Below, piece by piece: positions 1 through 64,000 of a stretch of 64,000 bases of DNA. Each line of letters starts with the position of its first letter. Positions within the stretch are counted from its first letter, which is position 1. The position numbers and the translations under genes were made by a program. Origin of the DNA: an uncultured bacterium (GTDB lineage: Bacteria; Patescibacteriota; Minisyncoccia; Phycocordibacterales; GWA1-40-21). The stretch is taken from the NCBI GenBank assembly GCA_963716205.1, contig OY970290.1, positions 239,417 to 303,416 of the forward strand, given 5' to 3'. The notes beneath the pieces are model-generated. The model was not told where the DNA came from. It saw only the letters and a program-made list of their open reading frames with translations, and made no database searches.

Positions 1-220
1 ATGCTGTTGGGTCAGCTTATTTTCTGAAATCCTAAGCTTAAGCATGTTTTTTTTCTGGTATGTTGCCCGCGATGAAAAAAAATCGCTAGAAGAAAGGGAA
101 AGGAGTAGAGATATTGATCTCAGGAGAATAATCAAGTTTTAAAAATCTTTCAAAACCCCATCACGCTTTTGCGCGGCGGGGTTTTCTTTTTCTATTTTTT
201 ATACATGATATAATTCTTTC

Positions 221-1189
221 ATGAAAAAGATCAAAGTCGCAGTGCTTCGCGGCGGACCGAGCAGTGAATATGACGTATCTCTCAAGACGGGCAAAAGCGT
301 GATTGATAACTTGCCAAGCGGATATATTCCGACGGATGTTTTTATTTCCAAACGCGGCGAATGGCTCGTGGATGGCGCAGCGGTAGATCCGCAGAAAATT
401 TTCCAAGGCAATGATCTTGTTTTTAACGCGCTTCACGGCGACTACGGCGAGGACGGAAAGCTCCAGCAATTTCTCGACCACTGCCAGGTCAAATATACCG
501 GCAGCGGCGCGCTTGCATCAGCACTTGCCATGAACAAAGTCATGGCGAAAGAAATTTTTATTTCCGCCGGGCTCAAAACACCGATTTTCAAAGTTATCAA
601 GAAAAGCGAAATCACTGATGATATTGCCCACACAATCTTTACCACATTTCCCATGCCGGCTATCGTGAAGCCGAATGGAAGCGGATCGTCGGTCGGCGTA
701 TCGCTTGTCAAAAAAATATCTGAAATCATCCCCGCTCTCGATAAAGCATTGAAACATTCCGATACGGTCATTATCGAAGAATTTATTTCCGGCAGGGAAG
801 CGACCTGTGGCGTTATTGAAAAATTCAAGGGAAAAGAATTGTACCCGCTTCTGCCGATTGAGATAAAAAAGCCGAAAGAAAATAATTTTTTTGACTATGA
901 TGCAAAGTATTCCGGCAAGTCGGAGGAAATCTGCCCGGGGAATTTTTCCAAAAAAGAAACAGAAATGATCGAAGACATGGCGATCAAAGCGCATCAAGCG
1001 CTCGGTCTCCGGCATTATTCCAGATCAGACTTTATCGTGCATTCAAAGCGCGGCATATATATTCTGGAGACGAATACTCTGCCGGGTCTGACAAAAGAAT
1101 CACTTCTGCCGAAATCGCTTACTGCGGTCGGCTCATCACTTTCGCAATTTTTGGACCATGTTCTCGCTCTTGCTTTGGAACAAAAATAA
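221..1189 (+). CDS. ddl: D-alanine--D-alanine ligase
   Basis: 322-aa ORF with an ATP-grasp Ddl N-terminus (KVAVLRGGPSSEYDVSL...). Its length and C-terminal motifs (LETNTLPG) are typical of Ddl. Confidence 0.9.
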   Translation: MKKIKVAVLRGGPSSEYDVSLKTGKSVIDNLPSGYIPTDVFISKRGEWLVDGAAVDPQKIFQGNDLVFNALHGDYGEDGKLQQFLDHCQVKYTGSGALASALAMNKVMAKEIFISAGLKTPIFKVIKKSEITDDIAHTIFTTFPMPAIVKPNGSGSSVGVSLVKKISEIIPALDKALKHSDTVIIEEFISGREATCGVIEKFKGKELYPLLPIEIKKPKENNFFDYDAKYSGKSEEICPGNFSKKETEMIEDMAIKAHQALGLRHYSRSDFIVHSKRGIYILETNTLPGLTKESLLPKSLTAVGSSLSQFLDHVLALALEQK

Positions 1190-1229
1190 TTTGGAAAAAC
1201 CACGGGAATGTGTTAGTCTATTTTCTCAA

Positions 1230-1302
1230 GGGCCCGTAGTTCATCTGGTAGAACGCCTCATTTGCAATGAGGAGGTAAGCGGTTCGAGTCCGCTCGGGTC
1301 CA
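1230..1302 (+). tRNA. tRNA-Ala (anticodon TGC)
   Basis: 73-nt cloverleaf: acceptor gggcccg/cgggtcc, anticodon loop tttgcaa, T-loop ttcgagt. It has the G3:U70 alanine identity pair. The 3' end is ...ggtccacc. Confidence 0.85.
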
Positions 1303-2563
1303 CCTTAGCAGACTTAAGAGGCAGAAATGCCTCTTTTGTCTTGTAAAGACTGGCTATTTCGGGAGTTCCAAATAAATTATTTTCAAACGTCAACCCTAGA
1401 GGGAATTGGAACCATTGTAATTTAACTTTTGGTCCTATTTTCGCTTTTCGCCATATTTTACTTGGGTTTTTTAGGTATTCTTCGGCAATAGCCAGTGCTT
1501 TCTCAAAATTCATTTCTGTGTTCGGAATGATCGCCAGTGATGCATTTGCCTCACCTAAATCTCTATCAATCATTGCCAATTGTTGCTTTAAAACCGTATC
1601 TGGAATGATACCGTCCAGATTTTTCTTGATAATTCCTGACTGTTTTTCCGTAAGCTCGACAATATATTTTTTTAATCGACTTGCGTCTTTTTGTTGACCC
1701 TCTGTTGCTTTGACCAAGTTATTCTCAATGCATTTTTTTAGCTTTTCAAACTTATTATCATCGAACCGATATTTTTCTAAAAATTTCATAAAATTTTTTT
1801 CAAACTCGTCACGATTGTGATTGGAATCACTCCCACCAAAGCGATAGAAGGGATATTTTTTCAAACGGCCACCTCTGGACCAACTTCCAGTAAGTTTTTT
1901 GCCATTCTCATTTACAACAAATCTGCGGAGAGGGAAGTCTGGGTGATCAGTAATATGTGGTGAATTTTTTCTACCTTTATTTTTAAGTACTGACTGAACC
2001 TGATTAAAGAGCTCTTCAGAAATAATTGGCTCAAACACACCCTTGTGTCTTTCTCCAAATTTAATGATCCATCCAGCATAAAGTTCATTGGTAAGCATCG
2101 TATAGAAATACGATTTGCAAATAGGATTTTGTTTTTTGTTCAAGAGGCCATTTTTTGTTGTCACCATCCTTCTGACAACTTCCGTTGGATAGACACCAGA
2201 AGCAATAAGTTCAAAAGTTCGCTTTACAATTGGACACATCATTTCGTTTGGAGCTATCGTTGCCTTACCGGCCATTTTTACATTATCATATCCGATTGGT
2301 GCCATCCATACATAACGACCATCTCGCATGGCTTCTTTCATGCCACCTGCACAACGTTCAGATCTAATATCGTTATCGAATTGGGCGATATTCGCCATTG
2401 TATTCTCCATAAAGCGACCTACGGGTGTATTCTCAAAATGTTCCGAGGTTGATTTGATCTCAACCCCATAACGTTTCAAAAGAAGGCGAAGTTGACTGTA
2501 GTCGTCCGTGTTTCTGGAAAGACGGTCCAATTTATAAATAATCACTGCCGGAATACAATTCAA
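1241..2563 (-). pseudogene. large serine recombinase, 5'-truncated (catalytic resolvase domain missing); 3' end reads through the tRNA-Ala gene
   Basis: The product aligns with the intact recombinase at 7516..9066 starting from its ..IVYKIDRFSRN region, so about 75 N-terminal residues including the catalytic Ser are absent. The upstream frame holds only repeat-A sequence and a TAA. The C-terminal 21 codons are the reverse complement of the tRNA-Ala(TGC) gene. Confidence 0.7.
1318..1348 (+). terminator. hairpin gaggca-gaaa-tgcctc followed by ttttgtctt (repeat module M2, copy at the native tRNA-Ala)
   Basis: Perfect 6-bp stem with a GAAA loop and a T-run immediately 3' of tRNA-Ala. The same 30-mer recurs at 22626 and 24023. 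Confidence 0.6.
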
Positions 2564-2588
2564 ATCGAGGCGAATGTTCAGGCAGCCA

Positions 2589-2820
2589 GTTCCAATTCGT
2601 CCTCTTGTTTCTCGAAATGATTTCTGAAGTTTTTAATATACAAAAAAATATGGTTCCAATCCTGGAGGATGAGGTCCACAAACACTATTTTAATACCAGT
2701 ATTAAAATAAAGGCTTTAATCATAGATTTTTCAGAATAGAAAAAATTGAAATAGGAAACGACCCAAGCCGACTCGAACCACCAACGATGAAAGTTAGCCG
2801 TATTTTATGTTTTCACTCCT
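2589..2820 (+). repeat. composite repeat copy A (left arm gttccaattcgtcctc..., M1 core ggttccaatcctggaggatgaggtccac at 2652-2679, inverted T-arm-like M3 cgactcgaacc at 2769-2779)
   Basis: Direct sequence similarity to copy B (3664-3754) in the left arm and M1, and to copies C and D in M3. It abuts the truncated recombinase. Confidence 0.75.
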
Positions 2821-2929
2821 ACCATTCAGATCTTCATCAATTTGCGAAAAAAATTAAAAATGTTACCGTTATTAACGGACATAGTTCGTTAATAAAGAAC
2901 ACCGTCCAAATAATTAAAGGAGGTCAACC

Positions 2930-3529
2930 ATGAGCAATCTCATGCTCGATGTTGATCAAGCAGGTGAGTTGAAGGCTGCATTTCGGCGTGAAGGACCGTG
3001 GACGAATGGAGAGATCAAAATGCTCACGGAGCAAAAAGGTTTACTCAGAAAGTTTCGCGAAGTATTACTTGGCCACGCCAAGATTAATTTTCTCGACACG
3101 CTGATTGATTGTGATGCAGATCCTTATCGGCTTTTCGAAAAATGGAAAGTACGAACTCACAAAAAGGGCGGAAGTTGGTCTTTCAATCCCGAGGAGGTAG
3201 AACTTTTTCCAGTAATTAATTTTGGAAATGTTCGTATCAGGGATCTTGCCGATGAATTTGTCAAACTACCGATCCTGAATGCGAATGTTCTTGATCACCT
3301 CATCAAGAGGCCTTATCTGATGCCAGATGAGTGGGAAGGAAAAAGAATCCTGTTTGCCGGAACGATTTATGAGTCTGAGAGATCTTCCAGTCAAGGTTTG
3401 GAGCCAATCATTCGCTTTTTGGAGGTTAAAGGGACTCCGCATTATTTTGGTGGTGATACATTTCGTTCTTTTTACGGCACTCCACTTGAAGTGTATTCAG
3501 AAAATTGTGTTTTGCCGATTAGAAAGTAG
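2930..3529 (+). CDS. hypothetical protein (cassette-like ORF flanked by repeats A and B)
   Basis: 199-aa ORF with a strong SD (aaaggaggtcaaccATG) and a downstream terminator. Confidence 0.6.
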   Translation: MSNLMLDVDQAGELKAAFRREGPWTNGEIKMLTEQKGLLRKFREVLLGHAKINFLDTLIDCDADPYRLFEKWKVRTHKKGGSWSFNPEEVELFPVINFGNVRIRDLADEFVKLPILNANVLDHLIKRPYLMPDEWEGKRILFAGTIYESERSSSQGLEPIIRFLEVKGTPHYFGGDTFRSFYGTPLEVYSENCVLPIRK

Positions 3530-3542
3530 TTTTAGTTTTTAA

Positions 3543-3568
3543 AGGCGCGCTTACCCCGCGCCTTTTTT
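3543..3568 (+). terminator. rho-independent terminator
   Basis: Stem ggcgcg/cgcgcc with a 7-nt loop, followed by tttttt. Confidence 0.65.
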
Positions 3569-3663
3569 ATCCACACAACTTGTCGTTCTCGATAATTTTC
3601 TACCCCTTGGCAAAATATTTTTCAGGAGTAGGATTTATACTGAGACGAATATTTAGGCAACGA

Positions 3664-3754
3664 GTTCCAATTCGTCCTCATGTTTCTCAAAATGATTTCT
3701 AAAGTTTTTGATATACAAAAAAATCTGATTCCAATTCTGTAGGATGAGGTCCAC
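3664..3754 (+). repeat. composite repeat copy B (left arm plus M1 core gattccaattctgtaggatgaggtccac)
   Basis: About 85% identical to copy A over 91 bp. Confidence 0.75.
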
Positions 3755-3781
3755 TCTGGTAGATATTTTGACACAAAAAAA

Positions 3782-3811
3782 CACTCGCGATCATATCGCG
3801 AGTGTTTTTTT
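3782..3811 (+). terminator. hairpin cactcgcgat-cat-atcgcgagtg followed by a T-run
   Basis: 10-bp perfect stem followed by ttttttt. It could also serve the minus-strand small ORF. Confidence 0.6.
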
Positions 3812-3818
3812 GTAAGAT

Positions 3819-3986
3819 TTATTTCTTTTCTTCAGCCTTGCCTTTTGCTGACCAGCCCATGAGGATGCTGACGAGACCGAGAATGACAAGAGCCCACATT
3901 AAAAATGTAGAAAAGCTCGATACGAGACCGATCAAACCGAGTACCAGTAAAATGACTCCGACGACTAACAATGTATTTTTTTGCAT
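3819..3986 (-). CDS. small hydrophobic membrane protein (55 aa, two predicted TM helices)
   Basis: The reverse strand translates to MQKNTLLVVGVILLVLGLIGLVSSFSTFLMWALVILGLVSILMGWSAKGKAEEKK. It is below the 60-aa ORF-track cutoff. Note: the start should be 3984 to keep a whole number of codons. Confidence 0.4.
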   Translation of the reverse strand: MQKNTLLVVGVILLVLGLIGLVSSFSTFLMWALVILGLVSILMGWSAKGKAEEKK

Positions 3987-4035
3987 ATGTTTATTTTCTT
4001 AAGTTATAAATTAAATTATCTAATAAAACTTATTT

Positions 4036-4281
4036 TTATCCATTCAAATCTTTTTTTATCGTTTCAAAAACATCGCCGCTTATTTTATTCAATTTCTCAC
4101 CGACCTTTTTTGCCTGTCGCAGATATTTTTCACGCTGGGGCGTTTCTTTTTTCCATTCTTTCGCAAGCACCTTTACGGCTTTATCTGCTTTTTTATTTGC
4201 CTTCTTAATAAATGATCCCGTTTTCGCGATCGCACTTCTCACAGATGATTTTATTTTTTTAACAGTTTTTTGTTTTTTCAT
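4036..4281 (-). CDS. hypothetical small lysine-rich protein
   Basis: 81-aa ORF that is K-rich with no recognisable motif. Confidence 0.4.
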   Translation of the reverse strand: MKKQKTVKKIKSSVRSAIAKTGSFIKKANKKADKAVKVLAKEWKKETPQREKYLRQAKKVGEKLNKISGDVFETIKKDLNG

Positions 4282-4300
4282 AGATTGTAATTATATCATA

Positions 4301-4666
4301 CTATTTATTAATATCACTAATCATAACTTTTCGAAAATGCTTCACGCTAAAATACAAAGCAATAACAAAGGTAAATACGAGGCCTTGATCGGTCAGAAAG
4401 ATTCCTATAAGAGATGGAATTTGTGCATAAGTAATCGCGTGATTTTCAAAATATACAATAGCAAAGAGTGAGATGATAATATCAATACCTACCATCCAAC
4501 GCCTTTTCGAAGTCGTAAGTCCAGCCATGACTGATAAAAGGGCAATGGCACCTATCATAAAAATTGGATATTGGGGAAGAAATGTTCTGAAGCTCGGATA
4601 GGTGACAAGCATAATTATTGCTGCAAAAAGAAAAAGTTTGCTGACTATATTGTTTTCTAGATTCAT
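4301..4666 (-). CDS. hypothetical integral membrane protein
   Basis: 121 aa with four hydrophobic segments. Confidence 0.5.
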   Translation of the reverse strand: MNLENNIVSKLFLFAAIIMLVTYPSFRTFLPQYPIFMIGAIALLSVMAGLTTSKRRWMVGIDIIISLFAIVYFENHAITYAQIPSLIGIFLTDQGLVFTFVIALYFSVKHFRKVMISDINK

Positions 4667-5001
4667 AGGTTCACACTAGCACAGAGTCAGGTTTAATCCT
4701 AATACTATTGACTCATGCTGAAATATGATTTTTAACATTATTATTTCGTATATTCTGCAACATATTTTTTAATACGAACAATCTTAACAAGATATATTCT
4801 TTTCTGGTGTGTTACAATCATGGTTAAGATATGCGAAGGGAATTAATTCATTACATTGATTCTCGCAAATCTTTTTACTTTCCAACCTTATTTATTTTTA
4901 TTGTTGCATGCGCAGGTCGGACAACGTGTATGATAAAAAGAAAATTAAATTATTAATCAGTTAGTTCTAGTTAGTTAATTAAGTTATAATAATTATTATA
5001 T

Positions 5002-6660
5002 ATGAAAATATTCGATAAGCTTACAATAGCGGCATTTTTTTTGTTTGTTTTTAGTTTTTTTGTGCCGGCACTTACGTTTGCGGCAGGTCCTGCAATAGTC
5101 AATCTCGGATCCGCCAGTAATTATGTTATTCTTTCAAAAACAGCAATCACGACGACCGGAGTAACTTCAATTATTGGGAACATCGGCATTAGTCCTGCTT
5201 CTGCAAGCGCCTTGACCGGTTTTGGACAAACACTTGATAGTTCCGGTCAGTTTTCAACATCAGCACTTGTCAGTGGAAAAATATACGCATCAGATTATGC
5301 AGTTCCAACTCCGGCGACGATGAGTACGGCGATCAGCGATATGCAATCGGCATATGTCGATGCTGCAGGCAGAACTCCTGGTGTCGGCGCAAATTTGAAT
5401 GTTGGCGGCGGAACATTGAATGGACAAACATTTGTTCCCGGAACATACACATGGGGAAGCAATGTCGATATCACGGGAAATATTACACTTTCTGGTACTG
5501 CAAGCGATGTTTGGATTTTTCAAATCTCAGGAACATTGAGTCTTGAAGCAGGAAAAAATATTATCCTTGCCGGCGGTGCATTGCCACAAAATATTTTCTG
5601 GCAAGTTGCAGGAACGACAACGGTGTACCCGGGAGCTATTTTTAGCGGAGTTATTCTCGCAGGTCCCGGCGCGTCAACAATTGCATTTCAAAACGGCGCA
5701 GTTTTGAATGGACAAGCGCTTGGACAAACAGATGTCACTTTGATTGGAACTACCGTTTCATCAGTTCTCTTGATACCGCCAGTGGCGGCAGCAGCAAGTC
5801 AGAATGGGGGTGATTACACTGCCATAATACCAATAATTGGTATTACAAAAATTCCCACACCGCTTGCTTTATCCGGACCCGGTTCAGTTACATATAACTA
5901 TACAATTTGGAATGCTGGAAATAAGGTAGTTTTTGAACCCACATTGCCGTTAACAAATATTACTCTTACTGATGACAAATGTAGTCCAGTAACATATGTT
6001 TCCGGTGATACAAACAATAATAAAGAGCTTGACCCTGGCGAAACATGGAATTACACTTGTACAACAACACTTTCAACGACGACGACGAATACCGCCACGG
6101 TAACGGGTTACAGTGAGGATACCTATCATCCTGCAGTAGCTGCAATTGCGACTGCAATCAGCACCGTTGTCGTTGGCATACCGGCGGCAGCTCCCGTTGC
6201 CAGCGTAGCAGCACCGCTTATCAACGTTATCGAAGTACCAAATCGTTTGACCCCGTTTCCATTTGGAGGAGGAAGTGTTACTTACACGTATACCGTGACG
6301 AATCCTGGCGTAGTTGCAATACACGATGTGGCTCTTACTGACAATAAATGTGCTCCAGTTTCTCGAGTTTCTGGAGATACCAATAGCAATAATCTTCTTG
6401 ATCCGAATGAAACATGGATCTATACGTGTACAACGAACGTTCCCGTTTCAACGGCGTCTGTTGCCACAGTGAAAGGTGATGCGAACGGTTTTCCGGCTCT
6501 CGGCTACGCATATGCGAATGTTCTTGTAGCTACTCCAGGTCTTCCAAACACGGGATTTCCTGCAAATAGCAACATTTCATGGACAGTCATTATATTGGCA
6601 GCTCTTCTCGTCATCGTTTCAGTTTCACTTATTGTGACACTCAAGAAAAGAAAGATTTAG
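5002..6660 (+). CDS. LPXTG-anchored surface protein with a DUF3494 (ice-binding-like beta-helix) domain and two DUF11-like repeats
   Basis: Signal peptide, QNIFWQVAG-type motif, and duplicated LTD[DN]KC..VSGDTN..LDP.ETW.YTCTT modules. The C-terminus is LPNTG followed by a hydrophobic TM segment and KKRKI. Confidence 0.8.
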   Translation: MKIFDKLTIAAFFLFVFSFFVPALTFAAGPAIVNLGSASNYVILSKTAITTTGVTSIIGNIGISPASASALTGFGQTLDSSGQFSTSALVSGKIYASDYAVPTPATMSTAISDMQSAYVDAAGRTPGVGANLNVGGGTLNGQTFVPGTYTWGSNVDITGNITLSGTASDVWIFQISGTLSLEAGKNIILAGGALPQNIFWQVAGTTTVYPGAIFSGVILAGPGASTIAFQNGAVLNGQALGQTDVTLIGTTVSSVLLIPPVAAAASQNGGDYTAIIPIIGITKIPTPLALSGPGSVTYNYTIWNAGNKVVFEPTLPLTNITLTDDKCSPVTYVSGDTNNNKELDPGETWNYTCTTTLSTTTTNTATVTGYSEDTYHPAVAAIATAISTVVVGIPAAAPVASVAAPLINVIEVPNRLTPFPFGGGSVTYTYTVTNPGVVAIHDVALTDNKCAPVSRVSGDTNSNNLLDPNETWIYTCTTNVPVSTASVATVKGDANGFPALGYAYANVLVATPGLPNTGFPANSNISWTVIILAALLVIVSVSLIVTLKKRKI

Positions 6661-6686
6661 TTTTGTTTGCGCATTCTGAAAAATTT

Positions 6687-7286
6687 ATGCGCTCAAAAAT
6701 ATCATTTGCATGGTCGGTGGTGATCATCAGTATCACAGGGGTTATATGTTCCTGGATTATTATTTCTTTTCCAGCACCAAGCAGCAATGATCAGATTGTC
6801 GCACCGATTGCAAATATTATCGTTCCCAAACAAGTCATTGCAGAACTTCCAGCTCGCCTGATTATTCCTGCCATCCATATTAATGCTTTTATTGAATATG
6901 TTGGGCTTACATCGAGCGGCGCAATGGCTGTGCCGCAAGGTCCGAATGATGTCGCATGGTTTGATCTCGGTCCGCGTCCCGGATCAAGCGGAAGCGCGGT
7001 GATCGCGGGGCATGAAGGATGGAAAGACAACATACCGGCAGTATTTGACAGTCTGCATCAACTCAAAGCTGGAGACTTAATCTATATTGAAGATCAAAAG
7101 GGCGCGACCAGCACGTTTGTGGTGCAGAAAACTGAAATTTATGACCAGAACGGAAATTCTTCCACTGTGTTTAATTCAACTGACGGGCTCGCGCATTTGA
7201 ATCTCATTACCTGCGAAGGTGTGTGGAATGCGACGGAACAAAGCTATTCCAATCGAATTGTTGTATTTACTGATAAAGAAAATTAA
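6687..7286 (+). CDS. sortase (transpeptidase)
   Basis: N-terminal TM helix, conserved His (VIAGHEGW), and catalytic LITC motif. It lies directly downstream of its LPXTG substrate. Confidence 0.85.
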   Translation: MRSKISFAWSVVIISITGVICSWIIISFPAPSSNDQIVAPIANIIVPKQVIAELPARLIIPAIHINAFIEYVGLTSSGAMAVPQGPNDVAWFDLGPRPGSSGSAVIAGHEGWKDNIPAVFDSLHQLKAGDLIYIEDQKGATSTFVVQKTEIYDQNGNSSTVFNSTDGLAHLNLITCEGVWNATEQSYSNRIVVFTDKEN

Positions 7287-7328
7287 TAAAAAATAATAAA
7301 CAAAAATCGTTACCAAAGATTTTTATAG

Positions 7329-7402
7329 TGGGCGATACAAGATTCGGACTTGTGACCTCACGAATGTGAATCGTGCGCTCTAACCAACTGAGCTAATCGC
7401 CC
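7329..7402 (-). tRNA. tRNA-Val (anticodon CAC)
   Basis: The reverse complement folds as acceptor gggcgat/atcgccc, anticodon loop ttcacat. The T-loop is tccgaat, with C at position 55. Confidence 0.75.
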
Positions 7403-7504
7403 ATATTATTTTGTGTTTGATTTATAGCATAAAAAAGATTTTTATTCTATTTTTAACTTTGATTTTCTTCATTTTTTATATTACACTCCTTTCACTCAAT
7501 AAAA

Positions 7505-7580
7505 GGGCCGCTAGCTCACTTGGTAGAGCGCTTCCATGGCATGGAAGAGGTAACCGGTTCGATCCCGGTGCGGTCCACCA
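7505..7580 (+). tRNA. tRNA-Ala (anticodon GGC), CCA encoded
   Basis: Acceptor gggccgc/gcggtcc with G3:U70, anticodon loop atggcat, T-loop ttcgatc, and a 3' ACCA. Confidence 0.85.
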
Positions 7581-9066
7581 AAGCCGACGGATTGATCAAA
7601 TATTCCCGATAAACCTCATAAACTGGGCTTAGTTTTGCGGTTCCAAATTTCTCCCCAGAAAATATTATATTTCCATTAAATATCAAGTTTTGGAACCGTA
7701 GTCGCTTTTCAGGTCTTTCATTCAGTCTAAGCCAGGTTTCCGCTGTATTTCTAATGTAGTTAAAGCAGTACTCTAAAGCCTCATCCATATTTAAGCTCTC
7801 GATTTGCTTGTCGAATATTAAAGCTTCTTTCTGAACGATTTTCCGATTAGCAGAATCCTTTTGAGCCAGGAATTCTTCTTTCGTGTAGGTGCCAGATTCA
7901 AAGAGTTCATAAATGTTTTGTCTTCTAATCTCTAGTTCTCCGATTTCTTTTCGTATTTTCCCTTTTAGTTCATCGAATTGCTTGTAATTGTTTTTCCAGA
8001 TATCAACCACGATTGTTTTAAAAGCCTTTTCAAACTGAAACGTTGGATTGATCTCATGTAGATATTCGATGAATAATTGCTCAAACGATTCTTTAGGAAT
8101 GGATTTAGCATAATCGCACTTCTGTTTATGATGGTGATAGTAAGGATATCTGATACCTTTTCGCCCCGTAGAATAGCTGCCGGTAAATGATTGTTCACAG
8201 AATTTGCAGACCGCCAGCTTTCGAAGCGGGAAAGCCGGATTTTTTGCTAAATGTGGCGTGCTTTTGTGTTGTCTTCTTCCCGTTCCCTGGCAGGTGTTGA
8301 AAAGCTTCTCATCAATAATTGGTTCAAACTTTCCCTTTATATCAATGTCCCACACCCGGATAATTCCGCAATAAATTGGATTCTTGATAATCATCTCCAT
8401 GAGTTGTCGTGTAGGAGCGTAGCCATTTCGGGTAGAAAATCCTCGATCCTTCAAGTATTTGGCAAGTGACTTTAAAGTGTGATGGCCCTTAGCAAATTCC
8501 TCAAAAATAAGACGAATATACGGGACATATTTTGGGTCAGGGGTTAGGTTGGCACCCTGGGCCAGGCGATAGTAGCCGAGGGGGGCCGGCCATACCCAAA
8601 TGCCTTTCTTTAAACGCTCCCGCATTCCATTTACACATCTTTCAGTTCGGACGTTGTTATCAAATTCAGCGAATCCCGATAACATAACCTCCATCAGCTT
8701 TCCTGATGGCGTATCGTCTATTTTTTCGGAGACTGAACGAATTTCCGTTCCGTATCCCTGAAGTTTTTGTTTGGTAATCGCGTAATCAGTCTGATTGCGG
8801 GAAAACCGGTCAATCTTGTACACAATAAAGTATTTTATCGTGTTTTTCTTGTTCGAGCAAAAGGCTACTGCCTTTGTGAACTCGGTGCGATCCACAGTTT
8901 TGGCAGACTCTCCACGCTCAATAAATACCTCCGATACGGTTACTCCCTCCCGTACCGCATACTCTTTACACATCCGTTGCTGTGATTCAAGACTCGTACC
9001 ATCTACCTGTTCGAGTGAAGACACCCGACAATAGATTATTCCGTTTTTTGTTTCTCCATTTTGCAC
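7516..9066 (-). CDS. large serine recombinase (integrase), intact; 3' end embedded in tRNA-Ala(GGC)
   Basis: 516 aa with N-terminal IIYCRVSSLEQ (catalytic Ser), a recombinase domain, and a Cys-containing region. The last 21 codons are the antisense of the tRNA-Ala gene. Confidence 0.85.
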   Translation of the reverse strand: MQNGETKNGIIYCRVSSLEQVDGTSLESQQRMCKEYAVREGVTVSEVFIERGESAKTVDRTEFTKAVAFCSNKKNTIKYFIVYKIDRFSRNQTDYAITKQKLQGYGTEIRSVSEKIDDTPSGKLMEVMLSGFAEFDNNVRTERCVNGMRERLKKGIWVWPAPLGYYRLAQGANLTPDPKYVPYIRLIFEEFAKGHHTLKSLAKYLKDRGFSTRNGYAPTRQLMEMIIKNPIYCGIIRVWDIDIKGKFEPIIDEKLFNTCQGTGRRQHKSTPHLAKNPAFPLRKLAVCKFCEQSFTGSYSTGRKGIRYPYYHHHKQKCDYAKSIPKESFEQLFIEYLHEINPTFQFEKAFKTIVVDIWKNNYKQFDELKGKIRKEIGELEIRRQNIYELFESGTYTKEEFLAQKDSANRKIVQKEALIFDKQIESLNMDEALEYCFNYIRNTAETWLRLNERPEKRLRFQNLIFNGNIIFSGEKFGTAKLSPVYEVYREYLINPSALVDRTGIEPVTSSMPWKRSTK

Positions 9067-9263
9067 GGCGGTAATTTTTTCATATCACCATCTACTTGTC
9101 GAGGTACCAAAGGCGACATTTTGGAACCATTTTTCTCTTCTATAAAACAATCAAGCGCCAACTGAGCGTGGGTATAAATGAGATTCCTAATAACCTCCAC
9201 ATCCTCGTCGGGAGCATTTTTTAAAGTCGGCTCAATTTCTCTCATTTGTTCAATGCTAATCAT
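9036..9263 (-). CDS. hypothetical small protein overlapping the integrase start (possible directionality factor)
   Basis: 75-aa acidic ORF overlapping the integrase start by 31 nt. No motif is recognised. Confidence 0.3.
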   Translation of the reverse strand: MISIEQMREIEPTLKNAPDEDVEVIRNLIYTHAQLALDCFIEEKNGSKMSPLVPRQVDGDMKKLPPCKMEKQKTE

Positions 9264-9413
9264 GTTTTCATTTTGATCTTCCTGGAATATAGCGAAAGAC
9301 GGGGAATCTTTCCGTAATCAGCAGGTTGCCGATTTCGGCAACTTTCACCGTCTTCGCGGAATGATTGTCTTCTTTCACAATAGGTGGAGGTCGATTTTTA
9401 TTAAAATCAAAAC

Positions 9414-9731
9414 ATGTTTTATATGAGCACGTTTACAAAACCTTTAAAAAAGGGAAACCGGATTCGGATATGCCGGACGCTCGCGCGCTACACACAAGAG
9501 GAATTGTCATACCTCCTGGGCATTCCGACCACCACGCTTTCAAAATGGGAGAACAGGTCGCAGACTCCCTCGATCCATTATGCCATCGGTCTTTCGGTGG
9601 CACTCCACCGCTTGGTGGACGAAATCTTTTCGGATTATCGGAATGAGTGGGTGAAGATAATTAATCAAAGGGCGCAGATTCTTGAAAATAAAAAGTCGAA
9701 AAAAATTACGAACGATAACGATAAACGATAA
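9414..9731 (+). CDS. XRE-family helix-turn-helix transcriptional regulator
   Basis: The segment RTLARYTQEELSYLLGIPTTTLSKWENRSQTPS is a classic HTH_XRE. It is divergent from the integrase. Confidence 0.7.
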   Translation: MFYMSTFTKPLKKGNRIRICRTLARYTQEELSYLLGIPTTTLSKWENRSQTPSIHYAIGLSVALHRLVDEIFSDYRNEWVKIINQRAQILENKKSKKITNDNDKR

Positions 9732-9888
9732 CGAAAACGTTATGAAAAAAATAAACGTTATTGGCGGCGAATGGCGAACAGCATGGCACTGGGGATTTGC
9801 TATTTGAAAAGTAAGAAACCATGTAAAATATCGCTTTGATCCAGAGCATTCTTTCTATTTTACAAGCACTCAAAGGGAGGATATTTCA

Positions 9889-10107
9889 ATGGCAGTCACT
9901 CTCAAAAAAGAAGTCGTGGTTGATGAATGGTGGATGCTTGTCGAAGGAGCGGCAGACAAGGTTGAACAGGTTTTCAAGGATACCGAGGACAATATAAAAA
10001 AATCTAAGGCTCCCGACGTAACCTTTGAGCGGGTATCTATTCAGTCTCTATTGAACCCCCATGGGAACTCGTGGACGTGGGAGAAGATGAATTTCGGAAT
10101 TACATAG
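9889..10107 (+). CDS. hypothetical protein (possibly the N-terminal part of a frameshifted gene continuing at 10071)
   Basis: 72-aa ORF overlapping the next ORF by 37 nt in another frame. Confidence 0.35.
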   Translation: MAVTLKKEVVVDEWWMLVEGAADKVEQVFKDTEDNIKKSKAPDVTFERVSIQSLLNPHGNSWTWEKMNFGIT

Positions 10108-10880
10108 ACAAAATTCCTTTTGGCGGAAATTACCTTATTGAACGGAAAATCCTGGCTTCGCTTGGAGAGGAAAGACGAAAACAAATCACCAGTGAGATTG
10201 AGCAAAAACGAGAACAAAAGAAATTCACCAAGCCGCCGGAAGTCGAACATATTCCCAAACCTGCTGAAGAACCAAAGCAAGAACCGAAATATGAACCTGT
10301 CCGAGAAAAGACGGGAAAGAAAGAACGGGTATCAGACCTGCCTGTCGAGACTAGTCCGGCACAGACGGAAGAAAAAGGCACGTCACGCCATCAATATCTT
10401 CAAAGTCTCATTAAACGTATGGCCGAGGAAAAGGGATACAAAGCGACCGTCGAGGAATCAATTCCCGATGGTCGGGTTGATGTCGGTCTTCTAAAGAATG
10501 GGAAGAAAATTGCCTGTGAGATTTCCGTGACCAATGCCCCCGATAATGAATTAGGAAATATCGAAAAGTGTCTCAAGGCAGGATACGACAAAGTGCTCAT
10601 GTGTGCCCAGGACAAGAAACATTTGGAAAAGATACGGACCTTGGTTATGGAAAAGCTAACCGACTCCGCTCTTGAAAAAGTAATGTTTGTTGAACCCGAA
10701 GAACTTTTCTTTTATCTGGAAGAAGAAGCGGCCAAGGATTCAGGAAAGGAACAACGGGTTAAAGGCTATAAGGTAAAGGTGAATTACCAACCCTTAAACC
10801 AGGACGACAAGAAAAGGAAACGCGAGGCCGTGGCCCAGGTCATCCTCGGAGCTTTCAAAAGGTTGAAGGGGAAGGATTAG
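10071..10880 (+). CDS. hypothetical protein; C-terminal region weakly PD-(D/E)xK-like (GRVDVGLL...ACEIS)
   Basis: 269-aa ORF with a K/E/P-rich linker then a conserved-looking C-terminal domain. No firm assignment. Confidence 0.45.
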   Translation: MDVGEDEFRNYIDKIPFGGNYLIERKILASLGEERRKQITSEIEQKREQKKFTKPPEVEHIPKPAEEPKQEPKYEPVREKTGKKERVSDLPVETSPAQTEEKGTSRHQYLQSLIKRMAEEKGYKATVEESIPDGRVDVGLLKNGKKIACEISVTNAPDNELGNIEKCLKAGYDKVLMCAQDKKHLEKIRTLVMEKLTDSALEKVMFVEPEELFFYLEEEAAKDSGKEQRVKGYKVKVNYQPLNQDDKKRKREAVAQVILGAFKRLKGKD

Positions 10881-10965
10881 GATTTGGCCGTTTAAGACCT
10901 CGGCAGACTTTTTTAAAATAAAGTTGTGTTAAAATGAATTGCATAAAGATTAAAAGAAGAATCCA

Positions 10966-11568
10966 ATGAAAGATATAAAGTCAGAATCCATTTTAGTAAT
11001 GAAAATCGGCTACCATGGAGCCGAAGATATTGACACTATTATTGCGAGAAAAAAAGAAGAAGAAAAAAAATGCGGTCAAACCTATTGGGGTTATGGCGGG
11101 GTATTATGCCACCCAATCCGAGTTGTCCAAAATTTTGCATCGCAAGTCGGAACGAAAAAAATCAAAGTTCTTTTCAGTGTTACCAAATCCCCATTCCAAT
11201 CTGATCCGACGCGAGCAAAATATTTTTCCGAGGACGGAAAAACATGGTCACCATTACATGACAGCGCCAATGTTCTGGCATCAAAATTTGCAATAGTTCT
11301 TCGTTCTCTCAAAGCATGTAAAAAGACAATAGTTCTTAACGATTATTGTGTCCCAATAGGTCCTTCAAAGGGGCGTCCCCTTAACGAATATCTAAGATTT
11401 CGTGTTGATAAAGCGGTCGGAACATTATCGAACAAAAAGAACCTGGGTCCCCTTAAGAGTCTTCCGATCCAGTTTGAGGCTGATTTGGTCCCGCCTTACG
11501 CCATCTTGGTGAGTCACCAGCATCAACCTGAGTCCCATCATCCATCACAAATTTCCCTTCCTTATTGA
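10966..11568 (+). CDS. hypothetical protein
   Basis: 200-aa ORF whose 3' end overlaps the convergent recombinase fusion by 116 nt. Confidence 0.4.
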   Translation: MKDIKSESILVMKIGYHGAEDIDTIIARKKEEEKKCGQTYWGYGGVLCHPIRVVQNFASQVGTKKIKVLFSVTKSPFQSDPTRAKYFSEDGKTWSPLHDSANVLASKFAIVLRSLKACKKTIVLNDYCVPIGPSKGRPLNEYLRFRVDKAVGTLSNKKNLGPLKSLPIQFEADLVPPYAILVSHQHQPESHHPSQISLPY

Positions 11569-13984
11569 TATAAGCTGGAATTTTCCTGTCTTTGCTCCCA
11601 TAGAATTTAGGCATTGCATCATCTTTTATTTTTTGGCCCTCAAAAGGAGCCGGACAATTATAGACACGATCTAAAACAAGATTTGCCGACCGTAAACTAG
11701 GTCGGTCTTCGAGATGATATTGATGAATTTCACGAATCATTTCAGAAACTACATACCCGTGCTTGCATAAAAATTCTTGAATGTTCGCCATTGCTTCTCT
11801 ACTCCAATCTTCCTTATGAGCAAAAGGCAAAATAGCCATTCCCCAACTTGGAGCTGGTTTGCAAAATTCCATGCAACGTCCTAGAAATAGTTTCCCGCAT
11901 TCGCCCTTGTCAACTGATCCATAAGGAGGGTTCGTGTAGAACACTTCATGAGCGCCTTTATATTTTTCAGGGATTGGATCTCGAACATTGTAGCGATGAA
12001 CCGAAATAAGATCGGGAGGAAGGCGCAAGTCGTCGATTACTTGTTCAATAAATGCTAAAAGCCTTTCATCAAAATCGAAAATACGAATTTTGGCCGGTCC
12101 TTTGAAAACATCTCGATTAGCAAGATGCGCAATAACCAAACCCATACAATCGCCATCACCAACAAATGCAACGTCTCTGTATTTCAGATAATCAATTGCT
12201 AAAAGTGCCTGAGTTGCTTGGCTTCCGGGAAGCATAAAGACTTGATCTATTGAACGGATTGGACGTGGTCTATCTGGATGTTGCGTGACCTGTGCAACTA
12301 AATCCACAATAGCCGCATCAGGCCTCACCCCCAGGCTGAGAGCCACGTCTTTTTGCCACAGCCTCAGGTCAAGGCGGCGCTTTCGGATATGGTCCCCAAG
12401 GGTTGTTAGGCTCTTAGGGTAGGCAGGATTTTGTGGTTTTTTGGCCGATAATTGAAAGTTAATGAATGGCAACGCAGGAATGAGGTTGTGTTGCTTTTCA
12501 TTAGTCAATTCAGCGGTCGAGGGAATATAGGCGAGGGATATGGAAATATCATCCGAGCCTATAGTGATCCTATCGGTGATATTCTCGATGATCCGCCGTT
12601 TTTCTTCGAAAACCAGTTCTTTCCATTTGGAATAAAGGTCTTTGGCCTCGGATATGATCTCGTCACTTGAGAGGTATTTGATCTTGAGGAAGTCTATCTC
12701 TCCCTGAAGGTCCGGGAGCTGGGCCTTGACCTTCTCCAAGCGCTCTTCATTTTCCCGGAATTCGGTTCCAAAGGTCTTCACGCTGATCTCGTCGTTGTAA
12801 TAGGCTTTTTTTATCTTGTCCATTTGGCTTTCGATTTTGGCACGCTCTTTCTCAAGCCGCTCTAAGAGTTCCTGCTTTTCCTGAATGACCATATCGGCCC
12901 GTTCAAGGTGCTTGGAAATCTCAACCGGGGAAAAGAAGAAGTTTTTTAATTGTTCATGGAATATGGATTCAAGATCATCCGGGAGTATCTTGTTCCTGCA
13001 TTTGGCACAGGTATATTTCGACGCATTCGGCGGTATGGGCATCTTGCCCCCGCAGTGACAAAAGACGAAGCCGGTGAAAAGATGTGTTGGCCTTTTGGCG
13101 GGTTTCTTACGTTTCGATTCCTGTTCCCTTAAGATAGCGTTGCACTGATCCCACAATTCAGCAGAAACAATGGGCTCTACCTCGACATATTCCCATTCCG
13201 CTTTGGGCTTCATCACCCATGCTTTGCCGTCGCCCAGGCTCTTCGTGTAATTGAGCCGGTGCTTTCCTTTGGCCGTGGGGTCTTGGAGAAGACGGTCAAC
13301 AGTGGTATCGGAAAACTTTGAGCCTTTGCGCGTCCGATATCCCTTGTCATTGAGAATCCGGGCAACAGTTTTCTTGCGGTGATGTTCAAGGAAATATTCA
13401 AAGATGAGTTTTGCAATGGGAACCTCTTTGGGTTCAGGGATGAGTTGTTTGTCTTTCCAGCGATAACCGAAAGGAGCCTGACCGCCAAGGGGTTTGCCGA
13501 GCTTTGCCCGGATGGGGACAGAGGCGGCCACCCGCGAAGCGATTTCTTCCCGTTCCCATTGGGCCATGGCCGCGATCATGGTGTAGAAGAGACGACCAGC
13601 AGGGGTTGAAGTATCGATGGATTCTTGGAGGGAAATTAAATCGGCGTCACTCTCATTGAAGAGGTCGGCGAAATCTAAAAGCTCTCTAGTGTTTCGGGCA
13701 AGGCGAGCAAGTTTCGAGAAGATGAGTCCTGTGATATGGCCGGACTTAATATGCCCAAGCATCTTTTGAGCTTCCGGGTGGGCAATGACTGCTTTGCCGC
13801 TTACTGCCTCTAAGTGATAGACCTCTTTGACATTCCAACCCTTCGACTCTGCATAATACCGCGCCCGTTTCTCATGGTGTTCAGGGCTTTCCCCCCGCGC
13901 CTGATCTTCCGTTGAAACACGAATCCAAATACCGACGTTTTTCTTTCCTTGGTTTTTTTCCACGAGCGCACCTCCACAAATCAA
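11453..13984 (-). CDS. large serine recombinase fused to a C-terminal HTH plus DUF43/BpsA-like SAM-dependent transferase (methyltransferase-like) domain
   Basis: 843 aa with N-terminal IWIRVSTEDQ (catalytic Ser), a recombinase domain, a Cys cluster CHCGG..CAKC, and a coiled coil. After about residue 500 it continues with LGDHIRKRRLDLRLWQKDVALSLGV (HTH-like), VAFVGDGDCMGL (GDGD), and VFYTNPPYG (NPPY). Confidence 0.8.
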   Translation of the reverse strand: MICGGALVEKNQGKKNVGIWIRVSTEDQARGESPEHHEKRARYYAESKGWNVKEVYHLEAVSGKAVIAHPEAQKMLGHIKSGHITGLIFSKLARLARNTRELLDFADLFNESDADLISLQESIDTSTPAGRLFYTMIAAMAQWEREEIASRVAASVPIRAKLGKPLGGQAPFGYRWKDKQLIPEPKEVPIAKLIFEYFLEHHRKKTVARILNDKGYRTRKGSKFSDTTVDRLLQDPTAKGKHRLNYTKSLGDGKAWVMKPKAEWEYVEVEPIVSAELWDQCNAILREQESKRKKPAKRPTHLFTGFVFCHCGGKMPIPPNASKYTCAKCRNKILPDDLESIFHEQLKNFFFSPVEISKHLERADMVIQEKQELLERLEKERAKIESQMDKIKKAYYNDEISVKTFGTEFRENEERLEKVKAQLPDLQGEIDFLKIKYLSSDEIISEAKDLYSKWKELVFEEKRRIIENITDRITIGSDDISISLAYIPSTAELTNEKQHNLIPALPFINFQLSAKKPQNPAYPKSLTTLGDHIRKRRLDLRLWQKDVALSLGVRPDAAIVDLVAQVTQHPDRPRPIRSIDQVFMLPGSQATQALLAIDYLKYRDVAFVGDGDCMGLVIAHLANRDVFKGPAKIRIFDFDERLLAFIEQVIDDLRLPPDLISVHRYNVRDPIPEKYKGAHEVFYTNPPYGSVDKGECGKLFLGRCMEFCKPAPSWGMAILPFAHKEDWSREAMANIQEFLCKHGYVVSEMIREIHQYHLEDRPSLRSANLVLDRVYNCPAPFEGQKIKDDAMPKFYGSKDRKIPAYINKEGKFVMDDGTQVDAGDSPRWRKAGPNQPQTGSEDS

Positions 13985-14038
13985 TCAAACTTTTTGGTGA
14001 ATATGAATAGGATTAAATTGTATACGATTGTATACCTG

Positions 14039-14374
14039 CTAAGCCGTATCCTCAAGATCAAATATAGTATCGGCACTAAACGGTTTCGACGTATTTCCGT
14101 CGATCATCAGTTTGAGATATATGCCATACGCGGGAAGGTTCACGATATCACTTTGCCGGAAGACCGGCCAGAATTCATCAGAGAGCATCTTGGCATCTTC
14201 CGTTCCCACCCTAAACGAGATCATGGTTCCCACATTTCCCAAGATGGCCCTTCGAATATGTTCATCGACTTGATGAAGGTATTGGTTGACGAGGATCAGG
14301 TTCAAGCGGTATTTGCGCGCCTCTGAAAGAATATCTATAAACCCGGAAGTGGTGAAGCTTTGAAACTCGTCCAC
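14039..14374 (-). pseudogene. C-terminal fragment of a VirD4/TraG-type conjugative coupling protein
   Basis: Residues ...YVDEFQSF..EARKYRLNLILVNQYLHQV..AILGNVGTMISFRVGTEDAKMLSDEF match the C-terminal region of T4SS coupling ATPases (ILVNQ). The frame stays open upstream of the annotated Met, but no N-terminal ATPase or TM part is present. Confidence 0.5.
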
Positions 14375-14447
14375 ATAAAGATAGAAGTCCCGTCGTTTTT
14401 CTTCCGGTATCTATCATCCGCTCAAGGGAACATCCGCCGGAAATATC

Positions 14448-14879
14448 GTGGATACGCTCACCCAGTTCATCACCGGGAAAGGCTACAGCGTCCGCGTCGG
14501 CATGACCCCTTCTGAAGATATCTACGGCTATGTCAATGACAAGAAGGAGATCGTGCTCAAGGAGGGCGAGAGTTCCGACCATCAAGCTTTGGTTCTAGCT
14601 CATGAAATGTCGCACGCCCTTCTCGGTCATGTCGGTTCTTTCCAGAATCAAGCGGAGAAGGAACTTGAAGCCGAAACGTCTGCCTGGATCATTTGCCGCA
14701 ATCTCGGATTGCGGACTAATGAAACAAGTTTTGCTTACTTGGCAACATGGGCAAGCGGGCCGGAACAAGAAAAGAAGTTGGAAAAGGCCGCTTCTCGTGC
14801 CTGTCAGGTGGCGCAACTAATTTTGGAAGGTCTGGAAGCAATGAAGCAGATTTCCAGCCAGAAAGGAGAAATGGTATGA
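14448..14879 (+). CDS. HExxH metallopeptidase-like protein (ImmA/IrrE- or ArdC-C-terminal-like)
   Basis: LVLAHEMSHALLGH motif. GTG start. Its stop overlaps the next start (ATGA). Confidence 0.5.
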   Translation: MDTLTQFITGKGYSVRVGMTPSEDIYGYVNDKKEIVLKEGESSDHQALVLAHEMSHALLGHVGSFQNQAEKELEAETSAWIICRNLGLRTNETSFAYLATWASGPEQEKKLEKAASRACQVAQLILEGLEAMKQISSQKGEMV

Positions 14880-15145
14880 AAAAACTCGTCATCATCATCG
14901 ACGATGGAATGGTTGAGGACGTGCTCATCAGTTCCAAGGAACCGATGGACATTATGATCGTGGACTTTGACAAGAAGACCCTCGATCAATCGGCCTTGCA
15001 TGAACTGAGCGAACCGCACAACTTTGAAGACGTGGCCGCATTAGCCGATATCTACAAGTGGGATGCCTTCTACGATCCCAAACGGGTCAAGGAGGTCTTT
15101 GCAACACAAGAGCCGAAACACGCCTTTAATCCCAGCACTTCATAG
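14876..15145 (+). CDS. hypothetical protein
   Basis: 89-aa ORF with an SD (aggag) 9 nt upstream and translational coupling to the upstream gene. A strong terminator follows. Confidence 0.5.
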   Translation: MKKLVIIIDDGMVEDVLISSKEPMDIMIVDFDKKTLDQSALHELSEPHNFEDVAALADIYKWDAFYDPKRVKEVFATQEPKHAFNPSTS

Positions 15146-15164
15146 GAATTCCAATTCCTAGCAA

Positions 15165-15198
15165 AGCCCTATCGACAATCGATAGGGCTTTTTTTTTA
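15165..15198 (+). terminator. rho-independent terminator
   Basis: Hairpin agccctatcga-caa-tcgatagggct followed by ttttttttt. Confidence 0.8.
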
Positions 15199-15294
15199 CT
15201 TATCTCTGATTTTTTATTTTATAGAAATTCTGTTATAGTTAATCCGTAGTTGTGTCCGAGTTGGTTTGAAATCCCAAGTCAAGAAACTCCAAAT

Positions 15295-16317
15295 ATGAAA
15301 AATTATTTTTATTACAAAGATAAAAAAAAAGTCCTACCTGTTTTAGGTGAGGAAAAAAATAAACTGGCAAAAAAGAAACTCGACCACATTCTTAAGACCA
15401 AAAAGGAATTAATACCAGAACACTTTATCGAAAGGTGGTCAGAGGTGGCATTGTATAATCCTGGCGGTGATGTTGAAAAAGCAAATGCCATTTTGATCAA
15501 TCCGGAAGACGGCGCTTACGATCTATCGAACCCACTCAACGACATGACAGGAAAAGAATGGGTAAAGTTCAGTTGCAGTTGGTTTATTTTTAATGCTCTG
15601 CACAAAGACTTAAAGGAAGAGAGAGAAGTATCTCCAAATACTCAGGATCATCCAGCGACATTTTCTCCGACAATGATTGAGGGGTTTGTGAAATTCTTTA
15701 CAAAAAAGGGAGAAAACGTACTCGATCCTTTTTGCGGCATTGGAAGCACTATGGTTGCCTGCAAACGAACCGGAAGAGTCGGCTATGGTATTGAGCTTAA
15801 TAAAAAATATTATGATCTGTCGCTCAAGCGAACTCCGGAATTCAAAAAGACCATATTCAACGAAAATGCGGCCAATATCAAAAAACTGAATCTGCCAAAG
15901 ATTGCTTTTTCGATTTCATCGCCTCCGTACTGGGACATGCTTAACCGAAGTACCAAAGACTTCAAAAAGGATAGAACGAAAGACGGTTTCGATGTTAACT
16001 ATTCCGAAGCCGAAGAGGACTTGGGTAATATTGATAACTACGATCTGTTTTTGGAAAAATTAGCAAATATATATTTTGACATATTTGATCTACTCAAAGC
16101 CGGAGGGTATCTCGTGGTCATTGTGAAGAACCTTAAGAAAGAGGGTAAAATGTATCCATTGGCGTGGGACTTGGCTCGGCTTCTCTCGAAGAAGTATATG
16201 CTCAAAGATGAGAAGCTTTGGATACAAGACAAAGTCGGTCTTGCCCCCTACGGATACCCTTCAGCGTGGGCAAGCAACATACTGCATCATTACTGTTTAG
16301 TTTTTCAAAAGAAATAA
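15295..16317 (+). CDS. DNA methyltransferase (N4-cytosine/N6-adenine family, SPPY motif IV)
   Basis: Motif X/I HPATFSP..VLDPFCGIGST is followed by motif IV SISSPPYW. It overlaps or abuts the next MTase. Confidence 0.8.
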   Translation: MKNYFYYKDKKKVLPVLGEEKNKLAKKKLDHILKTKKELIPEHFIERWSEVALYNPGGDVEKANAILINPEDGAYDLSNPLNDMTGKEWVKFSCSWFIFNALHKDLKEEREVSPNTQDHPATFSPTMIEGFVKFFTKKGENVLDPFCGIGSTMVACKRTGRVGYGIELNKKYYDLSLKRTPEFKKTIFNENAANIKKLNLPKIAFSISSPPYWDMLNRSTKDFKKDRTKDGFDVNYSEAEEDLGNIDNYDLFLEKLANIYFDIFDLLKAGGYLVVIVKNLKKEGKMYPLAWDLARLLSKKYMLKDEKLWIQDKVGLAPYGYPSAWASNILHHYCLVFQKK

Positions 16318-16318
16318 C

Positions 16319-17947
16319 ATGTCTTTAACCATTTCACAAATTGTAAAAAACCTTGTCGATGTAAACGATATCAAACACGATCGGCAGTATTCGCGCGTGG
16401 CGAAACTTCATAAATATTGGTCAAGAAAACCTTGGTTTGTTATCGATCAATACATTGAGAAATATTCCAAAAAGGATCACGTCGTTTTGGACCCGTTTTG
16501 TGGTAGCGGAATTATTGGACTGCAATCAGTTTTAGCCAATAGAAATTTCATCGGTTACGACCTGAATCCTTTCGCTGTCTTTCTCGCAAAGAACTCTTTG
16601 CAGGTCGGTTATGACAACGCCTCTTTTGAAGAGGACTTCTCAGCGATTGAGCGGGCTGTTCGGGAGGAAATAATGCCTCTCTATGCGACCAAAGACAAAT
16701 ATATTCTGTATACCATTCTTGGAAAGAAAAATAGTAAGGACTATAACGCTGTCATCGCTGACAGTAATTTCCACAACAAGCAAAAAGTTAGTCTCTCTCA
16801 AGAATATCTAAATCCAATCATAAAATTTCCTAAGAACTTGAAGTATCCAGACAAGGACTTTCCAGAGAAATTTTATAAAGATCGTTTTTCTTATAAGGGT
16901 GTGAAGCGAGTGTCAGACATGTTCACCAAGAGGAACCTTCTTGCTTTGGCAACACTTCATATGGCTATCAACAAATTGCCTCTAAAAAACAGAGATTTGT
17001 TCATGCTTGCATTTACGAACACCCTATTGCATGTAAGTAAATTAAAAGCAGAAAATGTGCGGCCTCTTGGTGTAAATAACTTTTGGATTCCGGATGATTT
17101 TATTGAAGAGAATGTCTGGTGGAGGTTTGTAGACCGAGTCAATAATGTAAAAATGGCAAAGGAAGTTATTGCAGACAAGGCTTCCCGAAACGAGGTCTCG
17201 AAGCCTGTCTCTAAGATTTATAACAAGTCGTCTTTGAAGATGATTGAAATTAAGCCGGGTAGTGTTGACTATTTGATTACCGATCCTCCATACGGCGACA
17301 CCATCCAATACTCAGAGCTTTCATACATCTGGAATTGCTGGCTTGAGAAAGAGTTTGAGATTGAGAATGAAGTCATTATAAACCCTGTGCAAAAAAAGGG
17401 AGTGAACGAATACTACGATCAGCTCGCTACTTTTATCCGCGAAGCGAAAAGGGTTCTCAAAAAAGACGCTTACTTTACACTTGCATTCCACAACAAGGAT
17501 TTGAAAATTTGGATTAGCCTTGCCGAATTAATAAGAGATCATGGAATGGAATTGGTAGACATCTCTTCCTACGACACCTTCGGCAGTCCTTACAATAAAA
17601 ATTGGGCAAAATTTTCGCCCAAATCTGACTTCTATGTGACCTTTATAAATTCGAAAAATAAAGCAAGGGTTAAAAATAAAAAAGTTATCTATCCCAATGA
17701 TATTGCAGATGAGATCGTCAAATGCCTTGGCAAAAACAATGGCAAACTTTTTAATCTGAATAAGGCGTATGATCTGTTCGTAAGCGTAGTTATAAGTAAA
17801 ATATTTGATGGGTCGCAAGTCATTGAACACGAACGACTAAGTATTGAGAACATTATGAATCTTTTTCAGAACGTTCCACGAGATGAGAAGCATGGTAAGA
17901 AAAAGGAAACTGTTCAGATAAGTTTATTTGAACTACAACATGTTTAA
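16319..17947 (+). CDS. DNA methyltransferase (N6-adenine type, DPPY motif IV)
   Basis: N-terminal HKYWSRKP..VLDPFCGSGIIG (motif X/I) and LITDPPYGD (motif IV). 542 aa. Confidence 0.8.
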   Translation: MSLTISQIVKNLVDVNDIKHDRQYSRVAKLHKYWSRKPWFVIDQYIEKYSKKDHVVLDPFCGSGIIGLQSVLANRNFIGYDLNPFAVFLAKNSLQVGYDNASFEEDFSAIERAVREEIMPLYATKDKYILYTILGKKNSKDYNAVIADSNFHNKQKVSLSQEYLNPIIKFPKNLKYPDKDFPEKFYKDRFSYKGVKRVSDMFTKRNLLALATLHMAINKLPLKNRDLFMLAFTNTLLHVSKLKAENVRPLGVNNFWIPDDFIEENVWWRFVDRVNNVKMAKEVIADKASRNEVSKPVSKIYNKSSLKMIEIKPGSVDYLITDPPYGDTIQYSELSYIWNCWLEKEFEIENEVIINPVQKKGVNEYYDQLATFIREAKRVLKKDAYFTLAFHNKDLKIWISLAELIRDHGMELVDISSYDTFGSPYNKNWAKFSPKSDFYVTFINSKNKARVKNKKVIYPNDIADEIVKCLGKNNGKLFNLNKAYDLFVSVVISKIFDGSQVIEHERLSIENIMNLFQNVPRDEKHGKKKETVQISLFELQHV

Positions 17948-19034
17948 TCATATGGAAATATACAAAAAAGATTTTTTTAACATATTCAAAGCCAACTTTG
18001 ATTTCAAGATTGTTGAAACTGAAATGGGGCTGGCAGTCAAAATGCCCGCAAAGGAAGCTTTTATTTACAGCAGTATTACCGGTGCCGGGTACTTTGAAAA
18101 TCCAATCTATCCTTTTACCCCAAAAGGTCTGATGAAGCTTTTCTATAATGCATTCACCTATAAGTTCGTATCAGGTATTTTTGATAACGGTGTCCTCAAA
18201 AATACGCCGTACATTCTGTCGAAAGCAAAGAAGTATTTGTTTGAGGGCGATAAATATGTTGTCCCTATTGAATTTGAATCAGAAGAAAAATTGATCAATC
18301 TGCTCAAGGAAAAGTTTGATCATATTAAAAACCCAGAAAATTACATTATTCAGCGCATTGAGACAAGCAAGCAAGGCAACGGAATGGAACCATTCATGGA
18401 ATACCTTGCAGGCGAGTCTTTCCGACATCTTGGCTTCATTGTAGAGAATCAAATACCTCTTGCCCATGCAGTCGGCTCTCCGGATTTTGCTGGGTACGGT
18501 TTAAGTGACCTCATAATCAAGATAAGCGATTACGGATACCTATCAAGCGCCGGTTTTCACATGATTGAGTTGGCTCTCATTAGAAACTTTAAACAAGGGC
18601 CAAAGAACGAGAGTCACCATGTCACTCACGACTTTATTGTCGGTGAAGCAAAGACTGGGAGTCTGATCATGACCAAACAGTTGGAAAAATATCTCAATAC
18701 CGGACTATTTGATCAGGGATTTGAGATTCACCCTGCAAAGGCCAAGCCCTCAAAAGATTACTTCGGTTTGATCAGTTTGGATTCTGATTTCAAAATAAAA
18801 ATCACTCTCCCTGTAACTAAGCATACGGCGGAGAATCCGCTGTCACGGGAAGAGTATGCGATATGGCTTGGTAACTACATTAAGTTTTATCTAATTTCAA
18901 ATTTCACAAACGATGAGCTTAAGCAATTTTACATTGAACAGGAAGGTGAAGAGATAAATAAAGAGTCTGATCTTGTTAGTTTCGTCTTGGGGTTGGAGAC
19001 TGAAACAATTCTAGCAAAAATTAAATCCCTATAA
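17928..19034 (+). CDS. hypothetical protein, candidate PD-(D/E)xK nuclease (possible restriction component)
   Basis: 368 aa. E..SPDFAGYG...IVGEAKTG resembles the E/PD/ExK triad. It overlaps the MTase stop by 20 nt. Confidence 0.5.
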   Translation: MNYNMFNHMEIYKKDFFNIFKANFDFKIVETEMGLAVKMPAKEAFIYSSITGAGYFENPIYPFTPKGLMKLFYNAFTYKFVSGIFDNGVLKNTPYILSKAKKYLFEGDKYVVPIEFESEEKLINLLKEKFDHIKNPENYIIQRIETSKQGNGMEPFMEYLAGESFRHLGFIVENQIPLAHAVGSPDFAGYGLSDLIIKISDYGYLSSAGFHMIELALIRNFKQGPKNESHHVTHDFIVGEAKTGSLIMTKQLEKYLNTGLFDQGFEIHPAKAKPSKDYFGLISLDSDFKIKITLPVTKHTAENPLSREEYAIWLGNYIKFYLISNFTNDELKQFYIEQEGEEINKESDLVSFVLGLETETILAKIKSL

Positions 19035-19035
19035 T

Positions 19036-20049
19036 ATGGCATACTCCAGCGACGAAATTATTAAAAGAGAGATTCTAGATACCCTTGGTTATGAAACCAA
19101 TGGGATTAAACTTCGCATCTTTCCACAAAGCAGTAACGAAGATCAAAAGCCATTTTCAGAGGGCGGTCTTACTTTTGGGTTTAAAGGTGTTTCTTATGGT
19201 TCGTGTGATGCCGCATGGTATGTGGACGAAAAATGGGTAGACGGATTGAATGGCAAAGAAATAAACAAAAAGCCAGTGATTGCACTCGAAGGTACTGATG
19301 CTTTAAGTAGGAACTCGGCAGGCAATGCTCTCTATCAGCGATTTCATCATGCACTCGGTGGGGTAAAAAACGGCATCATTGGTGTTTATTATTTGAAAAA
19401 AGGCACTCAAAAAATCCAGCCAGACCTCTACGGCATGGCCTACTTTGCATCTAAGGTGGAAAAAGGAAAATATCTAATCACAGATGATCTCTCCGTCGTT
19501 AAGGATTTGCTGGATCGCTATCACAAACCCGCAGAATTTTCTGCTTACGTCAAAGCTTATTTGGAAAAGATGCACAAGATTTTTATAACTAAATTCAATG
19601 CCGCCTATGGTGGAGATTGGAAAAGGTTTGCAGAGCATCGATCGACAATCATACAAAACGACTACGTTATTAAATATGCTGGCCGAATGAGAAGAAATTT
19701 CACTGACGGATCACAGCGTGCAGGGCATATTGCTGTCGGTGAGATGTTTCTTACCAAATACTATTTTTACGATAAAATGTTTTACTATCTTTTTCCGAAA
19801 ATGACACATAATGATTTGGAGGTTCTTGATCACAATAAAACCACGGACAAAGAGTGGTTCCTTTTGCGAAATGAGCCTAACGTTGAAATAAAGACTATGG
19901 ACGATATTGCCGGACTTAGTCAGTCAACCCGAGAAGCGCTTTTGAGTATCCAAGATACCCCTCTCAAGGGAGAGGCTATGCGCACTTTTAATAAATGCAT
20001 GAAAACCATTGTCGAGGGATTTAAGTCTGGCAAGTTGAAGCTGAAATAA
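19036..20049 (+). CDS. hypothetical protein (operon partner)
   Basis: 337-aa ORF tightly packed between neighbours. No motif is recognised. Confidence 0.5.
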   Translation: MAYSSDEIIKREILDTLGYETNGIKLRIFPQSSNEDQKPFSEGGLTFGFKGVSYGSCDAAWYVDEKWVDGLNGKEINKKPVIALEGTDALSRNSAGNALYQRFHHALGGVKNGIIGVYYLKKGTQKIQPDLYGMAYFASKVEKGKYLITDDLSVVKDLLDRYHKPAEFSAYVKAYLEKMHKIFITKFNAAYGGDWKRFAEHRSTIIQNDYVIKYAGRMRRNFTDGSQRAGHIAVGEMFLTKYYFYDKMFYYLFPKMTHNDLEVLDHNKTTDKEWFLLRNEPNVEIKTMDDIAGLSQSTREALLSIQDTPLKGEAMRTFNKCMKTIVEGFKSGKLKLK

Positions 20050-20072
20050 TTGTAAAGTTAGTACGAAATCCT

Positions 20073-22451
20073 ATGAAAATTCGTAAAATCAAATCGATAA
20101 AGAACTACAAATCATTTACGGATTTTGAGTGGCAAAAGTTTTGCAAGAATAAAGATGGCCAAGAATCCATACTACAAAATTTTACTACTATTTTTGGCGA
20201 GAACGGATCAGGAAAATCTTCCGTCTGTGATATTTTAAAAAGCGTTTCTCAGTATCAGGACTTTCAAAATACTCCACCGGCTTTGACCGAAATAGAGCTG
20301 AATGATGGTAGTAATAATCAAATTCATAAATATGAAAACGGGGGATGGCTAACCCAAGTCGAGAAAAATTCGTTTCTATTTTTCGATGTTGATTTTATCA
20401 ATGCGAATGTTCATACACATGGTATTAGGTCAAGTAATCAGCAACAAGGCGCGCACACACAAAAAGCGGGTAAGCTAATAATTGATTTAGATGAACAGGC
20501 GAACAGTCTCAAAGAGATAGTTAAGACAAACCAAGACGCATTGGAAACACAAAAGATTATTAGCAAAGATATCTTAGGACAATCATTTACAGATAAAGAT
20601 AAAGAACTTTTCGAAATATATAAGGATGATGATGAAAAAACAAAACAAGAAAAACTTTCCAAAGCAGAAGAAGAACTAAAAACACTTGAAGAGGGATTAA
20701 CAAACCTTGAAAAGGTTAATAAAAAGTATAACGAAATAAATCTCATATCGGCAGTTGATCAAATAGCATTTTCTAATGATTTTTCTTCAAAAGAATTTTT
20801 CACTGAATTGTTTACCCGTCAAATAAAAGAAAAGGCACAAGATGATGCAGACGAGAAGATAAAAACGCATTTTGCAAAGCACAAACAGTTTATTGAGTCC
20901 GCCAAAGACCAAATACCCGAAAAATACAGCGACGAAAACTGTCCCCTTTGTATGCAACCGCTCAAAAACGCTATAAAAGTTATTGAGTACTACAGAACCG
21001 TCTTTGATCAAACCTATGAAAATGCTAAACAAAAATTTTTGGCCGACATTGAAACCGCAAAAAGCGAATTGGAAATAATAAAGTCAAACCTGAATTTATT
21101 GCCCTCTAAGGCAAATGAAGTATTTGACGCACTGGAAAAAATAAAAACAGATTTTGAAATCAAAGACATTTACAAGCTTGATGAAAAAACAAAATATACT
21201 GAAAAGTTTAGTGGTATTACCATAAAAGAAATTGATGATTCGCTCATGGCGTTAGAATCTCTGAAAAAAATTGAACGAAAGCAAGTGGAAATAGCAAATC
21301 TCTATGACGTGATCGCCGCAAAGCTTGTAAAAATCGTAAAATCAGTTGAGGGCATCAACGAACTTATTGCCGAAAAAAATAAATTGATAAGTGATTTCAA
21401 AAGTAAATATTCTGATCAAACCAAAATCACGGATGAACTACAGGAGAAAAATAAAAAGCAAATAGACTTGAACCAGTTAGTAGATTTTTTGAAAAGCGAA
21501 AAAATAAAACTCATAAAACTTCAAAACGATGCTTCTGCCAAAGAGAAAACATTATCGGAAAAATTGAAAAAGACACAGGAGGATTTGAAAACATATCTTG
21601 CCAAAACAATTCCAGAGAGTGTTATTTCACAAATGATAATTATTCTTAATAAGTTTAATTTGGGCTTCACCCTTGAACATATCAAACCCGCAGCCAATAC
21701 AAAGGAATATTCTTTTTCGTTCAAAATTACTGATCTAAAAGGAAATGAACGAGAAATGAAGGATGGATTATCAGAAGGTGAGAGACAGCTAATTTCTCTT
21801 GCCTTCTTCTTTGCGATTAATGAAAATTTGCAGAGCAAGGATCAAACCGTCTTAATTTTTGATGATCCGATAACAAGCTTAGACTCGCCAAACTTAAAAA
21901 TTCTTGCAGAGTTGATACACAAGGAGACTCAGGAATTTTCTCAGGTTATAGTTTTTACTCACCATCCACTATTTTTTAAGTATTTAGCAAAATGTGTAAA
22001 TCCAAATCCAAGCAAGTTTGGCGTTTTAAAGAATGTAGAAAAATTCGGTGGAAGTTTTATCTTTGTTGACCCTGGATTTGATTTGACCTCTGAAATCCAA
22101 AAATGCAATCAAGAAATTACTCAAAATGCCAAAAACGGTGATCTAAAACCAGAGGAAATTGCCTTAAAATATGGACAACTTTTACGATTGGCAGTTGAAA
22201 AATTTATCAAAAATGACTTACTGATGTGGGATAAGGAAAATAACTTTGATGGCATAACAGAAAATTTGAAACAAGGAAAAAATAAAATAGCTAAACTTTC
22301 CGATGACGATTTGGAAGTGATAACAAATATGTATAAATATTGTAATTACTCCAATCTCTTACACGCTGATAAGGAAACACCTTCCGCACTTTCTGAACTA
22401 ATGACACACATTGATAAATTTGATCAAATCTTGGATAAAGTGAAGGTTTAA
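20073..22451 (+). CDS. Rad50/RloC-like ABC-type ATPase with coiled coil and CxxC hook; putative abortive-infection/anticodon-nuclease-type defence protein
   Basis: Walker A FGENGSGKSS and about 450 aa of predicted coiled coil containing DENCPLCMQPL. The ABC signature is LSEGERQLISLAFFFA, Walker B is VLIFDDPITSLD, and the H-loop is VIVFTHH. A roughly 110-aa C-terminal domain follows. Confidence 0.65.
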   Translation: MKIRKIKSIKNYKSFTDFEWQKFCKNKDGQESILQNFTTIFGENGSGKSSVCDILKSVSQYQDFQNTPPALTEIELNDGSNNQIHKYENGGWLTQVEKNSFLFFDVDFINANVHTHGIRSSNQQQGAHTQKAGKLIIDLDEQANSLKEIVKTNQDALETQKIISKDILGQSFTDKDKELFEIYKDDDEKTKQEKLSKAEEELKTLEEGLTNLEKVNKKYNEINLISAVDQIAFSNDFSSKEFFTELFTRQIKEKAQDDADEKIKTHFAKHKQFIESAKDQIPEKYSDENCPLCMQPLKNAIKVIEYYRTVFDQTYENAKQKFLADIETAKSELEIIKSNLNLLPSKANEVFDALEKIKTDFEIKDIYKLDEKTKYTEKFSGITIKEIDDSLMALESLKKIERKQVEIANLYDVIAAKLVKIVKSVEGINELIAEKNKLISDFKSKYSDQTKITDELQEKNKKQIDLNQLVDFLKSEKIKLIKLQNDASAKEKTLSEKLKKTQEDLKTYLAKTIPESVISQMIIILNKFNLGFTLEHIKPAANTKEYSFSFKITDLKGNEREMKDGLSEGERQLISLAFFFAINENLQSKDQTVLIFDDPITSLDSPNLKILAELIHKETQEFSQVIVFTHHPLFFKYLAKCVNPNPSKFGVLKNVEKFGGSFIFVDPGFDLTSEIQKCNQEITQNAKNGDLKPEEIALKYGQLLRLAVEKFIKNDLLMWDKENNFDGITENLKQGKNKIAKLSDDDLEVITNMYKYCNYSNLLHADKETPSALSELMTHIDKFDQILDKVKV

Positions 22452-22496
22452 TAATGGCCTTAGACTGTCACACTTTTGGAGCGGCGTTTACACATC

Positions 22497-22800
22497 AAGC
22501 AACCGATTTTTCTTTTTCAGGAAAGTCAGGTATGTTTAAAGAGACGTGAAATTCCCAGAATTCCCTAAGACTTTTGAAAATTAGGTTCCAATTCTGTAAG
22601 GTGTGGTCCACTCTGGTGAACATTGGAGGCAGAAATGCCTCTTTTGTCTTTTAAAGATTAGCTATCTTGATGGTTTAAAGAAAAAATTTTTCTAAAAAAC
22701 AGACGGCTCTAATTATGGATAGAAATTAATGACCCAAGGCGACTCGAACCGATAACGAAAGTTAGCTGTATTTTGTTTCTTTCGTTCATACCAGACCTCC
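22497..22800 (+). repeat. composite repeat copy C (left arm ccgatttttctttttcaggaaa..gtgaaattcc, M1 22584-22611, hairpin M2 22626-22656, inverted T-arm-like M3 about 22704-22790)
   Basis: About 80% identical to copy D over about 280 bp. M2 and the flank also match the sequence downstream of tRNA-Ala(TGC). Confidence 0.8.
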
Positions 22801-22855
22801 CATCATTGACAAATCCCTACTAAATGTAATCATTCCTTTATTAATAAAACTAATC

Positions 22856-23881
22856 ATGGAAGGAAAAACTCATTTTGAAAATATTGTAGGTGGAACACAA
22901 GAAGAGAAAAATGAGATTTTGTATGAATTACAAAAGACTTTTGAAACTCGTTCAGAAAAGCTTACAAAATATGAACTAGAAAAAACTATAGAAGATATAG
23001 GGCTTATTAAAAATACGGAATTGGTTGTAGATAAAATTGTGAGTCAATATGGAGGCAAACCGAAATCAATATCACTTGATCATATATATATCCTCAAGCC
23101 GGGGTCGGTGCTCGAAATGACCGAGGGAAAATTAGCAAGGGGTCTTCACCAGCCAGTAGGGCTTAATATTGGTGTTGAGAAGAAAGAATCAAAATTATTA
23201 TTTGCAAGTACTATTGCACATGAACTTTTTCATCTGAAATCTTACAAATCTGCACGTAAAGGAGAATCGGTTGATGACATAAGATTATACAGAACTGGAC
23301 TTTCAATGATTGACATCAAGGATGAGTCAAAAAAGGCTGGCGAAGAAAAAGAATATTTTTCTCAACTAGAGGAAGCTGTTGTGGTTGAATGCACTAGAAA
23401 ATTTCTTGATAACATCAGTATGGATAAGGAATTTAGACCAGAAACAGAGGCAATTAAAAAAATCAAAAATTGGGTTACTGAATTTTATAAAAGACGAGGA
23501 ATATCTCAAGATAAAATAGAAGAATTTAATGATGAGATAAAATATATATCAGATCCAGAGAAGTGGGTTTCGGACGTAGAAAATGCATACACTGAAGAAA
23601 ATAGAAAGCAGGCATATGCAGCAGGAATGTTTGAGTCACTTTATAAAAATGGTTCCGCAGAATCTATGGAAAGATATACAGAAAGAAAAAAACTATATGA
23701 TCTTCTTGATAAATTAGTTTTAGAATCCAATAGAAAATATAAAAATCGTAATGAATTATTTGACGAGTTTGCAAAAGCAAATTTTTCTGGTAATTATCTG
23801 CCGTTGGCGAAAATAATTGAGAGTATTTTAGGAAAAGGGTCATTCAGAAAAATAGCAGAAGATTTTAGTAATAAATCTTAA
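22856..23881 (+). CDS. hypothetical HExxH-motif protein (putative metallopeptidase)
   Basis: 341 aa with IAHELFH and no signal peptide. A cassette-like ORF between repeats C and D. Confidence 0.5.
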   Translation: MEGKTHFENIVGGTQEEKNEILYELQKTFETRSEKLTKYELEKTIEDIGLIKNTELVVDKIVSQYGGKPKSISLDHIYILKPGSVLEMTEGKLARGLHQPVGLNIGVEKKESKLLFASTIAHELFHLKSYKSARKGESVDDIRLYRTGLSMIDIKDESKKAGEEKEYFSQLEEAVVVECTRKFLDNISMDKEFRPETEAIKKIKNWVTEFYKRRGISQDKIEEFNDEIKYISDPEKWVSDVENAYTEENRKQAYAAGMFESLYKNGSAESMERYTERKKLYDLLDKLVLESNRKYKNRNELFDEFAKANFSGNYLPLAKIIESILGKGSFRKIAEDFSNKS

Positions 23882-23892
23882 AACATAATGAT

Positions 23893-24170
23893 TAAGCAGC
23901 CGATTTTTCTTTTTCAGGAAAATCTGGTATGTCTACAGAATCGTGAAATTCCTGGAATGCCTTGATGCTCTCGTATATTTGATTCCAATTTCGTAAGATG
24001 AGGTCCACCCAAGCTGACAAAAGAGGCAGAAATGCCTCTTTTGTCTTGTAAGGGCTAGCTATCTTGGTATTTCCAAAATAATTTTTCTCTAAATATCCAA
24101 CGGCTCTAATTATGGATATAGATTAATGACCCTACACGACTCGAACCAATTTTGATAATTTTTTAGACAG
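23893..24170 (+). repeat. composite repeat copy D (left arm, M1 23981-24008, hairpin M2 24023-24053, M3 about 24101-24165)
   Basis: See copy C. M1 is gattccaatttcgtaagatgaggtccac. Confidence 0.8.
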
Positions 24171-24236
24171 TGTTACGCTATAGGAACAGATGTTATTTTT
24201 AGTTTTGGTATGAATCAGTATTAATTAAATAATAAA

Positions 24237-25283
24237 ATGTTCAATTTTTTACATAAAATTATATCAGCCATAGGTACTGCGATTGTTTCCGTAGGATTGC
24301 TTTTCACTGGGACGCACATATCAACCAAAATTCCTAATACACCTCTCGTAAGTACTTCCACTTCCCAAGTTGAAGTTGTAAGCACAAGCACAATAGTAAA
24401 TACAGGTTCTATAACTAAACCTTCTCCAGTTCAAACACCAACAATTGTGCAACCTCTAATCGTCTCTTGCAGTGCAGATATGGCAAATGCTTCTCCCGGA
24501 CAAACTATTATATGGACTGCACAAACATCAGGAGGTAATGGTAGTCATTCTTATACTTGGGCAGGGGATGGCGGTTTATCTAGTACCAATCAATCGCCAA
24601 CTATTTCCTGGTCATATAATTCTACGGGGATTATGAATGCGAGAGTGAGTGTGACTTCTGGAACACAAACAGTGAATGCTAACTGTAAAAATTCTGTTAT
24701 AGTCACTCAAGTAGAATCAGCACAAAACAATAATCAGAATCAAGTCCAAGCTCAAACAAATTCTCAAGAACAAGCTATCCAAAGTGTTATCACTGCTTAT
24801 ACACAAAAAGAAGGATCTATTCAGCAAGAAATTGATGATGTGCAAGGTCAAATGCAAGAATCACAAAATAATAATTGTTCTAATAATATTGGAGAAGGTG
24901 AGGGCGCACTTGAATGCACTGCAAGTGCTGAAGAGATAACAGCCAATGAAAGTTATGTTAGTAATTTACAGACACAAAATGGAATTTTACAAAAAGTTCA
25001 AGTAGAATTACAAAATGATATTTCCCAGGAGGTATCTCTGACTCAAGATCAGATTGATTCATATATGCAAAATATAACTATTCTTGGTCAAATTGATACA
25101 CTTGAACAACAAATCACTGCATTAAAAATAAAAAGTATCGGTGAGATAATGGGATATGAAACAAGTGGAGGTACAGAAGCTGTTGCTGAAGGTGAAGCAA
25201 ATTTGATAACGACACAAGAAAATGCACAGATTGATTCATTAAATTCACAGATTCAGGTTTTAGCTGCTGAACTGGTTCAATAA
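24237..25283 (+). CDS. hypothetical secreted/membrane-anchored protein with a PKD-like beta domain and a Q/N-rich coiled-coil tail
   Basis: N-terminal TM or signal segment, a Cys-bounded beta domain (CSADMANASPGQTIIWTAQTSGG...NC), and a glutamine-rich C-terminus. Confidence 0.5.
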   Translation: MFNFLHKIISAIGTAIVSVGLLFTGTHISTKIPNTPLVSTSTSQVEVVSTSTIVNTGSITKPSPVQTPTIVQPLIVSCSADMANASPGQTIIWTAQTSGGNGSHSYTWAGDGGLSSTNQSPTISWSYNSTGIMNARVSVTSGTQTVNANCKNSVIVTQVESAQNNNQNQVQAQTNSQEQAIQSVITAYTQKEGSIQQEIDDVQGQMQESQNNNCSNNIGEGEGALECTASAEEITANESYVSNLQTQNGILQKVQVELQNDISQEVSLTQDQIDSYMQNITILGQIDTLEQQITALKIKSIGEIMGYETSGGTEAVAEGEANLITTQENAQIDSLNSQIQVLAAELVQ

Positions 25284-25319
25284 AAATTGGCTCAAGAAGC
25301 TAGTTAATCTTCAAGGGAA

Positions 25320-25390
25320 CTATGAAATTCCCAGAACGCCTCTAGGCTTTCGTATATTGGGTTCCAATTCCGTATAATGAGGTCCACCAA
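25320..25390 (+). repeat. partial composite repeat copy E (gaaattcccagaa... plus M1 ggttccaattccgtataatgaggtccac)
   Basis: Matches the left arm and M1 of copies C and D but lacks M2 and M3. It lies 80 bp upstream of tRNA-Ala(CGC). Confidence 0.65.
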
Positions 25391-25466
25391 CGACGATGAA
25401 TTTTGTAAGACAAGGTCCACACAGAGTTTTTTATTTTATCGGAATATGTTAGAGTAGCAAACGCCT

Positions 25467-25537
25467 GGGCCTATAGTATAGTGGTAGCACGCGTCATTCG
25501 CATTGACGAGACGGCAGTCCGATTCTGCCTAGGTCCA
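25467..25537 (+). tRNA. tRNA-Ala (anticodon CGC)
   Basis: Acceptor gggccta/taggtcc with G3:U70, anticodon loop ttcgcat. The T-loop is tccgatt, with C at position 55. Confidence 0.7.
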
Positions 25538-25575
25538 CAAAAGCAGAAAATCTAAACTGCTTGATAAATAAATTT

Positions 25576-25647
25576 CGGAGCGTGGTGTAACGGTAACATG
25601 CATGATTCGGGTTCATGTGACTCCGGGTTCAAATCCCGGCGCTCCGA
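25576..25647 (+). tRNA. tRNA-Pro (anticodon CGG)
   Basis: Acceptor cggagcg/cgctccg, anticodon loop ttcgggt, T-loop ttcaaat. Confidence 0.8.
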
Positions 25648-25693
25648 CAAATGATTTTCAAATTTGGAAAAAATCCTGTATAATCACACAGAG

Positions 25694-27166
25694 ATGAAAA
25701 ATTTCTTTTCAAAAATAAAAATGTTTGCGCAGAAAAATAAATGGTGGACTGCGCTTATTTTTCTTGTCATTATCATCATACTTTTCATGATTTTCGGCAA
25801 GAAAAAATCTTCCGGACTGGAAACGGTGACAGTAGAGAAGCACGATATCACTCAAGTTGTCAGTGCCACGGGAAATGTCACTCCGCTTTCAGATCTTGAT
25901 CTTGCATTTCAGGCAAGCGGACAAGTCTCGCAGGTTGCGGTAGCTGTAGGCGATACCGTGTATCAAGGAGAATATCTCGCTTCGCTTTCAAATGCCGATC
26001 TTTCCGCTGCTCTCGAACAAGCAAAAGCCGGATTGCAGATTGAACAAGCAAAACTTGCCGACATGCAAAATGGAACTCCGCCGGAAGAATTGGCAGTTGC
26101 GCAGAATTCTTTGGATAACAGCATCACGAGCGCTTATACGACCTGTGATAATGCCATACACAATGATATCGATCAAATGTTTGAGAATCCGAAAACTCCA
26201 TCAGCCAAGATCATCATTCCGATGAATAATTTTCAACTGCAAAATACTATCGACAACGATCGATATACCATTGAACTGACGCTTACTGATTGGAATGCAA
26301 GCACTTCAGTTTCCGCGACATCAGCACTTGCTTCAATTGATGCAATAAAAAGTTTTGTTGATGAGATCGCTCTCGCACTCAATGAATCTTTGGGAGATTC
26401 AAGTATTTCGCAAGGAACAATTGATTCATATAAAACTATTGTTTCTGCTGACCGCGCAGCCATAGATCTTGCTCGTTCGAATATCACAACAGCAGAGGCA
26501 AATTATAATCTTGAACTCGCCGGCAACACTCCGGACTCCATCGCGGCGCAGCAAGCTGCGGTAGCGCAGGCGCAGGCAAATATTGATGCGGCACAGGCGC
26601 AACTCGATAAATCAATCATCTATTCACCGATCGACGGTGTCATTACAAATGTAAATGCAAAAGTCGGGGAGACGATGCAGCAGGGCGATGCCGCCATTTC
26701 CGTCATTTCATACGGACAATATGATATCGAATCGTATGTTCCGGAAGCCGATATCGCAAAAGTAAAAATCGGCGATCCTGCCACGACTACACTTGATGCT
26801 TATGGTTCCGATACTTTTTTCCCGACATCCGTCATTAAGATCGATCCGGGAGAGACAATTCTCGAAGATGTGCCGACATACAAAGTCACTTTGGCTTTTG
26901 CTTCAACTTCCGATCCGAGAATCAAATCCGGAATGACAGCGAATCTGGATATTCTGACCGATCAAAAAAATGATGTGCTTGCCGTTCCATCAAGATCCGT
27001 GTATGAAGATGGCACCCAGGAATACGTAGAGCTGATTGATCCTGCAAATCAAAAAAATACAATACAAACAGCGATCACGGTAGGCATACGCGGCGTCGAC
27101 GGATATGAGGAAATAGTTTCCGGTCTCAAAGAAGGCGATGTGATTCTCGCTTCGCCAAACATGTAA
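25694..27166 (+). CDS. HlyD/MacA-family periplasmic adaptor (membrane fusion protein) of an ABC exporter
   Basis: N-terminal TM anchor, long coiled-coil hairpin, and C-terminal beta-barrel region. It is followed by MacB-like ATPase and permease genes. A TATAAT at 25680 suggests the upstream in-frame TTG at 25664 is promoter, not coding. Confidence 0.7.
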   Translation: MKNFFSKIKMFAQKNKWWTALIFLVIIIILFMIFGKKKSSGLETVTVEKHDITQVVSATGNVTPLSDLDLAFQASGQVSQVAVAVGDTVYQGEYLASLSNADLSAALEQAKAGLQIEQAKLADMQNGTPPEELAVAQNSLDNSITSAYTTCDNAIHNDIDQMFENPKTPSAKIIIPMNNFQLQNTIDNDRYTIELTLTDWNASTSVSATSALASIDAIKSFVDEIALALNESLGDSSISQGTIDSYKTIVSADRAAIDLARSNITTAEANYNLELAGNTPDSIAAQQAAVAQAQANIDAAQAQLDKSIIYSPIDGVITNVNAKVGETMQQGDAAISVISYGQYDIESYVPEADIAKVKIGDPATTTLDAYGSDTFFPTSVIKIDPGETILEDVPTYKVTLAFASTSDPRIKSGMTANLDILTDQKNDVLAVPSRSVYEDGTQEYVELIDPANQKNTIQTAITVGIRGVDGYEEIVSGLKEGDVILASPNM

Positions 27167-27170
27167 AAAC

Positions 27171-27890
27171 GTGGCGCTTATCGAAACAAAAAATTTGTGG
27201 AAAGTCTACGACAATGAAGGGACAAAAACCGAAGCACTTCGAGGAGTTTCCCTCGATATTCAAAAAGGTGAATTTGTGGCAATCATGGGTCCTTCCGGTT
27301 CTGGAAAATCAACTTTGCTTCAAATTCTCGGACTTTTGGATAATCATACCGATGGCACCTATATTTTTTCCGACAAAGATGTCGGTTCATATAATCCGGA
27401 AGAAATTGCACGGATGCGCAACGAAAAAATGGGTTTTGTTTTCCAAGCATTCAATCTTTTGCCGCATGCATCCGTTCTCGATAATGTAAAGTTGCCGCTC
27501 ATGTATTCGAATATTCCCGAGGAGGAGTGGGATGTCCGCGCGCAGGAAGCGGTCATTGATGTCGGGCTTGAACACCGGATGTATCATCAGGCAACGCAGC
27601 TTTCGGGCGGTGAGAAACAAAGAGTGGCAATCGCCCGCGCACTGGTGAACGATCCGGAAGTTATTTTTGCCGACGAGCCGACGGGAAACCTGGATTCAAA
27701 ATCCGGCGAGGCGGTCATCGATATCATCCAAAAATTAAATACCGAAATGGGTCATACGATTATTTTGATTACCCACGAAACATACACGGCTGAATACGCG
27801 CAGAGGATTATCCGCTTGCATGATGGGCAGATACTCAGTGATGAAAAAGTTGTAAACAGAAAAACAAAAGCCGATGATTTTATAAAATAA
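27171..27890 (+). CDS. ABC transporter ATP-binding protein (MacB/LolD family)
   Basis: Walker [12 protein letters not shown], signature [15 protein letters not shown], and Walker [12 protein letters not shown]. Confidence 0.9.
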
Positions 27891-27891
27891 T

Positions 27892-29130
27892 ATGAAATTA
27901 AGGCATAGCATACAAACAGCAATTATCGGACTGACGACGCACAAGTCGCGCTCGGCATTGACGGTTCTTGGCGTTGTCATCGGCATTACATCAATTATTC
28001 TTGTCATGTCGCTCGGACAAGGCGCGCAGAATTTAATTCTTAGCCAGGTTAACGGGCTTGGCGCGACAACAATCGCTGTTATTCCGGGGAAAATTTCAGA
28101 TGGTCCCTCAAGCGCAGCACAAACGCTTTCCGATTCGCTCAAAGATTCGGATCTGACTGCCCTTGAAACAAAAGCAAATGTACCGTACGCAAAAGAGGTC
28201 ATGCCGATGGTTTTAGGAGGAGGAAATGCTATCTATGGAAATCAAGTGTATCAGATCAGCTTGTACGGCGGCGGAACACTCATGGCAGATATGTTTAATA
28301 TTACGGTTGGAGAAGGAGATTTTTTTACTGATGACGATGTGCTTTCAAAATCGCAGGTCGCGGTCATTGGCTATAAAGTAAAAGACCAGCTTTTTGGCGG
28401 CGATGAAGCAGTCGGACAGAAAATCAGAATTGGCAACAACACGTTCAAAGTCATCGGCGTTCTGCCGCAAAAAGGTCAATCCGGTCTAATTAATTTTGAT
28501 GACGCAGTCATCATGCCATATACGACCGCTCAAACGTATGTTCTCGGCATCAATTATTTCAACAGGATTATTGTTGAAGCGGATACCCAAGATCATATCG
28601 ATGCTACCGCAGCGGATATTACCGATACGTTGAGAAATGATCACAATATCACAGATCCAACACAGGATGATTTTTCCGTAGAAACATCGGCTGATATTGC
28701 ATCAACACTTGGCACAGTGACAAGCGCTCTGACGGCGTTTCTCGCGGCGGTAGCGGCGATATCCCTTGTTGTCGGAGGAATCGGCATTATGAATATCATG
28801 CTTGTATCGGTGACGGAGCGGACACGCGAAATCGGCCTGCGAAAAGCGCTTGGCGCCTGCGATCACGATATTCTGATCCAATTCTTACTTGAAGCGGTTA
28901 TGCTGACGGCGACCGGCGGAATCATCGGCATCTTGCTCGGAGGATTTCTTTCCTATGTCATATCCATTATTCTTACAGATGTGCTTGCTTTGAGCTGGAC
29001 ATTTATTTTCCCGTGGAATGCGGCAATACTCGGCATTATCGTTGCAAGTTTGGTCGGTCTGGTATTTGGTATTTATCCGGCACGCCAGGCATCGAAGAAA
29101 AGTCCGATGGAAGCATTGAGATATGAGTAA
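27892..29130 (+). CDS. ABC transporter permease (MacB/FtsX-type, four TM helices plus a large periplasmic domain)
   Basis: 412 aa with FtsX-like C-terminal TM helices. It is in an operon with the ATPase. Confidence 0.85.
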   Translation: MKLRHSIQTAIIGLTTHKSRSALTVLGVVIGITSIILVMSLGQGAQNLILSQVNGLGATTIAVIPGKISDGPSSAAQTLSDSLKDSDLTALETKANVPYAKEVMPMVLGGGNAIYGNQVYQISLYGGGTLMADMFNITVGEGDFFTDDDVLSKSQVAVIGYKVKDQLFGGDEAVGQKIRIGNNTFKVIGVLPQKGQSGLINFDDAVIMPYTTAQTYVLGINYFNRIIVEADTQDHIDATAADITDTLRNDHNITDPTQDDFSVETSADIASTLGTVTSALTAFLAAVAAISLVVGGIGIMNIMLVSVTERTREIGLRKALGACDHDILIQFLLEAVMLTATGGIIGILLGGFLSYVISIILTDVLALSWTFIFPWNAAILGIIVASLVGLVFGIYPARQASKKSPMEALRYE

Positions 29131-29171
29131 AATATGATACAATTTTTTTGTTATCAATTTAAATAAAATAT

Positions 29172-29402
29172 ATGGGATTTTTTAAAAACTTAGTGATGAA
29201 ACAGGCAATGAAATCGCAAATGAAAGGTCTACCGAAAGACCAGCAGGAAAAAGTGCTTGCGGCCATAGACAAAGATCCGGAATTTTTCGAAAATATAGCT
29301 AAGCAAATTAAGCAAAAAGAAAAGGAGGGGAAAGGCAAAATGGAAGCATCGATGCTCGTCATGCGGGAGAATCAAGACAAGTTGAGAAAGCTGATGATGT
29401 AA
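29172..29402 (+). CDS. hypothetical small K/E-rich protein
   Basis: 76-aa ORF followed by a strong bidirectional terminator. Confidence 0.35.
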   Translation: MGFFKNLVMKQAMKSQMKGLPKDQQEKVLAAIDKDPEFFENIAKQIKQKEKEGKGKMEASMLVMRENQDKLRKLMM

Positions 29403-29419
29403 AGAAAGAGAAAAAAGAA

Positions 29420-29452
29420 AAGCCCGGCGTGCAAGCGCGCCGGGCTTTTATT
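29420..29452. terminator. bidirectional rho-independent terminator
   Basis: Stem gcccggcg/cgccgggc flanked by A-run and T-run, between convergent genes. Confidence 0.8.
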
Positions 29453-29515
29453 GCAATAAAAAAAGCCGTTCCCCTCATAAAGGAACGGCCTTCGAATCTC
29501 GACGAAAGAATTTGG

Positions 29516-30583
29516 TTAGAAAGAAAAAGGAATACTGAGACTGCACTGCACATCACCAACGCTGTCATATTCCTCTGGACCAACACCAGGCAGCAATACC
29601 GGCGATTGATTCATCCTGAGTTCGGCGAGAACGGAACATCTAACATCCGTTCCGAATTCAACCCCAGCAGCGAGAACAGGTGTTACGCTGTTATCATTGC
29701 CAATCGGGAATTTTACACCACCCTGACTCGGATTTCCTGAATACCTCACATTTCCAGCGCCTAGACCAAAAACTAAAGACGCAGAATCTGTGAGTCGTTG
29801 GTAATTCTTTACCATCAAAGTGATCGGATGGTATACCGTAAACCCGTTATAACTTGAACCATAATCGTTCATGCCAACGGGATGACCGGTCGTATCTATC
29901 GACAAGCTCAAAGCATAATCTTGACATCTGATTTGAGCGAGAAGATTGAATTCCAACAATGTTGATGTACTCGGAAATTCCATTCCCGGTTGTAAAACTC
30001 CTGATCCGGAAAATTCAAACGGCATAAAACCCAACCCAAGTTGTCCCTCCCAGCCGCTTTTTTTCTTGACGACAATCGGCGTCGGAGTTCCAGTAACGAC
30101 TTTCGTTGGTGCGGAACTCGTGACAACTACTGTGGTTATTGGCGTCGATGATACAACCGGAGTCGGTGTCGCTAACACAGTCAGCTGTGCATTAAGCAAA
30201 GCTCGCGTTTTTGGCCCGACAAATCCGGAAGCAGTGAGTCCATGATCTTGTTGATAGTGCACCACGGCCTCTTTTGTCATATTCCCGAAATATCCGGTCG
30301 GCGTGACCTTCAATATCATTTGCAAGTTGACAACTTTGTCACCTGTGTTTTTGAAACCGAAATTCGAAGTGAATTGATATACCGGTTTCAATGCAGGTGA
30401 GACTGATGTCGGAACAGCGATTGGTACAGCGGTCGGAGTGTTTGATACCCCGTTCCGATGTATGTCCAGACTGACCGTAACACCATCCGCTCGCACTTGC
30501 GCACTGACCGCAAAAAGCAGCAGTGAAACAATTAATAGCAACATAAACTTTTTCATTTCTTCCTCCTTGTTAATGTGCAACAA
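29516..30583 (-). CDS. secreted protein with a peptidoglycan-binding-like segment and a Thr/Pro-rich linker
   Basis: Signal peptide MKKFMLLLIVSLLLFAVSAQVRA. AVVHYQQDHGLTASGFVGPKTRALL resembles a PG-binding repeat. The C-terminus ends ..SIPFSF. Confidence 0.5.
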   Translation of the reverse strand: MLHINKEEEMKKFMLLLIVSLLLFAVSAQVRADGVTVSLDIHRNGVSNTPTAVPIAVPTSVSPALKPVYQFTSNFGFKNTGDKVVNLQMILKVTPTGYFGNMTKEAVVHYQQDHGLTASGFVGPKTRALLNAQLTVLATPTPVVSSTPITTVVVTSSAPTKVVTGTPTPIVVKKKSGWEGQLGLGFMPFEFSGSGVLQPGMEFPSTSTLLEFNLLAQIRCQDYALSLSIDTTGHPVGMNDYGSSYNGFTVYHPITLMVKNYQRLTDSASLVFGLGAGNVRYSGNPSQGGVKFPIGNDNSVTPVLAAGVEFGTDVRCSVLAELRMNQSPVLLPGVGPEEYDSVGDVQCSLSIPFSF

Positions 30584-31073
30584 ACTAAATCAAAAATCCC
30601 TTCATCTTCATGGGGGATTCAAAATCAACTGACACTATCATATATTACATTATGTAAAGTGTCAAGTTATTTTTTGATAAATTTTTTAAGACTTTCCAAT
30701 AAAGGACATAAAAATTATAAAGGACATTTATGATAAATTGTAAAATGTCCTTTATAAATAAGCTTTATTTCGAATTCGATATTTTTTGATATATTTTTCA
30801 GAGAATGATACTTGGAGTAGTGTATTCACTTGACAAGATAATTCTTTGTGATACGATGTTGTTGTATAAAGCTCTTTATGAAGATTTTTTACATAGATTT
30901 TGTAAAAAAGTTCTTTATTCAACTCAATGTTTGCGTTTCTTTGTTTGAAACTCATATTGTTAGTTTCAGTTCAGTTTTTTGATCAAGTTTTATTTTAAAG
31001 TCATTTAAAAATTCAATTTAATTTAGCAATTACAACCACCATCGTGCGTTTGTTTTTAACCACCAAAATTATT

Positions 31074-31928
31074 ATGTTTACAAATTATCAAAAAATAAGC
31101 AGAGCCATAGGCAATTTTACAATAGTTGTCCTTTTAGCTGTTGCATCACTCAGTTTTGCTTCAGTAGCCCATGCGGACTACTTTGCAACAACAACATTGA
31201 CCTCAACAAGTTCAATGAATTTCTTTACAGTTCCTGCTGGAGTTACCAGTATTAATGCGACTCTTACTGCAGGCGGTGGCGGTGGCGGTGGCGGAGCATA
31301 CTCGTTTGGAGGTGGCGGTGGCGGAGCAGGAGGAGTATATTCTGTAGAAGCGATTCCAGTTATTCCTGGACAAATAATCGCATATACAGTTGGAGCAGGT
31401 GGTGTTGGTGGCACTAGTGGCTTTATAAATGTTGCAGGTGGAAATGGTGCTGATGGAGGAAATACCGTTTTGACTCTTGGAGCATCAGGTATTATGGAAA
31501 TTGGTGGAAAAGGAGGAATGGGAGCTATCTACGGAAATTCAAATAGTGGAAAAGGTGGACTCGCAGGCGGTCTTGGTGGAACAAATGGTACTAACGGTGA
31601 TGACCAGATAAATACTCAAAGAAATTACGGAGGCACTGGTGGTTCAACACCAAACGGTCTTGCCGGAATCGGAGGATATGGTGATGCTAATACATACAGA
31701 CTTCCAACAACTGGAACAAATGGTGCTGGAGGCGGAGCAGGAAGCGGATGGGCTTCTGGTGATGGCGTCTATCGTGATGCTGGTGCAAATGGCGGAGATG
31801 GTTCAATAGTACTTAGTTATTTTGCCGATCTTACTGCCTCCTGTTATTACCATTACTGGTTCAAGCACTCTTACACTTCAAGCAAGTTCAACTGGTGTTT
31901 ATGTAGATGCCGGAGCAACTGCACTTGA
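31074..31928 (+). CDS. glycine-rich N-terminal segment (signal peptide plus GGxGG repeats), probably the N-terminal part of the giant surface protein separated by a frameshift near 31820
   Basis: Signal peptide MFTNYQKISRAIGNFTIVVLLAVASLSFASVAHA then a Gly-rich domain. The frame ends in nonsense (..CYYHYWFKHS..) while the +1 frame continues as the adhesin. Confidence 0.5.
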   Translation: MFTNYQKISRAIGNFTIVVLLAVASLSFASVAHADYFATTTLTSTSSMNFFTVPAGVTSINATLTAGGGGGGGGAYSFGGGGGGAGGVYSVEAIPVIPGQIIAYTVGAGGVGGTSGFINVAGGNGADGGNTVLTLGASGIMEIGGKGGMGAIYGNSNSGKGGLAGGLGGTNGTNGDDQINTQRNYGGTGGSTPNGLAGIGGYGDANTYRLPTTGTNGAGGGAGSGWASGDGVYRDAGANGGDGSIVLSYFADLTASCYYHYWFKHSYTSSKFNWCLCRCRSNCT

Positions 31929-34900
31929 TAATGTTGATGGAGTGGTGCCGGTAACAACAACTTTTAATAATGTAAATCTTGCGGCAACAGGAACCTATTC
32001 TGTTGTCTATTCTGCTACCGATGCGGCTGGAAATACAGCTACAACTTCACGAACGGTGATTGTCATTGATACGACAGCGCCAGTTATAACTTTTGTTCCG
32101 GGCACGCAAGTTTTTGAAGCGACAGGCGCAACAACAACTCCAATATTAGCACCAATTATAGCTACGGATGCCTTTGGTCCAAGCCCGGTTATTACCTATT
32201 CACCCATTAGTTTTGGTCTCGGAACCACAACAGTCACTTGGACAGCAACTGATCCAAATACTGGAAATACTGTTATCGCCACATCCAGCGTTGTTATAAA
32301 GGACACAACTGCACCAGTAATTGTCCTTAACGGAACAAATCCGATGAATGTCCTTTATGGGTCTGTATTTATAGACCCAGGAGCGACAGCTTATGACCTT
32401 GTAGATGGAACAACTACAGTTACAACGACTTTTGATAATGTAAATACTGCAGCAACAGGAACATATTCTGTTGTTTATTCTGCTGTCGATTTGTCAGGAA
32501 ATGCAACAAGTTCAACACGAATTGTGAATGTTCTTGCAACTGCACCAGTTCTTACAACACTTTCTATTTCACCATTAAATTTAACAACAACAGTCGGCAC
32601 CACAACACAGTTTGTGGCTACAGCACTTGATCAATACGGAAATCCAATTGCAGCTTCCGTTTTCTGGGGACCATCAAATCCTTCTGTTGGAACAATCGGT
32701 TTCAATACAGGCTTGTTTAATGCAGTTTCAGTTGGAACAACGACAATCACGGCAATCAGCGGAGCATTTAATGCTACTACAACAGTCACCGTTGTTCCCC
32801 TTGTTGCCACGTCTTCACCTTCAGCGGTGACAATTACCAATTCAACATTAGGCGGAACATTTTTTGCTTCTTATATTCCAACACTTGCTGAAACTACAGT
32901 TGCACCAATTGGAACGACAACTGGCACTACGACAATTACAAATTCTACATTGTCTGGATCATGGAACGTAAATAATTCAACACTTACAACAACTACGCTC
33001 GGCACTTCAACATTGGATAATGTAATTTCTACAAATTCTGTCATTACAAATTCCAATGCTACAAATTGTACAATTCTTAATTCATCTATCGATGGTTATT
33101 TACTTTCAAATTGCTATGTTGCGAACTCAACCTTTGATCCTGGAGCAATTGTAAATTCAACCACGACAAGCGTATCAGGATCAGATGCATTTATATACGA
33201 TTCAACAGTTAGTAATTCAACCGTTTCAACATCAACTATCCATGGATCAACTATAGCTGATTCAATAGTTACGTTTAGCTCCGTTGCCACATCTACGATT
33301 ACGAATAATTCAAATGTTGCAAGTTCAACAATAATTTTGTCAAATATTGATAATTCGCAAGTTACGAATTCAACGATTACCAATAGCACGATAATTCTTG
33401 GTTCAGTGATTTCATCTTCAACATTGACCAATGTCACTGCTGCAAGTTCAACAATCACGAATACAACTTTGTCTGATGCGACAACTACAAATGCAGTCAT
33501 TGATAGCGGTACTATATATAGTGGAACAATTACGATTGGCGGAAATACATTTACTGTTACTGAACCAACCTTGCTTTCAGATTTGATTGAACCGACAATA
33601 ACTTCTGTTACGCCAAATTCTGGCTCAATTAATGGAGGAACAAATATTATTATTGATGGAACTAACTTTGCATCAAGTACAGCAACCGTTGGCGGAGTTT
33701 TGGCAACAAATATTATTGTTGCAAGCAGCACAGAAATTACAGCAACAACTCCAGCTGGAGCAGCGGGTGCAGCTGATGTCGTTGTTACAAACACTAATGA
33801 TGGAGGCATTGCCACTTCAACTGGAGGATTTATGTATACATCAGGCGGAGGATCGGGAAGTTCAACCAGTTCCGATGACACCTTGAGCAACTTGACGGTC
33901 TCAGCCGGAACGCTCGCACCAGCTTTTGCCGCAGGAACACTTTCATATACTGACACATTGCCAGCAGGAACCGTTATCATTCCGACAGTCACGGCGACGA
34001 CAAATGATGCAAACGCAACCGACACAATTACTCAAGCATCCGCTTTGCCGGGATCAGCAACCATTGCAGTCACGGCACAAGATGGAACGACCACACAAAC
34101 ATATACCGTTGCTTTCACGGTATCAGGCGGAGGATCGGGAAGTTCAACCAGTTCCGATGACACCTTGAGCAACTTGACGGTCTCAGCCGGAACGCTCGCA
34201 CCAGCTTTTGCCGCAGGAACACTTTCATATACTGACACATTGCCAGCAGGAACCGTTATCATTCCGACAGTCACGGCGACGACAAATGATGCAAACGCAA
34301 CCGACACAATTACTCAAGCATCCGCTTTGCCGGGATCAGCAACCATTGCAGTCACGGCACAAGATGGAACGACCACACAAACATATACCGTTGCTTTCAC
34401 GGTATCAGGCGGAGGATCGGGAAGTTCAACCAGTTCCGATGACACCTTGAGCAACTTGACGGTCTCAGCCGGAACGCTCGCACCAGCTTTTGCCGCAGGA
34501 ACACTTTCATATACTGACACATTGCCAGCAGGAACCGTTATCATTCCGACAGTCACGGCGACGACAAATGATGCAAACGCAACCGACACAATTACTCAAG
34601 CATCCGCTTTGCCGGGATCAGCAACCATTGCAGTCACGGCACAAGATGGAACGACCACACAAACATATACCGTTGCTTTCACGGTATCAGGCGGAGGATC
34701 GGGAAGTTCAACCAGTTCCGATGACACCTTGAGCAACTTGACGGTCTCAGCCGGAACGCTCGCACCAGCTTTTGCCGCAGGAACACTTTCATATACTGAC
34801 ACATTGCCAGCAGGAACCGTTATCATTCCGACAGTCACGGCGACGACAAATGATGCAAACGCAACCGACACAATTACTCAAGCATCCGCTTTGCCGGGAT

Positions 34901-36819
34901 CAGCAACCATTGCAGTCACGGCACAAGATGGAACGACCACACAAACATATACCGTTGCTTTCACGGTATCAGGCGGAGGATCGGGAAGTTCAACCAGTTC
35001 CGATGACACCTTGAGCAACTTGACGGTCTCAGCCGGAACGCTCGCACCAGCTTTTGCCGCAGGAACACTTTCATATACTGACACATTGCCAGCAGGAACC
35101 GTTATCATTCCGACAGTCACGGCGACGACAAATGATGCAAACGCAACCGACACAATTACTCAAGCATCCGCTTTGCCGGGATCAGCAACCATTGCAGTCA
35201 CGGCACAAGATGGAACGACCACACAAACATATACCGTTGCTTTCACGGTATCAGGCGGAGGATCGGGAAGTTCAACCAGTTCCGATGACACCTTGAGCAA
35301 CTTGACGGTCTCAGCCGGAACGCTCGCACCAGCTTTTGCCGCAGGAACACTTTCATATACTGACACATTGCCAGCAGGAACCGTTATCATTCCGACAGTC
35401 ACGGCGACGACAAATGATGCAAACGCAACCGACACAATTACTCAAGCATCCGCTTTGCCGGGATCAGCAACCATTGCAGTCACGGCACAAGATGGAACGA
35501 CCACACAAACATATACCGTTGCTTTCACGGTATCAGGCGGAGGATCGGGAAGTTCAACCAGTTCCGATGACACCTTGAGCAACTTGACGGTCTCAGCCGG
35601 AACGCTCGCACCAGCTTTTGCCGCAGGAACACTTTCATATACTGACACATTGCCAGCAGGAACCGTTATCATTCCGACAGTCACGGCGACGACAAATGAT
35701 GCAAACGCAACCGACACAATTACTCAAGCATCCGCTTTGCCGGGATCAGCAACCATTGCAGTCACGGCACAAGATGGAACGACCACACAAACATATACCG
35801 TTGCTTTCACGGTATCAGGCGGAGGATCGGGAAGTTCAACTCCGGTCACGTCGATTAATATTGTTCCGGCAAATCCGACAATCGCACCAGGAGCCACTCA
35901 AACATTTACTTTGACTGATCAGAATAATAATCCGCTTTCAACGACAACCGCATGGTCAAGTTCAGATGCAACAATCGGCACAATTGATCCGGCGAGCGGA
36001 TTGTTCAATGCAATTGCAGTCGGACAAACAACAATTACTGCTACAGTTGATGCATTAACTGCAACAACGGTAGTGACAGTTTCTACAAGCACACCGGTAA
36101 CTCCGCCAGCTCCAGTAAGTTCGGGAGGGGGAGGCGCAACGCAGCATACTCCACCAACAATTGTAATTCTTGGCGATAATCCAGTTTCAATTGTTGCCGA
36201 TTCAGCATACACGGATGCTGGAGCAAAAGCATACGATGCCAATGACAATACAATCACTCAAAATATTATTGTCTCAAACAACGTCAACACTGCGGTCGCA
36301 GGATCATATACAGTAAAATATACTGTTACAGATAGTCATGACAATACAACAACGGCAACACGAACGGTGAATGTTACGCCAGCACCAGCAGCAGTTGCAA
36401 CGACAAGCACAGCTACAACCGGAGGAACAAATGTTACCGCTTCAACTTCTTCAACATCAGTTTCAACAAATACAGCAACAGTTCCTGCTACGACAACTAT
36501 AACCTTGACACAAACACCGGTGGTAACAACCGGAGGAAATGGAGTTACTTCAAACAATACTGGTACCAATAGTATTCCGTTTGTTGATCTTGGAAATACA
36601 CTTCCGGTGAAAACAGTTGCGACAACTTCCGTTTCAACGACGACAAGCCCTGCAACATCAAGCGTTGCCGAAACGGTTTCAACTACAACTGCGACAAATC
36701 TCTTGGCGACAGTAGCTCTCGCATTCTCAAGTATTTCGAAAAATTTGATTGCGATTATCCTTTCTATCATCGTTCTCATATTTGCAGTGTTTGCGGTCTA
36801 TAAAGTTCAGAGAGATTAA
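31822..36819 (+). CDS. giant cell-surface adhesin-like protein
   Basis: Domains visible in the translation: DUF5011 Ig-like domains (PVITF..GATA.D.VDG..TYSVVYSA.D..GN), Big_2 (ISPLNLTTTVGTTTQFVATALD), an N-S-T-rich repeat region, IPT/TIG (PTITSVTPNSGSINGGTNIIIDGTNF), seven identical 94-aa cadherin-like beta-sandwich repeats (LSNLTVSAGTLAPAFAAGTLSYT...), Big_2, DUF5011, and a Thr-rich stalk. It ends in a C-terminal TM anchor IAIILSIIVLIFAVFAVYKVQRD. Confidence 0.8.
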   Translation: MPILLPPVITITGSSTLTLQASSTGVYVDAGATALDNVDGVVPVTTTFNNVNLAATGTYSVVYSATDAAGNTATTSRTVIVIDTTAPVITFVPGTQVFEATGATTTPILAPIIATDAFGPSPVITYSPISFGLGTTTVTWTATDPNTGNTVIATSSVVIKDTTAPVIVLNGTNPMNVLYGSVFIDPGATAYDLVDGTTTVTTTFDNVNTAATGTYSVVYSAVDLSGNATSSTRIVNVLATAPVLTTLSISPLNLTTTVGTTTQFVATALDQYGNPIAASVFWGPSNPSVGTIGFNTGLFNAVSVGTTTITAISGAFNATTTVTVVPLVATSSPSAVTITNSTLGGTFFASYIPTLAETTVAPIGTTTGTTTITNSTLSGSWNVNNSTLTTTTLGTSTLDNVISTNSVITNSNATNCTILNSSIDGYLLSNCYVANSTFDPGAIVNSTTTSVSGSDAFIYDSTVSNSTVSTSTIHGSTIADSIVTFSSVATSTITNNSNVASSTIILSNIDNSQVTNSTITNSTIILGSVISSSTLTNVTAASSTITNTTLSDATTTNAVIDSGTIYSGTITIGGNTFTVTEPTLLSDLIEPTITSVTPNSGSINGGTNIIIDGTNFASSTATVGGVLATNIIVASSTEITATTPAGAAGAADVVVTNTNDGGIATSTGGFMYTSGGGSGSSTSSDDTLSNLTVSAGTLAPAFAAGTLSYTDTLPAGTVIIPTVTATTNDANATDTITQASALPGSATIAVTAQDGTTTQTYTVAFTVSGGGSGSSTSSDDTLSNLTVSAGTLAPAFAAGTLSYTDTLPAGTVIIPTVTATTNDANATDTITQASALPGSATIAVTAQDGTTTQTYTVAFTVSGGGSGSSTSSDDTLSNLTVSAGTLAPAFAAGTLSYTDTLPAGTVIIPTVTATTNDANATDTITQASALPGSATIAVTAQDGTTTQTYTVAFTVSGGGSGSSTSSDDTLSNLTVSAGTLAPAFAAGTLSYTDTLPAGTVIIPTVTATTNDANATDTITQASALPGSATIAVTAQDGTTTQTYTVAFTVSGGGSGSSTSSDDTLSNLTVSAGTLAPAFAAGTLSYTDTLPAGTVIIPTVTATTNDANATDTITQASALPGSATIAVTAQDGTTTQTYTVAFTVSGGGSGSSTSSDDTLSNLTVSAGTLAPAFAAGTLSYTDTLPAGTVIIPTVTATTNDANATDTITQASALPGSATIAVTAQDGTTTQTYTVAFTVSGGGSGSSTSSDDTLSNLTVSAGTLAPAFAAGTLSYTDTLPAGTVIIPTVTATTNDANATDTITQASALPGSATIAVTAQDGTTTQTYTVAFTVSGGGSGSSTPVTSINIVPANPTIAPGATQTFTLTDQNNNPLSTTTAWSSSDATIGTIDPASGLFNAIAVGQTTITATVDALTATTVVTVSTSTPVTPPAPVSSGGGGATQHTPPTIVILGDNPVSIVADSAYTDAGAKAYDANDNTITQNIIVSNNVNTAVAGSYTVKYTVTDSHDNTTTATRTVNVTPAPAAVATTSTATTGGTNVTASTSSTSVSTNTATVPATTTITLTQTPVVTTGGNGVTSNNTGTNSIPFVDLGNTLPVKTVATTSVSTTTSPATSSVAETVSTTTATNLLATVALAFSSISKNLIAIILSIIVLIFAVFAVYKVQRD
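33841..35839 (+). repeat. seven perfect tandem copies of a 282-bp unit (plus 25 nt of an eighth) inside the adhesin gene
   Basis: Unit starts at 33841, 34123, 34405, 34687, 34969, 35251, and 35533. The eighth begins at 35815 and diverges after gaagttcaac. The copies appear 100% identical. Confidence 0.95.
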
Positions 36820-36835
36820 TTCTCAAATAAAAAGG

Positions 36836-36866
36836 CGGCGCGCGCAAAGCGGGCCGCTTTTTTATT
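36836..36866 (+). terminator. GC-rich hairpin plus T-run terminator
   Basis: ggcggcgcgcgcaaagcgggccgc followed by ttttttatttg. Confidence 0.6.
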
Positions 36867-36903
36867 TGTATTTTATGAATTTTCTGATAAAGTAGTTTTT
36901 ACC

Positions 36904-38001
36904 ATGAATCTATCCATCGGCATCGTCGGTCTTCCAAATGTCGGCAAATCAACCCTTTTCAACGCGCTTACGAGAAAAAGCGTGCTCGTTGCCAATTATC
37001 CGTTCGCCACTATTGATCCATCGGTCGGCGTTGTTGCCGTGCCGGACGAAAGACTTTGGAAACTTTCAGAATTTTCAAAATCCGCAAAGACATTGCCGGC
37101 AGCAATCGAGTTTGTAGACATCGCGGGATTGGTCAAGGGCGCATCGGCAGGCGAGGGTTTGGGCAATAAATTCTTGACGAATATTCGCGAGACAGATGCC
37201 ATTGCTGAAGTTGTCAGAATTTTTGAAGACGACAATATTATTCACGTGGCAAATAAAGTTGAACCGCTTTCCGACATTGAAACGATTAATCTCGAACTTG
37301 TTCTTGCAGATCTCGCGACAGTGACAAAACGAATCCAGAATCTTGTCAGTGAAATAAAACGGGGAAGCAAGACTGCTGTTGTGGAAAATGCCGGATTGGA
37401 AAAAATTAAACTTGTGCTTGAAAATGGAAAATTTGCGCAGGCCGTGACGCTTGATGAAAAAGAAATGATAGAAGTGAAAAAACTTTGTCTTCTGACGATG
37501 AAGCCGATACTTTATATATTGAATAAAAAAGCTGGCGGGAAAAATCTGGATGAATTGAATGACGAACGATACAAAAAACTTTTACAATTTTTCAAAGAAA
37601 ATAATGCAAAATATGTTATCGTGGATGCAGGTATTGAACAAGAGCTCAAGGATTTGGAAGGGAACGACAAAGTTGAAATGCGCGAAGGTCTCGGCGTCAA
37701 AGACGACGGCATCAACGATTTGATTAAAGCCGGCTATGACCTGCTTGGGCTCATTACCTATTTCACGACTGGCGAAGATGAAACCCGCGCGTGGACGATA
37801 CAAAAAGGTTGGACTGCGCCGGAAGCTGGCACTGCGATCCACGGAGATTTTAAGGAGAAATTTGTGCGAGCAGAAGTCATTGAATGGGATAAACTTCTCG
37901 CATCAGAATCCTACGCCAAAGCCCGCGAAAAAGGATTATTGAGAACGGAAGGAAAAGAATATGTGGTCAAAGATGGCGATGTCATCGAGTTTAAAATCTA
38001 G
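36904..38001 (+). CDS. ychF: ribosome-binding ATPase YchF (Obg-family GTPase)
   Basis: N-terminal SIGIVGLPNVGKSTLFNALT. 365 aa with a C-terminal TGS-like domain. Confidence 0.9.
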   Translation: MNLSIGIVGLPNVGKSTLFNALTRKSVLVANYPFATIDPSVGVVAVPDERLWKLSEFSKSAKTLPAAIEFVDIAGLVKGASAGEGLGNKFLTNIRETDAIAEVVRIFEDDNIIHVANKVEPLSDIETINLELVLADLATVTKRIQNLVSEIKRGSKTAVVENAGLEKIKLVLENGKFAQAVTLDEKEMIEVKKLCLLTMKPILYILNKKAGGKNLDELNDERYKKLLQFFKENNAKYVIVDAGIEQELKDLEGNDKVEMREGLGVKDDGINDLIKAGYDLLGLITYFTTGEDETRAWTIQKGWTAPEAGTAIHGDFKEKFVRAEVIEWDKLLASESYAKAREKGLLRTEGKEYVVKDGDVIEFKI

Positions 38002-38075
38002 CATTGACACAACACTAATTTTCATATAAGGTTCTGAACGAAGGTTTCAAAAACTGCAGCTATAAAGGAGCGGTC

Positions 38076-38639
38076 ATGAAAAAGTTCTTTACAATATTGT
38101 TCATGTTCTTGGTGTTTTCATTGATCCAAAATTCTGCTCTCACCCAGACGAATGGGAAATTTCCAGTTTGGCAGACCGTCCTCGGCACGAATATCAATAG
38201 CGCTGACGGTTTCCGCGGAGCTTTGAGATTACAGAGTTACAAAATCGATGATATGGCGGATTTCATTCTCGGAAAGATTATTTTTCCGACGGATGAGACC
38301 AAGTTAATCAAGCTGGTTAAAGTATCAATGAAGGATCTTGGTTTGAAAGATGATACAACCGGAATTGATATTTATAAAAAAGCAGTGGGGCAGGGATTAC
38401 AACTTTGTCCACGTGAAGTTGGTCCAAGACTTGCTCTGCAATATATGGATCAGCCAAACGGTGATGAAGTAGTCGTTGCTTCAGAACCGATTGCTGGTCC
38501 GAGCGCCATGCCGGTGTCCCTTGTTTTTCGAATCAGCCGACTTGTTGACGGTGTGCATTTGCTCGAAGTCGCAAGCGGTGATTTGAATCATGTTTGGCAT
38601 CCGTCTTCTGACACAAAATTTATTTTTATGTTACCGTAA
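38076..38639 (+). CDS. hypothetical secreted protein (paralog of 38759..39208)
   Basis: Signal peptide. Shares FPVW[QK]T and V[KR]VS[MI][KE]DLG motifs with the downstream ORF. Confidence 0.55.
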   Translation: MKKFFTILFMFLVFSLIQNSALTQTNGKFPVWQTVLGTNINSADGFRGALRLQSYKIDDMADFILGKIIFPTDETKLIKLVKVSMKDLGLKDDTTGIDIYKKAVGQGLQLCPREVGPRLALQYMDQPNGDEVVVASEPIAGPSAMPVSLVFRISRLVDGVHLLEVASGDLNHVWHPSSDTKFIFMLP

Positions 38640-38658
38640 GGCAAACGCAGAAATAAAA

Positions 38659-38682
38659 GCCCTCGAATCCGAGGGCTTTTTT
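38659..38682 (+). terminator. rho-independent terminator
   Basis: Stem gccctcg/cgagggc with an aatc loop, followed by ttttttg. Confidence 0.75.
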
Positions 38683-38758
38683 GTTTGACAAAATATGAAA
38701 TCTACGATAAAATGACAACTGAAGGTTTAAAACCAATGTTGTTTGAAGGAGGAAGTGG

Positions 38759-39208
38759 ATGAAAAAGCTAATGCCGTTGTCATTATTTGCATTGTTTGTG
38801 TCTGTGGCGGTCGCAAATGCTTTTCCTGTTTGGAAAACTATTACGACTGAAAAAGGGAATATTCATCTGGTTCGAGTGAGCATTGAAGATCTTGGTTTCG
38901 AATATAACCCGACCTATATCGAGATAAATGCTCGCGCAATTGATCTTGGTTTGCAATCTGGATCAGAGAAAATTGCAAATGAATTGCGCGGGCAATATAA
39001 AGATCAGCAGGCTGGCGAACATCTTTATGTAATGACCAATCCGGTAAATGGGAAGTTCAAGGTTTATGATCTTTACCGTTCAGAGAAGAGGATAGATGAA
39101 CCTTACTCGACATTGCATAGTGATGACGAGACGAAAGATTTCCTTGACGACTACAAGTATGATTATAAATCAGTTGGCGAACACTACTTTGTGTTCGTTA
39201 CCAAATGA
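38759..39208 (+). CDS. hypothetical secreted protein (paralog)
   Basis: Signal peptide with an SD (ggaggaagtggATG). Confidence 0.55.
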   Translation: MKKLMPLSLFALFVSVAVANAFPVWKTITTEKGNIHLVRVSIEDLGFEYNPTYIEINARAIDLGLQSGSEKIANELRGQYKDQQAGEHLYVMTNPVNGKFKVYDLYRSEKRIDEPYSTLHSDDETKDFLDDYKYDYKSVGEHYFVFVTK

Positions 39209-39219
39209 TTTTTGTTTGA

Positions 39220-39256
39220 GGCCTTGCGGGTTATACCGCAGGGCCTTTATTTTTTC
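39220..39256 (+). terminator. rho-independent terminator
   Basis: 10-bp stem ggccttgcgg/ccgcagggcc followed by a T-run. The minus-strand gene's stop lies inside the stem. Confidence 0.75.
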
Positions 39257-40349
39257 TTGTTAAAATCCACACGGAAACCAAAGTCGTAATGGGCACCGCA
39301 AGAATGAGCCCAATCGAGCCGATCATAATGCGTACGATTTCCGCGGAGAAAATTTCTTTGTTGATCATATAGGCGAGGTTTCCCGTTTGCAAAATATAAA
39401 ATAAGAGCAAAAGCGGCAATGCGACGCCGACATAGGCGATTGCCAGAGTGTTGACAAGAGCGCCGATATGCTCGCGTCCCATGCGAATGGCACGCTCATA
39501 TAATTTTCGCTTCGGCATATCCGGTGCAGCAGTTTTTAATTCTTCAACGGCGATCGCTTGGCTTATGGCGACATCATAAAGCACACCAAGAAGCCCGATC
39601 ATGATTCCGCCGAGCAGAAGTCCGAGCATATTGATTGAGCCGTTTGTGCCCAGATTCAAAGACACTGCTTCTTCAGTCCCGTAGCCAGTCAGATACGTGA
39701 AATGCACTGCCCATGTAGCGAGTGCTCCGGTGATAGCGATAGTTGCAATCATGCCGAGTACCGCTGAAGTGGTTGTTTTATTAAATCCATGCGTGATATA
39801 TGAACCGATGATAATAATAAGCGCTGAAATGCCGAGCGTCATCAATATCGGCGAGAAGCCGTGCAAAATTCCTGGGAGCAGGACAAAAACAATCAATGCA
39901 AAACTTCCGATCAAGCTGATTAATCCGCGCACACCTTGCCGTCCGCCAAAAATAAAAAGCATAAGAAGAAAAATCCCGACAAGAGTCATGACTTCGGGCA
40001 AGCGATACGGCTCATCGACCGAATATGAGTCGGTTCCTCCGGCAAGTGTGGCCGGCGTGTATGTTGTATAGAAAATTTCGCCTTTTGTCAGATTATAATA
40101 ATCATTATCCACAGTAACAATAGTTCCTGTTTTATTACCATCAAGAATTTCCGCCTGAATGACCTGATAATTGCTTTTAAGATTTGTTCCGGGAACATTT
40201 TCAATCTGCTGGCTTACAATATCAAGCACCTGTGCTTTCAAGGTACTGACCGCGGTTACTGTTTCTTCTCCGTTCGTTTGCGCGTGCACAATTCCAAAAA
40301 AAGAAAAGAAAATGATGAAAAACAAACCGGAAAAAAATATTTTTTTCAT
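39231..40349 (-). CDS. YibE/F-like polytopic membrane protein
   Basis: 372 aa. Signal or TM segment, about 100-aa extracytoplasmic domain, then 7-8 TM helices. Confidence 0.55.
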   Translation of the reverse strand: MKKIFFSGLFFIIFFSFFGIVHAQTNGEETVTAVSTLKAQVLDIVSQQIENVPGTNLKSNYQVIQAEILDGNKTGTIVTVDNDYYNLTKGEIFYTTYTPATLAGGTDSYSVDEPYRLPEVMTLVGIFLLMLFIFGGRQGVRGLISLIGSFALIVFVLLPGILHGFSPILMTLGISALIIIIGSYITHGFNKTTTSAVLGMIATIAITGALATWAVHFTYLTGYGTEEAVSLNLGTNGSINMLGLLLGGIMIGLLGVLYDVAISQAIAVEELKTAAPDMPKRKLYERAIRMGREHIGALVNTLAIAYVGVALPLLLLFYILQTGNLAYMINKEIFSAEIVRIMIGSIGLILAVPITTLVSVWILTRKNKGPAV

Positions 40350-40475
40350 AGATTCATTCTAACTTTTTAAAGATAATTTGTATATTATTATTTTTTATGA
40401 ATATATTTGTATATATTTTAAATACATGGTATAATTCTTCTTAGACGTTTGACATATCATTTTGGGGAGGAAGTC

Positions 40476-41171
40476 ATGACATCATTTCTGGTGGCAGTAT
40501 TCGCGGGAATCGCTACATTTTTTGGTGGAAAACTCGCGCTCAAGTTTCGCGACAAAATTCACTTCATGTTAAGTGTCAGCGCGGGAGCAGTAATGGCCGT
40601 TGCGTTTTATGATCTCTTGACAGAAGCTTTGGAGACAGGAAAAGAATTCAGCTACGAACCAAAAACCATTATCGCATGCTGCAGTATCGGCTGGATTCTC
40701 TACATGCTGCTTGATCGCTGGGCAGGCAAAGACGGAGATACTCGCGGAAATTTAGGAGCAGGGAGTCTTACAATTCATAGCTTATTTGATGGTCTTGCTA
40801 TAGGATTGTCATTTGCGTGGTCGGATAAAACAGGTTGGCTTGTGTCAGTTGCAATTTTAGCCCATGATCTTTCCGATGGAATGAACACGGTCAATCTGAG
40901 TATGTTTGGCAATGGGCGAAAGGAGATTGCTGAACGATGGCTCTACGCAGATGCCTTTGCTCCTTTTGTCGGAGTTTGCCTCACACATTTGTTTATCATT
41001 CCTCGTGTGTATACCCCGATTATTTTTGCTGTTCTTTCAGGTTTTTTCTTTTATATCGGAGGAAGCAATTTGGTCATAGAAAGTTACCATAAACACAAAA
41101 AATTTTGGATAACTGCTACGACTATCGCAACTATGGCGCTCCTATATTGGGTTATAGAAATTGCCGGATAA
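40476..41171 (+). CDS. ZIP-family divalent metal transporter (ZupT-like)
   Basis: HSLFDGLAIG and LAHDLSDGM metal-binding-type motifs in TM helices. SD ggggaggaag upstream of the ATG. Confidence 0.65.
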   Translation: MTSFLVAVFAGIATFFGGKLALKFRDKIHFMLSVSAGAVMAVAFYDLLTEALETGKEFSYEPKTIIACCSIGWILYMLLDRWAGKDGDTRGNLGAGSLTIHSLFDGLAIGLSFAWSDKTGWLVSVAILAHDLSDGMNTVNLSMFGNGRKEIAERWLYADAFAPFVGVCLTHLFIIPRVYTPIIFAVLSGFFFYIGGSNLVIESYHKHKKFWITATTIATMALLYWVIEIAG

Positions 41172-41267
41172 AGAAGCCAGTTTTATTGCAATGAAATCCG
41201 CATTATTACAAATGGTGCGGATTTTTTATTGCCCAAAGTTGAAAAAATGCTATAAATAAAGTTCGAA

Positions 41268-42341
41268 ATGAAAGCAAAGAAACAAAAAGTATTTGTGGGA
41301 ATGTCCGGCGGAGTGGACAGCTCGGCATCTGCAGCATTGCTGAAAGAACAAGGATATGATGTTATCGGAGTTTTTATCAAGGTCTGGCAGCCAGAGTTTT
41401 TTGAGTGTACCTGGCGGCAGGATCGCCTTGATGCCATGCGCGTCTGTGCCAAGCTTGATATTCCGTTTATTACTCTGAATCTTGAAAAAGAATACAAAAA
41501 AGAAGTAGTGGAGTATATGATCAACGAATATAAAGCGGGGCGGACGCCGAACCCAGATGTCATGTGCAACAAATACATCAAGTTCGGCGGATTTTTTGAT
41601 TTTGCAATGAAGCACGGCGCGGATTTTGTTGCTACAGGGCATTATGCACGGGTGAAAAATATAAAAAATAAAACTGAACTTTTGGCAGGAAAGGATACAA
41701 ATAAAGATCAGTCGTATTTTCTCTGGACTTTGACGCAAAAGCAATTGGCAAAAACTTTATTTCCGATAGGCGATATTGATAAGCCGGAAGTGCGAAAACT
41801 CGCGGAAAAATTTGGTTTGGCGACAGCGGTGAAAAAAGACAGCCAAGGGCTTTGCTTTATCGGTAAGATCGATATGAAAGATTTCTTGAAAAATTATATC
41901 AAAGAAAAAAAAGGAAATGTGTTGAATGAAAAGGGGGAAATCATCGGTGAACACGATGGAGCGTTTTATCTGACGATCGGACAGCGGCATGGTTTCCGGA
42001 TTTTGGAAAAAACTCCGTCTGATGCGCCGTATTATATTGTTGAAAAAAATGTCATGAAAAATATCATTATCGTCTCGCAAAATCCGAAGAAAATTTCAGG
42101 GCAGGCATCAAAAATCGTGAAATTAAAAAATGTCAGCTGGACGGCAGGCGAGCCAAAATTATCAAAAAAATATTCCGCGCGCATTCGCTACCGAGCACCA
42201 CTTGAAGCTTGCAGGATAAAAAAATCCAGCGGAAATTTTGAGCTTCATTTCAAAAATCCGCAAAAAGCGGTTACGGAAGGTCAGTCTGCAGTTATGTATG
42301 ATAAAGAAATTTGTTTGGGAGGTGGAATAATCAGTGATTGA
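41268..42341 (+). CDS. mnmA: tRNA-specific 2-thiouridylase MnmA
   Basis: PP-loop VGMSGGVDSS, conserved Cys, 357 aa. Confidence 0.9.
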   Translation: MKAKKQKVFVGMSGGVDSSASAALLKEQGYDVIGVFIKVWQPEFFECTWRQDRLDAMRVCAKLDIPFITLNLEKEYKKEVVEYMINEYKAGRTPNPDVMCNKYIKFGGFFDFAMKHGADFVATGHYARVKNIKNKTELLAGKDTNKDQSYFLWTLTQKQLAKTLFPIGDIDKPEVRKLAEKFGLATAVKKDSQGLCFIGKIDMKDFLKNYIKEKKGNVLNEKGEIIGEHDGAFYLTIGQRHGFRILEKTPSDAPYYIVEKNVMKNIIIVSQNPKKISGQASKIVKLKNVSWTAGEPKLSKKYSARIRYRAPLEACRIKKSSGNFELHFKNPQKAVTEGQSAVMYDKEICLGGGIISD

Positions 42342-42406
42342 CACATCTAAATTTTGAGTGTATTTTTAATTGCAGAAAGATCTTAAATTCAAAGGAGGTG
42401 CTTTTC

Positions 42407-42844
42407 GTGCTTGAACTGACAATGAATAGTCCGATAACCGTTGAGAAAGTTTTGCAGGCTCTTGGGAGAGCTTACGAAGAGCGTATACGTGAATATTTGC
42501 GAAATGAACAATCTCCTATGCTTCCGGAACTAGAATCATTGAGTGAGTTCGTTGATATTACGGAATTTTCTCCAAAGAGTCTCATTGATTCCGCAGACTT
42601 GTTTTATAAGTGTTTTGAAAATGTTCTTTTACGTTTTCGATCCATGCAAACAAAGAATGAACATATTACTCATACACATGAGGAGTTTGAAGCTCTTAAA
42701 AAATGTGTTCAGCTTGCTACCTTGAGAGAGTGCGGCACATTGATCCAGTGCTATTACGATGAGAGCGTAGACTGGGCATTCGGCTACATTGTCGTAGAAA
42801 CAGCAAAAAAGGTAATGCGTGGCGAACAACTTCAGGACAGGTAA
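42407..42844 (+). CDS. hypothetical protein
   Basis: GTG start 8 nt after the SD aaaggagg. A terminator follows. Confidence 0.45.
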   Translation: MLELTMNSPITVEKVLQALGRAYEERIREYLRNEQSPMLPELESLSEFVDITEFSPKSLIDSADLFYKCFENVLLRFRSMQTKNEHITHTHEEFEALKKCVQLATLRECGTLIQCYYDESVDWAFGYIVVETAKKVMRGEQLQDR

Positions 42845-42854
42845 CAATTTAAGT

Positions 42855-42888
42855 TCGCGGTGTCAGTACTGACACCGCGACTTTTTAA
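42855..42888 (+). terminator. rho-independent terminator
   Basis: 26-nt perfect palindrome tcgcggtgtcagtactgacaccgcga followed by ttttt. Confidence 0.8.
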
Positions 42889-42926
42889 TTTTTTCATTTT
42901 CGTCCTTTATGATACCATAATATCGT

Positions 42927-43778
42927 ATGCAAAACTTCTCTGTCATCAAGCAAAACGGCGAGCGGCAGGCTTTTGATCCGAGAAAACTCGAGGCGTCTTT
43001 GCGGAAAATAGGCACCAAAGAATCCGTCATTCAGGAAGTTCTTATCGAAGTCGGCAAAAAAGCTTTTGACGGCATTACGACTGCGCAGATTTATCGCAAT
43101 GCATATTCTATCCTCCGCAAAAAACACAGACCGACTGCCATCCGGTATTCTTTGAAAAAAGCCGTCGCATCGCTTGGTCCGACCGGCTTTCCGTTTGAGA
43201 AATTCGTGGCGGAAATTTTCAAAGCGCAAGGATATGAAACATTGACGGACCAGATTGTCAAAGGCAAATGCGTGGAACATGAAATCGATATCGTGGCGTG
43301 GAAAAATGAAGAACTAATCATGGTCGAAGCAAAATTCCACACGGATTTCAATCTGAAATCAGATCTGAAAATAGTTTTATATGTCAAAGCCCGCTACGAT
43401 GATATTTTTGGCAACAATTACACCTTTGGCGCAAAAGTCAGAAAGCTGACGGAGGGTTGGATTATTACAAATACCAAATTCAGCGCGACTGCGATCCAAT
43501 ACGGCGCATGTCAGCCAGCACTTAAATTTATCGGCTGGAATTATCCGCATGACAACGATCTCCATCACATGATAGCAAAGTATGGTCTGATACCGCTGAC
43601 AGCGCTTACTTCATTGAATACAATGGAAAAAGGATTATTGCTTTCTCGCGGAATCGTTTTGTCAAAAGCGCTGCTTGATCGGAAAATCTTGGAGGATTTG
43701 AATTTTGATGATAGAAAAATCCGCTCCATTCAGGATGAAGTCAATGAGCTTGCGGTATCGCTCAAAGAAACTTTATAA
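42927..43778 (+). CDS. ATP-cone domain protein fused to a restriction-endonuclease-like (Mrr_cat-type PD-(D/E)xK) domain
   Basis: N-terminal VIKQNGERQAFDPRKLEASL.. is an ATP-cone. FEKFVAEIFKAQGYE..HEIDIVAW..VEAKFH is a Mrr-like catalytic core. Confidence 0.6.
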   Translation: MQNFSVIKQNGERQAFDPRKLEASLRKIGTKESVIQEVLIEVGKKAFDGITTAQIYRNAYSILRKKHRPTAIRYSLKKAVASLGPTGFPFEKFVAEIFKAQGYETLTDQIVKGKCVEHEIDIVAWKNEELIMVEAKFHTDFNLKSDLKIVLYVKARYDDIFGNNYTFGAKVRKLTEGWIITNTKFSATAIQYGACQPALKFIGWNYPHDNDLHHMIAKYGLIPLTALTSLNTMEKGLLLSRGIVLSKALLDRKILEDLNFDDRKIRSIQDEVNELAVSLKETL

Positions 43779-43780
43779 AT

Positions 43781-44371
43781 ATGCCGACAAAAACCGAACA
43801 ATTGAAAAAAATAAAAGATGAGGTTTTGAACTTGAAAGATTCTCCTTTATATCAATACCGAACAGAAAATAAATATTTTCCTGTCATCGGGGAGGGAAGC
43901 CATGATGCCGAAATCATGTTTGTCGGCGAAGCGCCCGGAAGAAATGAAGCAAAGACCGGCAGACCGTTTTGCGGTGCGGCGGGGAAAATTCTTGATACGC
44001 TTTTGGCGCATGCCGGTATCGAACGGAAAAATGTGTATATCACAAACATTGTCAAAGACCGTCCGCAACAAAACAGAGATCCCTTACCGAGCGAGATCAA
44101 AATATACGGCCCTTTTTTAGACCGACAGATTGATATTATCCAGCCGAAAATTATCGCTACACTCGGCAGATATTCGATGGATTATATTATGAAGAAATTC
44201 GACCTTATTTCTGAACTTCAGCCGATAGGAAAAGCTCACGGAAAGGAGTTTGAGGCGCAAGCGAGCTATGGACCCATAAAAATAGCCGTTTTATACCATC
44301 CCGCTGTTGCTGTTTATGATTCGCGCAAAATTGACGAATTGAAAAAAGATTTTGAAATTTTGAAGAAATAA
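43781..44371 (+). CDS. uracil-DNA glycosylase, family 4
   Basis: MFVGEAPG and GRPFCGAAGKILD motifs, with HPA near the C-terminus. Confidence 0.8.
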   Translation: MPTKTEQLKKIKDEVLNLKDSPLYQYRTENKYFPVIGEGSHDAEIMFVGEAPGRNEAKTGRPFCGAAGKILDTLLAHAGIERKNVYITNIVKDRPQQNRDPLPSEIKIYGPFLDRQIDIIQPKIIATLGRYSMDYIMKKFDLISELQPIGKAHGKEFEAQASYGPIKIAVLYHPAVAVYDSRKIDELKKDFEILKK

Positions 44372-44426
44372 TACCTCTTGATATAATACATATCTAAACT
44401 TTTTAAAAATTTAATTTAATAAAATT

Positions 44427-45008
44427 ATGTACGAACAGAAAAATTTCGACGGTTTGCTTGGGATAAAAGGTTTGAGCGACACGATGCTCAAAAATCATTT
44501 CACGCTCTATGGCGGCTATGTGACGAATTTCAATAAGCTTAATGATACTTTAGTTGCAATGGAAAAAGACGGAAAATTTGGCGCATCGGAATACGCGGAG
44601 CTCAATCGCCGGCTCGGCTGGGAATGGAACGGTATGCGATTGCATGAGCTTTACTTTGAAAATATGACGAAAAATTTCTTGCCAATGAATAAAAATTCTG
44701 AATTATCAAAAAATATTGTGAAAGAATTCGGTTCATTTGAAATGTGGGAAAAAGATTTCAGGTCAATGGCAGCGATGCGAGGCATCGGCTGGATTATTCT
44801 TTATCATGACACAAAAGTAAACAGACTTTTCAATATCTGGGTCAATGAGCACGATGTCGGTCATCTTGCCGGCGCAACACCGCTTTTGGTGATGGATGTC
44901 TTCGAACATGCCTACATGACTGACTACGGCATCAAGCGCGTGGATTATATCAATGTGTTCATGCAGAGTATTGATTGGAAGGAAGTGGAAGGAAGAATGG
45001 AAAAATGA
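44427..45008 (+). CDS. Fe/Mn superoxide dismutase-like protein
   Basis: DVFEHAYM (compare D-x-WEHAYY) and an N-terminal HH-like helix region. 193 aa. Confidence 0.6.
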   Translation: MYEQKNFDGLLGIKGLSDTMLKNHFTLYGGYVTNFNKLNDTLVAMEKDGKFGASEYAELNRRLGWEWNGMRLHELYFENMTKNFLPMNKNSELSKNIVKEFGSFEMWEKDFRSMAAMRGIGWIILYHDTKVNRLFNIWVNEHDVGHLAGATPLLVMDVFEHAYMTDYGIKRVDYINVFMQSIDWKEVEGRMEK

Positions 45009-45066
45009 TACTATAGAAATGGAAAGTAACCTTGCAATTTTTAAAAATCCTTAAAGGAGGCAGGGC

Positions 45067-45459
45067 ATGGGAATGAACAGAAGCGAACTCATGGACAAAT
45101 TTCTTCTTGGTCTCATGTCTATTGATCCGGAAAGGTTGGAATCTTCAAAAATAAAGATCAATTACAGGGATGAATTCATAATTGGAACCATCAAAGATCG
45201 AGGGATGAGACGCCTACTCGGTTTTATCTGGCTGCTCAATAAAATCTTGGAAGATGAAATAGAATCTAACTCTGAAGAAATCGAGAAAATAAATTTTTTC
45301 ATCGAGACAGCGTGGAACAACTTTCAAAAATTTGCGGAAAAAGAATTTCCAGTGATCAGGGAATTCGATGATACATACGAATTTGGTTTCCGGGAAGGAT
45401 GGACGATGGTTATCGTGAGCAAGAGTCCAAATCGCAATCTTTTTTTAGGTTCAAGTTAG
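45067..45459 (+). CDS. hypothetical protein
   Basis: 130-aa ORF with an SD (aaggaggcagggcATG) and a downstream terminator. Confidence 0.45.
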   Translation: MGMNRSELMDKFLLGLMSIDPERLESSKIKINYRDEFIIGTIKDRGMRRLLGFIWLLNKILEDEIESNSEEIEKINFFIETAWNNFQKFAEKEFPVIREFDDTYEFGFREGWTMVIVSKSPNRNLFLGSS

Positions 45460-45477
45460 TTGCAGTTTTGTTTTAAA

Positions 45478-45511
45478 GGCTTTGGAGTTTCACAATTCCA
45501 AAGCCTTTTTA
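45478..45511 (+). terminator. rho-independent terminator
   Basis: Stem ggctttgga/tccaaagcc followed by ttttt. Confidence 0.7.
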
Positions 45512-45539
45512 ATTTCTCATTTTGTGTTATATTTTAAAA

Positions 45540-47369
45540 ATGCAATCATCCGAAATTCGAGAGCGATATATGAAATTCTTCGAGAAAAGAGGACATGCCA
45601 TCATTCCGTCTGCATCGCTCGTGCCTGAAAATGATCCGTCATCACTTTTTAATACCGCAGGAATGCAGCCGCTCGTGCCATATCTTTTGGGTGCAAAACA
45701 TCCTGCTGGAACGTGTCTTGTGGATGTCCAGAAATGCGTCCGCACTATAGATATTGAGGATGTCGGTGACAATCGCCACCTGACATTTTTTGAGATGCTT
45801 GGCAATTGGTCGCTCGGAGATTATTTCAAAAAGGAGGCGATTGAATACAGCATGGATTTTTTGACATCGAAATCTGAAGGTCTCGGACTTGATCCGAAGC
45901 GACTTTATATAACAGCGTTCAAAGGCGAAGATGGAATTCCGCGCGACGAAGATTCTATAAAATTTTGGAAAGAAAATTTTGAAAAGAAAAATATCAAAGC
46001 TGAAGTTGCTGGAACTAATGAAATGATAAAAGATGATATCAGGATCATTCCTCTTGGGAAAGATGACAATTTTTGGATTGCCGGAAATACCGGTCCGTGC
46101 GGACCGGATACGGAAATGTTTTATGATGTTGCCGAAGGCGGAAAAGTGGAAGGAGATTTTCATGACCTTGTGAAAGCGGGAAGAATTATCGAGATTTGGA
46201 ACGACGTGTTCATGGAATTCAATAAAACCGCGGACGGAAAATATGAAAGACTGAAAAAGCCGAATGTGGATACCGGCATGGGACTTGAGCGTACGACGGT
46301 GGTGATGCAAGGGAAAAATAATGTTTTTGAAACGGATATTTTCGCGCCGGTCATCGCTGAAATAAAAAAACTTGCCAGAAATTACAATGAAAAATCGGCA
46401 CGGATAATTGCCGACCACGTCCGTGCCGCAACATTTCTGATTGCCGACGGCGTTACACCGTCAAATACCGAGCAAGGTTACGTGCTCCGAAGGCTTTTGA
46501 GGAGGGCTGCCAGATGCGTGGATCAGATAGGCTTGGTCCAAGAAAGTAAAACCGAACGCAGCGACCTTTCGTATATCGCGGAATTATTCGTAAGGCAAAA
46601 TATGTCCGCGTATCCATATCTCGCTGCCGAATCTGATAAAATTTTCAAAGAAATCGAAATGGAGGAAGAAAAGTTCAGGAAAACTTTGGCAAATGGCTTG
46701 AAATCTTTTAATATGTTTGCTGCAAATGGTATTTCTGGTGAAGTAGCGTTCATGCTTTTTTCAACGTATGGTTTTCCTATTGAATTAACTGAAGAATTAG
46801 CCAGGGAAAGAGGTTTGAGCGTTGATAAGGTAAGTTTTAATTATTTCATGAAAAAACATCAAGAAATTTCTCGCGCTGGAAGTGAACAAAAATTCAAAGG
46901 CGGATTGGCATCAACAGGCGAGATGGAAACAAAATATCATACTGCGACGCACACACTTTTGGCGGCTTTGCAAAAAGTTTTGAAATCCGAAATCGTTCAG
47001 AAGGGAAGCAATATCACGGCGGAGCGATTGCGTTTTGATTTCAACTGGCCAGAGAAATTAACAGCGGAGCAATTGAAAGAAGTTGAGGATCTGGTGAATG
47101 AAAAGATCAAGGAAAAGCTTCCAGTCCAAATGATTGAGATGCCGAAAGAAGAGGCGCAGAAAATCGTCACGACATTCAACATTGATCTTTCAAAATATGC
47201 TGACACGGTCAAGGTGTATAAAATCGGCGTGAAAGACGGAAAATATTTCAGTATCGAATTCTGCGGCGGCCCGCATGTCAAAAATACCGGCGAGCTCGGA
47301 CATTTCAAAATCGTAAAAGAAGAAGCGTCAAGTGCCGGTGTCAGAAGGATCAAAGCGGTATTGGAATAA
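45540..47369 (+). CDS. alaS: alanine--tRNA ligase (short form: catalytic, tRNA-recognition, and editing domains, no C-Ala domain)
   Basis: Class II AlaRS motifs (FNTAGMQP, FFEMLGNWS), the editing-domain HTATH, and CGGPHV. Confidence 0.85.
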   Translation: MQSSEIRERYMKFFEKRGHAIIPSASLVPENDPSSLFNTAGMQPLVPYLLGAKHPAGTCLVDVQKCVRTIDIEDVGDNRHLTFFEMLGNWSLGDYFKKEAIEYSMDFLTSKSEGLGLDPKRLYITAFKGEDGIPRDEDSIKFWKENFEKKNIKAEVAGTNEMIKDDIRIIPLGKDDNFWIAGNTGPCGPDTEMFYDVAEGGKVEGDFHDLVKAGRIIEIWNDVFMEFNKTADGKYERLKKPNVDTGMGLERTTVVMQGKNNVFETDIFAPVIAEIKKLARNYNEKSARIIADHVRAATFLIADGVTPSNTEQGYVLRRLLRRAARCVDQIGLVQESKTERSDLSYIAELFVRQNMSAYPYLAAESDKIFKEIEMEEEKFRKTLANGLKSFNMFAANGISGEVAFMLFSTYGFPIELTEELARERGLSVDKVSFNYFMKKHQEISRAGSEQKFKGGLASTGEMETKYHTATHTLLAALQKVLKSEIVQKGSNITAERLRFDFNWPEKLTAEQLKEVEDLVNEKIKEKLPVQMIEMPKEEAQKIVTTFNIDLSKYADTVKVYKIGVKDGKYFSIEFCGGPHVKNTGELGHFKIVKEEASSAGVRRIKAVLE

Positions 47370-47398
47370 AATCAAAGAATTGTTATAATAGTGGGCAT

Positions 47399-48583
47399 AT
47401 GCTCTCTTTTTCTTTCAAAAACAAACCTTCCTTGCATTTAGTTTTTGATATTCGAGACTCATCCGTCACGCTCGCTGCGGCGAAATTTGAAAAAAATAAA
47501 AAGCCGGAGCTCGTGCTGTGCCAGAATTTTCCCATCAAAGCTGAAAATGAAAATGATCAGGAAAAATATCTTGCCGCAATGTTTTCTACACTTGATGAAG
47601 CGATTCTTACCATCCGAAAATCATTGGTGCAGATCGGTCATACTGAAAAAATAGAAAAACATTTCTTTTTCATCGGATCGCCGTGGAGCGTCTCGCAGAG
47701 CAAATCGATCACGGTGACGAAAGACAGGCCGTTTGAGATCACCAATACGATATTCGAGAAAATCATTACCGGAGAAGAAACGGAAACGGAAAAAAGCATG
47801 AGACAGGATTCTTTTCCAGGCGGATGGCAAGTGCTCGAAGAAAAAATTCTCGAGACCAAACTTGGCGGCTATGTCATTGAAAATATATTCGGCAAAAAAA
47901 CTGATGATCTTGCAGTAGAATTATTCGTTTCGTTCATTCCATCCAAAATCAAAAACAAACTATATTCCATTGCGGATGCACAATTCGGAAAACACGAGCA
48001 AAACCATGTCGGCTCGTCTATCCTTCCGTCGTATTCTTTTTTGCGGGACGCATATCCGGATAAAGATAATTTTATTTGTGCGGATATCGGCGATTATTTG
48101 ACCGACATATATGTGGTCAGAGATAATGTCATTTTTGCGGTTGCATCAATGCCGTTCGGCGAAAAAGACATCGTGCAGTCTGCGGCAAAAAAAACGAAAA
48201 CATCGGAATCCATTGTGTCGTCATCTATTGCGATTCATCGTGCCGGCAACGATAACGGCAGCACTCAAAAAGATTTTGAAACAAATATTATCGGTCAGGA
48301 AATCTTGGTTTGGTTGGCGAAGATCGGCGAGTTGCTTTCAAAAATGGTCGGTGAATTTGGCATTTCCAAAAATCTTTTTATCATTCCCCGAAGCGAACTT
48401 TCGCGTTTTATCGCAGAGTATGCTAGTTCAAAAGAGCATCCAATTAAAGTTTTTGAAAAAGAAATGGAAGTATTTATCGTTGACGATCAGGTCATAAACG
48501 ATGCTATCACAAATGCGAAAGTTTTTGAAAATGAGCCTGGCATAAAAATCGATCTTTTGTTTCTCAACAGAACAATAGGATAG
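47399..48583 (+). CDS. hypothetical actin-fold (FtsA/PilM-like) protein
   Basis: VFDIRDSSVTLAAA near the N-terminus and ICADIGDYLTDIYVV resemble ASKHA phosphate-binding motifs. Confidence 0.45.
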   Translation: MLSFSFKNKPSLHLVFDIRDSSVTLAAAKFEKNKKPELVLCQNFPIKAENENDQEKYLAAMFSTLDEAILTIRKSLVQIGHTEKIEKHFFFIGSPWSVSQSKSITVTKDRPFEITNTIFEKIITGEETETEKSMRQDSFPGGWQVLEEKILETKLGGYVIENIFGKKTDDLAVELFVSFIPSKIKNKLYSIADAQFGKHEQNHVGSSILPSYSFLRDAYPDKDNFICADIGDYLTDIYVVRDNVIFAVASMPFGEKDIVQSAAKKTKTSESIVSSSIAIHRAGNDNGSTQKDFETNIIGQEILVWLAKIGELLSKMVGEFGISKNLFIIPRSELSRFIAEYASSKEHPIKVFEKEMEVFIVDDQVINDAITNAKVFENEPGIKIDLLFLNRTIG

Positions 48584-48635
48584 ATTTGGTGTATAATGAT
48601 TCCGCAGAAATTATAACGAATAATAAATCAACACA

Positions 48636-50033
48636 ATGGCGCGAAAACTCATACAAGATATTTTTGTAAATGACAAGCCGGCGGATATCGTCCGGAAAGA
48701 TGTATCCGGCAAAAAAGAAGAGCCGAAAGAAGATTCAAAAAAAACTGAGTCAAATCAGAAAAAAGAATTTTTTGCCAAACGACAGGATTTCAAGAAAATT
48801 TTTACGGAAAGGAAAAAAGGTCTCGAAGTCATTGAGAGATATGACGAGCCGGAAGAAAAAATTTCAAAAAACTCACATATTTTCATTTGGATTATCTGTA
48901 TCATTGCGGTCGGCACGCTGCTCTTTTTTGTTTCATCCATTTTTTCCACCGCTGTCCTAACGATAACACCAAAGTCCGAGCCGGTAACATTGAATGATTT
49001 GTTTATGATTACAACATCGACAAGCACGGCTCAAAGTCTTGATTTACACTATCAGATAGAGACGCTTACGGAAACTATGTCACAGCCTCTCACAACAAAT
49101 GGCAGCAACAATGTTTCAGTAAAAGCGACAGGGAAAGCTATTATTTACAATGACTATAGCGCCGTGACCCAGCGGCTTATTACGAACACCCGTTTAGAAA
49201 CAACTGACGGTCTTATATATAGAATAACCGAACCGGTGGATGTGCCGGGGATTAAAACAGTGAATGGAGTCCAAACTCCTGGAAGCGTGGAGGTGACTAT
49301 CGTTGCCGATGCCCCAGGGACACAATATAATATGAAGCTTACGGACTTCAAGGGAGATTTCACCATACCAGGTTTTGAAGGTACGCCCCAATACAGCGGA
49401 TTTTATGCGCGGCTTTCAGCGGATGCCACTGGCGGCTATGTTGGAACCGCAAAGACCGTTTCCGCCGATGTTCTTTCCGCTGGCAGGACTGAATTGAAAA
49501 ATACTATTCAAGCCCAGCTGATAAAAGATATTTATTCTCAAAATCCAGATCAGGATACTATTTTCAAGAATGATTACTTTGTGACATACACTGATCTGCC
49601 GGACGCGGCAGACGCGACCAATTATACGATTTCCGAATCAGCGACCATGTATGCCATTGCATTCAACAAAAGCGAGCTCGCAGCTTTCATCGCGGAGGAT
49701 AAATTACCGGATTACGATAATTCTCCAGTCAATGCAATTTGGAATGACGACATGTCCGTTACGGTTTCTGGTATGACAGCTACGCCGTGGCTTGAAAATC
49801 AATTGAAAGCGACATTTTCCGGAGACGGCACTATTGTGTGGTCATATGATTCCAATAAAATCCTTGATGAAATAAAAGGTCAGGATAAATCCGTCCTTTC
49901 CGATATTTTGAATGAAAGCACCAGTTCAATCACTCAAATGACAGCGAGTATTATGCCGGCGTGGGACAATACATTCCCGAAAAATACCGCGAAAATCAAA
50001 ATTATCGATTCGGTGATGGATCAAGCGCAATAA
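48636..50033 (+). CDS. hypothetical membrane-anchored protein (charged N-terminus, single TM, large extracytoplasmic domain)
   Basis: 465-aa ORF with a TM segment IFIWIICIIAVGTLLFFVSSIF. Confidence 0.45.
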   Translation: MARKLIQDIFVNDKPADIVRKDVSGKKEEPKEDSKKTESNQKKEFFAKRQDFKKIFTERKKGLEVIERYDEPEEKISKNSHIFIWIICIIAVGTLLFFVSSIFSTAVLTITPKSEPVTLNDLFMITTSTSTAQSLDLHYQIETLTETMSQPLTTNGSNNVSVKATGKAIIYNDYSAVTQRLITNTRLETTDGLIYRITEPVDVPGIKTVNGVQTPGSVEVTIVADAPGTQYNMKLTDFKGDFTIPGFEGTPQYSGFYARLSADATGGYVGTAKTVSADVLSAGRTELKNTIQAQLIKDIYSQNPDQDTIFKNDYFVTYTDLPDAADATNYTISESATMYAIAFNKSELAAFIAEDKLPDYDNSPVNAIWNDDMSVTVSGMTATPWLENQLKATFSGDGTIVWSYDSNKILDEIKGQDKSVLSDILNESTSSITQMTASIMPAWDNTFPKNTAKIKIIDSVMDQAQ

Positions 50034-50417
50034 AAATCCATAATGCAGTTGAGAAAATCTAGAAAAGTATTTTTGGCGCTTGGAGCCACCGCACTTTTAT
50101 TTTTTGCCGGTTTTGCCATTGCTGAAAATTCCTCAGGAAATGTTGCAAACCAGACTAGGCGCGGACAAGCATTGGTATCCCAATCAGTTATTGTTTTTTA
50201 AAATGGCACTAAAATCGCTCTTGATCATAAAAGAAGCCCCCAAAATGGGGACTCGGTAGTGCTGTGTTGAACGGGGGCGGATAAGCTAGAGAAACTACCC
50301 TTACAAATCAAGTTTGGAATCAATATCGGTGGTTTAATGGTGGAATTCGACTTTAGAAACAAAGTATCATTGACTCTCCCTCTATAATTTGTTAGTATAA
50401 GCCGTCGTTAATTAAAA

Positions 50418-50639
50418 ATGCCAATACCAAATAAAATCAAGGAAAGTGCTACCGGTATCGTGCTTGAAGCATTCCCGAACGCATTGTTCAAGGTCAAACT
50501 TGACAATGAAAAAGGCGAACTACTTTGCTATCTTGCCGGAAAAATGCGCCTTCACCGGATAAAGATTTTGATAGGAGATCGGGTGGATGTGGTGCTCGAT
50601 GAATACGGCGGAAAGGGCAGAATAACCAGGAGACTTTAA
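50418..50639 (+). CDS. infA: translation initiation factor IF-1
   Basis: 73 aa with an S1-like fold sequence ..[18 protein letters not shown].. Confidence 0.9.
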
Positions 50640-50644
50640 ATAAT

Positions 50645-50761
50645 ATGAAAGTAAAAGCTTCAGTAAAAAATATTTGTGCGAAATGCAGGACTTTGCGAAG
50701 AAAGGGCAGAGTGCATGTTGTCTGTACGTCAAATCCTCGACATAAGCAAAGACAGGGATAA
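50645..50761 (+). CDS. rpmJ: 50S ribosomal protein L36
   Basis: 38 aa, [38 protein letters not shown]. Below the ORF-track size cutoff. Confidence 0.85.
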
Positions 50762-50815
50762 AAGGGGTTGATTTTTTATGAAAGAAATGCTAGTCTAACA
50801 GTTCTTGTAATTTTT

Positions 50816-51196
50816 ATGCGCATCGCAGGTATCACAATTCCAGAAAACAAAAGATTGAAAGTCGGACTTACGGTGCTCTACGGCATCGGTCTTCCGCTTG
50901 CGAGGCAGATATTGGTTCAAGCAAAAGTCAGCGGCGACAAAAAGCCGGCAGAATTGACAGCTGATGAAGAGGCAAAAATCAGAAAAATCGTTGAAGCGAG
51001 AAAGATAGAAGGAGATTTGAAAAGAGAAGTTGCCGGAAATATCAAGCGGCTCAAAGATATCAAAAGTTTCCGTGGTTCGCGACATATGAAAAAGCTTCCG
51101 TCTCGCGGCCAAAGAACCAAGACCAATTCCCGAACACTCCGTGGCAACACCAGAAAGACCATGGGCACCGGCAGAAAGAAGGAGGACAAAAAATAA
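50816..51196 (+). CDS. rpsM: 30S ribosomal protein S13
   Basis: MRIAGITIPENKRLKVGLTVLYGIG... Confidence 0.9.
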   Translation: MRIAGITIPENKRLKVGLTVLYGIGLPLARQILVQAKVSGDKKPAELTADEEAKIRKIVEARKIEGDLKREVAGNIKRLKDIKSFRGSRHMKKLPSRGQRTKTNSRTLRGNTRKTMGTGRKKEDKK

Positions 51197-51216
51197 TATC
51201 TAATACATAACGAACA

Positions 51217-51651
51217 ATGGGTAAGAAACGAATAGTAAAAACGGAAGATACAAAAGAAGGAGCAAAAGCGGCTCTGGAAGTAAAAAAATCATCAAAGAAA
51301 CGAGTTGATGCGGGTATTTTGTATGTTCAATCCACATATAATAATACAATGGTCCTTTTGACCGACAAAAAAGGAAATGCACTTCTCGCGTCATCCGCAG
51401 GCGCGCTTGGTTTCAAAGGTGCAAAGAAAGGTACGCCGTTTGCAGCTGCAAAAGTCGGCGAAGTGCTCGGTGAAAAAGCCATGGATTTCGGACTGAAAGA
51501 AATTGATGTCGTTGTCAAAGGCGTCGGCTCGGGACGAGAGTCAGCTATCCGGGGTTTCATTTCAAAAGGCGGCGTAAACATTACCAATATCAAAGACGAA
51601 ACGCCGGTGCCGCACAATGGTCCGAAGCCGAAGAAACCGCGAAGAGTATAA
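51217..51651 (+). CDS. rpsK: 30S ribosomal protein S11
   Basis: Conserved S11 core ..NTMVLLTDKKGNALLASSAG.. Confidence 0.9.
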   Translation: MGKKRIVKTEDTKEGAKAALEVKKSSKKRVDAGILYVQSTYNNTMVLLTDKKGNALLASSAGALGFKGAKKGTPFAAAKVGEVLGEKAMDFGLKEIDVVVKGVGSGRESAIRGFISKGGVNITNIKDETPVPHNGPKPKKPRRV

Positions 51652-51663
51652 TTTAATTTCAAT

Positions 51664-52269
51664 ATGATAACAGGAAAAAGATACAAAATAGCAAAGAGAC
51701 TCGGCGCAAGCGTTTTTGAAAAAACGCAGGGCAAAAAGTTTGCCTTGAGAATGGATGCAAAAAAAGCAGCTCGACCGAAGAGAGCAGGATCGGATTTCGG
51801 CGTACAGCTTATTGAAAAGCAGAGAGCAAAAGTTACCTACGGTGTCGGTGAGAAACAGTTCAAAAATTCCGTCCAAAAAATCCTCAACAAAAAATCATCA
51901 AATATAAATGAAGCTCTTGTCGCGGAGCTTGAAACGCGGCTCGACAATGTCATCTATCGCCTTGGTTTTGCAAAATCACGCCAGGCGGCGCGACAGATGG
52001 TCAATCACGGACACATCAATATCAACGGCAAAAGACAATCGATTCCTTCTTATAAAGTGAGTGTCGGAGATGTCATTGCGATACGGGAGGGAAGCTTGAA
52101 GAAAGGATTGTTCACGGATTTGAATGACCGGCTGAAAGAGCAGAGAATCCCTTCATGGCTCGCGCTTGATGCAGCAAAGAGGGAAGCGAAAGTGCAGGGT
52201 ATGCCGAAGATTGCGCCGAATGAAATTGCCTTCGATGTTTCAGCGATATTCCAGTATTACAGCAAATAA
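51664..52269 (+). CDS. rpsD: 30S ribosomal protein S4
   Basis: S4 domain ..YRLGFAKSRQAARQMVNHGHI.NG.. Confidence 0.9.
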   Translation: MITGKRYKIAKRLGASVFEKTQGKKFALRMDAKKAARPKRAGSDFGVQLIEKQRAKVTYGVGEKQFKNSVQKILNKKSSNINEALVAELETRLDNVIYRLGFAKSRQAARQMVNHGHININGKRQSIPSYKVSVGDVIAIREGSLKKGLFTDLNDRLKEQRIPSWLALDAAKREAKVQGMPKIAPNEIAFDVSAIFQYYSK

Positions 52270-52319
52270 AAATATCATTTAGTTAGCAAAAATTTTATTA
52301 ATTTTAATAAAGAAAAAAT

Positions 52320-53279
52320 ATGCCCGATCAATATAAAATAATATTGCCATCAAAACCAAAAATCATCGCCGAAGATGCGCATTCCGGAACGTATGAAATC
52401 GAAGGTTTGTATCCGGGATACGGACACACGCTTGGAAATTCTTTAAGAAGAATCATCCTTTCGTCAATTCCGGGAGTCGCGATCATTTCAGTCAAGATAA
52501 ACGGCGCCGAGCACGAATTTTCCACACTCAAAGGTGTCAAAGAAGATGTGATCAATATTATTTTGAATTTGAAGCAGGTTCGGTTCAAAGTCGTCAATGA
52601 TGAGCTTCAGACAGTTGAATTAAAAATCAAAGGTGTGAGCGAAGTGACAGCTGGAGACATCAAAGTTCCCGGTCAGGTTGAAGTTTTGAATCCTGAACAT
52701 CATATCGCATCGATTACCGACAAGAATACGGAGCTTGTCATTGAAATGAAAATCCAGAAAGGCCTCGGATTCGTGCCGAAAGAAATCATCCAGAAAAATA
52801 AAATGGAAATAGGAATGATTGCACTTGATGCCATTTTTACTCCCATCAGAAGAGTGAACTATGATGTGGAAAATATGCGCGTCGGTGACAGGACTGATTT
52901 CAATAAATTGAAGATATCAATAGAAACGGACGGTTCGATTACACCGAAAGAAACGCTTGAAAAATCCATCTTTATTATGATAGAACAGTTGAAGGCAATT
53001 GTCGGTTTTGAAGAGCCGGTGGAAGAGAAACTCGAGAAGAAATCGGAAAAAGGCTCGGGCGAAGAAAAAGAAGTTGATGCAGAATTTTTGAAAACACGGA
53101 TCGAAGGATTGGATTTGTCGGTCAGAACGGTTAATGCGCTTTCTGCCGCAAACATTCGCACGGTCGGCGGCTTGGCAAAAAAGAAGGAAAAAGATCTGAC
53201 GGATATTGACGGTCTCGGCGCAAAAGGCATTCAGGAAATCAAAAAAGTCTTGTCAAACTACGGCATCACATTGAAATAA
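52320..53279 (+). CDS. rpoA: DNA-directed RNA polymerase subunit alpha
   Basis: N-terminal ..GHTLGNSLRRIILSS.. and a C-terminal alpha-CTD. Confidence 0.9.
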   Translation: MPDQYKIILPSKPKIIAEDAHSGTYEIEGLYPGYGHTLGNSLRRIILSSIPGVAIISVKINGAEHEFSTLKGVKEDVINIILNLKQVRFKVVNDELQTVELKIKGVSEVTAGDIKVPGQVEVLNPEHHIASITDKNTELVIEMKIQKGLGFVPKEIIQKNKMEIGMIALDAIFTPIRRVNYDVENMRVGDRTDFNKLKISIETDGSITPKETLEKSIFIMIEQLKAIVGFEEPVEEKLEKKSEKGSGEEKEVDAEFLKTRIEGLDLSVRTVNALSAANIRTVGGLAKKKEKDLTDIDGLGAKGIQEIKKVLSNYGITLK

Positions 53280-53288
53280 TCCATTATC

Positions 53289-53636
53289 ATGTTACATTCC
53301 AACAAGAACAAACAGCTATCAAGAATGAGAAACGGAAGAAATGCGCTCATCAAAACGCTCGGTGTTTCTCTTGTCCGCGACGGCAAAATAACCACAACAG
53401 TTATCAAAGCGAAAGTTTTGAAATCATTCATCGAGAAGCTGGTGACAAAAGGAAAAGCTGGAACGCTCGCTGCACACAAGCTTTTGGCAAAAAATATCGG
53501 TCCGACTGCTGCGCAGAAAATTGTCAAAGTGATTGCGCCGAAATATAAAGACAGAAATGGCGGCTACACGAGAGTGATCAAGATGAAAAGAAGAACATCG
53601 GATGGTGCAAGCATGGCGGTCATAGAATTTGTATAA
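53289..53636 (+). CDS. rplQ: 50S ribosomal protein L17
   Basis: Typical L17 sequence and position after rpoA. Confidence 0.9.
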   Translation: MLHSNKNKQLSRMRNGRNALIKTLGVSLVRDGKITTTVIKAKVLKSFIEKLVTKGKAGTLAAHKLLAKNIGPTAAQKIVKVIAPKYKDRNGGYTRVIKMKRRTSDGASMAVIEFV

Positions 53637-53645
53637 TAAAAATAT

Positions 53646-53996
53646 ATGGAAAAGAAAATTTACACAATAGATGCGACGGGAGGAAAAATTGGCAGGGTAG
53701 CGACAAAAGTTGTGACGATTTTGACTGGTAAAAACAGAGCGGATTATGCTCGCAATAAAGTTTTTGATGTTCAAGTAGTGATCAATAATGCTTCAAAGCT
53801 CGATATCGCTGAAAGTAAACTTGGAAATATGTATAAAAGATATTCTGGATATCCTGGCGGACTTTCTGAAAAAAGTATGGAGCAGATTATCGAGAAGAAA
53901 GGCAAAGCTGCAATATTAAAACTTGCCATTTCTGGAATGATTCCGCACAACAAACTCAAATCAAGGATTATCAAGAATGTTTTGATCAACGAATAA
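53646..53996 (+). CDS. rplM: 50S ribosomal protein L13
   Basis: ..IDATGGKIGRVATKVV.. Confidence 0.9.
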   Translation: MEKKIYTIDATGGKIGRVATKVVTILTGKNRADYARNKVFDVQVVINNASKLDIAESKLGNMYKRYSGYPGGLSEKSMEQIIEKKGKAAILKLAISGMIPHNKLKSRIIKNVLINE

Positions 53997-54001
53997 AATT
54001 T

Positions 54002-54430
54002 ATGGAAAAAACAACAAAAACAAAATCAGAAAGCGGAGCACGATATGTGGAAGCTGTCGGAAGACGAAAAACTTCGATCGCCCGAGTCCGAGCAACTCCA
54101 TCTGCAAAAGGTTCTATTTCCATCAATGGTGGAAAAAACGTTAATGATTATTTTAAAGTGGAAGCACATCAGATTTCTGCGCTTGAATCTTTGAAAAAGG
54201 GAGGTAAAGAAAACGAGCTTACCATTACTGCGATGATTTCCGGCGGCGGGATCAATTCTCAAGCGGAAGCTTTGAGGCACGCTATTGCCAGAGTTCTCAT
54301 CAAGATGGATCCGGCGCTCCGAAAGGATTTGAAAAAAGAAGGATTCCTCAAAAGAGATCCTCGGGCAAAAGAGAGACGAAAGTTTGGCCTCAAAAAAGCG
54401 AGAAAGGCTCCTCAGTGGTCAAAAAGATAA
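54002..54430 (+). CDS. rpsI: 30S ribosomal protein S9
   Basis: ..VGRRKTSIARVR.. and a C-terminal ..KKARKAPQWSKR. Confidence 0.9.
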   Translation: MEKTTKTKSESGARYVEAVGRRKTSIARVRATPSAKGSISINGGKNVNDYFKVEAHQISALESLKKGGKENELTITAMISGGGINSQAEALRHAIARVLIKMDPALRKDLKKEGFLKRDPRAKERRKFGLKKARKAPQWSKR

Positions 54431-54437
54431 AAGAAAA

Positions 54438-54467
54438 TCCCCGAGAAATATTCCTCGGGGATTTTTT
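54438..54467 (+). terminator. rho-independent terminator of the ribosomal-protein operon
   Basis: Stem tccccgag/ctcgggga followed by tttttt. Confidence 0.75.
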
Positions 54468-54470
54468 ATA

Positions 54471-54506
54471 AAAAAAAGCCCGTTTCCTCCTGAAAGGAAA
54501 CGGGCG
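54471..54506 (-). terminator. rho-independent terminator for the minus-strand small ORF
   Basis: Stem gcccgtttcc/ggaaacgggc preceded on the + strand by aaaaaaaa, giving a T-run on the minus strand. Confidence 0.65.
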
Positions 54507-54527
54507 GGTCAGCTTGAAAGGGGAGAT

Positions 54528-54647
54528 TAGTTGTTCTCGTCATCTGCCATCTGGCCGTTTCCTTGGGCACTTGTGACTCCAAAGAGTTTGACGAAAGCGG
54601 ACAGCTCTCCCTGATCTTCATTCTCGATGCTTTTGTTGTTCATGGAA
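54528..54647 (-). CDS. small acidic protein (39 aa)
   Basis: MNNKSIENEDQGELSAFVKLFGVTSAQGNGQMADDENN. SD GGAGGA 7 nt upstream, and its own terminator. Confidence 0.4.
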
Positions 54648-54765
54648 CTTCCTCCGGTAAAAAATCACTGCATTTCTGAAACTAGAATTAGTTTAGCATA
54701 TCATTGATAATATGTCAAGTATATTACGTAATATAAAACTTGATTTATAAAAAAAGTATGATAAA

Positions 54766-55317
54766 ATGGCTATAAATATGAACAAAAACGACGAAAATAA
54801 CGACATAATATATGATGAGAATGAAACTCTGGAAGAGCTAGTCAAAAAGCTGAAAGAAAGGATAAAAACTCTTGAAAAAGAAAAACAGGAATACATGAAC
54901 GGCTGGCAAAGGGAGCGCGCCGATTTCGTCAATTACAAAAAACGGGTTGAGAATGAAAAGCTCGAGGTTATCAAATACGGAAATGAAAATCTGGTTTCCG
55001 AGCTTGTGCCCGTGCTTGACTCTTTTGAAATGGCCTTTGCAAATAAAGAGGCTTGGGAAAAGGCGGACAAAAATTGGCGGATTGGCGTGGAATATATTCA
55101 TTCGCAGCTCATCAAAATTCTCGATGAAAACGGTTTGAAAATAATGGATCCTCTCGGCGAGAAATTTGATCCAAAATTTCATGTTGCAGAAGAACATATT
55201 GAAACGGAGGATGAAAAGCAAGACGGCATCATTACAAAAGTAGTGAAGAAAGGATATATGCTCAGCGGTAGAGTAATCATCGCACCGAAAGTTGTTGTGG
55301 CGGAGTATAAGAAATAG
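54766..55317 (+). CDS. grpE: nucleotide exchange factor GrpE
   Basis: Coiled-coil N-terminus and a C-terminal GrpE core (..WQRERADFVNYKKR..). Confidence 0.85.
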   Translation: MAINMNKNDENNDIIYDENETLEELVKKLKERIKTLEKEKQEYMNGWQRERADFVNYKKRVENEKLEVIKYGNENLVSELVPVLDSFEMAFANKEAWEKADKNWRIGVEYIHSQLIKILDENGLKIMDPLGEKFDPKFHVAEEHIETEDEKQDGIITKVVKKGYMLSGRVIIAPKVVVAEYKK

Positions 55318-55330
55318 TATAATAAAAGCT

Positions 55331-55633
55331 ATGTTAGCAATCCAAAAACAACCGAAATTTTTGAGAAAAACAATGCGCTTGCCGAATGGAGAGCTCGTTT
55401 TGGTTGTGTTTGAATTGATTGAAACCAATGGCAAAGTTATTGCAAAAGCAGTTTATGGAGAAATATTGCAGAGCATGGTTCCGGCACAGGAGACGATGGT
55501 CGCACTTCCGGTTTATTTTGAAAGACAGAATATTGTACCTGTCGTCAGTCCATTTTTTGCATATGTTTCAAAATTGGTAAAAGATTTTTCATTCGTTACC
55601 TCCCAATCCACTCGGGCGCCGAATTTTATATAA
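55331..55633 (+). CDS. hypothetical protein between grpE and dnaK
   Basis: 100-aa ORF. No motif is recognised. Confidence 0.35.
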   Translation: MLAIQKQPKFLRKTMRLPNGELVLVVFELIETNGKVIAKAVYGEILQSMVPAQETMVALPVYFERQNIVPVVSPFFAYVSKLVKDFSFVTSQSTRAPNFI

Positions 55634-55717
55634 AACGCCAAAGAAAATTTCTTTGGCATAACAAAAGTATTATTAGTACTTGTTTTTTAAATTATTCATT
55701 ATTAACTTATCAAAATT

Positions 55718-57616
55718 ATGTCAAAAATTATAGGAATAGATTTGGGAACGACATTTTCGGCGATGGCGGTGATGGAGGGAAATGCTCCCAAGATCATTGA
55801 GAATGCCGAGGGCGCAAGAACCACACCGTCTATCGTTGCAACGACCAAGACCGGAGAGAGACTCGTTGGACTTTTGGCGCGCAGACAGGCAGTGACCAAT
55901 CCGAAAAACACGATTTTTCAGATTAAAAGATTTATGGGTCACCTGTATGATGATGCCGGTGTGCAGAAAGACAAAGCATCGGTTTCATTTGATGTCTTAA
56001 AATCCGCAAATGGCGGCGTGGAAGTTGCGATGGGCGGGAAGAATTACCGACCAGAAGAAGTTTCCGCAATGATCTTGCAGAAATTGAAAGCGGATGCGGA
56101 AGCGAGGCTCGGAGAAAAGATCACTGACGCGGTCATTACTGTGCCGGCATATTTCAACGACTCGCAGAGACAGGCGACAAAAGATGCGGGACAGATCGCA
56201 GGACTCAATGTTTTGAGAATCATCAACGAGCCGACGGCAGCCGCGCTTGCATACGGTTTGAACAAAAACAAAAATGAAAAGATCGCGGTGTACGATTTCG
56301 GAGGCGGAACATTTGATGTTTCGATCTTGGAAATCGGAGACAGCGTGGTTGAAGTCAGATCGACTGATGGCGACTCGCACCTCGGTGGACGCGATATCGA
56401 CAAGAAGATTGTTGACTGGCTTGCGGATCAATTCATGAAAGAAAACGGAATTGATTTGAGGAAAGATTCTTTGTCGCTTCAGAGACTTGATGAAGCTGCA
56501 GAAAAAGCAAAGATAGAGCTTTCGACTGCACTTGAAACGGAAATAAATATTCCGTTTGTCACATCGGATGCAAACGGTCCAAAGCATTTGTTGGTAAAAT
56601 TATCGAGAGCGACTTTGGAAAATCTCACAAAAGAATTTATTGATCGATCAATTGAGATTTCAAAGCGAGCGATTTCAGCTTCACCATTCAAGATTGAAGA
56701 TATCAACGAAGTGATCATGGTCGGCGGACAGACGAGAATGCCAGCAATTGTTGCTGCAGTCAAAGCTTTGTTTGGAAAGGAGCCGAATCTCACGGTGAAT
56801 CCGGATGAAGTGGTGGCGCTCGGCGCTGCGGTGCAGGGTGGAATTTTGCGTGGTGATGTCAAAGATGTTCTGCTTCTTGATGTCATTCCGCTTGCACTTG
56901 GTATTGAAACGATGGGCGGAGTGGCGACGCACTTGGTGGAAAAAAACACGACCATTCCGACTTCTCGAAGTCAGGTATTTTCGACGGCGGCGGACAATCA
57001 AACCTCGGTGGAAATCCATATTGTGCAAGGCGAGCGCTCAATGGCGAAAGACAATAAATCGCTCGGGAAATTCATTCTTGATGGGATCGCACCAGCACCA
57101 CGAGGTATTCCGCAAGTGGAGGTCACTTTTGATGTGGATGCAAACGGAATTCTCAACGTCAAAGCAAAAGATAAAACGACGGGCAAAGAGCAGTCCATAC
57201 GAATTGAGGCGAGCTCGGGTCTGAAAAAAGAGGACATTGAAAAAATGCAAAAAGATGCCGAGATGCATGCGGAAGAGGACAAAAAACAAAAGGAAGTTGT
57301 CGAGGTGAAAAATGTTGCCGAGCAAATGATGTATACTGCCGAAAAATCAATCAAAGACAACAAAGACAAAATTCCGGCGGAAATTATCAAAAGTGTAACG
57401 GATGCAGTTACTGATGTAAGAACGGCAAATGCCGGATCGGACATCACTCTTATCAAATCAAAGACTGAAGCTCTTTCGACCGAGATGCAGAAAATAGGCG
57501 AAGCGATGGCAAAAGCAAATCAGGCAAATCCGGGGCAAACTGCGGGCACGGAAAATAAAGGAGATAATGTGAAAGATGCCGAATACAAAGAGACGGGCAC
57601 TGATGAAAAGAAATAA
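55718..57616 (+). CDS. dnaK: molecular chaperone DnaK (Hsp70)
   Basis: [16 protein letters not shown], and other Hsp70 signatures. 632 aa. Confidence 0.95.
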
Positions 57617-58500
57617 TGGCACAAAAAGATTATTACAAAATTCTCGGCGTGGAGAAGAACGCAAGTGCGGAAGATATTAAAAAAGCTTTTCGGAAACTTG
57701 CGCTCGAACATCATCCTGATAAAGGCGGCAACGCAGAAAAGTTCAAAGAAGTGAGCGAGGCTTACAGTGTGCTTAGCGATCCTGCAAAACGCACGCAATA
57801 CGACACCTATGGAAACGCAGGTCCGCAAGCTTCATACGGTGCGGGCGGATTTGGAGCGGGTCAGGGTTTTGAAGGATTTGATTTTTCCGGCTTTCAGCAG
57901 GGGCAGAATTTTGATTTTGATCTCGGAGATATTTTCGGCGAATTTTTCGGAGGAAATTTTTCCCGGCGGCAGAAAAAAGGCAGGGATATTTCCGTGGATT
58001 TGGAAATCTCATTTCATGAATCAGTTTTTGGCGCACAAAAACAGATACGATTTACAAAGACTTCAGAGGGGAAATTGAAAGAAGAAAAATTCACGGTAAG
58101 CATACCCGCTGATATCAATGACGGGCAAACGCTCCGGCTTCCGAATGCCGGCGAGCCGATAGCAGGCGGCATGAACGGTGATTTGTTTATCAGAGTTCAT
58201 GTCAAAGACGATCATCTCTTCAAAAAAGAAGGCAAAAATCTTGTTACAGAATTGAATATCAAATTAACCGATGCCGTGCTCGGCGCGAAATATCAGCTCA
58301 AAACGCTTGATGGCGATATTGAATTGAAAATTCCGGAAGGCGTGGAGTTTGGCCAAACGCTTCGCGTTAAAGGCAAAGGAATTCCGTATGGTTCTAGCAA
58401 GCGCGGTGATTTGTTTGTGAAGATCAATATCAAAACACCAAACAAGCTTTCGCGGAAAGCAAAAGAGAATTTTGAAAATCTGAAAAAAGAAGGATTGTAG
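57616..58500 (+). CDS. dnaJ: DnaJ-family co-chaperone (J domain plus G/F region plus C-terminal domains, no zinc finger)
   Basis: The J domain has HPD. No CxxCxGxG repeats. Its start overlaps the dnaK stop. Confidence 0.8.
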
Positions 58501-58522
58501 AATTACAATTCGAAAATTCAAA

Positions 58523-58551
58523 AGAGCGGCGCCTTCAGCGCCGCTCTTTTG
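58523..58551 (+). terminator. rho-independent terminator
   Basis: Stem agagcggcgc/gcgccgctct followed by tttt. Confidence 0.8.
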
Positions 58552-58624
58552 AATTTCTTTTCATTTATCCACAGTTTTTTCTTGTTACCTTGCTTCCCGG
58601 ATCTAAAAATGATCTAATTGGATC

Positions 58625-59071
58625 ATGTTAAAGATCAAGAAAATAAGCAACAAAGAATCTGGAAATTCAGGAGAAAAAGAAATTGTTAAGATTGTTCCAT
58701 GTCCAAATTGTGGAAAAAAATTAATGTTGCTCCCAGCTAATTATCCGTTATTTGATGTTCAATGTACAGGATGTTCTTTTCGCGCACAAGTAAAAACAAA
58801 CAAAAATAAACCAAAATCAGTTGTTTTTGGTGCCGGGTGGCAGATTATGAATAAAGTTTTAAAGTCTGGATATATGACACCGCCACTTTTTCTTAATTTT
58901 AAATGGGAAGAAAAAGAAAAATTTAAACAAGAAATACGATTCTATCCATTTGTGCCAAAAAAGAATTTATCTAATTATACACTTTCAAAAACTGCTCATC
59001 GGGCAAATTATGAAATGTTCACTTATGTTGAAATGGACAAGTTACCATATTTTTTAGTATTCAAAAAATAA
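58625..59071 (+). CDS. hypothetical protein with a CxxC...CxxC zinc-ribbon-like N-terminus
   Basis: 148 aa with CPNCGKK..CTGCSF. Confidence 0.45.
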   Translation: MLKIKKISNKESGNSGEKEIVKIVPCPNCGKKLMLLPANYPLFDVQCTGCSFRAQVKTNKNKPKSVVFGAGWQIMNKVLKSGYMTPPLFLNFKWEEKEKFKQEIRFYPFVPKKNLSNYTLSKTAHRANYEMFTYVEMDKLPYFLVFKK

Positions 59072-59072
59072 T

Positions 59073-59819
59073 ATGTCCGAATACTACAAAGGCACACGGG
59101 GAGCAGCGTGGAATTATGGCGGGAGGAATTGGAAACTGAGCCGGTCCAAAATAGATTTGTTTTTGGAATGCCCGCGATGCTTTTATCTCGACAACAAGCT
59201 CGGCGTGAAGCGCGTGCCGGGATTTCCATTTTCTATCAATAGCGCAGTGGATCATCTTTTGAAACAAGAATTTGATGCGCACCGGATAAAAGGCGAGCAG
59301 CATCCGATACAAAAAGAATACGGAGTGGACGCCAAGCCTGCGCCGCACGATGAGCTCGATGAATGGAGAAGAAATTTCGGCGGGGTGCGATACTTGCACG
59401 AGTCGACGGGAATGCTGATCACCGGAGCCATCGATGACCTTTGGATAAATAGTAAAGGCGAATATATTGTTGTTGATTATAAAGCCACAGCAAAAGAAGA
59501 AGCAGTCACCGAGCTTGATAAAGAATGGCAAGATGGATACAAAAGGCAGATGGAAGTGTATCAATGGCTTTTGCGGAAAAATGGATTAAAGGTAATTGAT
59601 ACTGGATATTTTGTTTATTGCACCGGCAGGATGGACAGGAAAGCGTTTGATAAGAGGATAGATTTTGATGTAAACTTGATTTCGTATAAAGGGTCTGATA
59701 CATGGGTGGAAAAAACTTTGCTTGATATCAAAAAATGTCTAGATGGCAAAATGCCAGCTACAGGCGCGGATTGCGATTGGTGCGCGTATTGGGATGCGAG
59801 GGAAAAGTTTGAAAAATAA
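59073..59819 (+). CDS. PD-(D/E)xK nuclease of the RecB/Cas4-like type with Cys pairs
   Basis: GAIDD..VVDYK (D..D.K) and QMEVYQWLL (QxxxY). N-terminal CPRC and C-terminal CDWC. Confidence 0.55.
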   Translation: MSEYYKGTRGAAWNYGGRNWKLSRSKIDLFLECPRCFYLDNKLGVKRVPGFPFSINSAVDHLLKQEFDAHRIKGEQHPIQKEYGVDAKPAPHDELDEWRRNFGGVRYLHESTGMLITGAIDDLWINSKGEYIVVDYKATAKEEAVTELDKEWQDGYKRQMEVYQWLLRKNGLKVIDTGYFVYCTGRMDRKAFDKRIDFDVNLISYKGSDTWVEKTLLDIKKCLDGKMPATGADCDWCAYWDAREKFEK

Positions 59820-59832
59820 TTTTAATAAAAAT

Positions 59833-60243
59833 ATGAATACAAAAATAAGAAATCAAGAATGGTACAGCCAGCTGAAGAAGCCGAAGTTTGCTCCGCCCGC
59901 ATCAGTTTTCGGTCCGGTATGGACGTTTCTTTATGCGATTATCGTTGTTTCATTTGTCTATGTTGCTTATCTTTATCTCGAGAATCAAATACCGTTTATT
60001 GTTTTTCTGCCGTTTTTCCTCAATTTGATTTTCAATGTTATTTTTGTGCCGATTCAGTTTGGTTTGAAAAATAATCTGCTTGCTGCAATTGATATTTTAT
60101 GTGTTCTTACAACGATCATTTGGTTTTTTGTTGCGATTTTCCCTTACGCTTCATGGGTTTTATATGTCAACATTCCGTATTTGTTATGGGTTGTTTTTGC
60201 CACGGTATTGCAGATAACGGTGACGTGGCTCAATAGGAAATAG
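59833..60243 (+). CDS. TspO/MBR-family tryptophan-rich membrane protein
   Basis: WYSQLKKPKFAPPASVFGPVWTFLY motif with five TM helices. Confidence 0.7.
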   Translation: MNTKIRNQEWYSQLKKPKFAPPASVFGPVWTFLYAIIVVSFVYVAYLYLENQIPFIVFLPFFLNLIFNVIFVPIQFGLKNNLLAAIDILCVLTTIIWFFVAIFPYASWVLYVNIPYLLWVVFATVLQITVTWLNRK

Positions 60244-60549
60244 ACTGTGGATAACTTTTTATTTGACTTTGAATATCGTTTCCTATATACTCTAAAAGCT
60301 TTATATGGAATGAGTTGCGGGTGCAAGCGCCAAAAATACTAGGCAGATAAGTTGCAAAGATCTTGCTTAAAAAAATAAGATAAAATTTTAGAGAGGAAAT
60401 CGGATACCTTGAAGGGAGAGGTGTCTATTTTGTTTTGTATAATTTACACTTACAAAAATTTTCTTTCCAGATTCCGTCGCTCTTATTTTTTTGCGCAAGA
60501 TATACTTTTATCAGCTGATTTTACCAACGTTTATTATTTTTTTATAAAC

Positions 60550-64000
<3,451 letters not shown>

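Follow-up and report, generated by a model that had tools for sequence, protein, structure and literature searches.

Five co-oriented open reading frames occupy positions 15295-22451 on the plus strand of the window (the whole 64,000-nt stretch of DNA): genes for two DNA methyltransferases (M1 and M2), two predicted nuclease subunits (X and Y) and an RloC-like ABC-ATPase (Table 1). The strong intrinsic terminator that an earlier note on this DNA had placed just upstream of the gene block is indeed present, with a 13-bp stem and a T-run at 15163-15191; it closes the upstream unit and marks the left edge of the M1-M2-X-Y cassette. When homologue-supported starts are used, the four junctions are spacers of 1, 4, 1 and 23 nt, in place of the overlaps of 2-20 nt described previously. 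The ATG at 15295 is backed as the start of M1 by homologues that align from residue 1, and the TTG at 17928 formerly assigned to the third ORF gives way to the ATG at 17952, given that the homologues are 360 aa long and DNA similarity resumes at 17951. No terminator-like site was predicted on the plus strand between 15200 and 22600; because only 23 nt and no predicted terminator separate Y from the ATPase gene, co-transcription of the two is plausible, and the weak hairpin after the ATPase gene is a possible end of the transcription unit. The GC content of the ATPase gene is 0.328, versus 0.389 for the cassette.

Table 1. Genes, sequence motifs and terminator-like elements of the locus (window coordinates)
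Feature	Position (nt)	Strand	Description
Intrinsic terminator	15163-15200	+	13-bp stem, 6 G-C pairs, 3-nt loop, T-run
M1, DNA methyltransferase	15295-16317	+	340 aa; PF01555, E 1.5e-22
M1 motif I	15724-15750	+	DPFCGIGST, aa 144-152, within VLDPFCGIGST, aa 142-152
M1 motif IV	15916-15930	+	SSPPY, aa 208-212
M2, DNA methyltransferase	16319-17947	+	542 aa; PF01555, E 4.4e-19
M2 motif I	16490-16510	+	DPFCGSG, aa 58-64, within VLDPFCGSG, aa 56-64
M2 motif IV	17279-17293	+	TDPPY, aa 321-325
X, predicted nuclease subunit	17952-19034	+	360 aa; PD-(D/E)XK fold, canonical PD-Xn-EXK site
X site, PD	18477-18488	+	S-P177-D178-F
X site, EXK	18639-18653	+	V-G-E232-A-K234
Y, predicted nuclease subunit	19036-20049	+	337 aa; BsmI-like fold, non-canonical site
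Y site, D6	19045-19059	+
Y site, D58	19201-19212	+
Y site, E85	19285-19299	+
Y site, Q101-R102	19333-19350	+
RloC-like ABC-ATPase, anticodon-nuclease candidate	20073-22451	+	792 aa; PF13166 AAA_13, E 3.2e-28
ATPase Walker A	20196-20219	+	GENGSGKS, aa 42-49
ATPase zinc hook	20940-20951	+	CPLC (C290-P-L-C293), aa 290-293
ATPase signature		+	LSEGER, aa 566-571
ATPase Walker B		+	IFDDP, aa 595-599
ATPase D-loop		+	SLD, aa 602-604
ATPase switch His		+	H630-H631
ATPase C-terminal R-X3-E	22185-22199	+	R705-X3-E709
ATPase C-terminal His	22356-22370	+	H764, X54 after E709
Weak terminator-like hairpin	22625-22650	+	7-bp stem, 4 G-C pairs, T-rich tail

Methyltransferases, nuclease subunits and the spread of the cassette

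M1 and M2 each match many PADLOC Type II methyltransferase models, M1 hitting MTase_II PDLC03391 (E 1.2e-33) and M2 aligning end to end with MTase_II PDLC03319 (1-497/503, E 1.5e-45), and their motifs are kept in 37 and 31 homologues, respectively. The methyltransferase motifs read earlier from the sequence, with SPPY in M1 and DPPY in M2, are thus upheld by profile searches, and the two proteins, for which distinct specificities or strands had been suggested, are amino-methyltransferases of different type. M1 is probably of the N4-cytosine (m4C) type, to judge from SPPY and the precedent of BsrDI, which combines one N6-adenine and one N4-cytosine methyltransferase with two nuclease subunits that have two site types (PMC1950550); M2 is probably of the N6-adenine (m6A) type. 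The long insert between motifs I and IV of M2 is a probable target-recognition region. The middle region of M2 also gives partial matches to a PglX-like model (PADLOC PglXI, 7.4e-46) and to the NCBIfam anti-phage DUF1156 model (5.9e-13, far under its cut-off).

Structure prediction, which had been proposed for the third and fourth ORFs, yielded confident models with nuclease folds for both. X adopts a PD-(D/E)XK nuclease fold, and P177-D178 and E232-A-K234 are invariant in 37 sequences; the fold and the invariant D178/E232/K234 support the reading of its PD...EAK arrangement as that of a restriction nuclease. Y had been called unknown, which holds in that it matches no sequence family; structurally, however, it is uniquely BsmI-like by two methods and appears to be a second nuclease subunit that the earlier reader had not recognised. 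Sequence identity in the structural alignments with BsmI is ~10-12%. In Y, D6 (on the N-terminal helix), D58 (preceded by C), E85 and Q101-R102 are invariant, and from their order and secondary structure we infer that they parallel D9, D91, E109 and Q-R123 of BsmI (PMC11889245, PMC1950550). The residue order, D58-X26-E85-X15-Q101-R102, is that of the non-canonical Cb site, (P/A/F)D-X13-18-E-X12-QR, with spacings beyond those published (PMC1950550). We propose that Y is the bottom-strand (Cb-type, EcoRI-like) and recognition subunit and that X is the top-strand (Ct-type, FokI-like) subunit.

Neither X nor Y matched any Pfam, NCBIfam or PADLOC model, and HMMER searches of the PDB with single sequences and profiles detected no BsmI or other nuclease at E<=10. 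A Y profile run against 1.84 billion representatives retrieved 116 proteins, all of them <=400 aa and none of BsmI length or fused. The homologues retrieved (321 in the X family and 514 in the Y family) are, where named by their source, always 'hypothetical', and no sequence-level link of X or Y to characterised restriction enzymes was found.

Comparison of 39 independent genome loci, 32 of them on contigs long enough for all four genes, revealed M1, M2, X and Y together in every one of the 32 and contiguous in 31, the exception (L029) having a methyltransferase pair divergent from X-Y; in the remaining seven the contig breaks off or, in L041, M2 has no match. X directly precedes Y even where the methyltransferase pair has moved (L033, L035-37, L039) or is inverted (L029), and the two genes are without exception inherited together, with X first and 1-30 nt separating them. 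Because the block recurs in all of the sufficiently long loci, the four-gene arrangement goes far beyond what chance would give. Comparison at the DNA level with related cassettes, some of which are 80-94% identical in protein, gives similarity over 15289-20056 of the window, its left edge falling at 15289-15296 and its limits being sharp, at 15291 and 20054; only four genes are covered, so that the five genes do not form the one conserved unit that had been supposed. The cassette is found in Patescibacteria, Bacteroidota (including the cultured Pedobacter cryophilus, L028), Omnitrophota, Chloroflexota and the DPANN archaea Pacearchaeota/Nanoarchaeota, and also on conjugative or integrative elements. 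Judging from these sequence comparisons, M1-M2-X-Y is a self-contained mobile cassette of 4.76 kb. In none of the 39 genome loci does the ATPase gene follow the cassette, and the slot is occupied instead by Ppl-like, PD-Lambda-5, GmrSD, OLD/GajA-like, paraMORC-like or NYN genes.

The RloC-like ATPase and its genomic contexts

The ATPase also matches PF02463 and PF13304, as well as the PADLOC PDC-S06 model PDLC04895 (E 3.5e-30, aa 4-632) and nine more models of the candidate family PDC-S06. All of its motif residues listed in Table 1, from Walker A through the signature ~515 aa further on to the C-terminal His, are invariant in 27 orthologues. The spacing between E709 and H764 is two beyond the published X36-52, and the residue before the His is Leu, not Ser (PMC2610378). 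The Pfam AAA_13 match ends at aa 648, short of the putative nuclease domain (~150 C-terminal aa), and no canonical HEPN R-X4-6-H stands out near H764. The corresponding set in GkaRloC comprises K44, C291, D572 and R692/E696/H737 (PMC2610378, PMC3458546), and homologues 64-73% identical to the ATPase bear the JGI name 'wobble nucleotide-excising tRNase'. The ABC motifs and the CPLC zinc hook fit the RloC family, as does the R-X3-E...H triad apart from its spacing, and the previously noted likeness to RloC/PrrC stands: the published RloC motif set is present but for that spacing, and relatives are embedded in or appended to restriction-modification (R-M) loci. Identity with PrrC itself was rejected, the protein being 792 aa long with a CXXC insert and lying behind a Type II cassette in the window.

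Relatives of the ATPase that are 41-79% identical, the four weakest of which (L052, L053, L055, L056) are 41-53% identical, occur in 16 distinct contexts; in 12 of these they immediately follow an R-M locus or are placed inside one. The R-M partners are of at least ten unrelated kinds, and sometimes there is none; they include Type I, Type II (HinP1I, DpnII, Sau3AI/MutH-like, PLD-type), Type IIS (AlwI-like) and MmeI-like systems, with some relatives in an hsdM-gene-hsdS arrangement and others between hsdM/hsdS and hsdR. Such varied partners speak against silencing through a specific protein-protein contact as in PrrC-EcoprrI. Moreover, the contexts suggest that this one RloC clade is R-M-linked far more often than the literature states for RloC generally. 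Locus L086 has a RhuM gene upstream.

Interpretation and rival explanations

We consider it probable that the locus consists of two adjacent, probably co-transcribed and independently mobile modules, namely a split BsmI-like Type IIT/IIS R-M system and an RloC-like ATPase. The single five-gene system proposed in the earlier note cannot be maintained, as the cassette lacks the ATPase in all loci compared and the ATPase clade lies behind unrelated R-M systems. What does hold is the idea of restriction combined with a probable abortive-infection layer, since X is a predicted restriction nuclease and the ATPase is RloC/PrrC-like with R-M-linked relatives. Furthermore, the layout, thought not to be a textbook one, is the published BsrDI/BtsI Type IIT/IIS layout of two methyltransferases and two different nuclease subunits (PMC1950550).

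In the first module (15295-20049), M1 and M2 would each methylate a different strand of an asymmetric site, and X and Y would jointly form the nuclease, presumably as a heterodimer, for which the strict adjacency of the two genes is indirect support. Site binding and the nick in one strand would fall to Y, through its non-canonical D...E...QR residues, and X would nick the other via its canonical PD...EXK, FokI-like site, the pair acting as a BsmI split into near-equal subunits (360 + 337 aa vs 667-676 aa). In the second module (20073-22451), the ABC ATPase, which is Rad50-like and combines a zinc hook with a candidate anticodon-nuclease triad near its C terminus, would, by analogy with RloC, be latent until switched on by ATP and DNA ends or by restriction failure; the active protein would then excise the tRNA wobble nucleotide, stopping translation and providing a second, abortive layer. 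In this scheme, we infer the strand assignment, the methylated bases, the recognition site, the tRNase activity and the coupling between the modules.

The shared strand, the 23-nt spacer and the lack of a predicted terminator between Y and the ATPase gene would also be expected of one integrated five-component system in which the ATPase is an obligatory nuclease subunit or regulator and restriction needs ATP hydrolysis by the fifth gene product, on the model of McrB for McrC or LlaJI R1 for R2. Partial PADLOC matches to the methylation-associated MADS system (mad2 for M1 and M2, mad3 for the ATPase) point the same way. We nevertheless regard such a system as very unlikely, given that the ATPase is absent even beside the 80-94% identical cassettes, that DNA similarity stops at 20054, before the ATPase gene, that the ATPase clade follows so many unrelated R-M systems, and sometimes none, and that the GC content differs; no further MADS model matches the five proteins save a marginal mad8 on the ATPase (E 1.7e-4). 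MADS membership as such was rejected, X, Y and the neighbouring ORFs being without mad matches and the multi-gene mad set being absent. The PglXI and DUF1156 matches in the centre of M2 could be taken to indicate a different methylation-based defence (BREX-like or DUF1156-type), with a PglX-like M2 and with X and Y as accessory proteins. This we find exceedingly improbable: of the seven proteins encoded within 15295-25283 that were scanned, none matches a PglZ, BrxC, BrxL or helicase model, M2 aligns from end to end with a plain Type II methyltransferase model, and X and Y are nuclease folds with intact, invariant catalytic residues.

It is also unlikely that X and Y form no heterodimer, one of them being a complete homodimeric or transiently dimeric enzyme and the other a nickase, a factor for specificity or control, or a further, independent nuclease. 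Both are large enough for self-sufficient Type II enzymes, and the large subunits of BsrDI and BtsI nick alone (PMC1950550); however, X and Y keep their strict co-inheritance, order and proximity despite methyltransferase rearrangement, their two complementary site types fit the BsmI/BsrDI/BtsI scheme (PMC1950550), and two methyltransferases imply an asymmetric site, ill suited to a homodimer. Similarly doubtful is the view that the ATPase, rather than an anticodon nuclease, is a DNA-directed SMC/Rad50-like effector or sensor of the Lamassu LmuB or PDC-S06 kind, its C-terminal domain having some other function. The best library matches are indeed to PDC-S06, mad3 and LmuB (7e-13), and a named RloC model is not among them, AAA_13 coverage stops before the C-terminal domain, PDB matches are to Rad50/SMC heads only, and the triad spacing is X54. 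Against this stand the invariance of the RloC motifs as a whole, R-X3-E and the His of the C-terminal domain among them, a size and motif positions that are nearly those of GkaRloC (PMC2610378, PMC3458546), the tRNase annotation of close homologues at source, and R-M-embedded contexts, including hsdM-gene-hsdS, like those behind the rlo gene name.

Beyond the two-module reading, we tentatively entertain the possibility that the RloC-like clade is a general 'restriction guardian' sensing DNA ends and that X/Y represent an unrecognised, widely transferred split BsmI-type family. Such a guardian would dock 3' of nearly every kind of R-M operon, whether Type I, II, IIS, IIL or the Type IIT cassette, and would sense a common product, that is, restriction-made DNA ends, or their absence once restriction is blocked. 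Contact with the R-M enzyme, through which PrrC senses its partner, would not serve as the signal, because the partners here are unrelated proteins.

Significance and comparison with known systems

All components of the locus are of known kinds, and no current concept is overturned. Because X and Y are 'hypothetical' and without a model in the common libraries, standard pipelines would list the two methyltransferases as orphans and overlook a complete restriction system; in the carrier groups, genetic tractability is limited by R-M barriers. BsmI-family enzymes are the source of commercial nicking enzymes, and a naturally split enzyme with one active site per subunit could yield top- and bottom-strand nickases of new specificity without engineering. 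If the broader proposal is true, single-subunit X/Y mutants could give new strand-specific nicking enzymes, and the guardian would link DNA cleavage directly to a shut-off of translation. The locus would also offer a Type II example of the R-M and anticodon-nuclease pairing known from PrrC.

The cassette resembles BsrDI and BtsI (Xu et al. 2007, PMC1950550) in its two amino-methyltransferases and two nuclease genes, with one subunit canonical (PD-Xn-EXK), the other non-canonical (D...E...QR) and one strand expected for each. Unlike X and Y, which are nearly equal in size, the subunits of BsrDI and BtsI are large and small (the BtsI small-subunit ORF is 495 bp) and have no detectable sequence similarity to X/Y; the motif spacing is D-X13-18-E-X12-QR there and D-X26-E-X15-QR here, and the PD-EXK subunit X carries extra N- and C-terminal domains. 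BsmI, Mva1269I and BsrI are monomeric enzymes of Type IIS, each having two active sites (PMC11889245). Of BsmI, it is the N-terminal and central portions that Y resembles; BsmI itself is one polypeptide in the order Cb-central-Ct, whereas here two genes encode the Ct-type (X) and then the Cb-type (Y) subunit.

The ATPase shares with RloC of G. kaustophilus and Acinetobacter baylyi (PMC2610378, PMC3458546, PMC3874168) a length of ~800 aa, an ABC head with a CXXC-hook insert and a C-terminal Arg-X3-Glu...His, its motif positions being a few to 27 residues off those of GkaRloC; the X54 triad spacing differs. Published RloC is 'rarely' R-M-linked (8 of 72, Type I or III), in contrast to the 12 of 16 contexts here, which are mostly Type II. 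PrrC is about half the size of RloC (PMC2610378). ABC-HEPN proteins linked to R-M operons were surveyed by Anantharaman et al. (2013, PMC3710099), who describe neither this cassette nor the association of such a protein with a split BsmI-like enzyme.

With PrrC-EcoprrI, the locus would share the two-layer logic of an R-M system and an adjacent latent ABC-ATPase/tRNase, the tRNase being proposed here by analogy. PrrC-EcoprrI is an anticodon nuclease of E. coli encoded within an hsd locus of Type Ic; PrrC has no coiled-coil/zinc hook, is always Type Ic-linked and is silenced by direct contact. In contrast, the partners of the present clade are diverse, with a Type II system in the window, yet some orthologues of the ATPase occupy exactly the prrC-like position between hsdM/hsdS and hsdR.

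The cassette and its variable 3' flank

Five ORFs follow one another on the + strand at 15295-22451, and comparison with other genomes divides them into two modules, the M1-M2-X-Y cassette, which encodes two DNA methyltransferases and two formerly unassigned proteins, and the gene of a 792-aa ATPase. A scan taking one genome per species recovered 39 loci encoding relatives of Y. M1, M2, X and Y are all present in 32 of the 32 loci long enough to show four genes; in the remaining seven, either contig ends intervene or there is no M2 match (locus L041). X directly precedes Y in every cassette locus, and the commonest gene order is M1-M2-X-Y, with X-Y-M1-M2 in L033, L035-37 and L039 and a divergent methyltransferase pair in L029. 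Among the hosts are Saccharibacteria and other Patescibacteria, Gammaproteobacteria-labelled MAGs, Omnitrophota, Verrucomicrobia, Caldilinea, Bacteroidota (including a cultured carrier, Pedobacter cryophilus AR-3-17, whose cassette is located within NZ_SWBP01000001.1 69951-90934), Gastranaerophilales, Elusimicrobiota and Pacearchaeota/Nanoarchaeota. Moreover, a Humimicrobiaceae MAG carries the cassette on a ParAB/T4SS conjugative element, and in a deltaproteobacterium it is found beside excisionase and integrase remnants.

In the closest loci, DNA similarity to the window runs from 15289-15296 to 20003-20056, with no nucleotide match beyond 15289-20056, and the window's ATPase follows Y in none of the 39 cassette loci. 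The gene located 10-60 nt after Y differs in almost every lineage (see the table), and the sequence 3' of the cassette is therefore a variable slot that gathers defence genes. Thus, the five genes are not the single composite restriction/abortive-infection system proposed in the earlier note; instead, a Type IIT/IIS cassette of four genes, complete in itself, stands next to an RloC-like gene that moves independently. The observation behind that proposal is essentially correct, and its interpretation was half right: restriction together with a probable abortive layer is borne out, and the single five-gene unit is what fails. In the deltaproteobacterial loci L001-L003, the cassette is followed by a different AAA_13 protein, which gave no tblastn match of at least 50 bits to the window ATPase among the matches listed; here the cassette seems to have been paired with an AAA_13 gene a second time, independently.

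Coordinates of features in the window and in related loci
Locus	Feature	Coordinates	Strand	Remarks
Window	Large serine recombinase, 843 aa	11453-13984	-	Resolvase E 2.5e-29, Recombinase E 2.1e-20
Window	143-aa ORF	14448-14879	+	Weak ImmA/IrrE-type M78 peptidase match, E 3.3e-6
Window	Intrinsic terminator	15163-15191		5' of the five-ORF block; 13-bp stem, 6 G-C pairs, T-run
Window	M1	15295-16317	+	Start backed by homologues
Window	M2	16319-17947	+	Start backed by homologues
Window	X	17952-19034	+	Start backed by homologues
Window	Y	19036-20049	+	Start backed by homologues
Window	ATPase	20073-22451	+	Start backed by homologues
Window	Weak terminator-like site	22625	+	3' of the five-gene block
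Window	341-aa ORF	22856-23881	+	3' of ATPase; only a marginal BPTD_3080 restriction endonuclease match, E 1.3e-3
Window	348-aa ORF	24237-25283	+	3' of ATPase; weak PKD-domain matches, Q/N-rich tail
Window	tRNA-Ala(cgc)	25467-25538
Window	tRNA-Pro(cgg)	25576-25648
L001-L003	After cassette	11233-15507		622-aa protein without family, then 783-aa AAA_13 protein
L004	After Y	11105-11602		NYN RNase
L006	After Y	4880-7669		Ppl-like PHP+ABC protein
L007	After Y	11063-12469		PD-Lambda-5_A
L010 (L010/11)	After Y	11019-13901		Ppl-like PHP+ABC protein
L013	After Y	11034-14504		1156-aa protein without match
L014	After Y	11033-12592		GHKL/paraMORC-like ATPase
L023	After Y	11000-13589		OLD/GajA-like protein
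L024	After Y	9189-11087		GmrSD
L047	260-aa PF01555 MTase	4218-5000		5' end of R-M block
L083	Small PF01555 MTase	5255-5989		Directly before RloC-like gene
L086	Small PF01555 MTase	5196-5990		Directly before RloC-like gene
L087	Small PF01555 MTase	5256-5999		Directly before RloC-like gene

The four junctions from M1 to the ATPase gene are spacers of 1, 4, 1 and 23 nt, in place of the overlaps of 2-20 nt previously described; the 20-nt case arose from reading X from TTG 17928, a start that was dropped because the homologues are 360 aa long and both protein and DNA similarity start at ATG 17952. A start of M1 at TTG 15250 was likewise dropped, homology beginning at ATG 15295. The strong terminator reported ahead of the genes was recovered, and no terminator-like site was found on the + strand within the block, nor was one predicted at the Y/ATPase junction, where the sole promoter-like match (9/12) lies inside Y and falls below the shuffled-sequence level.

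The GC content is 0.389 in M1-M2-X-Y, 0.328 in the ATPase gene, 0.47 upstream and 0.41 in the whole window. The low-GC stretch (15200-25460, i.e., 15.2 to 25.4 kb; GC 0.33-0.39) starts at the terminator and ends at the tRNA pair; being flanked by a serine recombinase and two tRNA genes, it suggests that both modules reside on one integrated island. Towards its C-terminus (aa 571-765, E 1.8e-24), the recombinase bears a domain resembling BpsA_C, the C-terminal domain of branched-chain polyamine synthase; this fusion, located just upstream of the defence genes, is unusual. ImmA/IrrE-type genes, to which the 143-aa ORF is weakly similar, are often part of the regulatory modules of mobile elements. 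For the two ORFs downstream of the ATPase gene, profile searches found no convincing family.

The nuclease candidates and the methyltransferases

Searches of Pfam, NCBIfam, PADLOC and PDB with single sequences and profiles of X and Y gave no useful match, the weak ones being to an antibody, a lipoxygenase and PDC-M45C, and their relatives (321 matches retrieved for X, 514 for Y) are 'hypothetical' in every source that gives a name. AlphaFold models of these third and fourth ORFs, which had been singled out for structure prediction, are confident (pLDDT 91.6 for X with 37 homologues aligned, 92.9 for Y with 34). The X model has a restriction-endonuclease-like PD-(D/E)XK core, and P177-D178 and E232-A-K234 are invariant, which bears out the E/PD/EAK nuclease arrangement noticed in the third ORF. 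With the Y model, Foldseek reached E<=1e-3 only for four BsmI chains (probability 1.00), followed by a subunit of heterodimeric BbvCI (E 0.07). An exhaustive HMMER search of 1.84 billion representatives with the Y profile yielded 116 matches, all of at most 400 aa, and no BsmI-length or X-Y fused relative; the link to BsmI is therefore structural only, with no sequence bridge.

BsmI, a monomeric enzyme of Type IIS, has two active sites, an EcoRI-like N-terminal site for the bottom strand (D9, D91, E109), which belongs to the non-canonical motif PD-Xn-E-X12-QR (R123), and a FokI-like C-terminal site of the PD-Xn-EXK type for the top strand (E470, D528, E546) (PMC11889245, PMC1950550). The invariant residues of Y (D6, D58, E85, Q101-R102) occur in the same order as D9/D91/E109/R123 of BsmI, a correspondence by order along the chain, and the Y spacings, X26 and X15, exceed the ranges published for the non-canonical motif of the BsmI family. 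The counterpart of the canonical site is supplied by X, and X and Y together comprise 697 aa, compared with 667-676 aa for BsmI. Taken together, the BsmI-like fold and residue order of Y, the canonical site in X and the summed length lead us to read X and Y as the predicted subunits of a split BsmI-like enzyme, in which, by analogy, site recognition and the bottom strand would fall to Y and the top strand to X.

Both methyltransferases match PF01555 (E 1.5e-22 for M1, 4.4e-19 for M2) as well as numerous Type II MTase models in PADLOC, one of which, PDLC03319, matches M2 end-to-end (E 1.5e-45). Motif I (VLDPFCGIGST in M1, VLDPFCGSG in M2) precedes motif IV (SSPPY and TDPPY, respectively), and conservation is highest in these stretches in both M1 (37 homologues) and M2 (31 homologues). 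The assignment of motif I and SPPY/DPPY to the two proteins withstood the profile searches. Typically, SPPY is found in N4-cytosine enzymes and DPPY in N6-adenine enzymes. The matches of M2 to PglX and DUF1156 anti-phage MTases are partial and confined to its middle region, and no model of other BREX or DUF1156-system genes matched any of the five proteins or the two downstream ORFs. Readings of the locus as MADS, BREX/PglX or DUF1156, derived from partial PADLOC/NCBIfam matches, were dropped because the remaining defining genes are absent.

The ATPase and its restriction-modification partners

The 792-aa ATPase matches AAA_13 (E 3.2e-28), SMC_N, AAA_21 and the PADLOC candidate family PDC-S06 (E 3.5e-30), and its PDB sequence matches are to Rad50/SMC heads only. 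It has more than 180 homologues, of which the 120 listed are ~790 aa long, 59-79% identical and distributed among bacteria and archaea; some carry the JGI name "wobble nucleotide-excising tRNase". Invariant in 27 homologues are Walker A (G42-K48), C290-P-L-C293, LSEGER (566-571), FDDP (596-599), H630-H631 and, within the last 150 residues, R705-X3-E709 and H764. RloC is defined by ABC motifs, a coiled-coil/zinc-hook CXXC insert and Arg-X3-Glu-X36-52-His, represented in G. kaustophilus RloC by K44, C291, D572 and R692/E696/H737 (PMC2610378, PMC3458546). The window ATPase conforms to this definition except in the spacing of the triad (54 residues vs. at most 52), and these motifs make it probably an RloC-like protein, the probable abortive layer of the locus. 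The suggested likeness to RloC/PrrC thus stands for RloC and falls for PrrC, a protein roughly half as large that lacks the hook and is always found in Type Ic loci.

Relatives of the ATPase, 41-79% identical, were examined in 16 distinct contexts drawn from at least nine close loci of the metagenome scan and nine exact-protein look-ups; the weakest (41-53%; L052, L053, L055, L056) include three linked to R-M and one unlinked. In 12 of the 16 contexts an R-M locus on the same strand either contains the gene or immediately precedes it; the gap is mostly 0-20 nt, and 131 nt in L049. Apart from the window's cassette, the partners are Type I systems (hsdM-gene-hsdS...hsdR in JGI 3300047160, hsdM-hsdS-gene-hsdR in L052), a C5 MTase with HinP1I and Vsr (L050), DpnII with two MTases (L087), a MutH/Sau3AI-like nuclease with a C5 MTase (L049), a PLD/NgoFVII-like nuclease with two MTases (L083), an AlwI-like Type IIS enzyme with two MTases (L086), a C-protein/MTase/300-aa/MTase locus (L047), an EcoRI-type methylase with GmrSD_N-HNH (L046), an MmeI-like enzyme (L053) and a Type IIG-like enzyme with an S subunit (L055). 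R-M was not found in the other four (L045/L085, the T4SS elements L048/L084, L051, L056). In L083, L086 and L087, a small PF01555 MTase (244-264 aa) is the last component of a Type II system with two MTases, in the position that DpnA occupies in DpnII systems, and this MTase and the RloC-like ATPase may travel together; in L047 a similar MTase is at the opposite end of the block, and a D12-class MTase precedes the ATPase relative.

Proposed mechanism and comparison with known systems

We propose that M1 and M2 protect one strand each of an asymmetric site and that an X-Y heterodimer would cut unmodified DNA at or near that site, one strand per subunit, as the BsmI, BsrDI and BtsI precedent suggests. 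The RloC-like protein would be a latent tRNase; in G. kaustophilus RloC, the zinc hook silences the nuclease, and ATP and DNA, linear DNA best by far, activate it (PMC3458546). PrrC-style contact with an R-M protein is unlikely in this RloC clade because its R-M partners are unrelated enzymes; more plausible, if speculative, would be a common signal such as DNA ends, or plain co-transfer and co-expression.

BsrDI and BtsI, relatives of BsmI with the two sites on separate subunits, come with two amino-MTases, which in BsrDI are an N6-adenine and an N4-cytosine MTase (PMC11889245, PMC1950550). The MTase-MTase-R-R layout, taken in the earlier note for a non-textbook arrangement, is thus a published one; what appears new, judging from the structure models, is that a pair of unannotated nuclease families would make up an enzyme of BsmI-like structure split into two equal subunits. 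The association of RloC-type proteins with R-M is likewise known in outline, the literature describing it as rare (8/72) and involving Type I or III systems. Its strength and breadth in this RloC clade, including the pairing with Type II systems, is a refinement, and the unusually consistent R-M linkage of the clade is new.

Follow-up and report, generated by a model that had tools for sequence, protein, structure and literature searches.

The last gene of a restriction-modification operon in the window (the whole 64,000-nt stretch of DNA that was analysed) raises the question of what a coiled-coil ABC ATPase with a zinc-hook-like motif and an additional C-terminal domain might do in such a position. 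With a probability of about 0.72, we conclude that this gene encodes an anticodon nuclease of the RloC type, in which a Rad50-like head and a zinc-hook coiled coil are joined to a HEPN-type RNase with R705, E709 and H764. Every feature that a first-pass annotation had listed for the open reading frame at 20073-22451 was indeed present, with some of the positions off. The gene and the motifs of its ATPase head are located as follows.

20073..22451, + strand: complete gene for the 792-aa RloC-like protein (ABC ATPase, putative zinc hook, HEPN-like domain), with ATG at 20073 and stop at 22451
20196..20219, + strand: Walker A motif (P-loop) GENGSGKS, residues 42-49; G42, N44, G45, G47 and K48 invariant
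20454..20462, + strand: Q-loop HTQ (128-130), where the helical insert begins (helix from residue 128); H128 and Q130 invariant
21768..21782, + strand: ABC signature LSEGE, residues 566-570; L566, S567, E568, G569 and E570 invariant
21849..21884, + strand: Walker B motif VLIFDD (593-598) and D-loop SLD (602-604); F596 through D604 invariant
21957..21965, + strand: H-loop THH, residues 629-631; H630 and H631 invariant

Residue invariance was scored across 25 homologues, among which all ABC motifs (Walker A, Q-loop, signature, Walker B/D-loop and switch histidine) proved invariant. The Walker A motif lies at residue 42, as had been proposed, but the signature, Walker B and H-loop, earlier placed at about residues 620-685, were found at residues 566-631. 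With the signature at 566 and the H-loop at 629-631, the C-terminal ATPase motifs are therefore located about 55 residues upstream of the earlier estimate. A Foldseek search with the whole model revealed Rad50 (7zr1_C, E 1.3e-6) as the best match, followed by SMC and LmuB, and a PDB sequence search with the whole protein returned Rad50 and SMC heads only.

The two halves of this head are separated by an insert of about 400 residues (128-525), which AlphaFold models as helical, with a pLDDT of about 75-91 for the helices up to residue 512.

20454..20906, + strand: N-terminal arm of the insert, residues 128-278 (helices 128-223 and 240-278, pLDDT about 80-90), with 3.5-residue periodicity
20940..20951, + strand: CPLC zinc-hook-like motif, residues 290-293; C290, P291 and C293 invariant in the 25 homologues
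20952..21647, + strand: C-terminal arm of the insert, residues 294-525 (helices 294-361, 369-396, 407-512 and 515-525), its periodicity equalled by 0 to 4 of 500 shuffles

Proline and glycine together make up 2.5% of the insert, and the hydrophobic periodicity of 3.5 residues observed in its three long helices was reached by only 14, 4 and 0 of 500 shuffles, in line with the heptad-rich coiled coil that had been expected between the ATPase halves. The CPLC motif, embedded in DENCPLCMQPL (residues 287-297), is the sole CxxC of the protein (about 0.05 would be expected by chance, given 7 cysteines in 792 residues) and lies within a loop right before helix 294-361 in the AlphaFold model. Moreover, a single CP[FLY]C is found at residues 263-309 in nearly all of the approximately 95 representatives of the wider family. 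The motif thus falls within the insert as anticipated, but not at its midpoint, since 162 residues of the insert precede it and 232 follow. Judged by this sequence pattern, CPLC is a putative zinc hook that may bind zinc.

Beyond the H-loop, the protein extends into a C-terminal domain that had been suggested to be an effector (nuclease) module of about 110 aa.

22005..22448, + strand: C-terminal domain from about residue 645 to 792, in which a helical bundle follows a small beta hairpin; putatively an anticodon nuclease of the HEPN type (AlphaFold, Foldseek and hhalign)
22185..22199, + strand: R705-x3-E709 of the putative triad (LRLAVE), invariant in alignments A1 and A2 and aligned to the R-x3-E of the RloC-like clade
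22362..22364, + strand: H764 of the putative triad (CNYSNLLHADKE), invariant and aligned to the HH of the RloC-like clade

The domain itself is clearly present, but its size had been underestimated: about 160 aa follow the H-loop, with a folded part of about 125-150 aa, and an AlphaFold model of residues 649-792 reached a pLDDT of 80.2 and a pTM of 0.72. Across the 25 homologues, R705-x3-E709-x54-H764 was invariant, which argues for catalysis. This arrangement fits the published RloC/PrrC motif Arg-X3-Glu-X36-52-His (PMC2610378), except that the spacing of 54 is two residues over and that Leu instead of Ser precedes the His. In nearly all of the approximately 95 representatives, an R-x3-E about 90 residues from the C-terminus accompanies the single CxxC at 263-309. 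Profile comparison with the classical RloC-like clade using hhalign yielded 98.9% (E 1.2e-17) with the H-loop included and 95.7% (E 8.6e-9) with the C-terminal domain alone, with R, E and H in register. The comparison with the R..E..H residues of RloC and PrrC that had been proposed earlier therefore came out in favour of an effector module, which the triad and the profile alignment suggest to be a nuclease.

In structural comparison, the best Foldseek matches of the C-terminal domain are HEPN domains, albeit weak and individually non-significant ones (E 0.18-1, TM 0.41-0.54). HEPN toxins or domains account for at least 14 of the 30 top PDB matches of the C-terminal model, although four-helix bundles match promiscuously. 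Searching Pfam with the C-terminal domain alone gave nothing useful (Caprin-1_dimer at E 0.06), and none of the library models recognises this domain by itself. It carries conserved motifs of its own, KYGQLLRLxVEKFIKNDLLMW and YCNYSNLLHADKE.

For the protein as a whole, the best-scoring models were Pfam AAA_13 (99.3 bits against a cut-off of 36, covering profile positions 15-587 of 713) and PADLOC PDC-S06 (E 3.5e-30), of which the best model was covered from 3 to 630 of 784 and another from 249 to 816 of 858. On these same models, classical RloC-like representatives score 1e-66 to 3e-194. Homologues that are 73% and 64% identical (P0041 and P0091) carry the IMG name "wobble nucleotide-excising tRNase". 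The link to characterised proteins is made through published motif positions, IMG/COG names and a clade of unnamed representatives, and the 792-aa protein is placed as an RloC relative and a solid member of a known defence family. In the literature searched, PDC-S06 was found only in census mentions and not in any characterisation, while no new mechanistic or structural work on RloC since 2022 was found. The PDB matches included no RloC or PrrC structure, and no relatives of the 792-aa protein were found among IMG/VR viral contigs. A second homologue search, with a C-terminal profile, recovered only short fragments and split genes, and no new architectures except one probable chimera.

The genes preceding the RloC-like gene constitute a restriction-modification cassette, and terminator-like hairpins bracket the cassette and the RloC-like gene together (15250-22451).

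15163..15191, + strand: terminator-like hairpin upstream of the operon start, a 13-bp stem followed by a T run
15250..16317, + strand: N4/N6 DNA methyltransferase, first gene of the operon (Pfam N6_N4_Mtase 1.4e-22; PADLOC MTase_II 1.5e-33)
16319..17947, + strand: second DNA methyltransferase, with an N6_N4 part and a PglX/DUF1156-like part (Pfam, PADLOC)
17928..19034, + strand: protein of 360-368 aa, member of the conserved cassette and candidate restriction subunit, always co-occurring with the methyltransferases
19036..20049, + strand: 337-aa protein, candidate restriction endonuclease of the cassette, with a 23-nt gap to the RloC-like gene downstream
22625..22642, + strand: terminator-like hairpin about 175 nt past the stop codon of the RloC-like gene (hairpin scan)

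Since no terminator-like sites were found on the + strand between 15250 and 22451, this stretch is probably a five-gene transcription unit that ends at the 22625..22642 hairpin and has the RloC-like gene as its last gene. Rfam found nothing in the 400-nt downstream spacer. The first methyltransferase belongs to a 90%-identity cluster of 173 members, the named ones being DNA modification methylases or site-specific DNA-methyltransferases. The 17928..19034 product gave no family or PDB match, but contains SPD...x53...EAK, a loose PD-(D/E)xK-like pattern, so that it may be a candidate restriction subunit as far as its sequence goes. The 337-aa protein likewise gave no family match; it belongs to an 84-member cluster at 90% identity and travels with the methyltransferases. 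PDB sequence searches with the three unknown neighbouring proteins returned nothing meaningful. The cassette of the window thus consists of two type II-like methyltransferases and two unknown proteins, and neither HsdS nor HsdR was found in it.

The protein has 186 homologues that match it at 59-79% identity along its full length, and the clade, which is concentrated in Patescibacteria and other uncultured lineages, stays 60-79% identical across very distant phyla. Nearly always, its genes are found inside type I, II or IIG restriction-modification operons that are unrelated to one another, or immediately 3′ of them, and such operons made up four of the six encoding contexts inspected. In a survey of 90 neighbouring ORFs from 36 genomic loci, the commonest Pfam families were N6_Mtase, ResIII, D12, Methylase_S, Eco57I, N6_N4_Mtase, HSDR_N, RE_HaeII and C5 methylase. 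An ORF with a methyltransferase motif was located no more than 3.5 kb away in 24 of 39 loci, and this motif occurred in 28 of 243 near ORFs versus 1 of 103 distant ones. The partner systems are non-homologous (HaeII-type, PLD-type, GmrSD/HNH, D12/TdeIII, type I and type IIG), and the order hsdM-hsdS-gene-hsdR was seen in three homologue loci (L021, L022 and L040). Some homologues stand alone or adjoin conjugation genes. Conversely, the cassette of the window is found elsewhere without the RloC-like gene and with a different ATPase module in its slot; in loci L059-L062, a GHKL ATPase gene occupies exactly this slot.

Because genes of this clade occur, as last or internal genes, in mobile operons that represent many unrelated types of restriction-modification, the RloC-like protein is most likely a portable second line of defence that senses DNA breaks and disables translation. 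By analogy with characterised RloC, its nuclease would be held silent by the ATPase and the hook until the Rad50-like part meets DNA ends, whereupon ATP hydrolysis would switch it on. The active nuclease would then cut tRNA anticodon loops, stopping translation and aborting the infection. Such firing would be expected when restriction causes, or fails to prevent, massive DNA breakage, and would not depend on binding one particular restriction enzyme.

A more specific version of this scenario, which we put forward only tentatively, holds that the clade is a self-contained and portable "restriction guardian" cassette, defined by insertion at the 3′ end of restriction-modification operons and by a trigger in the DNA ends that its neighbours make. 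Under such a scheme, any type I, II or IIG operon could take up the module exactly at its 3′ end, with other ATPase-effector modules as rivals for this slot. The triggering ends would stem from the neighbour cutting phage DNA, or the host chromosome after loss of the cassette, and DNA restriction could be coupled directly to tRNA restriction with no protein-protein contact.

Alternatively, the same Rad50-like sensor and hook might control a HEPN-like domain that cuts mRNA, rRNA or another substrate, making the protein an abortive-infection RNase other than an anticodon nuclease. Some HEPN RNases, RNase LS and LsoA among them, are indeed indiscriminate mRNases (PMC3710099), and the C-terminal domain, which the C-terminal profile of AAA_13 fails to detect, has diverged and carries conserved motifs of its own. 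We nevertheless consider this alternative unlikely, because R, E and H of the domain are in register with those of the RloC-like clade and because two characterised RloC proteins as well as PrrC all target tRNA anticodon loops (PMC2610378, PMC3874168). Even less probable is that the protein forms an integral part of the neighbouring restriction enzyme as an accessory subunit, modulating restriction by DNA tethering or end processing, with the C-terminal domain as a protein-interaction module. With 60-79% identity, the protein recurs behind systems that share no homology, and some members of the clade are solitary or sit beside conjugation genes, which is hard to reconcile with a dedicated subunit. 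The invariant R/E/H also speaks for catalysis, and the existence of the window-type cassette with another module in place of the RloC-like gene further weakens the case. This case otherwise draws on the gene being last in its operon, 23 nt from the upstream gene, on restriction-modification linkage at most loci, and on restriction genes in the window cassette that lack a recognisable nuclease domain.

Finally, the ATPase could in principle belong to Rad50/SbcC-type repair, or be the SMC-like subunit of Lamassu or MADS, as its structural matches to Rad50, SMC and LmuB, its PDB sequence matches to Rad50 and SMC heads and its PADLOC hits to LmuB (7e-13) and mad3 (2.4e-19) might indicate. The first-pass annotation had itself named SMC/SbcC repair proteins with an SbcD partner as the homologues that would speak against an RloC-type protein, along with a lack of any predicted coiled coil. 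Neither was observed, as the insert is helical with heptad periodicity and the best models are AAA_13 and PDC-S06, not SbcC or SMC. We rejected a Rad50/SbcC repair ATPase because no Mre11/SbcD partner was found nearby, because the scores are far below family cut-offs (31.7 bits against 1000 for NCBIfam Rad50) and because the protein continues past the H-loop with a conserved extra domain of about 160 aa. No metallophosphatase turned up among the ORFs scanned at 10-32 kb of the window, and the list of the 25 commonest Pfam families for the 90 homologue-neighbour ORFs contained none. LmuB was rejected since its match scores below PDC-S06 and is confined to the ATPase head, and no PADLOC match to LmuA or LmuC was obtained among the neighbouring genes. 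The mad3 assignment was likewise rejected: its score is weaker than that of PDC-S06, and the match links query residues 8-640 to model positions 6-332 of 374, so that it concerns the ATPase head only. No PADLOC match to other mad genes was found in the neighbourhood, save for a marginal mad8 hit (E 1.7e-4) to the ATPase itself, and the methyltransferases of the window match MTase_II (1e-33 to 1e-45) far better than mad2 (1e-9 to 1e-13). With such partner genes also missing from the neighbourhoods surveyed at homologue loci, a role in repair, Lamassu or MADS appears extremely improbable, and we retain the RloC-type anticodon nuclease as our reading.

RloC is poorly understood, its natural infection trigger being unproven and its relation to restriction systems debated. 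The present clade offers a strongly conserved and compact RloC-type protein that is tied by position to many types of restriction-modification and is abundant in uncultured Patescibacteria. Should its nuclease answer restriction-generated DNA ends, the reason why such modules accompany restriction systems would be clear, and layered defence would have a simple model. A guardian module, if real, would also make mobile restriction-modification elements more addictive and selfish in Patescibacteria and other lineages with small genomes. For annotation purposes, a CPxC hook, R-x3-E and a distal His can identify an "AAA family ATPase" gene at the end of a restriction-modification operon as RloC-like.

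Among known systems, the closest is RloC (COG4694, "wobble nucleotide-excising tRNase"), whose prototype GkaRloC from Geobacillus kaustophilus measures 804 aa versus 792 aa here and, by published positions, has its hook Cys291 and its triad R692/E696/H737 close to where the present protein has its single CxxC at 290-293 and R705/E709/H764. In both, a coiled-coil insert of about 400 aa separates the two sets of ABC motifs. However, the C-terminal domain described here is a divergent sub-type, lying outside the end of the AAA_13 profile, with an E-to-H spacing of 54 and a His motif CN-x-SN-x-x-H instead of the S-x-x-HH of RloC; its hook reads CPLC, whereas most relatives have CPFC. Wobble-nucleotide excision, inhibition by Zn and the DNA-dependent ATPase switch are known biochemically for GkaRloC and AbaRloC only (PMC2610378, PMC3458546, PMC3874168). 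In RloC, the nuclease is switched on by the ATPase, which requires DNA, and hook mutations short-circuit this switch (PMC3458546); in vivo, inducers of double-strand breaks turn RloC on (PMC3874168). Links to restriction-modification are described as rare for characterised RloC but are almost the rule in the present clade, whose regulation may therefore differ.

PrrC, from the prr locus of E. coli, likewise combines an N-terminal ABC ATPase domain with a C-terminal R-x3-E...H nuclease and resides in a restriction-modification operon. PrrC has about half the length of the 792-aa protein and lacks the coiled-coil/zinc-hook insert, which here comprises about 400 helical residues with CPLC. The hsdM-hsdS-gene-hsdR order of the three homologue loci agrees with what we take to be the order of the prr locus. 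However, PrrC is tied specifically to, and silenced by, a type Ic enzyme, whereas the present clade is partnered with type I, II and IIG systems that are unrelated, which makes silencing by one specific protein partner unlikely. Rad50, SbcC and T4 gp46 share the ABC head, the long coiled coil (here only presumed to be antiparallel) and the CPxC motif (here a putative zinc hook), but the Rad50 coiled coil is much longer, and the protein described here has no Mre11/SbcD partner nearby and has the extra HEPN-like domain at its C-terminus. The ABC-HEPN and paraMORC(GHKL)-HEPN proteins of restriction-modification neighbourhoods have different ATPases or classical HEPN domains, yet they embody the same concept of an NTPase sensor joined to a HEPN RNase as a second prong of defence (Anantharaman et al. 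2013, PMC3710099).

The RloC-like gene was found to be an unbroken ORF on the forward strand, running from an ATG at window position 20073 to a stop codon ending at 22451 and encoding an ATPase of 792 aa. Every sequence feature listed in the first-pass annotation, which had proposed a Rad50/RloC-like zinc-hook ABC ATPase with a C-terminal effector domain, was recovered in this product:

Residues 42–49, Walker A, GENGSGKS
Residues 128–130, Q-loop, HTQ
Residues 287–297, DENCPLCMQPL, with the only CxxC of the protein
Residues 566–570, ABC signature, LSEGE
Residues 593–598, Walker B, VLIFDD
Residues 602–604, D-loop, SLD
Residues 629–631, H-loop, THH

However, the C-terminal ATPase motifs had been placed ~55 residues too far downstream, so that the region past the H-loop in fact spans ~160 aa instead of 110.

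The AlphaFold model, which was mediocre for the whole protein (mean pLDDT 69.7; N-lobe poorly modelled), placed long helices at residues 128–223, 240–278, 294–361, 369–396 and 407–512 (pLDDT mostly 80–91). Pro and Gly together make up just 2.5% of residues 128–525, and the 3.5-residue hydrophobic periodicity of three long helices was matched by 14, 4 and 0 of 500 shuffles, respectively. While one CxxC is expected by chance in ~5% of cases given seven Cys, C290, P291 and C293 were unchanged throughout an alignment of 25 homologues, and a single CP[FLY]C occupied the equivalent site in nearly all of ~95 full-length proteins representing the wider family. The putative CPLC hook lies off-centre in the insert (162 residues before, 232 after), and the published map of Geobacillus kaustophilus RloC (GkaRloC) is likewise asymmetric, with an insert at 121–540 and the hook at ~291. 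In the insert of the window protein (residues 128–525, window 20454–21647), the C-terminal arm is longer by ~70 residues.

Among curated models, the ATPase was matched best by Pfam AAA_13 (99.3 bits against a cut-off of 36) and by PADLOC PDC-S06 (E 3.5e-30). Lower-scoring generic matches to SMC_N, AAA_21, Rad50, LmuB and mad3, together with a structure comparison in which the whole-protein model resembled Rad50, SMC heads and Lamassu LmuB, bear on the rival reading of a Rad50, Lamassu or MADS component; among the scanned ORFs around the gene, however, neither Mre11/SbcD nor LmuA/C was found, and no additional mad genes either. A Rad50/SbcC identity was rejected because these ORFs include no partner nuclease and an extra domain follows the H-loop. 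A homologue search returned 186 proteins; the 120 listed share 59–79% identity, and most of these are full-length (~790 aa). The few named ones belong to Thermoproteota, Elusimicrobiota, Patescibacteria, Firestonebacteria, Deltaproteobacteria and Brocadiaceae, and such very high conservation in distant phyla implies frequent transfer of the gene. For two homologues, IMG gives the annotation used for RloC, 'wobble nucleotide-excising tRNase'.

The RloC family is defined by PrrC-like ABC motifs, a coiled-coil/zinc-hook insert and a C-terminal Arg-X3-Glu-X36-52-His triad, and in the 804-aa GkaRloC the hook Cys291 and R692/E696/H737 are all needed for activity (PMC2610378). By published motif positions, the window protein (792 aa, C290/C293, R705/E709/H764) nearly superimposes on GkaRloC, although its E-to-H spacing is 54, versus the X36-52 of the published triad. 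R705, E709 and H764 were invariant in the homologue alignment, inside KYGQLLRLxVEKFIKNDLLMW and YCNYSNLLHADKE. When 1.84 billion representatives were searched exhaustively with a profile, 3979 matched; ~83 of these (E < 1e-30) aligned from end to end, C-terminus included, whereas more distant ones (750–810 aa) mostly aligned over residues ~22–640 only. The latter, for which the same set of PDC-S06 models gives scores as strong as 3e-194, still have an R-x3-E ~90 residues before the C-terminus followed by S-x-x-HH (e.g., IRPFLEG...INDYSKKYHH), which is the published RloC pattern. Profile–profile alignment of the window clade with these distant RloC-like proteins gave 98.9% (E 1.2e-17) for C-terminal regions that take in the H-loop, and 95.7% (E 8.6e-9) when the C-terminal domain was compared alone, with R, E and H in register in both. 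At the level of sequence, and as likened through published motif positions, the ATPase appears to carry the testable defining features of RloC; by analogy, it would work like RloC, with a C-terminal domain of a divergent sub-type that might, tentatively, adopt a HEPN fold. Three short proteins (P0168, from a metagenome, P0306 and P0313) consist of only the C-terminal domain of the window protein's family, and one C-terminal-domain-only protein is fused to an N-terminal fragment of carbamoyl-phosphate synthase (CPSase_L_D1); these are probably not new architectures but remnants of genes or chimeras from assembly.

The ATPase gene is the fifth of five closely packed same-strand genes, with a 23-nt gap upstream. 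The operon and its flanks comprise:

14448–14879 (+), ImmA/IrrE-like Peptidase_M78 ORF, just upstream of the restriction–modification operon
15163–15191, terminator-like hairpin
15250–16317 (+), N4/N6 methyltransferase
16319–17947 (+), second methyltransferase, composite
17928–19034 (+), cassette protein (360–368 aa) without Pfam, NCBIfam, PADLOC or PDB match
19036–20049 (+), cassette protein (337 aa) without Pfam, NCBIfam, PADLOC or PDB match
20073–22451 (+), RloC-like ATPase (792 aa)
22625–22642, terminator-like hairpin

No forward-strand terminator-like hairpin was found between those at 15163–15191 and 22625–22642. Given that their co-occurrence is conserved and that a loose PD...ExK-like pattern is present, the two family-less proteins are presumably the restriction component, and would then form an uncharacterised endonuclease family. 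The cassette is widespread, its protein clusters having 84–173 near-identical members. GC content is 33% in the ATPase gene and its downstream neighbour (20001–24000), versus ~41% for the window and 38–40% for the restriction–modification genes, consistent with a separate, recent acquisition. This neighbour, a 341-aa ORF (22856–23881, +) preceded by a 400-nt spacer with terminator-like hairpins on both strands, has a HELFH (HExxH) zinc-metallopeptidase-like motif and no family match.

The surrounding island lies between tRNA genes and also holds two serine recombinases and the ImmA/IrrE-like protein, which is characteristic of the regulatory modules that mobile elements carry. One large serine recombinase (843 aa, Resolvase + Recombinase, 11453–13984, –) is C-terminally fused to BpsA_C (E 1.8e-24), the C-terminal domain of branched-chain polyamine synthase, which is an unusual partner for an integrase. 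The second (7516–9066, –) abuts tRNA-Val (7328–7402, –), its 3′ end overlapping a predicted tRNA-Ala (7505–7580, +), while tRNA-Ala and tRNA-Pro lie at 25467–25648. The tRNA genes at both ends and the abutting recombinase suggest a mobile island of ~18 kb, or two nested islands. Elsewhere, the window encodes an ice-binding-like protein at 5002–6660 (E 4.5e-60) and, at 31822–36819, a surface protein of 1665 aa that has Ig-like repeats and spans a stretch of 51% GC, well over the window mean.

In other genomes the ATPase gene was located 3′ of quite different restriction–modification systems with gaps of 6–30 nt, such as RadC-D12 methylase/DUF4145/PLD nuclease/N4-N6 methylase, EcoRI-type methylase with GmrSD_N-HNH nuclease, or C5 methylase/HaeII/Vsr. 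Scanning 185,579 species genomes turned up 51 loci, of which many belong to Patescibacteria. The commonest Pfam families nearby (90 ORFs, 36 loci) were N6_Mtase (9), ResIII (8), D12 methylase, Methylase_S, Eco57I and SWI2_SNF2 (6 each), N6_N4_Mtase and HSDR_N (5 each), and RE_HaeII, C5 methylase, Vsr and GmrSD_N/HNH (3 each). A methyltransferase-motif ORF lay within 3.5 kb of the gene in 24 of 39 loci, and the motif occurred in 28 of 243 nearby ORFs versus 1 of 103 more than 4.5 kb away. Three loci had the order hsdM-hsdS-gene-hsdR, in agreement with the prrC locus. A rival reading of this linkage is that the ATPase serves the restriction enzyme as a structural accessory; one copy of its gene adjoins conjugation genes and another stands alone.

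The four-gene cassette of the window was found at ≥ 90% protein identity in many metagenomes. In four loci from other sources (L059, at 8041–13248, and L060–L062), the cassette was followed, instead of by the ATPase gene, by three other genes, encoding a 906-aa GHKL ATPase with two GHKL domains, a Response_reg_2-like protein and a C5 methylase. Between these loci and the window, DNA similarity runs through the 337-aa gene and stops 4 nt past its stop codon, at what looks like a fixed point for swapping accessory modules. It follows that the ATPase is a module that can be exchanged independently and sits at the 3′ end of restriction–modification operons.

The data show the architecture, the invariant motifs, the homology to the RloC-like superfamily, the place in the operon and the link to restriction–modification genes, while the mechanism is drawn from work on RloC. 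In RloC, the ATPase switches the nuclease on and requires DNA, and the switch is short-circuited when the hook is mutated (PMC3458546). In vivo, RloC is activated by agents that induce DNA breaks, also where restriction–modification proteins are lacking (PMC3874168). From this biochemistry we infer that the head and hook would sense DNA ends, arising from restriction or from DNA destruction by a phage evading it, that ATP hydrolysis would free a putative nuclease of HEPN type (R705/E709/H764), and that translation would halt once anticodon loops are cut; alternatively, the C-terminal domain might have an RNA target other than the tRNA anticodon loop. As the partner enzymes are unrelated, a PrrC-style specific silencing contact is unlikely, and a generic DNA-end trigger would be the more economical assumption.

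A PrrC identity was rejected because the ATPase has the insert and different restriction–modification partners. Comparative genomics had already brought to light ABC-HEPN proteins linked to restriction–modification (PMC3710099), and rlo stands for restriction-linked ORF (PMC2610378), so that the family is already known. Mildly notable, then, are a restriction–modification linkage that is both tight and broad, the very high conservation over distant phyla, and the exchange of modules at one defined point.

What the first reader, a model, noticed from the sequence alone, without database searches (positions are those of the whole stretch)
22497..25390. A cassette-like array: each accessory ORF is followed by a roughly 300-bp composite repeat carrying a tRNA-Ala 3'-end-like core
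Three consecutive same-strand ORFs end at 22451, 23881, and 25283. Each is followed within about 50 bp by a repeat. Copies C and D are about 80% identical over about 280 bp. Copy E is partial.

Each repeat contains:
- a conserved left arm;
- an M1 core ggttccaatt..gta.g.tgaggtccac, whose 3' part mimics the ..ggtccac(c) ends of all three tRNA-Ala genes here;
- a hairpin M2 gaggcagaaatgcctc-ttttgtctt;
- an inverted tRNA T-arm-like fragment (cgactcgaacc on the + strand, i.e. ggttcgagtcg on the minus strand).

M2 plus about 60 bp of flank is also found directly downstream of the genuine tRNA-Ala(TGC) at 1318-1440.

The simplest reading is iterated att sites from serial integration of small elements at a tRNA-Ala hot spot. 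An alternative is an attC-like cassette system serviced by the serine recombinases, i.e. a non-canonical integron-like array. Either way the structure is not explained by ordinary gene annotation.
Basis: seen in the sequence. Interest (0 to 1): 0.85.

Follow-up and report, generated by a model that had tools for sequence, protein, structure and literature searches.

The report
Stacked serine-integrase scars at tRNA-Ala
The repeats are junction scars left where several mobile elements, inserted by serine integrases into the end of an alanine tRNA gene, piled up and then decayed; the pile-up is ordinary, but a serine integrase that targets a tRNA and carries the attachment site inside its own gene is unusual.

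Summary
GGTCCAC occurs nine times, all on the + strand: three tRNA-Ala 3' ends, five M1 repeats and one stub.

Each repeat is a junction between neighbouring integrated elements, read on the minus strand:
- The left arm plus core encodes the native C-terminal tail (VD-LILRNWNQIYESIKAF...) of a large serine recombinase (LSR).
- The right arm, including hairpin M2, is the last 30-40 codons of the next element's LSR gene. The rest of that gene is deleted.

Two LSR genes in the window run across GGTCCAC into tRNA-Ala genes. Of the 120 best database homologues (Patescibacteria), 66 end in antisense-tRNA peptide and about 30 in native tails collinear with the window's tails. So attP lies inside the integrase gene, and integration swaps its C-terminus.

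M2 is an antisense hairpin plus T-run, kept with five different stem sequences. It probably terminates the tRNA transcript.

The array 7,579-25,420 is one 15-kb element, two single-gene integrase-less units and a 33-bp stub. No tyrosine integrase or attC-like palindrome is present, so the integron reading fails. Whether the single-gene units are decay products (favoured) or trans-mobilised satellites is open. An inverted tRNA-Ala half-site in each unit is unexplained.

The parts
7505..7580 (+). tRNA-Ala(GGC), the target gene at the head of the large array. The GGTCCAC core is at 7572-7578.
   Evidence: ARAGORN, Rfam at 56 bits, core listing.
7516..9066 (-). Intact large serine recombinase of 516 aa. 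Its last 20 codons (VD|RTGIEPVTSSMPWKRSTK) are the antisense of tRNA-Ala(GGC). This is the integrated form with a swapped C-terminus.
   Evidence: Resolvase, Recombinase and Zn_ribbon_recom domains. Translation.
7579..22611 (.). A 15-kb integrated element. It carries the LSR, a cI-like HTH, a second LSR fused to a BpsA_C-like domain, TraG and ArdC-like fragments, two N6/N4 methylases, two unknown ORFs and an AAA_13 ATPase. It ends with tail C and its core.
   Evidence: Pfam scans. No GGTCCAC lies between 7572 and 22605.
22495..22611 (-). Tail C, the left arm of repeat C including M1. It is the displaced native C-terminal tail of the 15-kb element's LSR (VDHTLQNWNLIFKSLREFWEFHVSLNIPDFPEKEKSVA*). 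The core is at 22605-22611.
   Evidence: Minus-strand translation. Gap-free alignment with native tails of database LSRs. tblastn.
22612..22723 (-). Right arm of repeat C: relic of the last ~37 codons of an LSR-A-type gene (...TIKIANL*KTKEAFLPPMFTR), interrupted by stop codons.
   Evidence: tblastn against LSR C-termini, E 3e-7. 73% identical to 1297-1387.
22625..22649 (+). M2 in repeat C: hairpin GAGGCA-GAAA-TGCCTC followed by a T-run. It is terminator-like on the + strand and antisense to codons KTKEAFLP.
   Evidence: Terminator scan and folding.
22731..22750 (+). Inverted tRNA-Ala 3' half-site (GACCCAAGGCGACTCGAACC). It is the antisense of the T-arm and acceptor up to GGGTC, and it stops inside the core. 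Its role is unexplained.
   Evidence: 18/20 identity to the window's tRNA-Ala(TGC). 19/20 to the tRNA-Ala(GGC) of L016.
22856..23881 (+). Cargo ORF of 341 aa with an HExxH motif, no Pfam family, of the first integrase-less unit (22612-24008). A promoter-like TTGACA/-10 lies at 22806-22833.
   Evidence: It has 132 Patescibacteria homologues, and the contexts examined were ordinary chromosomal ones.
23892..24008 (-). Tail D (VDLILRNWNQIYESIKAFQEFHDSVDIPDFPEKEKSAA*). The core is at 24002-24008.
24009..24122 (-). Right arm of repeat D: open relic of the last 38 LSR codons (SISIIRAVGYLEKNYFGNTKIASPYKTKEAFLPLLSAW). It is in frame with tail D, so the junction is attP-like. M2 lies at 24016-24045.
   Evidence: 72% identity over 29 aa to the window's LSR-A, E 2e-10. 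45% over 49 aa across the VD junction to native-tailed P0067, E 3e-9. 13-bp perfect stem.
24128..24147 (+). Inverted tRNA-Ala 3' half-site, copy D.
24237..25283 (+). Cargo ORF of 348 aa (signal/TM segment, weak PKD domain, coiled-coil) of the second integrase-less unit (24009-25387).
25304..25387 (-). Tail E (VDLIIRNWNPIYESLEAFWEFHSSLED*). The core is at 25381-25387.
25388..25420 (.). 33-bp stub of a further element: 12 nt of right arm plus a truncated tail (VDLVLQN) and core E' at 25414-25420. Presumed native flank follows, then tRNA-Ala(CGC).
25467..25538 (+). Unoccupied tRNA-Ala(CGC) with the same GGTCCAC end at 25532-25538: an attB-like site.
1230..1304 (+). tRNA-Ala(TGC), head of the second, smaller array (1305-3754).
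1241..2563 (-). LSR-A: a large serine recombinase lacking its N-terminal ~75 aa, which include the catalytic serine. Its 3' end contains M2 (1316-1345) and runs into tRNA-Ala(TGC).
   Evidence: Translation. 99% identical to P0001, and 70-74% to full-length homologues. 30% identical to the 7516-9066 LSR.
2578..2679 (-). Tail B1 (VDLILQDWNHIFLYIKNFRNHFEKQEDELELAA*) with its core at 2673-2679, abutting the truncated LSR-A.
   Evidence: 85% identical to 3625-3754 (D5).
2680..3754 (.). Third integrase-less unit: inverted tRNA half-site at 2760-2779, ORF 2930-3529 (199 aa, no family), tail B2 at 3653-3754 and core at 3748-3754. A strong bidirectional terminator at 3773-3813 follows in the native flank.

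Best explanation
The array is the old, tRNA-distal part of a tandem stack of integrative elements at tRNA-Ala(GGC). A second, smaller stack sits at tRNA-Ala(TGC).

The elements belong to a large Patescibacteria family that integrates with a large serine recombinase (LSR). The crossover lies in GGTCCAC. In the tRNA these are nucleotides 68-74: the acceptor 3' strand including U70 of the G3:U70 alanine identity pair, then A73 and C74. In the element the same 7 nt are the codons Val-Asp near the 3' end of the LSR gene itself. attP therefore sits inside the integrase ORF.

Integration cuts off the last 27-38 codons (the 'tail', VD..(F/N)WN..). That tail ends up at the far end of the element, and the LSR is fused to about 20 codons of antisense tRNA.

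Where two elements abut, the junction reads: tail of the left element, core, 3' end of the right element's LSR. That junction is the 'repeat'. In units 22612-24008 and 24009-25387 the LSR body has been deleted, leaving 37-38 codons. In 25388-25420 almost everything is gone.

M2 is a hairpin plus T-run on the tRNA-sense strand, written antisense into LSR codons K(T/V)K(E/D)AF... Its most likely role is to supply a terminator for the tRNA whose native downstream flank the element displaced.

Shown here:
- the coding nature and homology of both arms;
- the ORF-spanning core;
- the tail swap across the family;
- hairpin maintenance;
- decay by deletion.

Inferred:
- that recombination occurs within the 7 nt;
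- terminator function of M2;
- how successive elements entered a site that is formally attL or attR;
- that the single-gene units are decay products.
For: Core and arms:
- GGTCCAC is found only in tRNA-Ala ends and repeats, 9 on the + strand and 0 on the - strand.
- Minus-strand translation of all five left arms gives open, related peptides starting VD. The two LSR genes read ...VD and then antisense tRNA.

Family-wide tail swap:
- There are 790 homologues. Of the best 120, 66 end in VD plus antisense tRNA-Ala peptide, 63 of them with the UGC anticodon signature. About 30 end in native tails VD....FWN.FA.E..YL..IL.
- The window tails align to those native tails without gaps over 27 columns.
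- Relic D aligns across the junction to native-tailed LSRs, with P0067 at 45% over 49 aa, E 3e-9.
- Native-tailed LSRs sit between element genes (TrwB/TraG, ArdC, RadC) with no tRNA nearby. tRNA-tailed ones abut tRNA-Ala(TGC).

M2:
- Five different stem sequences occur at the same place in eight LSR 3' ends. All are followed by a T-run, with z from -2.4 to -7.3.
- The terminator scan flags the M2 copies after tRNA-Ala(TGC) and in repeat C.

Decay:
- C has stop codons, LSR-A lacks its N-terminus, and E-E' is a 33-bp stub.
- All 9 metagenome loci matching core+M2 start at a tRNA-Ala, and six of them (five distinct sequences, L011 and L012 being the same) have a truncated or deleted LSR.

Half-site spacing:
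- GGTTC lies 21 nt before the core in the tails and 16 nt before it in the tRNAs. This is the 5-bp attP/attB shift of the zinc-ribbon motif described for serine integrases (PMC3783163).
Against: - Canonical serine integrases recombine only attP with attB. Stacking therefore requires integration into a hybrid site, and that was not shown.
- The three integrase-less units share conserved ends, including an inverted tRNA-Ala half-site not seen next to intact LSR genes, yet carry unrelated intact cargo genes. Independent decay does not predict this, and it hints at a common integrase-less ancestor.
- The intact LSR at 7516-9066 has no M2-like hairpin. The terminator idea therefore does not hold for every subfamily.
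- No full-length LSR with the exact NWN..IYESI tail type was recovered. The word-index search failed, and the profile-free search hit only helicase-associated repeat proteins.
- No empty site, circle or polymorphism was observed.
Confidence: 0.75

Rival explanations
1. The single-gene units (2680-3754, 22612-24008, 24009-25387) are integrase-less satellite 'cassettes'. Each would consist of conserved ends plus one expressed cargo gene, and would be excised and re-inserted in trans by resident large serine recombinases. That would be a serine-recombinase cassette array comparable to pseudo-SCC units or integron cassettes.
For: - Three units of similar size (1075, 1397 and 1379 bp) have the same layout: core, short right arm, inverted tRNA-Ala half-site, promoter-like region, one intact ORF, open tail, core.
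- C and D share the same right-arm end point despite unrelated cargo.
- Junction D is an uninterrupted attP-like reading frame.
- An intact LSR with the same tail type is present 15 kb away.
Against: - The right arm of C carries stop codons, and neighbouring units are plainly decaying.
- The Logan assembly of the same sample shows only the linear arrangement, with no circular or empty junction.
- Homologues of ORF341 in two other Patescibacteria contexts lie among housekeeping genes beside tRNA-Ser, without cores, tails or LSRs.
- Scans of viral and genome collections with the tail+core pattern gave no related copies, only chance-level hits.
- LSR truncation next to tRNA-Ala is common elsewhere.
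Confidence: 0.2
2. The repeats are ordinary intergenic elements, such as terminators or REP-like repeats, that spread by duplication or gene conversion and have nothing to do with site-specific recombination.
For: - M2 is a good terminator-like hairpin placed just after + strand ORFs.
- C and D lie 1397 bp apart and could homogenise each other.
Against: - Both arms are homologous at the protein level to the two ends of LSR genes.
- The 7-nt core is exactly where LSR ORFs meet tRNA-Ala in this window and in dozens of other genomes.
- The copies are mosaic, with arms reassorted at the core.
Confidence: 0.03
3. An integron-like array with attC-type sites recombined as folded single strands.
For: Same-strand ORFs, each followed by a repeat.
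Against: - No tyrosine recombinase domain in any ORF scanned: 40 ORFs, including every candidate gene of 187 aa or more except the Ddl-like ORF at 221-1189 and the 1665-aa repeat protein.
- The repeat does not fold as an end-to-end imperfect palindrome on either strand. Only the local M2 hairpin is stable.
- ORF341 has its own promoter-like site.
Confidence: 0.01

Closest known systems
Tandem arrays of genomic islands at tRNA genes (Islander/TIGER-type islands; tycheposon stacks in Prochlorococcus)
   Same: - Serial insertions at one tRNA gene push older elements outward.
- Each junction keeps a copy of the shared tRNA-derived core.
- Degenerate elements, fragmented integrases and extra partial sites accumulate (10.1101/2020.12.28.424599; PMC4383910).
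   Different: - Those arrays are overwhelmingly made by tyrosine integrases and duplicate tens of nucleotides of the tRNA.
- Here the enzyme is a large serine recombinase and only 7 nt are shared.
- Islander states serine integrases were not known to target tRNA genes.
- TIGER found 14 of 297 and called for proof (PMC7192596).
Staphylococcal SCC composite islands with pseudo-SCC units (CcrAB/CcrC large serine recombinases); stated from my own knowledge, not tested here
   Same: - A large serine recombinase integrates elements at the 3' end of a conserved housekeeping gene.
- Stacks of units are separated by short direct repeats.
- Some units lack a recombinase gene yet remain bounded by the same repeats.
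   Different: - The target is rlmH (orfX), not a tRNA.
- The att site is not inside the recombinase ORF.
- Relatedness of these LSRs to Ccr was not examined.
Integrases whose ORF spans attP: Myxococcus phage Mx8 IntP to IntX, and SSV-type archaeal integrases
   Same: - The attachment site lies within the integrase coding sequence.
- Integration therefore changes the C-terminus (Mx8) or splits the gene (SSV) (cited in PMC4383910; PMC7253208).
   Different: - Both are tyrosine recombinases.
- Here a serine recombinase loses 27-38 residues and gains about 20 residues of antisense-tRNA peptide.
Canonical phage serine integrases (A118/LI, Bxb1, phiC31)
   Same: - Domain set Resolvase + Recombinase + zinc ribbon.
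- Short core.
- A motif placed 5 bp further out in the attP-type arm than in the attB-type arm (PMC3783163).
   Different: - Those attB sites are in protein-coding genes or intergenic DNA, and attP lies beside the int gene, not inside it.
- Activity of the present enzymes is untested.

Membership tests
Large-serine-recombinase integrative element (attL/attR junctions) | A recombinase with Resolvase catalytic domain, Recombinase domain and zinc ribbon lies at one end of the element. | tested here: met
   ORF 7516-9066: PF00239 at 6e-31, PF07508 at 1e-12, PF13408 at 2e-6. LSR-A at 1241-2563 is 70-74% identical to full-length homologues carrying both domains.
Large-serine-recombinase integrative element (attL/attR junctions) | A short identical core is shared by the target site and both element junctions. 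| tested here: met
   GGTCCAC is present at three tRNA-Ala ends and at all six junctions, and nowhere else on either strand.
Large-serine-recombinase integrative element (attL/attR junctions) | attP-type and attB-type half-sites carry the same outer motif offset by about 5 bp. | tested here: inconclusive
   GGTTC starts 21 nt before the core in the tails and 16 nt before it in tRNA-Ala (read). This is consistent with PMC3783163. However, the motif is also forced by the Trp-Asn codons and by the T-arm, and no clear right half-site symmetry was found.
Large-serine-recombinase integrative element (attL/attR junctions) | Demonstrated integration or excision: attB restored, or a circular attP form. 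| not testable with these tools
   Only assembled contigs are available. The Logan contigs of the same run show the linear arrangement.
tRNA-gene genomic-island tandem array (Islander definition) | An intact tRNA gene at one end and a displaced tRNA fragment at each further junction. | tested here: met
   tRNA-Ala(GGC) at 7505-7580 is intact. Each junction repeats its last 7 nt. The fragment is much shorter than usual.
tRNA-gene genomic-island tandem array (Islander definition) | Each array member has its own integrase gene, of the tyrosine family. | tested here: not met
   Units 22612-24008, 24009-25387 and 2680-3754 have no integrase gene. No Phage_integrase domain was found in any ORF scanned.
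Integron | An IntI tyrosine recombinase with adjacent attI and Pc. | tested here: not met
   No tyrosine recombinase domain in any of the 40 ORFs scanned, which include every candidate gene of 187 aa or more except the Ddl-like ORF at 221-1189 and the 1665-aa repeat protein.
Integron | attC sites are imperfect palindromes that fold as single strands over their whole length. | tested here: not met
   DNA folds of 23891-24150 on both strands give only local hairpins, with centroid structures of M2 plus small stems and z of -3.0 and -2.5. The inverted-repeat search finds only M2 as a strong pair.
Integrase ORF spanning attP (Mx8 IntP / SSV type) | The crossover site lies inside the integrase coding sequence, so integration alters the protein. 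| tested here: met
   LSR ORFs read through GTGGAC into antisense tRNA. Native tails lie at the far junctions. 66 of 120 homologues are tRNA-tailed and about 30 are native-tailed.
Integrase ORF spanning attP (Mx8 IntP / SSV type) | Tyrosine recombinase chemistry. | tested here: not met
   The enzymes are serine recombinases.
SCC-type composite island | Ccr-family recombinase and rlmH target. | not tested
   The target here is tRNA-Ala. Similarity to Ccr proteins was not examined, and the resemblance is in architecture only.

The most novel reading that the evidence does not exclude
Patescibacteria may carry a serine-recombinase-based gene-cassette system. Integrase-less single-gene units, bounded by a tail-core-right-arm site and carrying an inverted tRNA-Ala half-site, would be captured and shuffled in trans at tRNA-Ala genes by resident LSRs. 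The swap of the LSR C-terminus on integration would act as a built-in switch between integration-competent and integrated forms.
Probability: 0.2. Interest if true: 0.75.

Novelty: new variant of a known kind. Interest (0 to 1): 0.5.

Why it matters
The array itself is an ordinary outcome of serial integration and decay, and it needs no new mechanism.

What lies behind it is less ordinary. A very large Patescibacteria family of large serine recombinases appears to target the universally conserved 3' acceptor end of tRNA-Ala. Their attP sits inside the recombinase gene, so every integration rewrites the enzyme's C-terminus.

Surveys held in the searchable literature state that serine integrases were not known to use tRNA genes (PMC4383910). 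They treat the few candidates as needing proof (PMC7192596).

Here the signature is visible directly in protein databases: 66 of the 120 best homologues end in antisense-tRNA peptide.

This has three consequences:
1. It points to a systematic annotation artefact, in which integrase ORFs overlap tRNA genes.
2. It offers many natural attP/attB pairs for a short, highly conserved target, which is relevant to integrase-based genome engineering.
3. It offers a testable case of tail-swap regulation and of an antisense-encoded replacement terminator.

Tried and rejected
Searches that led nowhere:
- **Viral contigs.** Scans with core+M2 and with tail+core patterns gave no matches.
- **Genome contigs.** The tail+core pattern gave five hits in unrelated phyla. 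That is about the number expected by chance for 18 specified bases, so it was uninformative.
- **Word-index protein search.** A 66-aa relic+tail query found no candidates.
- **Exhaustive phmmer with the 76-aa relic D.** It returned no LSRs, only proteins made of helicase-associated repeats that match the tail helix. I did not treat this as evidence about function.
- **Rfam.** At permissive thresholds over both arrays there was no tRNA relic or other family in the repeats. The only signal was a terminator at 3773-3813.

Ideas tested and not settled:
- **Distal motif as decayed LSR 'WFQFP' codons.** DNA local alignment to LSR-A is significant only up to about +86 for C and is weak beyond that for D. 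tblastn places the WFQFP-equivalent just left of the motif. The motif matches real tRNA-Ala ends at 18-19 of 20. I therefore kept the tRNA-derived reading, unexplained.
- **One positional structure for M2.** The stems sit in different registers in different homologues (pair sums 52, 55, 58 and 59 in alignment A2). Pair-count covariation on a single structure was therefore not appropriate, and per-sequence folding against shuffles was used instead.
- **Circular or alternative junctions.** Logan contigs of the source run showed only breaks at the repeated M2.
- **P0003 context.** No DNA was available for its 172-kb contig.


Full report
**1.

- The three + strand ORFs end at 22451, 23881 and 25283.
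- Repeat C (22494-22753) and repeat D (23891-24150) are 78% identical over 260 nt. Copy E shares only 25323-25388.
- The M1 consensus has four matches at up to 3 mismatches, against none in 100 shuffles. A fifth copy lies at 2652-2679.
- M2 and about 60 nt of flank recur immediately after tRNA-Ala(TGC), at 1297-1387.
- The heptamer GGTCCAC occurs nine times, always on the + strand: at the 3' ends of the three tRNA-Ala genes (1297, 7572, 25532), in five M1 copies (2673, 3748, 22605, 24002, 25381) and once more at 25414.

**2. The repeats are coding sequence on the other strand**

Read on the minus strand in the frame GTG-GAC, every left arm is an open peptide beginning Val-Asp:
- C: VDHTLQNWNLIFKSLREFWEFH...
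- D: VDLILRNWNQIYESIKAFQEFH...
- E: VDLIIRNWNPIYESLEAFWEFH...
- B1 and B2: VDLILQ(D/N)WN(H/Q)IFLYIKNF...

Upstream of VD, the right arms of D and C read ...EKNYFGNTKIASPYKTKEAFLPLLSAW and ...TIKIANL*KTKEAFLPPMFTR.

The same residues close the ORF at 1241-2563 (...ENNLFGTPEIASLYKTKEAFLPLKSAK-VD). That ORF is a large serine recombinase missing its first ~75 residues, and it continues into the antisense of tRNA-Ala(TGC).

A complete 516-aa enzyme with Resolvase, Recombinase and zinc-ribbon domains lies at 7516-9066. It likewise ends ...NPSAL-VD-RTGIEPVTSSMPWKRSTK, the last 20 residues being antisense tRNA-Ala(GGC). The two enzymes are 30% identical paralogues.

So M2 is the codons KTKEAFLPL. The core is the codons VD. 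The left arm is an alternative C-terminus.

**3. The family shows both states**

- A search with LSR-A gave 790 homologues, named where named at all as Nomurabacteria, Paceibacteria or Parcubacteria.
- Of the best 120, 66 end in VD followed by antisense tRNA peptide such as PSGLEPLTSSLQMRRSTR. Sixty-three of these carry the LQ/VQ signature of a UGC anticodon.
- About 30 end in a different, mutually related tail: VD(F/L)G.(Q/H)FWN.FA.E..YL..IL.
- The five window tails align with those native tails without a gap over 27 columns. They share the Trp-Asn at positions 8-9 and the hydrophobic periodicity after it.
- Relic D aligns collinearly across the VD junction with native-tailed proteins. P0067 gives 45% over 49 aa, E 3e-9, and P0028 behaves likewise.
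- Context fits. tRNA-tailed LSRs abut a tRNA-Ala(TGC) gene (L001, L019, L020). Native-tailed ones sit between element genes (TrwB/TraG-like, ArdC, RadC, HTH) with no tRNA nearby (L007, L008, L021).

The straightforward reading is that attP lies inside the 3' end of the LSR gene. Integration at the tRNA end then exchanges the last 27-38 residues for about 20 residues of antisense tRNA, and the displaced tail marks the far end of the element.

**4. Anatomy of the window under this reading**

*Array 1*
- tRNA-Ala(TGC) at 1230-1304.
- A decayed element at 1305-2679: N-truncated LSR-A fused directly to tail B1.
- An integrase-less unit at 2680-3754 with ORF 2930-3529 and tail B2.
- Native flank with a strong bidirectional terminator at 3773-3813.

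*Array 2*
- tRNA-Ala(GGC) at 7505-7580.
- A 15-kb element at 7579-22611. It carries the intact LSR, a cI-like HTH, a second LSR fused to a BpsA_C-like domain, TraG and ArdC-like fragments, two N6/N4 methylases and an AAA_13 ATPase. It ends in tail C.
- Unit 22612-24008 with ORF341 and tail D.
- Unit 24009-25387 with ORF348 and tail E.
- A 33-bp stub at 25388-25420, holding the first seven codons of yet another tail (VDLVLQN) and a last core.
- The unoccupied tRNA-Ala(CGC) and tRNA-Pro.

Each 'repeat' is thus a junction, not a unit. Its left arm belongs to the element on the left and its right arm to the element on the right. This explains why the arms reassort:
- A, C and D share M2.
- B1, C and D share the distal block.
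- B1 and B2 share one tail type, while C, D and E share another.

**5. Why GGTCCAC, and why M1 looks tRNA-like**

In tRNA-Ala the heptamer is positions 68-74: the 3' acceptor strand opposite GGGCC, with U70 of the G3:U70 alanine identity pair, then A73 and C74. This is established tRNA knowledge. It explains why all three isoacceptors in the window offer the same target.

Only these 7 nt are common to the tRNAs and the repeats. It starts 16 nt before the core in the tRNA (T-arm) and 21 nt before it in the tails (antisense of the Trp-Asn codons).

A 5-bp outward shift of the zinc-ribbon-domain motif in attP relative to attB is exactly what was described for serine integrases (PMC3783163). I regard this as suggestive only. 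I found no convincing mirror motif in the right arms beyond a conserved AG..GAC at +11 to +17.

**6. M2**

- On the tRNA-sense strand, M2 is a hairpin followed by TTTTG.
- Eight LSR 3' ends from the window and from L001, L007, L008, L019, L020 and L021 carry five different stem sequences at this place: GAGGCA/TGCCTC, GGATGC/GCATC, AAAGACGC/GCGTCTTT, GACTTCGC/GCGAGGTC and TCCGCA/TGCGGA.
- Each is followed by a T-run and folds better than shuffles, with z from -2.4 to -7.3.
- The protein sequence changes accordingly: KTKEAFLPL, KAKDAISAS, KVKDAFSAS, KVKDLALEA, KAKSAFLGA.
- The stems are in different registers. This is maintenance of 'a hairpin here', not of one structure.
- The simple scan calls the copies after tRNA-Ala(TGC) and in repeat C terminator-like.

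I infer that the element supplies a terminator for the tRNA whose native flank it displaces. In the inner junctions the same hairpin now sits just behind the + strand cargo ORFs. The LSR at 7516-9066 has no such hairpin, so the feature is subfamily-specific.

**7. Decay is common**

- A metagenome scan for core plus M2 returned nine loci. All began with a tRNA-Ala.
- Six of the nine loci (five distinct sequences, since L011 and L012 are the same sequence) have a truncated or deleted LSR. It is interrupted by a transposase-like gene in L010, cut to about 45 codons in L016 and L017, and reduced to M2 alone in L011/L012 and L014.
- Inside the window, C carries stop codons, LSR-A has lost its catalytic N-terminus and all cargo, and E-E' is a 33-bp remnant.

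**8. Cassettes or wreckage?**

*For satellites*
- The three integrase-less units are alike in size and layout.
- Each has one intact ORF. ORF341 has a 10/12 promoter match with an extended -10.
- Tails remain open.
- C and D end their shared right arm at the same point.
- All three carry the same odd block (section 9).

*Against satellites*
- The decay just described.
- The Logan assembly of the source run shows only the linear order, with contig breaks at the repeated M2 and no alternative junction.
- ORF341 has 132 Patescibacteria homologues. The two contexts examined lie among housekeeping genes beside tRNA-Ser, without cores, tails or LSRs.
- Pattern scans of viral and genome collections found no further copies.

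I put about 0.2 on trans-mobilised satellites.

**9. The unexplained piece**

On the + strand, GACCCnnnnCGACTCGAACC (2760, 22731, 24128) is the antisense of the last 20 nt of a tRNA-Ala. Identity is 18/20 to the window's tRNA-Ala(TGC) and 19/20 to the tRNA-Ala(GGC) of L016. It stops at GGGTC, inside the core.

In B1 the + strand even reads ...IGNDPSRLEPPTMKV, like the tRNA-encoded LSR tails. It looks like an inverted attB-type half-site, or the scar of an inverted LSR-tRNA junction.

It is not present beside the intact LSR genes I could inspect. I could not show what it does. A derivation from decayed LSR codons was considered and found weaker.

**10. Comparison with known systems**

- *Stacks of islands at tRNA genes.* Stacks with partial sites and broken integrases are well known for tyrosine integrases and in tycheposons.
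- *SCC composite islands.* From my own knowledge, these are the closest serine-recombinase analogue, including recombinase-less pseudo-SCC units.
- *ORF-spanning attP.* This is known for the tyrosine integrases of Mx8 and SSV viruses.
- *What is unusual here.* The combination of a serine integrase, a tRNA target, attP inside the gene and an antisense hairpin.
- *State of the literature.* The Islander paper states that serine integrases were not known to target tRNA genes. The TIGER survey found 14 of 297 and asked for experimental proof. Two recent papers on Patescibacteria gene exchange and conjugation machinery do not mention recombinases or tRNA targets.
- *Integron membership fails.* There is no tyrosine integrase in any ORF scanned and no attC-like fold.

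**11. Verdict**

The finding is confirmed as a structure. It is explained as junction scars of stacked, decaying serine-integrase elements at tRNA-Ala. That is a new variant of a known kind. Interest is moderate, and it lies in the integrase family rather than in the array.

Noticed in passing
window 33840-35831 (inside ORF 31822-36819): Seven head-to-tail 282-bp repeats, all 100% identical, lie inside a 1665-aa ORF. The neighbouring ORF is a glycine-rich protein. Perfect identity suggests very recent expansion or an assembly collapse or expansion.
   Followed up: no
window 11453-13984 (-): A third large serine recombinase of 843 aa has a C-terminal half that matches the BpsA_C (branched-chain polyamine synthase C-terminal) domain, E 2e-24. 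This is an unusual fusion. It sits inside the 15-kb element.
   Followed up: partly
window 23895-24008 (-) and 22498-22611 (-): The C/D-type tail (WNQIYESIKAFQEFHDSVDIP) matches the first helix of 'helicase-associated' repeat proteins (W..Y..LK.F...HG...VP). phmmer gives E 1e-14, summed over five repeats of P0121. Whether the LSR tail is a half HA-like module is unknown.
   Followed up: partly
window 2760-2779, 22731-22750, 24128-24147: Each integrase-less unit carries an inverted copy of the last 20 nt of a tRNA-Ala that stops inside the GGTCCAC core. The copy lies about 100 nt upstream of the cargo ORF. It was not seen next to intact LSR genes in 12 related loci.
   Followed up: partly
window 14039-14374 (-) and 14448-14879 (+): Fragments of a TraG/TraD-type coupling protein and of an ArdC/MPTase-like metallopeptidase are present. 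Relatives with native-tailed LSRs (L007, L008, L021) carry full TrwB/TraG, ArdC and RadC genes. The 15-kb element therefore looks like a decayed conjugative or mobilisable element now carrying methylases and an AAA_13 ATPase.
   Followed up: partly
database proteins P0002-P0120: 66 of the 120 best LSR homologues are annotated with a C-terminus that is the antisense translation of tRNA-Ala. Gene calls for this family therefore systematically overlap tRNA genes. In L007 the core is mutated (GTGCGC), suggesting an immobilised copy.
   Followed up: yes
L022 6060-6149; L023 5853-5940; L024 708-795: Homologues of cargo ORF341 (HExxH protein, no Pfam family) lie directly beside tRNA-Ser genes in other Patescibacteria, 7 nt downstream or 60 nt upstream.
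   Followed up: no
window 23902-23924 and 22505-22527: A small conserved hairpin (GATTTTTCT/AGGAAAATC) overlaps the last codons and stop of the C and D tails. No T-run follows on either strand.
   Followed up: no
L001, L019, L020 (upstream of the LSR): Full-size relatives of LSR-A share a module: Toprim primase, DUF5659, a MerR/HTH_17 excisionase-like gene (in L019 and L020 only), an N6_N4 methylase and a ResIII helicase. The HTH_17 protein is a candidate directionality factor.
   Followed up: no
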